Made by a program: the position numbers and the translations under genes
Source: a virus
Direction: 5' to 3' (one strand)
Length of the DNA stretch: 30,692 bases
Virus record (IMG/VR): IMGVR_UViG_3300023197_000086
Span: 1 to 30,692 of that record
Notes under the pieces: generated by a model
Database searches by the model: none
Told to the model about the DNA's origin: nothing
Seen by the model: only the letters and a program-made list of their open reading frames with translations
Shown: piece after piece, positions 1-30,692 of the stretch
How the letters are laid out: the number at the start of each line of letters is the position of its first letter
Numbering within the stretch: the stretch's first letter is position 1

Positions 1-214
1 GTGCAACGCGCTTGTTATGAGGACCAAGATATTAAGGCTGCACTCTCACAGCCTAAGAGCGAGTGAACGTTGTCAGTAAGACCCGGCAGCGGCATGGCAG
101 CTCTCGCTAAAGTCTTTACTGAGAGCAGATCACGACCGGTGCATCTTGGATCTGGCCCAAATCGCGATAGAGCTGCTCATGCAGGAAGCGGCGCTCAGTC
201 ATAGTCAAACACCT

Positions 215-499
215 CTATGAGTGAGCAGTGCTGGGGCGCAAAACCAATTCATAACCCTGGGCCTCTGCCATAGCACGAGCAATGGCCCACAAGTCCTGAC
301 CCTCGATCAAAACAAAGTGAGTGCTCGCCACTCCATTCTCGCCATAAACTCGCTCAGAGACATCAACAAGGCCGTGGTCGCCTATTCTGGGATGGAGCTT
401 TGCTTCTCTGTTATGGACAAACTTATGAGTACCACCAGAATTGGGCTTCTCGATACTGTAATCGTAAACATCAATGATGTATTTACCGTCAGATTTCAT
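215..499 (-). CDS. hypothetical protein (94 aa)
   Basis: ORF with ATGA overlap to the upstream gene, in a minus-strand operon. Confidence 0.7.
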   Translation of the reverse strand: MKSDGKYIIDVYDYSIEKPNSGGTHKFVHNREAKLHPRIGDHGLVDVSERVYGENGVASTHFVLIEGQDLWAIARAMAEAQGYELVLRPSTAHS

Positions 500-1059
500 G
501 GGCCACCTGCCTTTCTCCTCGCCTCCAAGTCCTTCTTCACCATCTCTTTCATCTCAACCCAAGAGGTACGCTCCTCCTCGGCAAACATTTCCTGAAGGGT
601 TGGATCTGTTGACATCTGGCACCAGAATGCCCAACTGAATACTTTCCGAGCCTGGGTAGGGGTTAGGTCAAGACTGGTCTGCTCGATGAACCCGTGCTTG
701 AGATGGGTTAAAGTCCCCCTTCCCGAGATTTGCTCGATCCGCCATGTCACGCTTTTCATCTCGGGAATCCAGGAACCGGCTTCCCACCGAGACCACGGGT
801 GTCGTTGCCATCGTTGCTGACGGTACGTTGTCGCAGATTCTCGGCTGCCAAGCACGACGACGCCGATTGTCCCTCCGGGCCCACCCACCTCGATCACATC
901 GGCAATGGGTTCAAGTTCATCCGTAGCTCCCGGTAACTCAGTCTGAACGTAGTCCGTCTTGTAAGGCCAGAACGGCCATTGTTGCTTTTGCCAAAGGAGC
1001 TGTGCGACCAATAGGCCGAACGCGGAGATAGTACCTGCAATCATAAAGTGGGGAATCAC
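496..1059 (-). CDS. hypothetical protein with N-terminal membrane anchor
   Basis: hydrophobic N-terminus FMIAGTISAFGLLVAQLLW; 4-nt overlaps with both neighbours. Confidence 0.7.
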   Translation of the reverse strand: MIPHFMIAGTISAFGLLVAQLLWQKQQWPFWPYKTDYVQTELPGATDELEPIADVIEVGGPGGTIGVVVLGSRESATTYRQQRWQRHPWSRWEAGSWIPEMKSVTWRIEQISGRGTLTHLKHGFIEQTSLDLTPTQARKVFSWAFWCQMSTDPTLQEMFAEEERTSWVEMKEMVKKDLEARRKAGGP

Positions 1060-1733
1060 GCAATCACCTGCCCCGGCAACGACGGCGGCTCAAACCGCGA
1101 CGCCCAACGGTCGATGTAGGATGTTTCGATTCTCCCTTTCCGATCCCGCCACGACTGCAGAATCCGCACCGCCTGCTTTTCGCTCATCCCGGCGAAATCG
1201 GCCATGTCAACAATCCGGAACTTGGCGTCTTGACGGCTGCTTTCGCTCATCACGTAGGCGAGGCGGACACTCGCCGACTCGTAGGAAAGATCAGCCAACC
1301 GGGCCTGCATCGCCTTCAGCTCCGCAGAGACGAGCTTCGACATCGTGATGCCCAGCGCCGGGTGCCACGCCATAAGGCTTCGTATGGTCCAGTAGGGAAC
1401 CAAGCAGACGGTCATGTCCGTAACCGCCCGCCCGAAGGTGGTCAGGTCGTTGGGCGAGGCCGCGTACTCCATGTTGCTGGTGTGGCCCGGCCCGATGAAC
1501 TTGACGATCATGTTGTGGCCGGTGCGGTGAGGCACGATCACCTTCCCCCATCCGGACTCGACAAGCAGCAAGCCGAGATTCCAATCGTTGCCCAGGATGT
1601 AGTCCCCCGCCTCGACCTCCACGCGCTCGGCCTCGAACTCGGCTTCGGCCAAGTGCTCCGCGTCGAGATCGTGATCGACAAACGGATGGAACGTCGTAAT
1701 AGATGTCTCAGTCGTCTCGATTTCGCATGACAT
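1056..1733 (-). CDS. CRP/FNR-family transcriptional regulator (cNMP-binding-like domain + HTH)
   Basis: VEAGDYIL..LLLVESGWGKV..MIVKFIGPG..RAVTDMTVCLVP; C-helix RLADLSYESASVRLA; HTH IVDMADFAGMSEKQAVRILQSWR; ~225 aa; start moved from the ORF-track 2072 to the ATG at 1733. Confidence 0.8.
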   Translation of the reverse strand: MSCEIETTETSITTFHPFVDHDLDAEHLAEAEFEAERVEVEAGDYILGNDWNLGLLLVESGWGKVIVPHRTGHNMIVKFIGPGHTSNMEYAASPNDLTTFGRAVTDMTVCLVPYWTIRSLMAWHPALGITMSKLVSAELKAMQARLADLSYESASVRLAYVMSESSRQDAKFRIVDMADFAGMSEKQAVRILQSWRDRKGRIETSYIDRWASRFEPPSLPGQVIA

Positions 1734-2607
1734 GGACAATCGCAGAGAGCGAGTAGTCGGCGTCGCGACCGGAGAGGCAGATGCCCGCCGATCGCACAAA
1801 CTCGTCGCGTCCGATTTGGGTGGAGAACTCTTCCCCGTCGACTTGCCAGCGAACGCGGAACCCGTTGCCCTCCTCATCCCAAGAGCGAAGTTCGGCCCCG
1901 CTGTAGGCGAGCGCGTCCTGCAACCGGGTCTCGATCGACGCCTGCCGCTGCCGTTCGCGCTCCTGCTTCTCCATTTCCCAACGTGCTCGATGCAAGCTCG
2001 TTGCTGCCCCAAACGACTGGGGGAGGCCCCCGCTGTCCCCGGCGTCCTGTCCCCAAACCTTCTCCGACGCAAGGTTGTCTTGTGAGCGACGGGCCAGCGG
2101 GGGCCACACCGTCCGATGGTCGTATTGGTCGTACAACAGTTGCCCGTTCAGGTCGCGAGCCACGATCACGTCAAAGGGACGGATCGTCGGTGCTGTCACC
2201 AGATGCATGGGGCGTGGCACCGGTGTTCCCGAACGGGTAACGGTTGCCTCCGTGGTCGGCCATCCGCGCTGTCGGGCATCGCCCGCGTTCCAGGGATAGA
2301 CCAGCCAGGAGTGCCGACCAAGCCGATAGACGGCAATCACGCGAAATGCCGGTAGCTGGTAGAGGTAGTCAACGACACGAGCCGGTAACGGTTGCCCAAC
2401 GATCCGGGCCTGTCGATCGTCAAGTGGCCGCAGCTCCCACCAGCCCGGCGCCGCATCGACCACGTCCAAGTGGTAAGGCGTCTGTTCAATCAGCGTGGAG
2501 ATGCGGACCTCTCCGGCCTCGAGGACCGGGGCCACAATGGTGTGCTCGGCCAGCCGGTCGGCCCGCTGTTCCAGTCGGTCGATCAGGTCAAAGGCACTCT
2601 GTGCCAT
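1708..2607 (-). CDS. conserved hypothetical protein (299 aa, C-terminal SAGICLSGRD motif)
   Basis: GGAGGA RBS before ATG 2607; motifs WLVYPWNAGDARQR and VRSAGICLSGRDADYSLSAIV resemble a conserved bacterial family (recalled, not searched). Confidence 0.8.
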   Translation of the reverse strand: MAQSAFDLIDRLEQRADRLAEHTIVAPVLEAGEVRISTLIEQTPYHLDVVDAAPGWWELRPLDDRQARIVGQPLPARVVDYLYQLPAFRVIAVYRLGRHSWLVYPWNAGDARQRGWPTTEATVTRSGTPVPRPMHLVTAPTIRPFDVIVARDLNGQLLYDQYDHRTVWPPLARRSQDNLASEKVWGQDAGDSGGLPQSFGAATSLHRARWEMEKQERERQRQASIETRLQDALAYSGAELRSWDEEGNGFRVRWQVDGEEFSTQIGRDEFVRSAGICLSGRDADYSLSAIVHVMRNRDD

Positions 2608-2717
2608 TAATCCTCCAAGGAGGGGCGCGGCAGGGTGCGCAGTCAATCCCTGCCGCGCCGTGCTCCAACGCCTAGCAAGACACTGGCCGTGCCGGCATTG
2701 GCACGTCCAGAATCCGG

Positions 2718-2792
2718 TCAATCAAGTGCATCCGCGTCGTAGATCACCCAAGCCGTCTTCGTCGGACCGGGGTCAACGCCGAGAATCTTCAC
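2718..2792 (-). pseudogene. truncated RuvC-like resolvase N-terminal fragment
   Basis: VKILGVDPGPTKTAWVIYD matches the RuvC-fold first-strand motif ILGxDPG; stop after 24 codons. Confidence 0.5.
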
Positions 2793-3015
2793 GGTTTGTC
2801 CCTTGCAGGAAAGATTGGGCCTTTTGCTCAAGCCGTGCCGCGTGCCCCCGCTCAGCCTCATTCGGCTCTCGCAGATAAACGACTGCCCGTTCATAGTGGA
2901 TTTCATGGGCTGCTTGGCCGTGGAAAGGGCAAGTTGCTCGTCCCAGCGATGTCAGCCAATAGCAACCACACCGCGCATGGCATAAAGGCATCCGGATCCA
3001 ATCGGTTGGGCTCAT
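2773..3015 (-). CDS. small Cys/His-rich hypothetical protein
   Basis: CHARCGC..CPFH; abuts neighbouring genes. Confidence 0.55.
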   Translation of the reverse strand: MSPTDWIRMPLCHARCGCYWLTSLGRATCPFHGQAAHEIHYERAVVYLREPNEAERGHAARLEQKAQSFLQGTNREDSRR

Positions 3016-3144
3016 TCAGATCACGACGTTCCCATTCAAGCTCGGCATCGGCTCCGCAAGTCGAGACAGAGGGGTGCGGTTAAGGACCTCGACCGTGCCA
3101 TCGTCCCGGTCCACAGTGACACAGCCCCGCTCGTGAAACTCCAT
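3016..3144 (-). CDS. small hypothetical protein (42 aa)
   Basis: MEFHERGCVTVDRDDG...; fills the gap and abuts the next gene. Confidence 0.4.
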   Translation of the reverse strand: MEFHERGCVTVDRDDGTVEVLNRTPLSRLAEPMPSLNGNVVI

Positions 3145-3190
3145 CCTAGTGAATCGTAGAGGGCGCAACCGAAGCAACTTGGGGATCGAC

Positions 3191-3418
3191 TCACTCCTTG
3201 GCATCACTGATCCCTTCAAGCGCTTCAATCTTGGGCACGTCGAGCTTTTTCTCGACCTCGTCAATGTCCTCCTTGACCCACACGGAGGGGTACACGCCGC
3301 TGTGTAGGTAAAGGTACGAGCCTTCATCGGCAGCCGGTCGCGCAAAGAGGACGTGTTGCGCCGCCACAACTGTCTTCCTTCCCCCCGCGTCAGAGAACGT
3401 GGCCATTATGGGCATCAT
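3191..3418 (-). CDS. small protein, possibly FlbD-like fold
   Basis: GGAGG RBS; pattern GRKTVVAAQHV..SYLYL..VWVKEDIDEV. Confidence 0.6.
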   Translation of the reverse strand: MMPIMATFSDAGGRKTVVAAQHVLFARPAADEGSYLYLHSGVYPSVWVKEDIDEVEKKLDVPKIEALEGISDAKE

Positions 3419-3428
3419 AGCTAACCTC

Positions 3429-3608
3429 CTAGCCCTCCTTGTGCTCGGCCCGGTAGAACCGAATCACGTGGGCATACATCTGCTCGTAAGCGTTCTGGAA
3501 CGCAGCTGATGGCTCGGAATTCTTCTGATCGGCGGCGTATCGCCCCGCCTCCATCGCGGCCTCATGGGCCTGCTTACTGGCAAGTTTCGGGTCAGTTCCG
3601 AGCGACAT
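3429..3608 (-). CDS. hypothetical protein (59 aa)
   Basis: GAAGGTG RBS-like sequence, operonic position. Confidence 0.6.
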   Translation of the reverse strand: MSLGTDPKLASKQAHEAAMEAGRYAADQKNSEPSAAFQNAYEQMYAHVIRFYRAEHKEG

Positions 3609-3625
3609 GGTGATCCCACCTTCCT

Positions 3626-3928
3626 TCAGTCCGAATCCTTCTCGAAAACGCCGTCCTTGACCGATCCGGTTCGGTCCTTGATCTGTTGCCACGCATAGTC
3701 AACGCACTCGTCTAAGCTGAGATCGTGGGCCATCGCCACGCCGACCAGTGTGACGAACACGTCGCCGATCGCGTCCTGGAGATCGTCGGGATCCCCACTG
3801 ACATTCGCCTCAGCCAGCTCGCCCACCTCCTCGACGAGCTTCTGGAACGCTTTGTCGGAACTGACGGGGATGCCCCGGTCAACGTGCCAGTTCTCGATCT
3901 GCGTTTGGAGCTCTTGAAGTGTCATCAT
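3626..3928 (-). CDS. MazG-like nucleotide pyrophosphohydrolase
   Basis: KLVEEVGELAEA..DAIGDVFVTL (EExxE..D motif) and the phage MazG-like tail IKDRTG..DGVFEK. Confidence 0.9.
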   Translation of the reverse strand: MMTLQELQTQIENWHVDRGIPVSSDKAFQKLVEEVGELAEANVSGDPDDLQDAIGDVFVTLVGVAMAHDLSLDECVDYAWQQIKDRTGSVKDGVFEKDSD

Positions 3929-3934
3929 CGTGAA

Positions 3935-4010
3935 TGGTGGGGCTGGCAGGGCTCGAACCTGCAACCTCCCGATTAAAAGTCGGGAACTCTGCCATTTGAG
4001 TTACAGCCCC
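3935..4010 (-). tRNA. tRNA-Lys(TTT), CCA encoded
   Basis: GGGGCTG/CAGCCCC acceptor, CCCGA-CTTTTAA-TCGGG anticodon arm, GTTCGA T-loop, ACCA end. Confidence 0.95.
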
Positions 4011-4089
4011 TCTGGCGAGCCGAGAATTCAGCCAGAAGAAGGAGGGTTGTCACCTCTCAATGCAAAGATGGATTCGGCTCGCCAACCGG

Positions 4090-4118
4090 ACCCTACACGA
4101 TCCTGCAGTAAGTGTCAA
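4090..4118 (-). promoter_or_regulatory. putative sigma70 promoter with degenerate operator
   Basis: TTGACA-17nt-TAGGGT upstream of tRNA-Lys and mazG. Confidence 0.5.
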
Positions 4119-4174
4119 CCCCTCAAGCAAAGGCGGCGGAGTCAGAAACATGTGGAAATCCGGCAGGCAGGGGG

Positions 4175-4257
4175 TCCGCCGGGCAGGATTCGAACCTGCG
4201 AAGGCCCAGGCCAGCGAGGCTACAACCCGCCCGGTTTGCCCGCTTCCGTACCGGCGG
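4175..4257 (-). tRNA. tRNA-Tyr(GTA) with long variable arm and C1:G72 pair; CCA not encoded
   Basis: CCGCCGG/CCGGCGG+A acceptor, GCGGG-TTGTAGC-CTCGC anticodon arm, GCAGG-TTCGAAT-CCTGC T-arm. Confidence 0.85.
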
Positions 4258-4364
4258 ATGGAATGGAAGACGAAGAGGGTATGGCCGACGGCGGCGGGTC
4301 GATTAGAGGTGATCCATGCGAACGTTGATGCCGTCGGCCATGCTCAGCCCCTCATGGTAACTTG

Positions 4365-4523
4365 GCCTACAAAGGTCGTCCGAGCGTGAGAAGCTATGAG
4401 ACACCTGTCTCTCGGTTATTGAGCCGAGTGCTTTGCCGTTAAGCTACTCGCGCATGCTGCGCAAGGCAGGATTCGAACCTGCAATCGGGTTTGTAAGCCT
4501 CGCACTAAGGACGACCCGCAGGC
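4365..4523 (-). ncRNA. Y-RNA/YrlA-like RNA B: long terminal stem enclosing a circularly permuted tRNA module
   Basis: order is T-arm (4482-4466), 3' acceptor strand CTTGCGC, linker AGCAT, 5' acceptor strand GCGCGAG, D-arm, anticodon arm with 8-nt loop; outer stem GGTCGTCC/GGACGACC. Confidence 0.7.
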
Positions 4524-4524
4524 G

Positions 4525-4598
4525 TGGTTGCGGGGGCCGGAGTTGAACCGGCACGCTGCGGATATGAGCCGCACGCTCTGCCGTTGAGCTACCCCGCA
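4525..4598 (-). tRNA. tRNA-Met(CAT), initiator-like acceptor, CCA encoded
   Basis: TGCGGGG/CCCCGCA+ACCA, TGCGG-CTCATAT-CCGCA, GCCGG-TTCAACT-CCGGC; Met versus Ile2 identity not resolved. Confidence 0.9.
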
Positions 4599-4606
4599 CG
4601 TTAGAG

Positions 4607-4745
4607 AAAAGGCTGTTCGTCCGAGCGCAAGAAGCATCTTGGGACGACCTTTGGCGGGACTTGAACCCGCAACTGACCGCTCCGATGCGGTAGCTCTTCC
4701 TGTTGAGCTACGAAGGTTTGTAAGCCTCATGCTAAGGACGGCGCC
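4607..4745 (-). ncRNA. Y-RNA-like RNA A: same terminal stem enclosing a degenerate tRNA (core 4646-4717, 6-nt anticodon loop)
   Basis: shares CGTCCTTAGnnnGAGGCTTACAAACC and GCTTCTnnCGCTCGGACGA with RNA B; cloverleaf ACCTTCG..CAAAGGT with loop ATCGGA and no CCA; ends in GCCTTTT. Confidence 0.7.
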
Positions 4746-4768
4746 TCTCTCTCCCTCGAAAGGAGGAA

Positions 4769-4990
4769 TTATCCGTAGATCGGCTGCGGCATCAAGACTG
4801 CCCGATCGCCGTCTTGCTCGAAGACGTGGTTGTCCAGATCGCCGCGGTCAAGGTCCAACCGATCCTCGACGGCCTCATGCAGCTCGGCAAGGTCCGGCTG
4901 TTCGGGCAGATCACGCGCGTCGATCTCGTGCTCTTGCCCGTCGGCCACGACCTTCAACCGGCTGAACCGCATCTGCTCGAGAGCCGTCAT
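4769..4990 (-). CDS. small protein, possible ubiquitin-like/beta-grasp protein ending in Gly
   Basis: AGGAG RBS; 73 aa; strand-strand-helix-strand-strand pattern; C-terminus VLMPQPIYG. Confidence 0.7.
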   Translation of the reverse strand: MTALEQMRFSRLKVVADGQEHEIDARDLPEQPDLAELHEAVEDRLDLDRGDLDNHVFEQDGDRAVLMPQPIYG

Positions 4991-5042
4991 GGTTGAACTC
5001 CTTTCTCCTTGCTAGCACTCAGCGCGACCTCCTGAGGTGGCG

Positions 5043-5089
5043 AATGTAACACGGCGTCGCGGGATTGTCAATACTGGCAGGATCGTCAA
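5043..5089 (-). promoter_or_regulatory. sigma70 promoter (extended -10) with overlapping operator
   Basis: TTGACA(5071-5066)-17nt-TACATT(5048-5043) with TG element; TTGTCAAT-N9-ATCGTCAA at 5065-5089. Confidence 0.65.
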
Positions 5090-5094
5090 GGGGG

Positions 5095-5592
5095 CTAACC
5101 GCCCATCTCGTCCAGGCGGCGACGATCGACGACCCACAAACCGGACACACCCCGTTCCCGCCGCACGATACCTGATTTCTTGAATCGGGCGATAAGGCCG
5201 TTGACCGTCCCCAGCGGGATGCCCAACTCGTCAGCAATCTCATCGGACGAGTAATTGACGTGGCCCTCGGCATCACACTGCGCCAACAGAAAGTCCGCGA
5301 TCTCGCGTTTGCGCGGCTTCTTGCCCCCGTGATCAGGTGCTGTATCGGGCGCAGGTTCGTTGTCGACAGCAGCGATCGCGGTCAACTCCCGCTCGTTGAG
5401 CACCTGGATTCTGCCGCCGCGGAAGCGGATGGCGTTGCGATCGGCCAGCATGTCGAGAGCGTCAGAGATGACAGGGCGGGCGACTTGGGAAAGATCGGCC
5501 ATCTCGCTGCGGGCGTAGGCGGGCAGCGTTCCATCATAGAGCGCCGACTGGTGGAGCAGCCAACGGGCGAAGATCGCTACCGGGTCGCGCAT
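5095..5592 (-). CDS. tandem winged-HTH (Crp-type HTH) DNA-binding protein
   Basis: GGAGG RBS; ARSEMADLSQVARPVISDALDML..GGRIQVLN and YSSDEIADELGIPLGTVNGLIARFKKSGIV. Confidence 0.8.
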   Translation of the reverse strand: MRDPVAIFARWLLHQSALYDGTLPAYARSEMADLSQVARPVISDALDMLADRNAIRFRGGRIQVLNERELTAIAAVDNEPAPDTAPDHGGKKPRKREIADFLLAQCDAEGHVNYSSDEIADELGIPLGTVNGLIARFKKSGIVRRERGVSGLWVVDRRRLDEMGG

Positions 5593-5698
5593 TTCCAACC
5601 CCTCCACATTCGGGGTATTATCCTGGGCCAGCGCTTCCTTATCGTCTCCGTCGAGGGGCGAGGGTTCGCCCCACCCTCGCCCCTCCCACCCCTCGAGA

Positions 5699-6121
5699 TC
5701 ATTTCTCGTAGCGCACAGCCAACCCGCGATCCAGCAGGTCGCGATTGACGTTGATCCAGTCGCCGCCGTGCTTAACGTGGATCGTTGCAAGGTAGCGGCC
5801 GAAGCTGCCCTCACCTTCCTTGTGCGTCTGGACCATCACATCGTCCGCGTCCCGAATCATGCGCTGCAGGTGGTCGCGGGCGGCGACCGCCTCGTCGTGG
5901 CGGTCGCCGTGCAGCTCCGGGGTGTCGATGCCGTCCAGGCGCAGGTCGGTCGCCTTCAACCACATGTGGAACCCGAGGTCGATGTCGACATCGGTGATCG
6001 TGTCGCCGTCGTAGACCTTGTTGACGTGGGCACGGAAGTAGTAGGGCGCGGCTTCGATTGAGACCATGTGGAGCTTACCCAGCTGGCCGGTCAAGAGCTT
6101 TGTTGTGCTCAGCTCTGCCAT
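5699..6121 (-). CDS. thermonuclease (SNase) family protein
   Basis: KVYDGDTI, DLGF, RLDGIDTPE, FGRYLA, VNRDLLDRGLA. Confidence 0.92.
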   Translation of the reverse strand: MAELSTTKLLTGQLGKLHMVSIEAAPYYFRAHVNKVYDGDTITDVDIDLGFHMWLKATDLRLDGIDTPELHGDRHDEAVAARDHLQRMIRDADDVMVQTHKEGEGSFGRYLATIHVKHGGDWINVNRDLLDRGLAVRYEK

Positions 6122-6126
6122 AACGG

Positions 6127-7068
6127 TCAACCGTTGCCCTTCCTTTTCATGAATTCGTGAAGCGACTGGTCCCCGCTGCCCTTCGGCGGCTCGAACTGGC
6201 CGGTTTGCAGCCACTCGGCCTTGGTCAAGACCCACCAATCGCGGGCCAAGCCCTCGAGGACGTAGCGGTAGGGCATCCAGCCGTAGCCTCGATTGCCCCA
6301 CGACGTGCCCCAGGAGTTGCGGATCATCAGCGCGCCCTTCTCGGACTTGCCGTTGATCGGGTTGCGGACTTCCCTCTGGTCGTCGAACCCGATGGCGACA
6401 ACAGCGTGGCCGCCCTTCTGCTTCTCGTTGTTGGCGGGGAAGGGGATGTGGCCTTCACTCGCCGCTCCCTGGTTGGCCCGATACAGGCTCTCGTAGACGG
6501 GGAAGCCGAACATCGCTGGGGTCTTCGAGGCGAGGTGGGCTTTGATGCGACGAAGCTGCTGTTCCGGGCCGGTGTTGGGCGGGTCGAGGCGCTGATACTT
6601 GAGCCCCTGGAAGGCTTGGGCGTAGTTGTAGAGGAACGGCGTCGGCTCCTGGTCGAACTTGTCGGTGTTGTACGGCCAGTAATCCTCCGGCGGCGCGCCG
6701 AAGACGACGAGCGCTTGTAATGCCGAGCGGCAGAAGGCGCCCGTGTCGCCGGTCCAGCCGAGCAGGTTGCGCGTCACCTTGTAGACGAACAGGCGCGAGG
6801 CGTTGATGAACGTCCCGCGCGCCTGTTGCTCACAGAACTCCAGCAACCCAACAGCGGCCTGGGCCGTGCAACTGCCGATCTCGCCCTGATCCTCGATCGG
6901 CGAATCCCACTGCCGCAGGTCGATTTGAGGCGGAAGCTCATCTTGGCTTACATCTTCGGGAGATTTCCCGCTAGGTGAGTTAAGGCGGACGCCCGCCTCG
7001 TCATCTTCCGGCGTGAAGTCGCGGTTGTCGGGGAAATCGGGCAACCAGCCCATGTAGCGTGTCTGCAT
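6127..7068 (-). CDS. papain-family (C1A) cysteine peptidase
   Basis: DQGEIGSCTAQA (Gln/Cys), GGHAV (His), IRNSWG (Asn). Confidence 0.95.
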   Translation of the reverse strand: MQTRYMGWLPDFPDNRDFTPEDDEAGVRLNSPSGKSPEDVSQDELPPQIDLRQWDSPIEDQGEIGSCTAQAAVGLLEFCEQQARGTFINASRLFVYKVTRNLLGWTGDTGAFCRSALQALVVFGAPPEDYWPYNTDKFDQEPTPFLYNYAQAFQGLKYQRLDPPNTGPEQQLRRIKAHLASKTPAMFGFPVYESLYRANQGAASEGHIPFPANNEKQKGGHAVVAIGFDDQREVRNPINGKSEKGALMIRNSWGTSWGNRGYGWMPYRYVLEGLARDWWVLTKAEWLQTGQFEPPKGSGDQSLHEFMKRKGNG

Positions 7069-7095
7069 GTTGACTCAGCCCCTTCTGTTGAGAAT

Positions 7096-7263
7096 CTAGC
7101 TTGACGACTTGCGAAAGCCGTCGCCGTTGTAGCGAATGCCCGCAATGCGGGGCGGTTCCCACTTGGGTTCGAACTCCATGCACCCGCATACCGAGCAGCG
7201 ACCGTCCTCCGAATGAACTCGACGATGATGGTCACACCGACAGTAGTCGTCCCGCACCGGCAT
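7096..7263 (-). CDS. small Cys/His zinc-binding protein
   Basis: CRCDH..H..CSVCGC. Confidence 0.6.
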   Translation of the reverse strand: MPVRDDYCRCDHHRRVHSEDGRCSVCGCMEFEPKWEPPRIAGIRYNGDGFRKSSS

Positions 7264-7412
7264 CAGACCACCTTGGCTCCACAGTGGGGACACGTCTCAT
7301 CGTCCGTCACGCCCCGGTGACAATATGGGCACTTGAACGTGATGGGGACTTGCTGCTGTGCCTTCTGCCGCTGCGGCCGGATAGGCATGTTCGGATGGAA
7401 TCGCTTACGCAT
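7263..7412 (-). CDS. small zinc-ribbon protein (49 aa, not in ORF track)
   Basis: GGAGGTG RBS; MRKRFHPN..FKCPYCHRGVTDDETCPHCGAKVV; TGATG overlap with the next gene. Confidence 0.7.
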   Translation of the reverse strand: MRKRFHPNMPIRPQRQKAQQQVPITFKCPYCHRGVTDDETCPHCGAKVV

Positions 7413-7427
7413 AGCACCTCCTGGCGG

Positions 7428-7640
7428 TCACGTTTTCTGTTCGTAGGTTTCCTGCACCCGTTCGGCCAGCCAAAGCATCTGGTTGATTGTCTCTTGGTAA
7501 GGGACGTCTGACGAGTGGTCGATGACCTGTTGAGCGGATTCCGAAATCCACTTGCGATCGGACTCCGGCAAGTGGCGCCAGTAGCCGGCGATATGCTTCC
7601 AGCCGTCACAGATCCGTTGCGGTTCGCTCTTGCTTGCCAA
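7428..7640 (-). CDS. hypothetical protein (70 aa)
   Basis: TTG start preceded by the AAGGGGCTGAG motif. Confidence 0.6.
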   Translation of the reverse strand: MASKSEPQRICDGWKHIAGYWRHLPESDRKWISESAQQVIDHSSDVPYQETINQMLWLAERVQETYEQKT

Positions 7641-7664
7641 ACTCAGCCCCTTTGTCGAGACACC

Positions 7665-8114
7665 TTAGACGTTCATCGCCTCCCGCATCTTTCGCAATGC
7701 CTGACGATTCAAGTCGGACACCCGCGAGCCGGTGACGCCCAAAACCTCACCGGTCTGATCCACCGTTCGCAGATAGAACATGGACCACGTCTCATTGTCC
7801 CCCAGCCGGTCCAGGCCGAGCCGGTACCAGATCGACTCGTACTCACGCTGGGTCCAGATGTCGGGGCGGTGGCGGATGTGGTAGATGGCGTCGTTCACGA
7901 TCTGTTGGCTGAACTGCTTGACGGTGCGTGGATCGGGGGCATAATTGCGCGGCACGAAGGACTGGCCGGCTTCGGCCTGCATGCCGCGCTGCATAATGCG
8001 GTTGATGACCTCTTGGGGGTCGCCGTCCAAGTCATTCAGAAACTCGGACTCGGCTTGGGAGAACTGGCCGCGGAACAGCCAGAGGCCGTTCCGCTGCTCG
8101 ACGGTGACATACAT
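7665..8114 (-). CDS. protein with C-terminal sigma70 region-4-like HTH
   Basis: WTQREYESIWYRLGL..RTVDQTGEVLGVTGSRVSDLNRQALRKMR; GGAGG RBS. Confidence 0.8.
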   Translation of the reverse strand: MYVTVEQRNGLWLFRGQFSQAESEFLNDLDGDPQEVINRIMQRGMQAEAGQSFVPRNYAPDPRTVKQFSQQIVNDAIYHIRHRPDIWTQREYESIWYRLGLDRLGDNETWSMFYLRTVDQTGEVLGVTGSRVSDLNRQALRKMREAMNV

Positions 8115-8157
8115 GGTGGTGCCTCCTGCCATTAAGCCCCTCAACTGCCGACTGTCG

Positions 8158-8385
8158 TTACAAGAGCGGGTCCATGTCCAACGATAGCACACGTTCGCGA
8201 ATGGCGGCGCGTTGGTCGGGATCGCGTAACGAGTCTATCAGCGCCGACGCCTCTTGCGTCGACATGTCCTCGAGGTTGTCGCAGCCATGATAGCGTGCCA
8301 ACAGGCCGAGCGGAATCCGGTGCGCCCCTTGGTGGTGGCCGCACAGATCCTCGATAAACTTGACCTGCTTCGGCGTCGCCATCAC
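8158..8385 (-). CDS. small hypothetical protein (ATPKQ..EASALID motif)
   Basis: common phage helical motif ATPKQVKFI..MSTQEASALIDSL. Confidence 0.75.
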   Translation of the reverse strand: MMATPKQVKFIEDLCGHHQGAHRIPLGLLARYHGCDNLEDMSTQEASALIDSLRDPDQRAAIRERVLSLDMDPLL

Positions 8386-8675
8386 GCCTCGTCCTCTTCA
8401 GGCTCGCCGGGCAAGGGGAAATAACGCTCGTCGGGTCGGAAGCCCCACTCCGCACCGCATGTCGCTCGGTGCGGTCCGTCGTGCCCGTAAGGCATCTGGC
8501 AGAAGCACATGGCGCATCCGTCCTCATAGATCGTGCGACACAACCCGCGCATGCGAGCGCGGTCGGCTTGGATCAAGGTCGCTTCGTATGCCTGCTTCCG
8601 TTGCTCCAACTCGGGCTCGGGCATGGTGGAAGGGTACGCGTTCTCGTAGTGATTCTCAACCCCCACGGTCATCAC
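8382..8675 (-). CDS. hypothetical protein, Cys/His motif
   Basis: C..C..GHDGPH; overlaps the next gene. Confidence 0.6.
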   Translation of the reverse strand: MMTVGVENHYENAYPSTMPEPELEQRKQAYEATLIQADRARMRGLCRTIYEDGCAMCFCQMPYGHDGPHRATCGAEWGFRPDERYFPLPGEPEEDEA

Positions 8676-8714
8676 TGCGGCAACGAGTAGACGTGCCAGC
8701 CACCCAGCGTGGCC

Positions 8715-9068
8715 TCATCCATCGCGGCCCACCCCGTTGCACTTCGAGCGGCTCACCCACATGTCGCGGGTCACGTCGGGCCGACAGGCGCCGCACTCCT
8801 GCGTGGGCATGTCGTAGAGATGACCATCCGTGCAGCGGTGCCCGATCACTTCGTCACCCGGCGGCCCTTGGTTGAGCGCATAGAGGCTCGTCTCCCACGC
8901 GAGCCGGGCCTTGGCCGACAGACGCGAGATGTAGACCCACATGACGGCCACGGCGAACGCGAGGAGCGAGAACGTGCCTGCCGCCCACAACCCTGCCGTG
9001 CGCCCCGTCTGAATCAGGAGTCCCGCCAATCCGATCAGAACGACGGTTTGTATTAAACGCTGTATCAT
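8715..9068 (-). CDS. membrane protein (2 TM) with C-terminal Cys cluster
   Basis: two hydrophobic helices; CTDGH..CGAC. Confidence 0.65.
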   Translation of the reverse strand: MIQRLIQTVVLIGLAGLLIQTGRTAGLWAAGTFSLLAFAVAVMWVYISRLSAKARLAWETSLYALNQGPPGDEVIGHRCTDGHLYDMPTQECGACRPDVTRDMWVSRSKCNGVGRDG

Positions 9069-9154
9069 AGTGGCACCCTACGCGGAGTCTTTGAGATCGT
9101 CAACCCCTTGTTGCACAATGATCGTGACTGGCATCTTCCAAGGGGTGATCTTTC

Positions 9155-9487
9155 ATGAAACGACTGCGACCGCTTCTGATCGGTGTCGCTGCGGGCCTTC
9201 TCATCGCCGCAGCGGTGGTGATGATCCAGTCACAGAATGAGCCCAGCCCGGAGGAGGAGGCGATTCATGCGGCGAAGACATTCCTGTATCGGCGGCTCGA
9301 GGCCGGTCGCGCCTCCGTGGAGAAATTCGAGCGGGTCGAAGTCGTCTACTACGGCGAGAAGGTTTGTGTGAAAGGCCATTATCTGACGGAGTGGAACCGT
9401 GGTCGCTTTACAGCCCACATGACCGACTTGGGTACCGAATATCGGTTGGAGATGTTCGACTGGTATTTGAGTTGTCCGAGGGGTTGA
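9155..9487 (+). CDS. small membrane-anchored/exported protein
   Basis: MKRLRPLLIGVAAGLLIAAAVVMI signal anchor; GGGGTGA RBS; lone plus-strand gene in this arm. Confidence 0.7.
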   Translation: MKRLRPLLIGVAAGLLIAAAVVMIQSQNEPSPEEEAIHAAKTFLYRRLEAGRASVEKFERVEVVYYGEKVCVKGHYLTEWNRGRFTAHMTDLGTEYRLEMFDWYLSCPRG

Positions 9488-9585
9488 CCAAAGCAGAACG
9501 GAGCCTCGACGTTTGCCGAGACCCCGTTCTGAGCCGATTGCCGAATGGTCAGGGGTGTGCTTAGGTTGCCCGTAGGGTAAACGAT

Positions 9586-9927
9586 CTAGGAGGGATTGTC
9601 AACCCTCCAAGGCTCGACGCCTTGCCACTCGCCCGTCCCTTGAGACTCCAGCAGGTTTGCGTCATAGCTCGTCCATTCATACGAGAAGGAACGTAGGGCC
9701 GGTATCTGATTGTGGCGCTTGATCCCCTGACGGATCGACTTGGCGCAACGATCGCAGAGGACGAACTCAATGGGCCCCAACCGCAGCTTCCAGGCCGGGT
9801 CATTCGGGCACCGGTGTAGTCGTTGACGCCAGTCGCGGACGTCGGCCTGACACTCCGCGCACTCGGTCGGCAGATATTGCGTCTCTAGAACCGGATCTTC
9901 GTTCCGTGACGGCCAGGACTTATGCAC
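9586..9927 (-). CDS. hypothetical zinc-binding protein
   Basis: CAEC..CDRC. Confidence 0.55.
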   Translation of the reverse strand: MHKSWPSRNEDPVLETQYLPTECAECQADVRDWRQRLHRCPNDPAWKLRLGPIEFVLCDRCAKSIRQGIKRHNQIPALRSFSYEWTSYDANLLESQGTGEWQGVEPWRVDNPS

Positions 9928-9998
9928 GACATATGGGGGTGCTGTGCGACAAGTGGATCTCAGAGATCGCCGGATCGTCGTGGACGGTGAAGATAACG

Positions 9999-10214
9999 TT
10001 ACCCAACGTCACTCTCCCAGTCCCCCTCTTTTTTAATGTTGTACTGACGGCGCAGCTCTGCCTGCTCGTCCTCGGTGAGGCCGCGCAACACGTCCCGGTC
10101 CTCGATCGCAAACTCCCGCGTCTCACGATGTCGGTAGACGAGATAGCCGTTCACCACGGTGACCGGCTTCCACACGTCGTCGTGGCTTGTCCTACTGTGA
10201 CCCATAGCTATCAA
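9999..10214 (-). CDS. hypothetical protein (71 aa)
   Basis: overlaps the kinase stop codon. Confidence 0.6.
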   Translation of the reverse strand: MIAMGHSRTSHDDVWKPVTVVNGYLVYRHRETREFAIEDRDVLRGLTEDEQAELRRQYNIKKEGDWESDVG

Positions 10215-10795
10215 GCGTAAGTTAATGCCGGGTCCAAATCGGCCAATCGTGTTCGGATGCTCTCCCGAAGCTCGGCCAGCGACCCGTCGTTGGCGATCAT
10301 GTCGTCGAAGGGGTAGTTCTCAGGATGGAGCGAGTTCTCGCTCACATGGCCCTGTCCGGTCCCGGCTCCGGCATCCGGGCGGTCCACCCACCAGACCTGA
10401 CCGCCGAGGTCATGCCGGATCATCTCGGCCTCGTTGACGAAGCGCAGATCGCTCACCACCCAGCTGAGGGCGGCGTTGGCGACGATGCGGCGTTGGGTCC
10501 AATAGATCCACGTCTCGGTGTGGATCTGGCGGGCGACCTCGGTGCCGAAGCGTTGGGCGATGACGCGGGGCGAGAGCCCCCAGCGCGGATCGACGACCTC
10601 TTTCAGGTCGCCGTACATCTGCTCGTAGGTGAGATCATAGATGAGCATGAGGGACCGTTTGAGCGGATCGGCAAATTCGGTCTTGTTCCAGCGAGCCCAT
10701 CCATCCGTGACGCCCTCGAGGACCACGTCCTGCCCGACCGTGTCCTTACCGGCGCGAGCGAGCCCGGCGATGCCGATCACGATCTGGCGACTCAT
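10211..10795 (-). CDS. deoxynucleoside monophosphate kinase (phage type)
   Basis: IGIAGLARAGKDTVG P-loop, FADPLK, PRVIAQRFGTE, VVSDLRFVNE, HVSE. Confidence 0.92.
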   Translation of the reverse strand: MSRQIVIGIAGLARAGKDTVGQDVVLEGVTDGWARWNKTEFADPLKRSLMLIYDLTYEQMYGDLKEVVDPRWGLSPRVIAQRFGTEVARQIHTETWIYWTQRRIVANAALSWVVSDLRFVNEAEMIRHDLGGQVWWVDRPDAGAGTGQGHVSENSLHPENYPFDDMIANDGSLAELRESIRTRLADLDPALTYA

Positions 10796-10801
10796 AAGGA
10801 A

Positions 10802-11464
10802 TCAGCCCCTCTGTGACAACGACTCAACGCCCTCCAGACTATGGAGGGTACGGAACGCCAACCGCAGCACCGTGCCGTCCTTGGTGGTGCCGTGCTGCCA
10901 CTCCACGTCGCTCACCACCACCGGTCCCTTGACACGGCCGTTGCAGAGCAGGGAGAGATCGATAGACTCGCCGCGTAGCAACTGACCGCGATAGGCCACG
11001 AATGTGGTGACGTCCGTGATCTCAAGCGTGCCAGACCACATGACCTCCTGATCGACAGACTCGCCGATCGGGTGCTCCTGAACCGCTTTTCCGTGACCCA
11101 TCTCCCGCCCGCACTCGCGGCAGTAGTAGGCGGTGGAGGGCGAGCCCTCGGCATCCAAAACATTCGACATGTAGGGCTCATGGAAACGGGGATCGAAGTC
11201 GTGGTCCTCTGAATCGTCCTCGAAAAAGCCTGTCGGCAAAGGCGTGGCCCGCAGCTCGGATTGGCCGACGAGCGCGTATTGGGTATGGCCAATCTTGCAG
11301 GACGGGCACGCCCAGTAGTAGTCAGCCAACGGCGGGCGCTCGTAGTAGTCAGTGATGTGCTTGATCAGGTGGAGGCGAGAGAACGGATCGTCCGCCTCCC
11401 CTTTGACAATTATGTCCTGTTGCGTTGTGTGGGCAAACGTCCCGAACGAGGCTCCTGTGATCAA
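10802..11464 (-). CDS. hypothetical protein with CxxC..CxxC zinc ribbon
   Basis: GAGGAG RBS before TTG 11464; CPSC..CREC. Confidence 0.65.
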   Translation of the reverse strand: MITGASFGTFAHTTQQDIIVKGEADDPFSRLHLIKHITDYYERPPLADYYWACPSCKIGHTQYALVGQSELRATPLPTGFFEDDSEDHDFDPRFHEPYMSNVLDAEGSPSTAYYCRECGREMGHGKAVQEHPIGESVDQEVMWSGTLEITDVTTFVAYRGQLLRGESIDLSLLCNGRVKGPVVVSDVEWQHGTTKDGTVLRLAFRTLHSLEGVESLSQRG

Positions 11465-11838
11465 GTCTCCTCGTCCTCCTCGAGCAAGACGAACTCCTCG
11501 ATCTGGCCTATCTGCATGGAGTCCTCGCCGCACTCGCCGCACGTCGGCCACTCGAAGTCGGGATCCTCGCAGCCGTTGTCGCAGTAGACGCTTTTCACGG
11601 CGGCGATGTAGCCGCTACCTCGCGAGTTGACCCCAAACAGGCCGTTGATCAGCCCGAGCAAGCCGACCATGTAGTGCTTCGGGGAATCGGTTGCCCCGAC
11701 CTGAATCGTCGGATGCTCGGCCATCGACTCGTTCGTCGGCACACGGGTTTCGACAAGCTGGGTGACCGCCTCGGGGTCGGCCGCCACAGCCTCGTTTAAC
11801 AAGTGGATGGCGTCGAAGGCGTCAATTGTCTCGCTCAT
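11461..11838 (-). CDS. conserved phage hypothetical protein
   Basis: LNEAVAADPEAV..LVETRVP.NE.MAEHPTIQV..VGLLGLINGLFG; GGAGG RBS. Confidence 0.8.
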   Translation of the reverse strand: MSETIDAFDAIHLLNEAVAADPEAVTQLVETRVPTNESMAEHPTIQVGATDSPKHYMVGLLGLINGLFGVNSRGSGYIAAVKSVYCDNGCEDPDFEWPTCGECGEDSMQIGQIEEFVLLEEDEET

Positions 11839-12019
11839 GGTCAATAACCTCCCCGCGTTCGCTCAACCAGATGTCTTCGTAGACACAGTAGAGAACCATT
11901 TCGTCCGCAACCGGGAAGAACCCGGCGCCCAACACAAGCGCAGCATCTACGCGACGAATGCTGGCCAACTCCGTGCCGCAATATGGACAGAACACCATGG
12001 CCGCCGCTGTCGCCGGCAT
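11822..12019 (-). CDS. small zinc-ribbon protein
   Basis: FCPYCG; GGGGTGA RBS. Confidence 0.55.
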   Translation of the reverse strand: MPATAAAMVFCPYCGTELASIRRVDAALVLGAGFFPVADEMVLYCVYEDIWLSERGEVIDHERDN

Positions 12020-12031
12020 CGTCGTCACCCC

Positions 12032-12056
12032 TTGACGATACAAGTGAGATCGTCAA
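12032..12056. promoter_or_regulatory. palindromic operator TTGACGAT-N9-ATCGTCAA
   Basis: perfect palindrome with the same arms as 15334-15358. Confidence 0.65.
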
Positions 12057-12158
12057 GGGTAACCCTAACATGATCGCCCAGGGTGGGCAAGGACGGGGAA
12101 GGGCGATGCGTTCTGTTGTATATCACGACAGTTTGCCCTTCCCCGCCTGTGCCTCCTC

Positions 12159-13400
12159 TTACGCCGCGACGGTTGCCGGTGCTTCGGCCTCGACACGCGG
12201 CAACAGCTCGCGGATTTCGTCGTCGTCCACGTCCGATGTCCGGTCGGACTCCATAAAGCGCCAGCGCTGCCACAGCGCCCTTATCAGGCGCGAGGATGTG
12301 TTGCGGGAGGCGGTGTTGCGGACGTGGTCCGGGTTGCCGAAGAGGCTCTTGCAGTGCTCGCAGCGCCACACCGGATACGCCTTGCCGGTCTCCTCGTCGG
12401 TGTGACCGAGGTAGGCCCACCCTCCGGCATAGTTACTCTCACACTGGCGACACTTCTTCTGGCGACAGGTCGCACAGACGGCAGGCGGCTCGTCGGTGTA
12501 GCGATCGAGCCGATCCAGGCGCACCCGCTCCTTCTCCGCGTCGAGCAGATCCTTGAACGGCCCCATCTTGCCCCGCCCGTGTGAGCCTCTGCCGACGGAC
12601 TGCATCCAGTCCTGAAGGACGAGGGCCTTGCGCATCTGGTTGATGTTGACGTTCCCGCCGCGCTGCACGCGCTCGGCCACGACCTCCCCGTTGATGGTGT
12701 TGGTGGTGACGCCGAGCCACGCTTGCAGCGCCTCGGGGGTAGGGAAGCAGTCGATGCCGCGAGCCTCTTGCACCGTGGTCCGCTGCGTGCCGAAGGCGAT
12801 CGCTTCGTCGACGGGCTCCTCGTCGCACGGGCAGCTTTCGTAAGGCTTATCGTGCTGCACGCACATCAGCTTGCGCTGCCCGCCGATTTCGCCGATCAGC
12901 GCCGCCGGGATGTAGAGGTCGCCGGAGGTGCCGAACATGGCGCTGAAGAAGCCGTCCCACAGCGGATCGTCCTTGACAAACGCCTTCATCCGCTTGACGA
13001 GATAGCTTTTGCGCTCCTCCTCGATCCGATTACGGATCTCGGCGTGCATGCCGGAGAGCACGTCGCCGTCCTCGAGCGAGAGCAGCAGGGCCGACCGATC
13101 GCTGAACGAGCGGTCCAGTGCCACACGGCTTTGCACCCATTTCTTCGCGGCCCGCGAATACTGGCGCATCTTGAGCCGATGGCGCAGAAGCGGGTCTTCC
13201 GGGAAGCCGGAGAAGTCGCCTCGGAGGAAGGCATTGAAGAACGTCTTGGGATCGTTTTGCCAGTGATCCGGGTGGAGGTTGATGGCCCAGATCCACTCAG
13301 TGTAGTGGGCGGCGCACAGCGTCGCCGCCTTCGGCATCACTTTGCTCGTCTGGTAGCTGTTGGTCTTGCTGGCCGAGCACTGCATCCGATCGCACCCCAT
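12159..13400 (-). CDS. Nop-domain RNA-binding protein (TasA-like; IS110 C-terminal/Nop fold) with zinc-finger insertions
   Basis: AAGGAG RBS; coiled-coil followed by DDPLWDGFFSAMFG..PAALIGEIG..IDCFPTPEALQAWLGV..RGGNVNINQMRK..FKDLLDAEKER..HVRNTASRNTSSRLIRALWQRWR; no RuvC or HNH motif seen; adjacent to the stem-loop array. Confidence 0.8.
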   Translation of the reverse strand: MGCDRMQCSASKTNSYQTSKVMPKAATLCAAHYTEWIWAINLHPDHWQNDPKTFFNAFLRGDFSGFPEDPLLRHRLKMRQYSRAAKKWVQSRVALDRSFSDRSALLLSLEDGDVLSGMHAEIRNRIEEERKSYLVKRMKAFVKDDPLWDGFFSAMFGTSGDLYIPAALIGEIGGQRKLMCVQHDKPYESCPCDEEPVDEAIAFGTQRTTVQEARGIDCFPTPEALQAWLGVTTNTINGEVVAERVQRGGNVNINQMRKALVLQDWMQSVGRGSHGRGKMGPFKDLLDAEKERVRLDRLDRYTDEPPAVCATCRQKKCRQCESNYAGGWAYLGHTDEETGKAYPVWRCEHCKSLFGNPDHVRNTASRNTSSRLIRALWQRWRFMESDRTSDVDDDEIRELLPRVEAEAPATVAA

Positions 13401-13418
13401 GTGGGTGACTCTCCTTTC

Positions 13419-14311
13419 TCGGCGAGGCCGGGTGACATTGTTGCTTATAGATCCCATCGGTTCACCCGGCCTGCCGATCAACCTGCAAGGGTGCGGCGAT
13501 AAGGATCGTTGTAGACACAAATAATTAGCCGCACCCTCGCAATCCTCGCGGTGGGAGCGATCCGTAAAATTGTAGATCCGAGCAATTCACTCCCACAGCC
13601 GTACAACGACGCGGGCGTGGCGATGACGCGACTTATGGACCGAGCTCTTTTGCCACGCCCGCAATCTCCGACGGGGCGATCCTATAACTTTTGTATGGAG
13701 GGGTTCGCCCCCCCGCCGCTGGCACCGTCCGACAACGCACCGGGCCGGTGGGACACGTTGTATGGGCGACCTCTGGAATAACCGGCCCGGAATCTCGAAG
13801 GGGCGGTGTGTACCTCGTTTGTTTTGGATCGCTTCCATTCAAACCGCCCCTCCCATCGCTCGGCGGGGAGGGATGGCGAATATTTTGGATAGAGCAGGTT
13901 CCCTCCCCGCCGGCATCGCCGAGGGGAGGACGATGGAGTCGGTAAGCCACCATGCCAGTTTGCCCTCCCCTCGAATCGCGGCGGCGCGGCGGATGCCGCC
14001 AGTTCTCGACAGACCTAATTGCCGCGCCGCGCATATCGCATCGACGGATGGGAGGGGACGAGGGTACTTTTAGATACATTGCATATCCCTCCCATCCGTC
14101 GCATCTCCTTTCGTCGGCGGAGCCGGGTCGATCAGGCCGTTTTTGGACGCTCCCTTTTCGACCCGGCTCCGTCCGCTTCGATCGCAGGGCCGGTGGGCGG
14201 CAATACCACCTGTTCTGGATTCGGATCGTCTGCCGCCCACCGACCCGCCTATCACCGGGCGGGGTGGTGATTGCTAACGTTATAGATAAGCTCATTTTAC
14301 CAACCCGCCCG
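13419..14311 (-). ncRNA. stem-loop dual-spacer guide RNA array (TIGR-like), 14 units
   Basis: 14 GC-rich hairpins at ~60-75 nt period; most loops read AA-N8-RTC-nAn-AA-N8-RTC; G-U wobbles favour the minus strand. Confidence 0.88.
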
Positions 14312-14317
14312 ACATGC

Positions 14318-15265
14318 CTATTTCCGATCGGGGAAGTCGAGCCCGCGCAGGTGGCGGGCTGCGGTCTTCGCATCGTTGGTGTCGAGCCAACCGCTTTGCG
14401 ACAGCTCGTCCGCGGTGGCGGCGTAGCGGCGAGCCGTATCGAGGTCGTTGTCCTTGGCGTGGCGGGCGGCACTGTCGGCCAGCCGTTCCACGCGCCCGAC
14501 AATCTCCTGCGAGATCGACGTGCGCATCACGTCGTCAAAGGTCTCGAGCGGCAGGTCTGCCATCTCCTCGTCGATAAATCGCTGCAACAACCGGTCAAAG
14601 CCCTTTACGTCATCGGCCTCTGGCTGGCTGGTGAACATGTGCTCGGCTGCGGCGGGGATGAACGGTCGTGCGAGGGAGCCAAGGGCGTACTGCTTCATCC
14701 CGACCAGCTGCGCACGCTCCTTGGCCACGGCCTGCCAGTTCTCGCGGCGCGGACCGAGCCTCTCCATCCACTCCTGGGTCAGCCGACTGTGGCTGATGAG
14801 CCAACCCGGATAGATCAGGTTGCGCAGCGCGTACTTGGGCGTGATCTGGTAAGGCAACGAGGTGTTGGCGATCGCTTCGCCAAGGTTGTTGCCGGCGTAA
14901 AAGAACCACGATCGGAACAGCCAGTACGATTCGTTGGCCCGGGCAAAGTAACCGTTGCTCGCCCCGGCGTTGTCGATGGCGAGATGGGCCATCGCCTCTT
15001 CCTTGCTGTAGCCCGACATCTTGAACGCATTGACATGGGTGATCCCCGCCTGATCCAAGATGTAGATGCGGCTCTCCCCGGTCTCGACGATCTTGGTCCC
15101 GTCCGGCAGCTCCAATATGGTCGGCGGGTTGATCCACGCCCGCCCGATGCGCTGCTCGTTCGCAAGGTTGCGCAGCTGCCGTTCATCCTTCACCAGCGCG
15201 TTGATGTTGAGCGGGTTGTAGATGAGCTCAGCTATTGGATAGTTCGTGAGGTCATGGAACCGCAA
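14318..15265 (-). CDS. ParB/Srx-like N-terminal domain protein
   Basis: PIAELIYNPLN..LRNLA..INPPTILELPDGTKIVETGESRI..AGITHV..AIDN matches the ParB pattern including GxxR; AAGGGGCTGAG motif upstream. Confidence 0.75.
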   Translation of the reverse strand: MRFHDLTNYPIAELIYNPLNINALVKDERQLRNLANEQRIGRAWINPPTILELPDGTKIVETGESRIYILDQAGITHVNAFKMSGYSKEEAMAHLAIDNAGASNGYFARANESYWLFRSWFFYAGNNLGEAIANTSLPYQITPKYALRNLIYPGWLISHSRLTQEWMERLGPRRENWQAVAKERAQLVGMKQYALGSLARPFIPAAAEHMFTSQPEADDVKGFDRLLQRFIDEEMADLPLETFDDVMRTSISQEIVGRVERLADSAARHAKDNDLDTARRYAATADELSQSGWLDTNDAKTAARHLRGLDFPDRK

Positions 15266-15333
15266 GTGTGACTCAGCCCCTTTCGTGAATGGTCTCCTGC
15301 TACCTATCCCACCCCCCCCGCCTGCGTCGGCGG

Positions 15334-15372
15334 TTGACGATCACGATAACATCGTCAAGCCCCAAGTGTCAA
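15334..15372 (-). promoter_or_regulatory. promoter of the parB-array-tas unit with palindromic operator
   Basis: TTGACA(15372-15367)-18nt-TATCGT(15348-15343); TTGACGAT-N9-ATCGTCAA at 15334-15358 overlaps the -10. Confidence 0.6.
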
Positions 15373-15551
15373 CATCTTTGTCATGCTCTCACATGTGATA
15401 GTGTAGCACGGTTAATAAAGGGCAGCGGTCAGTCTGCGCCTCGGAGTCCCTAGCCTTGCCCGGGAAAGGCGGTGTCAATCAATTAATGGCCCCTGAATAG
15501 GCTCCGTCAAGCCGCTCGGCAGACGCCCTCAGCACGACACGACTGAGGGCA

Positions 15552-15580
15552 TTGACACAGGATAGTTGGAGTGATACCCT
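15552..15580 (+). promoter_or_regulatory. putative sigma70 promoter
   Basis: TTGACA-17nt-TACCCT with TG element. Confidence 0.5.
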
Positions 15581-15629
15581 CTGGGTCACTATGCACATCT
15601 CGGCGCGTTGTCAACACGGAGAGAACCTG

Positions 15630-15983
15630 ATGGGGTTCGTCAGCCTGAACAGCCGGGAAGCCAGACTGTTGGGGGAGACGCCAGAGGACCGGCGGCTGGC
15701 CCTCGAAAACCTGCTGCACGAGCACTTGCAGCACTTGGAGCGGGAGAGCCGTGCGCGCTCCGAACCGCTCTCCGGATACACTCCCGAGACGATCGAGGCC
15801 GTCCGCCACCAACTCGCCACCGACGGCGCCGCGGTCTCGGAGTCCCTCCGCCGCTTGCTCGATCTGCGCTTCAATCAAGAGCTTTCCTTGAAAGCCACTG
15901 GCGAGCAGATCGGCTTCTCCGCCCAAACCGTCAAGAAACACGAACGCAAAGCCCTGACCGCCCTCGGCATCAAACCCGAATAA
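15630..15983 (+). CDS. sigma70 region-4-like HTH protein
   Basis: LRRLLDLRFNQELSLKATGEQIGFSAQTVKKHERKALTALG; start could also be 15591. Confidence 0.8.
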   Translation: MGFVSLNSREARLLGETPEDRRLALENLLHEHLQHLERESRARSEPLSGYTPETIEAVRHQLATDGAAVSESLRRLLDLRFNQELSLKATGEQIGFSAQTVKKHERKALTALGIKPE

Positions 15984-15987
15984 AACA

Positions 15988-16030
15988 GGCAGGTAGGTGA
16001 CCGGTCAAACCCGGCCGCAGCCTACCTGCC
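15988..16030 (+). terminator. hairpin after the HTH gene (possible terminator, no U-tract)
   Basis: GGCAGGTAGG...CCTACCTGCC 10-bp inverted repeat. Confidence 0.35.
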
Positions 16031-17086
16031 CTATCCCTGCCGAGAAAATGCAATGGTGAGAGCAAACAGCCTAGCAGGGCCGTCCCTCCTAAAGCAACTG
16101 ATGCAATAGATTTAAGTGGGAAGCGGATGAGGGCGTGCGTGTCGAGACGTCGCCCGCCAATAAATAGACCCCTCCCTTCTAGCAGATTGGAAGAAAGGTT
16201 ACTAGAGGAGGAGGGGATGGAAGGCAGGGTTTGGCGTGCCTAAAAAGTGAAAGCATGCCCACATCCCCCCCTGGGGGTATTGATACAGCCTAGTCGGTGT
16301 GTTAGTATTGGGGTAGATGACCAAGATAGGGTCAAGATGGAGGATGATAGGCTCAAGATAACCTGAGAGAAGCTGTGACGTATTAGCAAGGTGACGGGGA
16401 GAGCGCGTCGCGTGAGCACGTGCACCCCCGGATTGCCGCGAGACGCCCCGGCAACCGACCGTGACCGGTGCTGCGGGCAAGGGACGGGAGTACGTCTTGC
16501 GGGATAAGGGGAGCGGACACACGTCCGCCAGAGCTCCCACGCCCATACATACCGGACAGCCACACGGTCTGCACGTCCCGTGCGAGTCCTCTGCCACCCG
16601 TGCATCCTCTAGCGGGACACCGTGAGAAACGGCTGGCACACGTACCGAATGGCTCTGCGTGTGTGGTGGACCTTGGGACACGCCCACACCTATGTCCTCA
16701 CTATAGATGACCGGATTGCACTCCGACACTCGCGCGCACATCTCTGGACACATGGCTACACCCCCAGTGTAACCCGTAAAGGAGTGAGTGTGCTATGCCC
16801 CGCAACAGTGTATGGGTGCAGGAGATGTGCAATGACTGTAAGACGCCCCGTTACAACGTGAGTCGCTACACCATTGACACTCAAGTGGCAGACGCTACGC
16901 CGATATGTGCGGTATTGTGCAGCGTTCCAGCCGGGACTTATGCCCTGAGTGTGCCGATGGGTACGACGTCAAGGGACGTCTGTTATATCCCTTGACGTTG
17001 AAGCAAGCGGCGATCTTGACAGGCTGACACGGACGACGGACACGCCATGTGTCCAGAGACGTGCGTGCGAGTGACCCCGCAATCCC

Positions 17087-17798
17087 GCCTCTGACCGTCA
17101 CGGTTGGGTGCCCCATCTCTCCAACGCCCAACGAATGGAGGGATACGATGTCAGAGAACGGTGCCCCGACTGTGACGACCGACCCCATCGACGTGCGCAA
17201 CAGCCGTCTCGAAGACGAATCTGACGGCGAGTTCGAGAGCGGCGAGCAGTTCCGTCAGTACGCCGAGCAATCGGCCACGATGAGCGTGTCGGACGACGAC
17301 GTGCTGGCCCTCTTCCAGGAGTTCGAGAAGATCGTCCTTGAAGGGATGGGCAAGCTACCGACCGGGTGTGTCGGCATCAACACTCGGTTCGACACGCTGC
17401 GCTTGTCCGACGACGTGGGCGATCGAGCACGGGGCTTTGAGAAGATCGCCCCGTTCATCGCCCCCAAGAGTCGCAAGCTCGGCCTCAAGTTGACGAACGC
17501 CCCGTTCAGCGACGGCGGGCGCAACATGTCGTTGCGCCGCAATCAGAAGAAGAACGGCGCGTACTCCGACGGCGCCGTGGTCAGCATCAAGTCCTGGATT
17601 CAGAACTCGTCTCCGCTCCAAGACGGCAAGCGGATCAAGGACTGGTTTCAGGATAACCTGCCGCAACAGGGGCCGTGCTTCTACAGCACCGAGTTCCTGC
17701 AAGACGGCCACGGCAACGACTGGCTTGTCGTGGACCTGGACGACCCTGTGCAGTAAGTAACGCCCACGATGGGGCACCCACCCGTGACGGTCAGCGGC
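17087..17798. repeat. 31-bp inverted repeats (17087-17117 and 17768-17798) flanking one gene
   Basis: GCCTCTGACCGTCACGGTTGGGTGCCCCATC versus GATGGGGCACCCACCCGTGACGGTCAGCGGC, 2 mismatches. Confidence 0.85.
17148..17756 (+). CDS. hypothetical protein (202 aa)
   Basis: GGAGG RBS, strong GC3 codon bias. Confidence 0.85.
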   Translation: MSENGAPTVTTDPIDVRNSRLEDESDGEFESGEQFRQYAEQSATMSVSDDDVLALFQEFEKIVLEGMGKLPTGCVGINTRFDTLRLSDDVGDRARGFEKIAPFIAPKSRKLGLKLTNAPFSDGGRNMSLRRNQKKNGAYSDGAVVSIKSWIQNSSPLQDGKRIKDWFQDNLPQQGPCFYSTEFLQDGHGNDWLVVDLDDPVQ

Positions 17799-17816
17799 CT
17801 AGGAGTGATCCAATCC

Positions 17817-18251
17817 ATGTCCCGCAACATCCGAGTGCCCCGCTTCTACGACGTGCCCGATCACGTCGGGTATTGGGATCTGCCGAAGCCGTCGTTCTTC
17901 GTGACGGCGGGATCGCACCGCCGCCTCGTTGACGCGGACGCCGACATTCCCGGCATCCCCGACATGCAGCGCGTCAATGACATGCGCTTCCCCATCGGCG
18001 ACATCATGCGCCCCGATCCCAGACGGCGCAAAAGCAAGCTGGGCACGTATGCCAAGCGCGACCCGGTAGCCAAGTTGGCGGACACGATACGCCGCCAAAA
18101 CTACCGAACCGGCAACACGCATGAACAATGGAAGACGCGCGTTATCCAACGCATGGAGCGCCGTGCGCAAAAGCGCCGCACGCTCCAACGGCGAAAGAAC
18201 GGACATAACACGACCGAGGAGTGCAACGCCGCCAAAGTCAACGCTATCTAG
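17817..18251 (+). CDS. basic hypothetical protein
   Basis: AGGAG RBS; followed by a terminator. Confidence 0.6.
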   Translation: MSRNIRVPRFYDVPDHVGYWDLPKPSFFVTAGSHRRLVDADADIPGIPDMQRVNDMRFPIGDIMRPDPRRRKSKLGTYAKRDPVAKLADTIRRQNYRTGNTHEQWKTRVIQRMERRAQKRRTLQRRKNGHNTTEECNAAKVNAI

Positions 18252-18275
18252 GGCCGGTGTGCCCAAGGGAGATTC

Positions 18276-18310
18276 GCCCCGCTCGCCGCTCCGGTGGGCG
18301 GGGCTTTTTT
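18276..18310 (+). terminator. rho-independent terminator
   Basis: GCCCCGCTCGCCG-CTC-CGGTGGGCGGGGC followed by TTTTTT. Confidence 0.85.
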
Positions 18311-18392
18311 ATTGGATCGGCGGGCCGCAAGCGGACACGGCCATACGCCCGCGATTACGCCCGCCCCATCACTTCACGCGAAAGGAGGCACC

Positions 18393-18545
18393 ATGAAGCT
18401 CGCCCGCCAACTGTCCCGCGAGGAACGGGACAAACTCAAGCAGATCGCGGACGACACCCCGCCCCAAAAGCACATTCCGCTCACTCGCGCCGAGCGCGAC
18501 GAACTGGCCGAGGAGATGGCGAGCCAGAGCGGGGCCAACCGTTGA
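18393..18545 (+). CDS. small hypothetical protein (50 aa)
   Basis: AAGGAGG RBS; internal repeat LSREERDKL/LTRAERDEL. Confidence 0.7.
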   Translation: MKLARQLSREERDKLKQIADDTPPQKHIPLTRAERDELAEEMASQSGANR

Positions 18546-18643
18546 CCCCGCTCTGGCTCGACCTGCTCGCCACGCTCGTCGGCTACATCGTCACCGGCGG
18601 CCTCATCGTGCTGCCGGTCCTGCTCGACGCGCTCAAGGACTAA
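18542..18643 (+). CDS. small single-TM protein
   Basis: LWLDLLATLVGYIVTGGLIVLPVLL; TTGA overlap. Confidence 0.5.
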   Translation: MTPLWLDLLATLVGYIVTGGLIVLPVLLDALKD

Positions 18644-18714
18644 CCCTGGCAAGCGGGCGTGGAACACCGCCCGCCTGTCGTCACCTATCCCACAGCGAAA
18701 GGAGGACACCCAAC

Positions 18715-18864
18715 ATGAACGAAGTCACACTGGCCGAGCCCACTCGGGACGTGGGCACGTTCGAGGCCATCCGCAAGGTGCGTGACGAGATGCGCCGCAA
18801 GGGCGAGCGCTACCTCTCGTCAACGGAGTTCCGTCGCCGGTACAACCGGTACCGCTCGCGCTAA
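18715..18864 (+). CDS. small basic protein (49 aa)
   Basis: AAGGAGG RBS; MNEVTLAEPT..RRRYNRYRSR. Confidence 0.6.
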   Translation: MNEVTLAEPTRDVGTFEAIRKVRDEMRRKGERYLSSTEFRRRYNRYRSR

Positions 18865-19100
18865 AGCCACGCCCTACACGACCAGCACTGCGGCGCAGAC
18901 GGGAGGACGGCCACACCACAACTCGGACAAGCCGACTCGCCACTTGTTTCACTACGCGGTCGAGTTGTTTCACTACGCCCAACGGGCTCCGACCCGATAG
19001 CGCTTAGGATTTCCTGCTTCACCTTGCCGTCCTCCCGATACGTGCGGGCCCAATACTTGTGGACCCGCTGACCGCGCCGTACTCGCTTCACAAATGCCAT
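18861..19100 (-). CDS. small beta-sheet DNA-binding-like protein
   Basis: MAFVKRVRRGQRVHKYWARTYREDGKVKQEILSAIG resembles three-stranded arm-binding/IS1634 N-terminal-type domains. Confidence 0.6.
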   Translation of the reverse strand: MAFVKRVRRGQRVHKYWARTYREDGKVKQEILSAIGSEPVGRSETTRPRSETSGESACPSCGVAVLPSAPQCWSCRAWL

Positions 19101-19153
19101 TGTTTCACTACAGTACCCAACTGTTTCACTACAAACAAGGACTGTTTCACTAC
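18945..19153. repeat. five direct repeats TGTTTCACTAC with 21-bp period (iteron-like)
   Basis: exact copies at 18945, 18966, 19101, 19122 and 19143. Confidence 0.92.
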
Positions 19154-19362
19154 AAGGGAAGGAGGCCCTCCATGAAGCGACTTTCCCGATTGCTGCTGGG
19201 CCGTCATAAGCCAGAACCCACCGGAGCAGCTAGGTGGGAATGGCACGACGGACGGTACTTGCGGGTGTGGTGACGCGCCCACGCGGGCGCGCACGCATGC
19301 GGGAGACCGGCTCTGTCTAGAGAAACGTGCTGGGGTCGACCGACCCCGAACGGAGGTGCCAC

Positions 19363-19746
19363 ATGGATCTATCCCTCGTCCAAGCACCGCGACGCCTGGA
19401 TTACGAACGCCGCTCCCATCAGGAACTCGCCGTGCGTGCGTTGCGGCGAGTCGAGCGGGACGCGCATGAGGTTGAGACGGCGGAGACGATCGGCCTGGCG
19501 CTCCTCGCGGCGCAGTGGAGTGGCTACTGGTACGCCAAGGCGCTCCATCACGCCATGGTGGTGGAGGACATGGACCGGCGGCGGAGCGACTGCCCGGTAG
19601 CGCGCACCCGCTTTCGGCGGCGGGTGGAAGAGCGGCTGACGGCGGCGTGGCGACGGGTGGACATGGTGAGCGACGAGCACGCTGCCGACTGCACTTGGCA
19701 ACCGGAGACGCGGGAGGTGCCATGCCGACAACCGCAACCGAGCTGA
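19363..19746 (+). CDS. hypothetical protein
   Basis: GGAGGTG RBS. Confidence 0.7.
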   Translation: MDLSLVQAPRRLDYERRSHQELAVRALRRVERDAHEVETAETIGLALLAAQWSGYWYAKALHHAMVVEDMDRRRSDCPVARTRFRRRVEERLTAAWRRVDMVSDEHAADCTWQPETREVPCRQPQPS

Positions 19747-19920
19747 CGGATGCGCAGGAGGTCGCGTTGGAGGAGCTGTACCGGCGTGACCCGGACGGGG
19801 CACGATCGCTCGACGAGTTTGTGGGGGCGGTGTTACACGATCCCGTTGTTGGCCCCGGTTTTCGTGGACTGGAACGGGATGACGGTCGGGATCGAGTCTG
19901 ACGGCTACTGCCACACGTAA
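19722..19920 (+). pseudogene. small phage protein with apparent +1 frameshift near 19855
   Basis: frame 0 MPTTATELTDAQEVAL..; the +1 frame gives FVDWNGMTVGIESDGYCHT* ending just before the next RBS. Confidence 0.55.
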
Positions 19921-19939
19921 TGGAGAGGAGTGGACAGAC

Positions 19940-20230
19940 ATGGCTGCGGGACCGAGGCAGGTATTGGGCGAGATGCAGGAGCGGGTCGGTCGGATGCAGA
20001 AGGACTTGGCAATGAACAAGCATGCGATCGGGCATGCGCCGGCGTTTGCGGCGCCCCATGCGTTGAGCGTGGCGGAGATGGGGGAGTTGGAGCGCCTTCA
20101 CTCGGAGGCGCAGGCCGCCCTTCGGGCATTGGAGGGTCGGCTGGAGGAGAAGCGAGCGGACATGCCGACGGGCACGGCGGAGGAATTGATCGAGGCGGCG
20201 GAAGAAGAAGATAAGGTCGCCGCTCCGTAG
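19940..20230 (+). CDS. hypothetical coiled-coil protein
   Basis: GAGGAG RBS. Confidence 0.7.
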   Translation: MAAGPRQVLGEMQERVGRMQKDLAMNKHAIGHAPAFAAPHALSVAEMGELERLHSEAQAALRALEGRLEEKRADMPTGTAEELIEAAEEEDKVAAP

Positions 20231-20339
20231 GGGGCGGCGGGGCACACACTCCTCAGGGACGCCCACGGGCATGGCTTGAACGCGCCATGTCCGTGGCCAC
20301 GACGCCGGACGATATTTCCGAAGAAGGGAGGGTTTCGAC

Positions 20340-20675
20340 ATGACGACAGCGACGGCCGACGAGGCGATCGAGGTGCCGGAGAGACCGGCATGCCAGAAGC
20401 GGGTGGCGCCGGAGTTTGCCCCGCCACCTAGTCGGAAGCAGATCGGGCCACAGAGTGCGGTCCGTTTCAACCTGCTGCTGGCGTTGCGATCGCTGCGACG
20501 TTTCCGCCGGACAAGCGACCCGTCGGAGATCTGGCGGGCGAGCTTCTGTTGGCGGGACGCGCTGGGTGACGCGGAGCGGGACGACGAATACCGCATGGCC
20601 CTGCGGGTCTACGTGCGGATCAACAACCGGATGGAGGCGATGCGCAAGGAGCGGCGGCATGAGCCGTCTTGCTGA
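20340..20675 (+). CDS. hypothetical protein
   Basis: GGAGG RBS. Confidence 0.7.
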   Translation: MTTATADEAIEVPERPACQKRVAPEFAPPPSRKQIGPQSAVRFNLLLALRSLRRFRRTSDPSEIWRASFCWRDALGDAERDDEYRMALRVYVRINNRMEAMRKERRHEPSC

Positions 20676-20766
20676 GGAGTCGGATCTCGTCGAGGAGATG
20701 GTGAGCATTGCCATTCACCACCCCGAAGCGACGTGGGGCAACGTGTTCTTCGACCTCGGCCAATAA
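20659..20766 (+). CDS. small hypothetical protein
   Basis: AAGGAG RBS, MSRLAEESDLVEEM.. Confidence 0.5.
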   Translation: MSRLAEESDLVEEMVSIAIHHPEATWGNVFFDLGQ

Positions 20767-20860
20767 CCCCACGCGCGTAGACGGCCACACGCGGTCTACA
20801 AGACGGACGTTGTGTCTTAGACTCGACGCCACGCAAAGGAGACGGAAAGGGGCTGAGTCT

Positions 20861-21343
20861 ATGTCGAGCACCACAGCGGCCCCGCCTGTCCTCGCCGCCA
20901 CCAACCCAGAGTGGAAGGCGAAGATCGGGGCGGCGCTGCACCAATGCACCGAGTTCATGGACGCTTACGGCGCGACCACCGACCTTCCGCCCGAGGAAGC
21001 GCCCGACCCGATTTACATCCGCCTGCTCTGGCGACTCGCCATCGCCGCCGGCCGGTACGACAACGTGCGACGGCTGAGCGACAACGAGCGCGAGCAGGTC
21101 TGGTCCGCAAACGAGGACGCCCGTGACCCCCGCATCGTCGAGCACACCCGGTACGGAACCGGCATCGGCCAGTCCGACCAACTCCAGCGACTCGAAGGCA
21201 AGGAAGAAGGCGTGCGCCTGCACCTCGAAGACTTGCTCACCATCGCCGAAGACCTCGGCGTCCTCGAATGGGACGCCGACAAGCAACGGTGGACAATCGT
21301 TGCCCCTTACAAGAAGGAGGCGACAGAAGAAAATGACCCTTGA
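20861..21343 (+). CDS. hypothetical protein (160 aa)
   Basis: AAGGGGCTGAGT motif before ATG; strong codon bias. Confidence 0.8.
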   Translation: MSSTTAAPPVLAATNPEWKAKIGAALHQCTEFMDAYGATTDLPPEEAPDPIYIRLLWRLAIAAGRYDNVRRLSDNEREQVWSANEDARDPRIVEHTRYGTGIGQSDQLQRLEGKEEGVRLHLEDLLTIAEDLGVLEWDADKQRWTIVAPYKKEATEENDP

Positions 21344-21674
21344 CGAATTCTTGAACGCCTTAGCGGAAGCGGCGCAACGTGACGACGTCGAACCCCGACC
21401 GGCCTCGCCGATCGCCTCTTCACACGGCTTCAGCTCTCACCACTTCATGCTCCGGTTCAGCATCCACGGAGACGCAGAATGCTACTGCCCCATCACACTC
21501 GTCTGCTTTGACCAGACGGGGGAGAGCTACGGCTCCGGTTTTTGGGACGCCGCCGCCGACAAACTCGGATTGGACCAAGAGATCGCATCCGAGATTGTGG
21601 GTGCGGCCGACCACGAAGCCGACAGAGATCCCGATCTAAGAGAGCAACTCAAGTCGGCAGTGGGAAAGGAGTGA
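21333..21674 (+). CDS. hypothetical protein
   Basis: MTLDEFLNAL..CYCPIT..LGL..IVGAAD. Confidence 0.75.
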   Translation: MTLDEFLNALAEAAQRDDVEPRPASPIASSHGFSSHHFMLRFSIHGDAECYCPITLVCFDQTGESYGSGFWDAAADKLGLDQEIASEIVGAADHEADRDPDLREQLKSAVGKE

Positions 21675-21678
21675 TTCG

Positions 21679-22128
21679 ATGCACCTGCTTACCGAAGGCG
21701 TAAGCGAGCCGGCGCTGTGCTTCACAGTCGAAATGACGGAACTGGACGAGACGGACTACAACATCCTCCTCCATCGCTTCAAACGGTTCCAAGCGATGCC
21801 GGGCGCCCGGACGGGCGACTGGCTCATCATGCCGAGCGGACGGTTCCGGCGCATTGCCCACCATTGGGGCGACCGCGTGCAACCCACATCCGGACGGGGA
21901 TCGTTCCACCTCACCGACGGCGGCGAGCTCGATCACAGCGGCGGATTGCAGTCGCCGATCCCGAGGGAACAGCTCGTCGACACCGGGCGGCGCAAGCCCG
22001 GCCAGGTCTGGTTCTTCCACCACAACAGGTGGCTGGCGCACAACGGGGTCACGACCACGATCCCGCTGCGCATCTTCCAGGTCGAGGGCGAGGTTCAGGA
22101 GGATCGGCCCTACGGGGAGGACTTATGA
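21679..22128 (+). CDS. conserved phage/ICE hypothetical protein (possibly DUF4121-like)
   Basis: GARTGDW..GSFHL..SGGL..WFFHHNRWLAHNGV; family recalled, not searched. Confidence 0.75.
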   Translation: MHLLTEGVSEPALCFTVEMTELDETDYNILLHRFKRFQAMPGARTGDWLIMPSGRFRRIAHHWGDRVQPTSGRGSFHLTDGGELDHSGGLQSPIPREQLVDTGRRKPGQVWFFHHNRWLAHNGVTTTIPLRIFQVEGEVQEDRPYGEDL

Positions 22129-22331
22129 TGCTCACCTTCCTAGCCGTTGACTACGACGGCAGCCACACCGACCTGTTTGTGGAAGCTGAGAATATCATCG
22201 GCTTCCGCGAACCGCTGCCGCTCGATCCACCGGGGAGCGAGCACGCCAATGCCGTCTTGCTCTTGCGAGGCGGCCACCAGGCGTTTGTCGAAGACTACAC
22301 CAGCGACGTGCTGGTCCGATTGGAGGGCTGA
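22125..22331 (+). CDS. small protein, possibly FlbD-like fold
   Basis: GGAGG RBS; LFVEAENIIGF..AVLLLRGG..FVEDYTSDV. Confidence 0.65.
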   Translation: MMLTFLAVDYDGSHTDLFVEAENIIGFREPLPLDPPGSEHANAVLLLRGGHQAFVEDYTSDVLVRLEG

Positions 22332-22332
22332 G

Positions 22333-22725
22333 ATGCATCCCTACATCATGGTGTTCTCACCCGAGCACGGGCTTGCCTACCGCATCGAGAGAGACAAGCT
22401 GCTCTACGCCGACATCGGGACGATCCCCGAATGGAGCGAACTGGAGAACGCGCCTGCCAAGTTTCGGCATACCCATCAGATCGTGCTGGACAAGCTGGGC
22501 GTCAGTCTCGTCAGACGCCAGCAGATCCTCGGCCAAATCGACTACGAATCGGTGAGCTTTGCCGAAGCTGAAACGTTCGACAAACTGACCGACAACCAGC
22601 TGATCAGCGAATACACGCGCCTCTTCTTCTACAAAGAGCTCATCGACGAGCCTGAGTCTCAGTACATGATCGACATCGCCTTGGAACTCAAAGGGCGAGG
22701 CTACCGGATAGGAGAACTAGCTTGA
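22333..22725 (+). CDS. hypothetical protein
   Basis: GGAGGGCTGA RBS, operonic. Confidence 0.7.
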   Translation: MHPYIMVFSPEHGLAYRIERDKLLYADIGTIPEWSELENAPAKFRHTHQIVLDKLGVSLVRRQQILGQIDYESVSFAEAETFDKLTDNQLISEYTRLFFYKELIDEPESQYMIDIALELKGRGYRIGELA

Positions 22726-22823
22726 ACATCTCGCCACGCCACGCCCATGAAGTCCGCGCCCGCATCCAGGCGTTCCGACTCCAGTGCCAGAACGCAGACG
22801 GGTCCAACGAGAAAGGAGAACCC

Positions 22824-23090
22824 ATGCCAAAGAAACTCGAACAATCCGAAATGACGGATTCTGAGAAGCAACTTCTGGGCGAGCATGTGCCCGCCAACCC
22901 TCAACAGGTGATCGGGCGACAGATCGCCCGATACATGCGGAAGGCCGAACTTCATCGGCACATCGTGAATACCAACGAGGACGAGCGGGATGAGCACAGC
23001 AGACTAGCTGATGAGTGCGAACGCTTGATGCACGAACTGGACGATCTATGGGACAAACTGGACAAAGGGGAGGTATCTGTCAATCCATGA
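22824..23090 (+). CDS. hypothetical protein
   Basis: AAGGAG RBS. Confidence 0.7.
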   Translation: MPKKLEQSEMTDSEKQLLGEHVPANPQQVIGRQIARYMRKAELHRHIVNTNEDERDEHSRLADECERLMHELDDLWDKLDKGEVSVNP

Positions 23091-23326
23091 CTGTTGGCCA
23101 ACTACGCAAACAACTGGAGCGATTCGATGACAAGGCGATCGTCTGTATTCAGCAGCCACTCCACGACTATGTGGGGCGGGTAATGGCAGCCGACGCTTCG
23201 TACATCCAGCGCCTTCCCGTAGAGGTTGAAGACGATGGCCGGTTCAAGCGACGCATCATTCAAGACGAGGACGACAATCCGTTCAACACGGATCGACACA
23301 CCGTAATCGTAATATGTTCTCTATAG
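23087..23326 (+). CDS. small phage protein (MTVGQL..L..FD motif)
   Basis: GGAGG RBS, ATGA overlap. Confidence 0.75.
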   Translation: MTVGQLRKQLERFDDKAIVCIQQPLHDYVGRVMAADASYIQRLPVEVEDDGRFKRRIIQDEDDNPFNTDRHTVIVICSL

Positions 23327-23335
23327 GAGGCAACG

Positions 23336-23806
23336 ATGGCAGGAGACGTTCAAACGCTGTTCGACTACGGCACCGACGACGAGTTGAAGCAGTCGTTCCA
23401 TCGGACCCGTGCCCAACTGCGCAATGCGAGCTTGTGGTCGGATCTGTTCGACCAATTCCGTGCCATCAAGCGGGAGCTGATGTGTCGAGGCTACGAGGTT
23501 CGTGACGACCGCCCCGGACCGGACGAGATCATTCCCGTGGACCGGGCCAAGCTGGCCGAACGAGCGAGCTCCCGCCAATGGGAGGCGGATGACGTCGTGC
23601 GCTACCACGGAACCGACGTGGTGCGGAAAGTCTTCGCCGGCCTGTTCTGGTACAGCGGCCTCGGCTGCGGCCACTACTACTCGACCGACAGCTGGTGCTA
23701 CGCCTGCGACGCCGATCAGGCAGCTGTGTTGTCGATGCAGGACGGCGTGGAGTTCAAGCGGATCGACTCGTTCGATCTGTTCCGGCCGACAGCAGTCCAT
23801 GACTGA
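23336..23806 (+). CDS. hypothetical protein
   Basis: AGGAGG RBS. Confidence 0.75.
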   Translation: MAGDVQTLFDYGTDDELKQSFHRTRAQLRNASLWSDLFDQFRAIKRELMCRGYEVRDDRPGPDEIIPVDRAKLAERASSRQWEADDVVRYHGTDVVRKVFAGLFWYSGLGCGHYYSTDSWCYACDADQAAVLSMQDGVEFKRIDSFDLFRPTAVHD

Positions 23807-24023
23807 TCTTCCCGAACCACCCGATCGGTTCCTCTTGATCCCGCCCCGACAGCAGGAGGATCGACCGAGCTGCGACACGAAGGGTTGCATGCGCGCCGCC
23901 GAAGCCTTCATCAATGCCGGGGCGGACCGAGATAAGCTGTGCCGCAAGTGCTGGTGGGAGAACGCAGATAGGGCGTTCTCCACCCACAACGATCTGAGCA
24001 AGGCCGATTACCTGGAGGAGTAG
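23799..24023 (+). CDS. small zinc-binding protein
   Basis: CDTKGC..LCRKC. Confidence 0.65.
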   Translation: MTDLPEPPDRFLLIPPRQQEDRPSCDTKGCMRAAEAFINAGADRDKLCRKCWWENADRAFSTHNDLSKADYLEE

Positions 24024-24058
24024 GGGCAACCGTTGCCCCAGTGAAAGGGGCTGAGTCC

Positions 24059-24241
24059 ATGGAGGAGCACTCGCTGTTCGATGAGTCGCCCTCCCGTACC
24101 ACACCCACCAAGAACGGAACCGTGCCCGAACCCAATACCTGCCGCGTCTGTGGCGAATCCAAACACTACGACGGGAACCTGACCATTCTGAATCAAGTCG
24201 TGTGCGCCCTGTGCCGCATGAAAGGACACGACAAGGCTTAA
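24059..24241 (+). CDS. small zinc-finger protein
   Basis: CRVC..CALC; AAGGGGCTGAGT motif. Confidence 0.65.
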   Translation: MEEHSLFDESPSRTTPTKNGTVPEPNTCRVCGESKHYDGNLTILNQVVCALCRMKGHDKA

Positions 24242-24259
24242 CTTGAAGGAGGGGCTGAA

Positions 24260-24541
24260 ATGCAACTGATCGGATACTCCACCCGTTTCCCCGGCGACGG
24301 GGTGACGGTTCCCTACCGGATCGTGCTCTGTCGCCGAGACGAGGGCGACTACTGCACCCACTTCTACAACGAACAACAGGGTGCCCTGGCCTACGGGCAC
24401 TACGACATGAGCTTCGACCAAGCCCTCGCCGATTTCGTCCGTCGGATCGGGCGGACGCAGAAGATGGCGGAGAAACTTCGTGTCGAGGCCGTCAACTTCG
24501 GCGGTCTTGTCGAGTGGGAGCTGATCTCTCATGCCGCATGA
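24260..24541 (+). CDS. hypothetical protein (YGHY motif)
   Basis: YCTHFYN..LAYGHY..ALADF; RBS present. Confidence 0.75.
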   Translation: MQLIGYSTRFPGDGVTVPYRIVLCRRDEGDYCTHFYNEQQGALAYGHYDMSFDQALADFVRRIGRTQKMAEKLRVEAVNFGGLVEWELISHAA

Positions 24542-24773
24542 CTACGAGTTCATCGACCTCCATCCGAACCCGGCCCAAAACGTCTGCGACGCCCGCTATG
24601 TGTTGCCAAACGGCCCCGGTCCTGGCGAGTTCCTGCGCATCTCGCTCGACGAGGACGGCGTCTACGTCGCCATCGAGGACAGAGACGGTGGCGAGGTCTG
24701 GGGATACGGCATTGAGGCTGGCCAGCTCCTCAACATCGCTGCTTCGTGGGAGCGGGCCAAGACAGGAGGCTAA
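24531..24773 (+). CDS. hypothetical protein
   Basis: overlaps the previous gene; codon bias. Confidence 0.7.
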   Translation: MPHDYEFIDLHPNPAQNVCDARYVLPNGPGPGEFLRISLDEDGVYVAIEDRDGGEVWGYGIEAGQLLNIAASWERAKTGG

Positions 24774-24774
24774 A

Positions 24775-24996
24775 TTGAACATCTCACTGTCCGCCAAGAA
24801 CGAACCCGACGCGGAGAAGATCCGTGCCCTGCATCAGAAGTGGGGCATGGGCAAAATATACGACCTCACGCGACACAAGCTCTGCTACGTCTACATCTAC
24901 GACATCACCCCGGATAAGCTCAACCTGATCGCCGAAGAGTTGGAGCAAATGGAGATGGAGGAGGTGAGGGTTGACACGACTGCAACAGGGGCTTGA
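24775..24996 (+). CDS. hypothetical protein
   Basis: GGAGG RBS before TTG 24775. Confidence 0.65.
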   Translation: MNISLSAKNEPDAEKIRALHQKWGMGKIYDLTRHKLCYVYIYDITPDKLNLIAEELEQMEMEEVRVDTTATGA

Positions 24997-25306
24997 GGCG
25001 ATCATCGAGCACTGCCAAGACCCCGACCCGGACACGATTCCGTTCTGTGAGCAAGAGGCAACCCAACTTCTCGAATACCTATCGGAAGAGAGGCAATCTA
25101 TGAAAAAGTATCGCGCAACTGCCATCGGCTGGTTGCCCGTTGAACTCTCCTTTGAATTCGATCTTGACGAAAGCGACGAGACCGAAGAGCCAGGGTATCA
25201 AGCCTTGGATCAGGCCGAAGATACTGACGGCGAGCAGTGGACTGTTACCGATTACGATGTTGAGTCCATTGAGGTCACCAATGTTGAGCCAGTCGAGGAG
25301 GGCTGA
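24971..25306 (+). CDS. acidic hypothetical protein
   Basis: GGAGGTGA RBS; an internal ATG at 25100 is also possible. Confidence 0.65.
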   Translation: MTRLQQGLEAIIEHCQDPDPDTIPFCEQEATQLLEYLSEERQSMKKYRATAIGWLPVELSFEFDLDESDETEEPGYQALDQAEDTDGEQWTVTDYDVESIEVTNVEPVEEG

Positions 25307-25540
25307 ATGGACTACCAATTTCTCCACATTTTTACAATTGGACACAGACCGGAATGGTCCGCCGAGACGGCCGAGAGCCTACGGGAGCGGATGAAAACCC
25401 CTGCTTACTCCCAATCGAATCAGGACATGGTCGAGGACTTCATCCAACACGCTGTTCCCGGCGATCACACCGTTCTGACCGATCATCTTAAAGACGGGTC
25501 CATGCATCAAGTGATCATCGTCCGTGGGAGGGATGACTAG
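25307..25540 (+). CDS. hypothetical protein
   Basis: abuts the previous gene, RBS present. Confidence 0.65.
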   Translation: MDYQFLHIFTIGHRPEWSAETAESLRERMKTPAYSQSNQDMVEDFIQHAVPGDHTVLTDHLKDGSMHQVIIVRGRDD

Positions 25541-25784
25541 AGTGGCACAAGAGACGACAACAACGCTCGAACTGAACGCCGAGGAAGCGGCGGCCGTCGG
25601 CACAGCGCTGTCCGTGCTCGCCGAAAACCAAAGATTGCTGGCCACGTTCGGGCCGGACGGCATCACCGCCATGCAATCCGTCCCCACGGTCGAGGGCGTG
25701 CTCGCCCGACTGGACGAGCAGGCGCCCGGCCTCGTTCCGGTGCCGAAGGACGGCGTGGCCTGGAAGGAGCGTGTTCAGTCGTGA
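25533..25784 (+). CDS. hypothetical protein
   Basis: GGGAGG RBS. Confidence 0.65.
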   Translation: MTRVAQETTTTLELNAEEAAAVGTALSVLAENQRLLATFGPDGITAMQSVPTVEGVLARLDEQAPGLVPVPKDGVAWKERVQS

Positions 25785-26233
25785 CCACGGCCGACCGGGT
25801 CGAGAAAGCCGATCGAGTCGAGAAGTTGAGGGAACAAAAGGAAACCCTTGAAGCCCTGCAAAGCGAGATCCAGTCCAACTTTCAGGACATCGTCTTCTGG
25901 CAGGACGAAGGGCTGCCAGAGGACGTAGACGATGCCGTCGGGCGCGTTAATGACGAGCTTAGCGGCCTCGAAGGCGAGATCACTGAAGCTCTCGGTGACA
26001 TTGAAGAGAAGATCGCCGAGGCGGAGGAGCCGAGCATCAACTGGGAGCCGGGGATGATTGTTCGAGACACAAACGCGATCAGCCTCGGAACCGGAAGCAT
26101 CTTGGCCGTTGACCACGAGCAAAAGACGATCTGGATCGGGGTCCACCGAACCGATAACCCTGAGGTCCTTTCATTCGACTTCGGATACGCTGAAAACCGT
26201 TTCGAGATCGTGCACAACCCCGGTGCGGAGTAG
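25781..26233 (+). CDS. acidic coiled-coil protein with small C-terminal beta domain
   Basis: AAGGAG RBS; heptad-like N-terminal half. Confidence 0.75.
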   Translation: MTTADRVEKADRVEKLREQKETLEALQSEIQSNFQDIVFWQDEGLPEDVDDAVGRVNDELSGLEGEITEALGDIEEKIAEAEEPSINWEPGMIVRDTNAISLGTGSILAVDHEQKTIWIGVHRTDNPEVLSFDFGYAENRFEIVHNPGAE

Positions 26234-26511
26234 GCTTTCGCTCCGACCCAACTTCTGATTGAATAGCGATTCCGACGCGACGGGGCGGCGTGGGACCGAC
26301 AACCGGCTGAACTGTTGACAAGCGTCAGTGGTGACAGCCGGGCGTCCACAGAAGACAGAGACCGGACCCAAAACCATCGAGCTGCTGCCACAGACGATCG
26401 AGCACACCCCACCGCAATCGTTGTGGCAAGCCACGCCGCCCGGTGTCGGCCCATTTCCAAATCGGTGTCCGACCAACACCCCTATCTAACAACGGAAGGA
26501 GTGAAGCAAGC

Positions 26512-27807
26512 ATGACCGACGTGCTCAATAAGCTTCAAGAGAACTTGGGCCTGGACAATGACGAGATGGCCCAGCTCGGCGAAAAGATCCTCACCGAGTA
26601 TGGGGAGAACGGTCACGCCGACAACGGCGACGGGAACGGAGCCAGTGTCGACGGGATCTCCATCGGCCCCGACACCGAGGAAAGCGAGAACGGCCACAAG
26701 CCGGAGCCGGTCACGCCCTCGGCAACGATCCCGGCCTCGGTCATCCGGGCCCATTCGGTCCACGACGGCTTGCATGAGCTGGTGGTCGAGGGCGACACCG
26801 CCCGCCTCATCACCGGCACGCTTGTCAGCTACCTCAAGACCTGCCAAGGCGAGGCCAACGTCGTTCTGCCCAACCTGGGCGAGTTCGTCAACGGTCACGA
26901 CGAGCCGGTCACGATCAACGTCCTCGGCGACGGGATCGTTTGTGCGCAGGGCGAGAATGAGCTGCACAGGCCGATGTCCTATGGCAGTGATCCGAATGAC
27001 CGCCCCGACCTCGCCATGCCGAGCCGGGCTGTGACCGTGCAAAACCCCAGCCTGATCGCCACCTATCTCCGGCAAGCCCGTGAGATGCTGCGCATACCGG
27101 ACGAAGAGGAGGACGACTCGGTGACGATGGCCGATCGGCCGCTCCTCTACGCCAGCGAGAACGGCTTGTGCATCGTCGGCACCGACGGCCACCAGCTGTT
27201 CCAGGGCACCGTGCCGATGGGCACAAGCGCCTTGACAAGCGACGTGGCGATCGCCGCTGACGCCGCCGACCGGATCGCCCCATTCCTCGACTGCATCGAC
27301 GGCGGGAGCACGACCCTGGCCTGTACCAAGCATGGCCTTTGGCTGCAACAGGGCGACTCCATCCTGAACATTCCGTCTGTCGAGCTGACCCACATGCCAC
27401 CATTGGAGAAGATCGAAGCGCTGGTGCCGGACAGCGATCATGTCGCCAGCCTCACTCGCCCGTCGGCTGTGCTCGACAGCGCCTTGCGCCAAACCCGCTA
27501 CGGACTGGCCGAAGACGCCCACGCCACCCCCTGCAACCTGACGATCGACAACGAGGGGGCTACCCTCCACGCTCGAAGCGAGGTCGGCCGTGCCGACATC
27601 TATCTCGGCCAAGGCAACTGTGCTGTGGATGGCGACCCGTTCACCATCCGGCCCTCGATCACCCGATTGCTCAACATCACCGCCCGGACGAGCGGCGCCC
27701 TCCACATCTACTGCTACGGCGACGCGAAGCCGATTGCGATCGAGACGGCCGATCCGAACGTCCGCTACGTCGTGATGCCGTTCGCCAACGACAAGAGCGA
27801 CAACTAG
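26512..27807 (+). CDS. dnaN: DNA polymerase III beta-clamp-like protein with acidic N-terminal extension
   Basis: LCIVGTDGHQL (cf. ATDGHRL) and C-terminal GDAKPIAI..RYVVMPF; AAGGAG RBS; highly divergent. Confidence 0.75.
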   Translation: MTDVLNKLQENLGLDNDEMAQLGEKILTEYGENGHADNGDGNGASVDGISIGPDTEESENGHKPEPVTPSATIPASVIRAHSVHDGLHELVVEGDTARLITGTLVSYLKTCQGEANVVLPNLGEFVNGHDEPVTINVLGDGIVCAQGENELHRPMSYGSDPNDRPDLAMPSRAVTVQNPSLIATYLRQAREMLRIPDEEEDDSVTMADRPLLYASENGLCIVGTDGHQLFQGTVPMGTSALTSDVAIAADAADRIAPFLDCIDGGSTTLACTKHGLWLQQGDSILNIPSVELTHMPPLEKIEALVPDSDHVASLTRPSAVLDSALRQTRYGLAEDAHATPCNLTIDNEGATLHARSEVGRADIYLGQGNCAVDGDPFTIRPSITRLLNITARTSGALHIYCYGDAKPIAIETADPNVRYVVMPFANDKSDN

Positions 27808-27856
27808 CCACCGCTGACAGCAATTTCCCTCCACGCACCGTTTGTTGGGTGTCAAC

Positions 27857-27901
27857 GAGACGGGGCCAGCCGGGACTGTCCCGCCCGGCGGCCCCGCTCT
27901 C
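27857..27901 (+). terminator. GC-rich hairpin after the clamp gene
   Basis: GAGACGGGGCC-AGCCGGG..CCCGGC-GGCCCCGCTCTC; no U-tract. Confidence 0.35.
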
Positions 27902-27928
27902 CCCTCTATCAAATAGCGAGGTGATGGA

Positions 27929-28444
27929 GTCAACTACCCGATGCCTAAAGGCATCGGGCTTGTAACTGCCCTCAAGCGGTCGCGCAGTTGCCAGAGTTGG
28001 CCTTTGCGACCTCGGGCGTTACTTCGGGGCGCGTTGACGAGCGCCCGTCCGCCGACGCCAAACTCGCTCGGCGGATTAGGTTGTGGCAGGCGTTGTAATC
28101 AGCGTTATTGGAGTGACCGCAATGCTCGCAAACGAAGCGATGGCCCTGACGAGTCCCGCGCTCTCCACATCGAGAGCAGTCCTGAGAGGGCGACTTTGTT
28201 GTAGCAACGGTGTTCGTGCGCGATGCCCGAAATGTAGTTGCACGCCTGACCGAACGTGCACATCGTCTTCTCGAAAGCGTGCTTCGCCTTCGAGTCTGGT
28301 GCCAGCTTGATCTTCAACGTCTTCTTCTGAACGGGCATCGCATCACCCAGTCTCTCATATAGGAGGTGTCAGTCAAGCTCTTACGAGCTTGCGGCTGCTT
28401 CCTCCCACCGCCTGAAGGCGGCGGGTCTCCGCAGCCGATTTTCT
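27929..28444 (-). mobile_element. non-autonomous IS200/IS605-family element (internally deleted tnpB, both ends retained)
   Basis: right end CAAGCCCGATGCCTTTAGGCATCGGGTAGTTGAC; left-end hairpin CCGCCTTCAGGCGG; no target duplication; inserted 3' of TCAT. Confidence 0.85.
27972..28338 (-). pseudogene. tnpB: tnpB remnant
   Basis: N-terminus KTLKIKL..FGQACNYIS joined out of frame near 28188 to C-terminus SQDCSRCG..FVCEHCGHSNNADYNACHNL. Confidence 0.88.
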
Positions 28445-29947
28445 ATGACAAAAGCAACCCCCCGCATGAAACGATCCCACCTCGAAGCCGAGGACCACCG
28501 GGAACAGATCGAAGACCTCTCCAACAGCCACAACCGGACGAAGGCTGCCGGGCTGCAACAGTGGTTTACCCCGCTGTCCCTGGCGAGCACGCTGGCCCGG
28601 ACGTTCCGCCGCACGCCGACGTGGGTCGCCGACCTGACCGCCGGCGGCGGCAACCTGCTCAAGCCGCTGACCCACGCCAAGCGTGTGGCGTTCGAGATCG
28701 ACCACCAATGGATCCAGCAGTTGGCGGAGGAGATCGACGCCTACACCGTCCACATGGGTGAGTTCTGGCCGTATCTACAGAAATCGGGCTTCCGGCCCGA
28801 GGCGGTCGTGCTCAACCCGCCTTACGGCGTGACGTGGAAGGGCACGCCCTGGGGCAACGTGGACGCTCAGATCGCCTGTCTGCACATGGCGTGCACTTGG
28901 CGCTGTCCCGGCTACGCGCTCATCTCCGACGCCATCTGGCCCCACCTACCGGACTCGATTGCCGAACGGATCACCGCCCACGCCACGCTGGACAACGTCT
29001 GGAGCGGCGCGGACGTGACCGTGCGACTGATCTGGTGGGATACGGTTGCGGCGCCGTCCACCAAGGATCTCGGCCACTTCGACTTCGCCGGCAACGGACT
29101 GGCCAAGCTGAACGATGCGATCAAGCGGAACTACGTCGAGACCCCGACCGGCCGACAGATCATCGACGCGGCCGACAACCGGAACCGGCTGCGCGCCGCG
29201 TATCGGCAGTACCGCCGGGACCGCGACCGGCCTCACGACGCGAGCGTCGAGGTCTTCGGATCGAACACGATCTCGGTCCACCCGACGCCTTATGAGAAGT
29301 ACGCCTTGCAGGACACGCTCGACGATGCCGACGCCCACAGCATCCTCAACCTGGGCAAGACAACGCAAGGGTATCTCATCATGAACCCGCGCGTCCGCAA
29401 GCTGCTGATGCGCGACGACGTGCGCAAGGTGCTCTCCATCTCCGACGACGCCCTGGCCGTCATCCGCGACGCGCAGAATCTGAACAACGCGGAGATCGCT
29501 CCCATCCGACCGCTGCCCGCCCAACAGCGGCTCGGCTTCCTGGAGAGTCTGGATGAGATCGGCTGCCACACGGACTGGCCCGAGTACGGCTTCCGCGCCG
29601 GGTTCAAATACCCGTTGCGCGTGCGCGTCCAGCCGAACGCCGACTCGTTCAAAAAGACCGTGCAGCGCAAAGGCGAGCCCACGGACGTGACTTTCGTCCG
29701 CGTCAGCAAGTCGCTCGAGATCACCATCACCAACCCGGACGACGACACCCACGCCATCTTGCACGAAACGCCTGACGACGTGGCCACGCTCGAACAGTAT
29801 TTCGACGTGCCCGAAGTCGCCGACATCGCCCAACTCGATCCGGGCTACGGACGGAACCTCGACAGCTTGGCCGAGGCCGGGCTGGTCTCGACCGAGCAAC
29901 TTAGCCGATTGAAGGGAGGCAACGATGGAGCCACTGGATCAACATGA
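28445..29947 (+). CDS. N6-adenine DNA methyltransferase-like protein with uncharacterised C-terminal region
   Basis: QQWFTP (motif X), VADLTAGGGNLL (motif I), AFEID, VVLNPPYG (motif IV). Confidence 0.8.
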   Translation: MTKATPRMKRSHLEAEDHREQIEDLSNSHNRTKAAGLQQWFTPLSLASTLARTFRRTPTWVADLTAGGGNLLKPLTHAKRVAFEIDHQWIQQLAEEIDAYTVHMGEFWPYLQKSGFRPEAVVLNPPYGVTWKGTPWGNVDAQIACLHMACTWRCPGYALISDAIWPHLPDSIAERITAHATLDNVWSGADVTVRLIWWDTVAAPSTKDLGHFDFAGNGLAKLNDAIKRNYVETPTGRQIIDAADNRNRLRAAYRQYRRDRDRPHDASVEVFGSNTISVHPTPYEKYALQDTLDDADAHSILNLGKTTQGYLIMNPRVRKLLMRDDVRKVLSISDDALAVIRDAQNLNNAEIAPIRPLPAQQRLGFLESLDEIGCHTDWPEYGFRAGFKYPLRVRVQPNADSFKKTVQRKGEPTDVTFVRVSKSLEITITNPDDDTHAILHETPDDVATLEQYFDVPEVADIAQLDPGYGRNLDSLAEAGLVSTEQLSRLKGGNDGATGST

Positions 29948-30692
29948 GTCCGACTCACAATACACGCAGCTGCGCCCTAGCTCACTAGCCGAGTTCACCG
30001 GTCAGGCGAACGCCAAGGAACAGCTGCGCACGCAGATCGAAGCCGCCCGCAAGCGGGGCGAGTCGCTGCGCCATATCCTGCTCGGCGGCCCGCCGGGCTT
30101 GGGCAAAACGTCGCTGGCCAGCATCGTCGCCGAGGAGACCGGGCGCGATTTCCACATCGCCAGCGGCCCCCACATCGCCAGCGCCACCGACCTGATGTGG
30201 ATGCCCTTCGCCCTCGAGGAGGGCGACATCGTCTTCATCGACGAGATCCACGCCGTCAAACGGAGCATGGCCGAAATCCTCCACGGCATCATGGAGGACT
30301 ACATCATCGAGTATAAGCGCAAGGAAAGCGGCATCGCCCACCAGGAACGCGAACAGCTGCCGCCGTTCACCATCATGGGCGCGACCACCGAGGTCGGCAG
30401 CCTGAGCAAGCCGCTGCGCGATCGCTTCGAAGTCCAGATCGACCTCGGCTTCTACAACGAGGACGAACTTGCAGCGATCGTGGAGCGCACCGCCCAGCTG
30501 CTCGGCAACCAACTGGACAGCGAGGCCGCCGCCGACCTCGCCCAACGCGCCCGTGGCGTGCCCCGCATCGCCAACCGGCTGACCAAGCTGGCCAGCGATC
30601 ACGCGCTAGCCGAACACAACAGCCGCGAGATCACGTCCGAGGTCGTAGCCGCCGCCATGCATCGCATCGGCGTCGACTCGATGGGGCTCGAC
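29925..30692 (+). CDS. ruvB: Holliday junction branch migration helicase RuvB (3' partial)
   Basis: LRPSSLAEFTGQ, HILLGGPPGLGKTSLA, VFIDEIH, LPPFTIMGATT, PLRDRF, RGVPRIANRL; GGAGG RBS. Confidence 0.95.
   Translation, partial: MEPLDQHESDSQYTQLRPSSLAEFTGQANAKEQLRTQIEAARKRGESLRHILLGGPPGLGKTSLASIVAEETGRDFHIASGPHIASATDLMWMPFALEEGDIVFIDEIHAVKRSMAEILHGIMEDYIIEYKRKESGIAHQEREQLPPFTIMGATTEVGSLSKPLRDRFEVQIDLGFYNEDELAAIVERTAQLLGNQLDSEAAADLAQRARGVPRIANRLTKLASDHALAEHNSREITSEVVAAAMHRIGVDSMGLD

Follow-up and report, generated by a model that had tools for sequence, protein, structure and literature searches.

The window analyzed here spans positions 1 to 30,692 in the record of an uncultured phage, 111,451 bp long, and carries a row of hairpins on its minus strand, each holding two short variable segments between constant letters. 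Does this row encode guide RNAs and, if so, for which protein and to what end? A first-pass annotation of the bare sequence had proposed a TIGR-type array, perhaps of a new subtype. The features that bear on the question are these:

Window 15343-15372, minus strand: candidate sigma-70-like promoter match (10/12, extended -10) upstream of the parB-like gene, the array and the tas-like gene; two such matches were found against 1.5 expected
Window 14318-15265, minus strand: ParB_N-like gene (P0001, 315 aa), adjoining the array on its upstream side, same strand
Window 13419-14311, minus strand: main stem-loop array, 14 units of AA-N8-RUC-YAN-AA-N8-RUC within unit-specific stems of 8-15 bp
Window 12159-13400, minus strand: divergent TasA-like Nop-domain gene (P0002, 413 aa) with its own ribosome-binding site and no recognized nuclease domain
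Window 12090-12147, minus strand: single extra unit of the same grammar with a 13-bp stem, just past the tas-like stop codon
Record 33066-33262, outside the window, minus strand: three-unit array with perfect AA-N8-RUC grammar, from a genome-wide scan

All 14 units annotated previously in the main array are present on the minus strand, with a period of 55-75 nt, and each reads stem, AA, 8 nt, RTC, YAN, AA, 8 nt, RTC, stem. The spacers had been listed correctly in 27 of 28 cases; spacer B of unit 6 was out of register and should read CCGACTCC. Their length, given before as 8-9 nt, is 8 nt in 27 of the 28 and 7 nt in the other one, with 9 nt found in none. Units 6, 9 and 10 are degenerate, having either altered boxes or a 7-nt spacer. 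As had been claimed, the stems keep pairing yet differ in sequence, and 15 of 17 units (the 14 of the main array and the three distant ones) fold with z ≤ -2, the exceptions being unit 10 (-1.15) and unit 12 (-1.82). Repeat finders were expected to overlook such an array. Indeed, Tandem Repeats Finder returned only one 8-bp doublet, and an Rfam search of the array gave nothing meaningful.

Across the same 17 units, four box positions never vary, namely the second A in both AA boxes and the T in both RTC boxes, and AA and RT are repeated at the edge and loop junctions. The spacer columns hold 0.01-0.62 bits, and no two of the 34 spacers are the same. Genome-wide, there are 11 occurrences of the strict motif (eight in the main array and three in the distant one), compared to a mean of 0.32 and a maximum of 2 in 50 shuffled genomes. 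A relaxed rule combining motif and stem gave 16 matches against a mean of 0.4 and a maximum of 2 in 30 shuffles, and missed the degenerate units 6 and 9. GAT, which had been noted as common between the hairpins, is found in 11 of 13 linkers; across 930 nt it appears 24 times, compared to 5 for CTT.

With the extra unit and the three-unit array, the phage carries 18 units at three separate places (14 + 1 + 3). The phage's single tas-like gene is ~19 kb away from the three-unit array, so this array would need to work in trans. The three A spacers in it are similar to one another, directly or as reverse complements, and bear a weak likeness to a DnaA-box core. Downstream of the extra unit, at window 12020-12065 and 11960-12015 (minus strand), there is a hairpin of 14 bp whose single 9-nt loop is closed by GAT/ATC, along with a possible degenerate dual-spacer unit.

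The gene downstream of the array starts ~20 nt past the last hairpin. Its frame is open for 475 codons (window 12162-13586, minus strand) and runs upstream through array units 12-14, with the ATG at 13400 carrying the ribosome-binding site. P0002 has no Pfam assignment, and the best of 18,950 NCBIfam models was NF052498, TIGR_Tas_endo (E=2.9e-4 over residues 216-381), at 20.9 bits compared to a cut-off of 100. In a genome-wide search, it was the only match to NF052498 (E=3.9e-5) and the only match, below threshold, to PF02371 (E=0.005). A profile built from 40 Tas sequences picked it out from 1,056 genome ORFs with E=5.8e-7, the next best being E=2.6, and its bit score of 25.8 compares to at most 5.5 in 500 shuffles. 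Additionally, hhalign aligned P0002 to Tas over 170 collinear columns (E=0.0016) with the Nop motifs in order.

Not every profile recovered the protein. A set of 164 sequences, mostly from the SpTasH clade, missed it. Profiles of single clades gave E=19 for SpTasH-like proteins (13 sequences), E=0.84 for the canonical stem-loop clade (18) and E=3.4e-6 for other Tas proteins (9), which places P0002 outside the canonical stem-loop clade that we sampled. AlphaFold reached a pLDDT of 38 from the single sequence. With 31 Tas sequences aligned, it reached 61 with a pTM of 0.57, and parts of the Nop core scored 80-90, a result that is partly circular. Long helices at residues 70-95 and 112-143 of this alignment-guided and again partly circular model raise the question of the coiled-coil dimerization helices that precede the Nop C-terminal domain in TIGR-Tas proteins.

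With the array grammar, the adjacency of the gene and the remote homology of its product to Tas established, we conclude that the array and the Tas-type matches of the downstream gene most likely represent a stem-loop TIGR-TasA system. The TIGR-type reading of the first-pass annotation is thereby supported by a divergent Tas/Nop-domain gene that it had not named. The ParB-like gene was considered as the effector and set aside after the Nop gene was found; its relatives yielded no loci.

We asked how closely the array follows the published box code. It shares the general features of stem-loop TIGR arrays, having variable palindromic stems and two spacers of 8-12 nt between boxes that are the same at the edge and the loop. 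Spacers of 8-12 nt are described for TIGR (Faure et al., PMC12045711), with 8 nt in SpTasH, so the 8-nt length seen here falls within the range. The boxes themselves differ from the CNA/YG sets described by Faure et al. and Xu et al. In the box sets described in these papers, box C begins with a C that is paired to the G in box D. PateTasR has CUU/UG boxes, and a CUU motif occurs at stem bases (Xu et al., 10.64898/2026.09.09.750476); at our locus, GAT takes the place of this CUU-type feature in the linkers. Canonical stem-loop control arrays read CCA-N9-CG-N4-CCA-N9-CG. TIGRFinder seeds on CCA, CGA, CTA or CAA with TG or CG (Xu et al., 10.64898/2026.09.09.750476). Our version of this seed step, re-implemented from the methods text with a 9-nt spacer and the same boxes, found no pairs on either the main or the three-unit array. 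The same step found at least one pair on 17 of 18 canonical stem-loop clade loci and on one of eight other Tas loci. Since Faure et al. (2025, PMC12045711) allow for divergent TIGR motifs as long as these covary, a mismatch with the canonical box set separates a subtype without excluding the family. No AA/RU box appears in the passages of Faure et al., Xu et al. and Guan et al. considered here; the supplements may list one.

The register of the boxes could be read in two ways. The first-pass annotation gave AA-N8R-UC, which now appears less likely than AA-N8-RU(C). In the latter register, a predicted A:U box pair is possible at the edge junction in 15 of 17 units (14 Watson-Crick and one G-U) and at the loop junction in 15 of 17, where it would close a canonical-like 4-nt CYAN loop. 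The alternative G:C register gives Watson-Crick pairs in nine of 17 units at the edge and in two of 17 at the loop. If A:U is the box pair, the half-unit measures 16 nt, compared to 18 nt in canonical arrays.

A change in the boxes directs attention to the residues that would read them. In PlTasA, R306 and K310 touch the box C bases (Guan et al., 10.64898/2026.08.11.744272). Mapping by hand through the Table S1 sequence, we matched the guide-binding residues R287, H299, R306, K314 and R321 of PlTasA to R292, H359, R366, R374 and R381 of P0002. The box-C-reading K310 is a lysine in all 31 references, which form three related groups (13, 13 and 5) and are not 31 independent cases, and it is S370 in P0002. 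Other near-invariant Tas residues are also altered (S223E, W226Q and Y286L), and the unwinding aromatic position is V261. The guide and the protein appear, from their sequences, to have changed together, with A:U replacing C:G and serine replacing the box-C-reading lysine. Because other near-invariant positions differ as well, the K310-to-S370 change is one suggestive coincidence and does not prove covariation.

The same losses could mean that this is a decaying TIGR locus whose protein no longer works, a reading that would also account for the degenerate units 6, 9 and 10 and for the lack of relatives in our searches. The ORF, however, is intact and has a strong ribosome-binding site. The same non-canonical boxes occur in 18 units at three places, within stems of unrelated sequence that still pair, and decay would not yield one consistent motif. 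We therefore consider decay very improbable and retain the reading of a stem-loop TIGR-TasA system.

Our preferred interpretation, which we think likely to be correct, is that a stem-loop TIGR array here accompanies the gene of a divergent Tas protein (Nop domain) that lacks a nuclease, and that the system acts as an RNA-guided DNA-binding repressor. The array would be transcribed, with the promoter-like site at 15372-15343 as a possible start. On the model of PlTasA and MbTasA, the transcript would be cut, probably in the GAU-bearing linkers, into hairpin guides of 55-65 nt, and a TasA dimer would grip both AA/RU junctions of a guide. The two spacers would then base-pair with opposite DNA strands, specifying a 16-bp site in which A is followed by the reverse complement of B. 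Lacking a nuclease, the bound complex may act as a roadblock when genes of the host or of competitors are transcribed. Repression of transcription is reported for the nuclease-free MbTasA and for dead TasR, and units on both sides of the gene are reported for TIGR (Xu et al., 10.64898/2026.09.09.750476). At our locus, too, units flank the tas-like gene on both sides.

We searched the phage's own genome for targets in the TIGR geometry and found no match with up to one mismatch. Allowing up to two mismatches gave two matches, compared to 1.5 for mismatched A/B pairs. The paired A and reverse-complement-B targets suggested by the first-pass annotation are thus not found above chance in this genome, and the targets are probably located in the host or in competing elements. 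One 15/16 match to unit 5 lies at position 39779 of the record in the order reverse-complement B then A. Its permutation fraction is 0.06 without gaps and 0.17 with gaps, before correction for the geometries tried, and it is not significant.

The non-canonical order of this match would fit a ribonucleoprotein of the same composition that targets differently, either by pairing with RNA in the manner of snoRNAs or by pairing with DNA in a different geometry or in a shifted register (9-nt spacers that have a purine at the end, and NAA/UC boxes). A half-unit 2 nt shorter than canonical, the DNA-unwinding residues that are not clearly kept, and an edge junction that can be read as GAA-N9-UC in eight of 17 units plus one A:U covariant all point the same way. 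Set against these are the statistics of the unit 5 match and the failure of the G:C reading at the loop junction. Moreover, the Tas proteins assayed in the work described by Xu et al., Faure et al. and Guan et al. all bind DNA. On balance, a different mode of targeting seems unlikely, and we favor the DNA-binding repressor.

A further reading concerns the parts of P0002 that lie outside the Nop core. No HNH, RuvC or other nuclease family was found in the protein with Pfam, PHROGs or NCBIfam, DEDD_Tnp_IS110 had no Pfam match, and the HNH portion of the Tas profile stays unaligned to it. Yet ~70 N-terminal residues and two insertions match no family and are poorly modeled, and the N-terminal Cys/His segment or an insertion could in principle be an unrecognized nuclease that makes the protein a cutter like TasH or TasR. 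Given the negative domain searches, we regard this as the least probable reading, with only a slim chance of being right. The N-terminus and both insertions are Cys-rich, with 13 cysteines in these segments, and the cysteines probably bind zinc.

These added segments, together with the neighboring gene, raise the alternative that TasA is an RNA-guided adaptor whose Cys-rich insertions bring a partner, such as the upstream ParB-like protein, to DNA sites set by the guides. The parB-like gene, the array and the tas-like gene follow one another on a single strand after one promoter-like site, and no minus-strand terminator-like site interrupts the series. P0001 resembles ParB_N: its family comprises 12 relatives at 23-33% identity in the alignment, three of which match PF02195, its ESM Atlas structure matches have a TM of ~0.5, and the GxxR motif is kept. 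The C-terminal region of this family is conserved. Gene adjacency in a phage genome is nevertheless weak evidence, and none of the 12 ParB-like relatives came with DNA context in which co-occurrence could be seen. Faure et al. (PMC12045711) also describe TasA as having no clear associated proteins. We find the adaptor distinctly unlikely and return to the nuclease-free repressor.

We looked for relatives of this system at the level of both protein and array. No homologue of P0002 was found among 5.8 billion proteins in a word-index search of lengths 227-723, nor among viral contigs, PDB sequences or PHROGs; the best phage tblastn hit had E=0.9, and scores in the ESM Atlas stayed below 0.8. Four supplementary files of Faure et al. 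(PMC12045711), with Table S1 covered to 9,182 rows, contain none of the three P0002 peptides looked for, and the locus may still be catalogued. A second array with the AA/RU grammar and at least two stemmed units was found in none of 51 and none of 37 viral loci. Among 119 metagenome loci, from a scan that covered 31 of 64 parts with search patterns requiring near-perfect neighboring units, the only one with at least two stemmed units was a 16-bp tandem repeat. A weak Tas-profile match at another locus was an unrelated HNH. The case rests on one genome. The boxes do differ from CNA/YG, as the first-pass annotation suspected; its proposal of a new subtype comes from a single genome, with no homologous locus found in which covariation could be seen.

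A bolder version of the same reading is that this locus is the founding member of a separate TIGR lineage. Its interface would have been re-coded jointly, through AA/RU boxes with A:U pairs, the Lys-to-Ser change, 16-nt half-units and GAU processing sites. Both the array seeds and the protein cut-off that have been published would overlook such a lineage. It would be orthogonal to the Tas proteins already known, would use trans guides from distant orphan arrays, and possibly would engage a ParB-like partner via zinc-binding insertions. We offer this as a tentative proposal that is rather more doubtful than not.

Among known systems, the nearest is stem-loop TIGR-TasA, represented by PlTasA, BlTasA and MbTasA (PMC12045711; 10.64898/2026.09.09.750476; 10.64898/2026.08.11.744272). 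As described there, it shares tandem hairpins with unit-specific stems, two short spacers between boxes, a 4-nt loop, a Nop-only protein encoded next to the array, units that flank the gene on either side along with sub-arrays, and no evident C-terminal Y/H processing loop. It differs in having CNA/YG (or CUU/UG) boxes with C:G pairs, compared to AA/RU(C) with predicted A:U here, in its 18-nt rather than 16-nt half-unit, and in carrying CUU rather than GAU at stem bases. The serine in place of the box-C lysine, the Cys-rich N-terminus, the two Cys-rich insertions and a three-unit sub-array 19 kb from the gene set our phage apart from it. SpTasH, a dual-repeat TIGR from Salicola phage CGphi29, shares the 8-nt spacers, the 16-bp target (predicted here) and a phage origin. 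Unlike our locus, it has dual repeats, CCA boxes and an HNH nuclease, and its clade profile fails on P0002. IS110 bridge RNAs and box C/D snoRNPs, compared in Faure et al. (PMC12045711), share a Nop-fold protein that reads box-flanked tandem guides. Unlike IS110, the locus has no RuvC/DEDD domain or element ends, and it encodes an array of many independent guides instead of one bridge RNA. We regard the locus as most likely of the stem-loop TIGR-TasA type, its box code being non-canonical and its protein unusually divergent.

If this is true, the box C/D code that Nop-domain guides use can be re-coded when RNA and protein change in step, which would bear on the divergence of TIGR, IS110 bridge RNAs and snoRNAs. 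Present catalogues of TIGR, built from CNA/YG seeds and a profile threshold of 100 bits, would miss whole branches. The system would also be a compact repressor, PAM-free and nuclease-free, with guides that known Tas proteins are unlikely to accept, and its 18 guides would offer a route to natural TIGR targets once the host is identified. Cultured phages that bear Tas genes, annotated as hypothetical protein or transposase, are tractable hosts for finding such targets. They include Microcystis phage Mvi-JY20, which has a dual-repeat array, as well as Gordonia phage Morrissey and mycobacteriophages Rich, Scowl and Omega, which have canonical stem-loop units; 83 mycobacteriophage records matched.

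The record has HK97-type portal and capsid genes. Its terminase is only ~25% identical to those of known phages, and a capsid word search found no related phages. The first 100 bases recur at 110,860, and the 592-base overlap is not identical overall. No RNA run was listed with this sequence, and reads from the sole DNA run, which is possibly the source of the contig, showed no differences.

Several other features of the genome are recorded here. A tRNA gene cluster at window 3935-4717 (minus strand) encodes Lys, Tyr and Met tRNAs and one without assignment. The long gene-poor stretch at window 15270-17050, with a switch in transcription direction, a Sigma70_r4 gene (15552-15983), purine-rich tracts and short repeats, is a candidate control or origin region. 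Accessory genes at window 1056-10795 and 26443-29947 include cNMP-binding/Crp-like, MazG-like, double Crp-HTH, SNase and papain-type C1 peptidase genes, as well as Sigma70_r4, dNMP kinase, sliding-clamp-like and DNA methyltransferase genes. Beyond the window, an intein lies inside an SNF2-type helicase gene at 36423-39791 of the record, and a ParA-like ORF was recognized by eye at 106729-107523.

What the first reader, a model, noticed from the sequence alone, without database searches (positions are those of the whole stretch)
14318..15265. ParB-like partner suggests RNA-programmed clamp loading, segregation or silencing
Seen: a ParB-pattern N-terminal domain (GESR) with an unrecognised helical C-terminus, first in the operon, and no ParA in the window. 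Known: ParB proteins are CTP-dependent clamps loaded at parS sites and can silence genes by spreading. Inference: the guide-bound Nop protein could replace parS and recruit this protein to up to 14 chosen sites. I recall ParB being noted beside some TasA loci; this needs verifying.
Basis: inference. Interest (0 to 1): 0.75.

Follow-up and report, generated by a model that had tools for sequence, protein, structure and literature searches.

The report
ParB-like helper beside unusual guide array
A phage gene whose product resembles the nucleotide-binding part of ParB sits directly in front of 14 hairpin repeats with unusual conserved motifs and a gene likely encoding an RNA-guided DNA-binding protein; the pairing is published but untested, and the repeats match nothing else in the phage's own genome, so the trio would more likely silence foreign DNA than segregate the phage.

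Summary
The ORF at 14318-15265 (minus strand, 315 aa) is real. Its first ~100 residues are a divergent ParB/Srx-type domain (GESR and Box III Asn kept; Box I Arg, GxxRxxA Ala and the ParA-binding motif missing). It leads a promoter, ParB-like gene, 14-unit stem-loop array, Nop-like gene arrangement. The parB-tasA pairing is published (Faure 2025, tasParB), there with dual-repeat arrays, and this scan noted it before in several other genomes. What differs here is a stem-loop array with non-canonical boxes (AA-N8-RTC twice) and two proteins with no relatives found. Segregation is unlikely: none of 18 guide units has an exact target in the 111-kb genome (near matches at chance level), and the phage has a separate ParA with its own small coupled gene. 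Co-occurrence across homologous loci could not be tested (no homologues found), and binding between the two proteins is untested. Best reading: a nucleotide-binding accessory that helps a nuclease-free TasA-like complex silence foreign DNA (0.4). CTP-clamp loading at guided sites is possible but unsupported (about 0.15).

The parts
15343..15372 (-). Sigma-70-type promoter-like site (TTGACA, 18 nt, extended TG, TATCGT), 78 nt upstream of the ParB-like start
   Evidence: only site found in 11800-15800, 10 of 12 matches; shuffles give 0.8 on average, so the match alone is weak
15334..15358 (.). Palindrome TTGACGAT-N9-ATCGTCAA overlapping the promoter; operator-like; binder unknown
   Evidence: one of only two perfect copies in the genome
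15271..15281 (-). Ribosome-binding-site motif AGGGGCTGAGT, shared with other genes of this phage
   Evidence: 14 sites with at most 1 mismatch in the genome
14318..15265 (-). ParB/Srx-like protein, 315 aa: ParB-type domain (residues about 6-100), unassigned helical remainder with an acidic C-terminal third
   Evidence: no curated family hit
13415..14315 (-). Array of 14 stem-loop units, each stem-AA-N8-RTC-N3-AA-N8-RTC-stem, spaced 56-74 nt; all spacers different
   Evidence: folding z -7.2 against 20 shuffles
12159..13403 (-). Divergent Nop-like (TasA-like) protein, 414 aa, three CxxC motifs near the C-terminus, no nuclease family detected
   Evidence: NF052498 TIGR_Tas_endo E 2.9e-4, 20.9 bits against a cut-off of 100; PF02371 E 0.14
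12085..12150 (-). 15th stem-loop unit directly after the Nop-like gene (core 12133-12105)
   Evidence: z -5.1
12032..12056 (.). Second perfect copy of the palindrome TTGACGAT-N9-ATCGTCAA, at the downstream end of the cassette

Best explanation
The gene encodes a divergent ParB/Srx-fold protein that is likely co-expressed with the 14-unit hairpin array and the TasA-like gene, and that would act as a nucleotide-binding accessory helping the guide-loaded, probably nuclease-free Nop protein silence foreign DNA. Shown: gene order, array anatomy, ParB-type motifs, no exact self-targets. Inferred from published TIGR work: the array is cut into dual-spacer guides, and the TasA-like dimer binds matching double-stranded DNA and blocks transcription. 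Inferred with least support: the ParB-like protein joins or stabilises that bound complex, so that repression of a competing phage, mobile element or host gene is stronger or lasts longer. Which nucleotide it binds, and whether it closes as a clamp, is open.
For: Layout: the array begins a few bases after the ParB-like stop, and its last stem runs into the Nop-like gene's ribosome-binding site. There is one upstream promoter-like site and no intervening terminator-like site on that strand. ParB-type domain. Recurrent tasParB-tasA operons in otherwise variable neighbourhoods are published (PMC12045711). Nuclease-free TasA represses transcription in a guide-dependent way (bioRxiv 2026.09.09.750476). 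Targets are not in cis: 0 exact matches for 18 units in 10 geometries, and near matches equal to shuffled guides (p 0.12-1.0). Precedents for accessory roles: phage ParB-like activators of thymine dioxygenases (PMC13229309), and the VIPR accessory vap1, which is needed against a satellite (bioRxiv 2026.10.15.759431; that vap1 is ParB-like was not confirmed here).
Against: One locus only: no homologue of either protein and no similar array was found (135/137), so linkage is not shown for this clade. The Nop assignment is below the curated cut-off, and the box motifs are not the published ones. Published TasA proteins bind and repress without a ParB partner, so an accessory is not required. No foreign target was identified. 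A perfect palindrome in the gene's own promoter offers a guide-independent site it might bind instead.
Confidence: 0.4

Rival explanations
1. One reading: the guide-bound Nop dimer replaces parS and loads this protein as a CTP-dependent sliding clamp that spreads and silences over a distance (as KorB and VirB do from their own sites). This is a special case of the best explanation.
For: Box II G63-E64-x-R66, Box III N99, G41 and P47 are kept. CTP clamps that regulate genes are known (PMC12704722). No HTH_ParB match was found, which would fit loss of a site of its own.
Against: The Box I Arg position is Asn, the second Arg of GERR is Ser, the Ala of GxxRxxA is Ile, and the conserved Box I Ser has no counterpart (alignment-dependent). 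The fold binds CTP, ATP or GTP and this cannot be predicted from sequence. In phage dioxygenase-linked ParBs the nucleotide residues were dispensable. The C-terminal third is acidic (23 D/E against 15 K/R).
Confidence: 0.15
2. The protein is a DNA-binding regulator with a site of its own, for example the palindrome TTGACGAT-N9-ATCGTCAA, and controls the cassette's promoter without touching the guide complex.
For: The only two perfect copies in 111 kb (15334 and 12032) bracket the cassette, and one overlaps the promoter. Four sites with at most 2 mismatches occur at spacer 9, and none at spacers 5-8 or 10-13. Autoregulation by ParB-family proteins is recalled knowledge.
Against: Weaker copies lie in promoter-like elements of unrelated genes (4094, 9578, 51078). 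The arms resemble a -35 hexamer, and the phage has two sigma70-region-4 HTH proteins, one divergently adjacent, which are equally good candidates. No HTH was recognised in this protein.
Confidence: 0.15
3. The ParB/Srx fold is used as an enzyme (NTPase, nuclease or RNA-processing factor) that serves the array, for example in guide maturation or spacer renewal.
For: Stem-loop Tas proteins lack the processing dyad, and maturation and spacer acquisition are unexplained. The fold has enzymatic members such as Srx and SerK.
Against: Published stem-loop arrays are processed in E. coli without a dedicated partner. No catalytic residues beyond the nucleotide boxes were identified.
Confidence: 0.12
4. 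RNA-programmed segregation of the phage's own plasmid-like genome.
For: The genome encodes a ParA, and PF02195 finds no canonical ParB in it.
Against: No exact self-target for 18 units. No ParA-binding motif and no N-terminal extension. The ParA lies about 18 kb away across the genome's overlapping ends and has its own overlapping downstream gene of about 100 aa, as in type Ib cassettes (the type is my inference).
Confidence: 0.04
5. Passenger: an orphan ParB-like gene next to which a TIGR-like cassette settled, sharing a promoter but no function.
For: Orphan ParB-fold genes are common on phages. A second array of 3 units sits elsewhere in the genome without either gene, so units do appear at new places.
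Against: The same pairing recurs in published dual-repeat systems. The array abuts the stop codon.
Confidence: 0.14

Closest known systems
tasParB-tasA operons (Faure et al. [quoted passage not shown]
   Same: A parB-like gene in an apparent operon with a nuclease-free Nop gene, guide array between or around them; function untested.
   Different: The published loci have dual-repeat arrays; this one has stem-loop units. Sequence kinship with tasParB could not be tested (fig. S14 is in a PDF that could not be read).
Stem-loop TIGR-TasA systems (PlTasA, BlTasA, MbTasA; PMC12045711; bioRxiv 2026.09.09.750476; bioRxiv 2026.08.11.744272)
   Same: Tandem hairpins with variable stems, each holding two short spacers between fixed motifs; units upstream, downstream and in a separate sub-array; Nop protein with no nuclease detected.
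   Different: Boxes are (N)AA and (R)TC instead of C[CGTA]A and [TC]G; 2 nt between the two 14-nt intervals (7-nt loop) instead of the usual 9-nt loop; the Nop protein is far below the family cut-off and has three CxxC motifs; the TIGRFinder preprint has 0 occurrences of 'ParB'.
Canonical ParB/KorB/VirB/Noc CTP clamps
   Same: N-terminal ParB-type domain with GxxR and Box III Asn; helical remainder of similar total length.
   Different: No adjacent ParA, no ParA-binding motif, no recognised HTH or dimerisation domain, altered Box I and Box II residues.
Phage 5mYOX-associated ParB activators (PMC13229309)
   Same: A phage ParB-like accessory without an obvious DNA-binding domain, next to a DNA-acting partner.
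   Different: The partner there is a thymine dioxygenase and activation was shown; nothing is shown here.

Membership tests
ParB/Srx fold (ParB_N) | Match to PF02195 at the curated cut-off | tested here: not met
   no match
ParB/Srx fold (ParB_N) | Profile-level likeness to ParB N-domains with Box II GxxR and Box III Asn in register | tested here: met
   (first of 1056 ORFs, E 0.0097; 15.9 against 7.9 bits for 500 shuffles)
ParB/Srx fold (ParB_N) | Three-dimensional fold | tested here: inconclusive
   single-sequence models, mean pLDDT 41 and 44; the fold search covered residues 238-315 only
Canonical partition ParB (ParABS type Ia) | GxxRxxA and Box I Arg/Ser of CTP binders | tested here: not met
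   I69, N22, N36/E37, S65; mapped through the family consensus, not through a direct alignment to MxParB
Canonical partition ParB (ParABS type Ia) | ParA-binding motif [LFI]G[KR]G[LFI] and adjacent parA | tested here: not met
   motif definition from PMC12704722
Canonical partition ParB (ParABS type Ia) | Central HTH and C-terminal dimerisation domain | tested here: inconclusive
   no PF17762 match, but even PF02195 misses this protein
Canonical partition ParB (ParABS type Ia) | CTP binding, hydrolysis, clamp closure and spreading | not testable with these tools
   needs biochemistry; not predictable from sequence
TIGR-Tas (stem-loop TasA) | Nop-domain protein next to the array | tested here: inconclusive
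   NF052498 E 2.9e-4, 20.9 bits, cut-off 100; PF02371 E 0.14; Atlas uninformative
TIGR-Tas (stem-loop TasA) | Tandem hairpins, each with two 8-12-nt variable spacers between fixed motifs | tested here: met
   18 units, 36 of 36 spacers distinct, stem columns paired in 14-17 of 18 units with several pair types
TIGR-Tas (stem-loop TasA) | [quoted passage not shown] | tested here: not met
   0 seed pairs in the cassette or the second array for all 8 combinations on both strands; NAA/TC gives 10 pairs, all in the arrays; seeds
TIGR-Tas (stem-loop TasA) | No nuclease domain | tested here: inconclusive
   no nuclease family; the N-terminal part is unassigned
TIGR-Tas (stem-loop TasA) | Array transcribed and processed into guides that direct DNA binding | not testable with these tools
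   needs RNP pull-down and small-RNA sequencing
tasParB-tasA operon | parB-like gene in an operon with tasA | tested here: met
   layout and promoter/terminator scan; co-transcription itself is inferred
tasParB-tasA operon | Dual-repeat array | tested here: not met
   stems vary in sequence and no repeat family covers the array
tasParB-tasA operon | Sequence kinship with published tasParB; operon conserved across loci | tested here: inconclusive
   no tasParB sequence available; no homologous locus found

The most novel reading that the evidence does not exclude
A separate branch of Nop-domain RNA-guided systems, with its own box code (AA / RUC) that current TIGR annotation misses, has independently acquired a ParB-fold partner. 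The guide-bound Nop dimer acts as a programmable parS that loads a nucleotide-gated clamp, turning a point roadblock into long-range silencing of rival phage or host DNA.
Probability: 0.12. Interest if true: 0.85.

Novelty: new variant of a known kind. Interest (0 to 1): 0.45.

Why it matters
The function of ParB-like genes beside TasA is an open, published question: a search for 'tasParB' finds only the 2025 paper. This locus pairs such a gene with the other array architecture and with box motifs outside the published seed set. If the link is functional, ParB-fold accessories accompany both kinds of TIGR array, and motif-anchored annotation is missing a branch. The 3.3-kb cassette is small enough to test directly. 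If the clamp model held, it would be a programmable loader for a spreading silencer.

Tried and rejected
Homologue searches, all empty apart from the query itself: 5.8-billion-protein search; viral contigs; metagenome contigs; genome contigs; phage records (29, 30, 81, 122: only weak hits, E 0.06-10, not pursued); look-alikes among earlier findings. These tools need short exact words, so distant relatives are not excluded, and the Atlas suggests they exist. The exhaustive profile search over cluster representatives was not available. Array-pattern scans returned 20, 7, 89 and 39 loci; none held an array of this kind: they were simple tandem repeats or single chance matches. Three peptide motifs of the Nop-like protein were not found in Table S1 of PMC12045711, but the stored file is cut, so this is weak. 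Structure prediction without an alignment gave low-confidence models; the one fold search hit only generic helical bundles (Z up to 9.4); the N-domain model could not be searched. Sequencing runs: no RNA holder listed; the one DNA holder may be the source sample and shows the stretch in one contig without differences. Rfam: nothing near a gathering score. The one 15/16 self-match (unit at 14020, reversed geometry) is within chance. The antisense ORF 13952-15271 (+) was set aside because the ParB motifs, ribosome-binding motif and codon pattern belong to the minus-strand frame. The claim in earlier AI notes that tasParB is kin to VIPR accessory genes was not confirmed: both VIPR preprints checked have 0 occurrences of 'ParB' in the main text, and their supplements are closed.

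Full report
Setting. The window is bases 1-30692 of a 111,451-base virus record with terminase, portal and tail-related genes and tRNAs. It is classed as linear and 87% complete, but its two ends overlap in sequence, so it is probably close to whole. On the minus strand the order is: promoter-like site at 15372-15343, the 315-aa ORF of the finding (15265-14318), about 900 nt of non-coding DNA, and a 414-aa ORF (13403-12159).

The observation. The ORF is there with a TTG start, a ribosome-binding motif shared by 14 sites in the genome and a coding-like codon pattern. No curated family matches it (Pfam; PHROGs; NCBIfam; solved-structure sequences). Three lines still point to a ParB/Srx-type N-terminus. 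First, among 9 weak plasmid hits of residues 1-122 (E 1-8), 3 were annotated ParB proteins, aligning at 30% over 84 columns. Second, a profile from 9 ParB-like domains of other phage records, leaving out those two seeds, ranked this ORF first of 1056 six-frame ORFs (E 0.0097, next 0.2). It gave 15.9 bits against 7.9 for the best of 500 shuffles. The 9 were collected by likeness to one seed, so this is not fully independent. Third, the ESM Atlas put it with viral clusters of 328-335 aa at 0.93-0.94, one with ParB_N on 12% of members; shared-feature counts were low (121-132), so this is a lead. G41, P47, G63, R66 and N99 are invariant in the 11-sequence alignment, and E64 is present. The Arg of the NPR motif is N22, the second position of GERR is S65, the Ala of GxxRxxA is I69, and the conserved Ser before G41 has no counterpart. 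By the residue roles listed in PMC13229309 (passages), the phosphate contacts are partly kept and the cytosine contacts partly lost. This mapping goes through the family consensus and depends on the alignment. There is no ParA-binding motif and no N-terminal extension, and no HTH_ParB match. Both structure predictions were low-confidence, and the only fold search matched the C-terminal helices to generic bundles.

The array. Fourteen units lie between the two genes, spaced 56-74 nt. Each is a GC-rich stem of variable sequence around AA-N8-RTC-N3-AA-N8-RTC. Eight of 14 match all ten motif positions. Genome-wide there are 11 perfect matches on the minus strand and 0 on the plus strand; the other three form a second small array at 33248-33113. 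A 15th unit follows the Nop-like gene at 12133. All 36 spacers differ. Stem columns pair in 14-17 of 18 units with several pair types, and the region folds at z -7.2 against 20 shuffles. This is the architecture of stem-loop TIGR arrays (PMC12045711, passages). The boxes are not the published ones: the eight TIGRFinder seed combinations (bioRxiv 2026.09.09.750476, passages) give 0 pairs in the arrays, whereas NAA/TC gives 10, all in the arrays. The loop between the spacers is 7 nt counted their way, against a usual 9. Whether the invariant purine (36 of 36) belongs to the spacer or the box is open. The downstream protein matches the NCBIfam TIGR-Tas model at E 2.9e-4 but at 20.9 bits against a cut-off of 100, and the IS110 C-terminal Pfam family at E 0.14. 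No nuclease family was seen. I call it TasA-like, not a proven member.

Testing the interpretation. (a) Segregation needs targets on the phage's own DNA. Using the published tandem rule (PMC12045711, section 6) and its variants with gaps of 0-4, none of 18 units has an exact match. Near matches equal those of 200 sets of shuffled guides (p 0.12-1.0). The genome does encode a ParA (E 1.1e-43), about 18 kb away across the overlapping ends. It is followed by an overlapping small gene of about 100 aa with no family match, which I infer to be its own DNA-binding partner. (b) Conserved co-occurrence could not be tested: no homologue of either protein and no similar array turned up in any collection searched (pattern scans 31, 49, 74, 135, checked in 34, 54, 75, 137). 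These searches rely on short exact words and do not show absence. (c) Physical interaction is untested. (d) A competing clue: the palindrome TTGACGAT-N9-ATCGTCAA occurs perfectly only twice in the genome, at 15334 inside the promoter and at 12032 just after the cassette. Weaker copies lie at other promoter-like sites. It could be bound by this protein or by one of two sigma70-region-4 proteins.

What is known. Faure et al. 2025 report a parB-like gene, tasParB, consistently in operons with tasA, with dual-repeat arrays around or between the genes, an AlphaFold3 2:2 model and HHpred matches to ParB CTPases; the passages read report no functional test (I read the abstract, passages and sections 4, 6 and 24; fig. 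S14 is in a PDF that could not be read). The term appears in no other paper of the library. The TIGRFinder preprint (parts 1-4 of 7 read) shows that nuclease-free TasA represses transcription without a partner and that natural targets are mostly unknown; it has 0 occurrences of ParB. PMC12704722 (passages) shows that the fold binds CTP, ATP or GTP unpredictably and is common as an orphan on phages. PMC13229309 (passages) shows phage ParB-like activators whose nucleotide residues were dispensable. In VIPR, an accessory gene is needed against a satellite (two preprints, passages). For the PlTasA structure preprint I read passages. Earlier AI notes of this scan describe tasParB-tasA in several other genomes; they are unchecked leads.

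Mechanism and verdict. Most likely the three parts form one expression unit. The array would yield dual-spacer guides, and the TasA-like dimer would bind foreign DNA and block transcription. The ParB-like protein would be a nucleotide-binding accessory to that complex (0.4). CTP-clamp loading is one unproven form of this (0.15). An independent regulator (0.15), a passenger (0.14), an enzyme serving the array (0.12) and segregation (0.04) are the rivals. The pairing is known. The stem-loop array with non-canonical boxes and the distance of both proteins from anything found make this a new variant. Interest 0.45.

Noticed in passing
G000:C1:33060-33270 (L029:3060-3270), minus strand, outside the window: Second array of 3 perfect stem-loop units of the same type, with no Nop-like or ParB-like gene beside it, just past the end of a SNF2-type helicase gene on the opposite strand.
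   Followed up: partly
window 12032-12056 and 15334-15358; weaker at 4094, 5065, 9578 and genome 51078, 56433: Operator-like palindrome TTGACGAT-N9-ATCGTCAA; the two perfect copies bracket the ParB-array-Nop cassette; several weaker copies coincide with TTGACA-17-TAnnnT promoter-like sites.
   Followed up: partly
G000:C1:106430-107523 (L028), minus strand: ParA gene (264 aa) with an overlapping downstream gene of about 100 aa that has no family match; looks like a type Ib partition cassette, suggesting a plasmid-like prophage state.
   Followed up: partly
G000:C1:109328-110680 (L033:9328-10680), minus strand: TnpB/Cas12f-like protein, 450 aa (NF040570 E 2.2e-13, below cut-off): a second candidate RNA-guided protein in the same phage.
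   Followed up: no
   Followed up: partly
window 16727-17073 and 17044-17798: Two long inverted repeats (30 nt at 93% and 31 nt at 94%) around a non-coding stretch and the 235-aa ORF at 17049-17756.
   Followed up: no
window 18944-19153: Five copies of the short repeat TGTTTCACTAC in a non-coding region; possibly iterons or operators.
   Followed up: no
window 15552-15983 (+) and 7665-8192 (-): Two sigma70-region-4 HTH proteins; the first is transcribed divergently from the ParB-like gene.
   Followed up: no
window 12159-12480 (C-terminal part of the Nop-like ORF): Three CxxC motifs (residues 310, 318, 348), a possible zinc-binding insertion; 'zinc' does not occur in the two 2026 TIGR preprints checked.
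   Followed up: no
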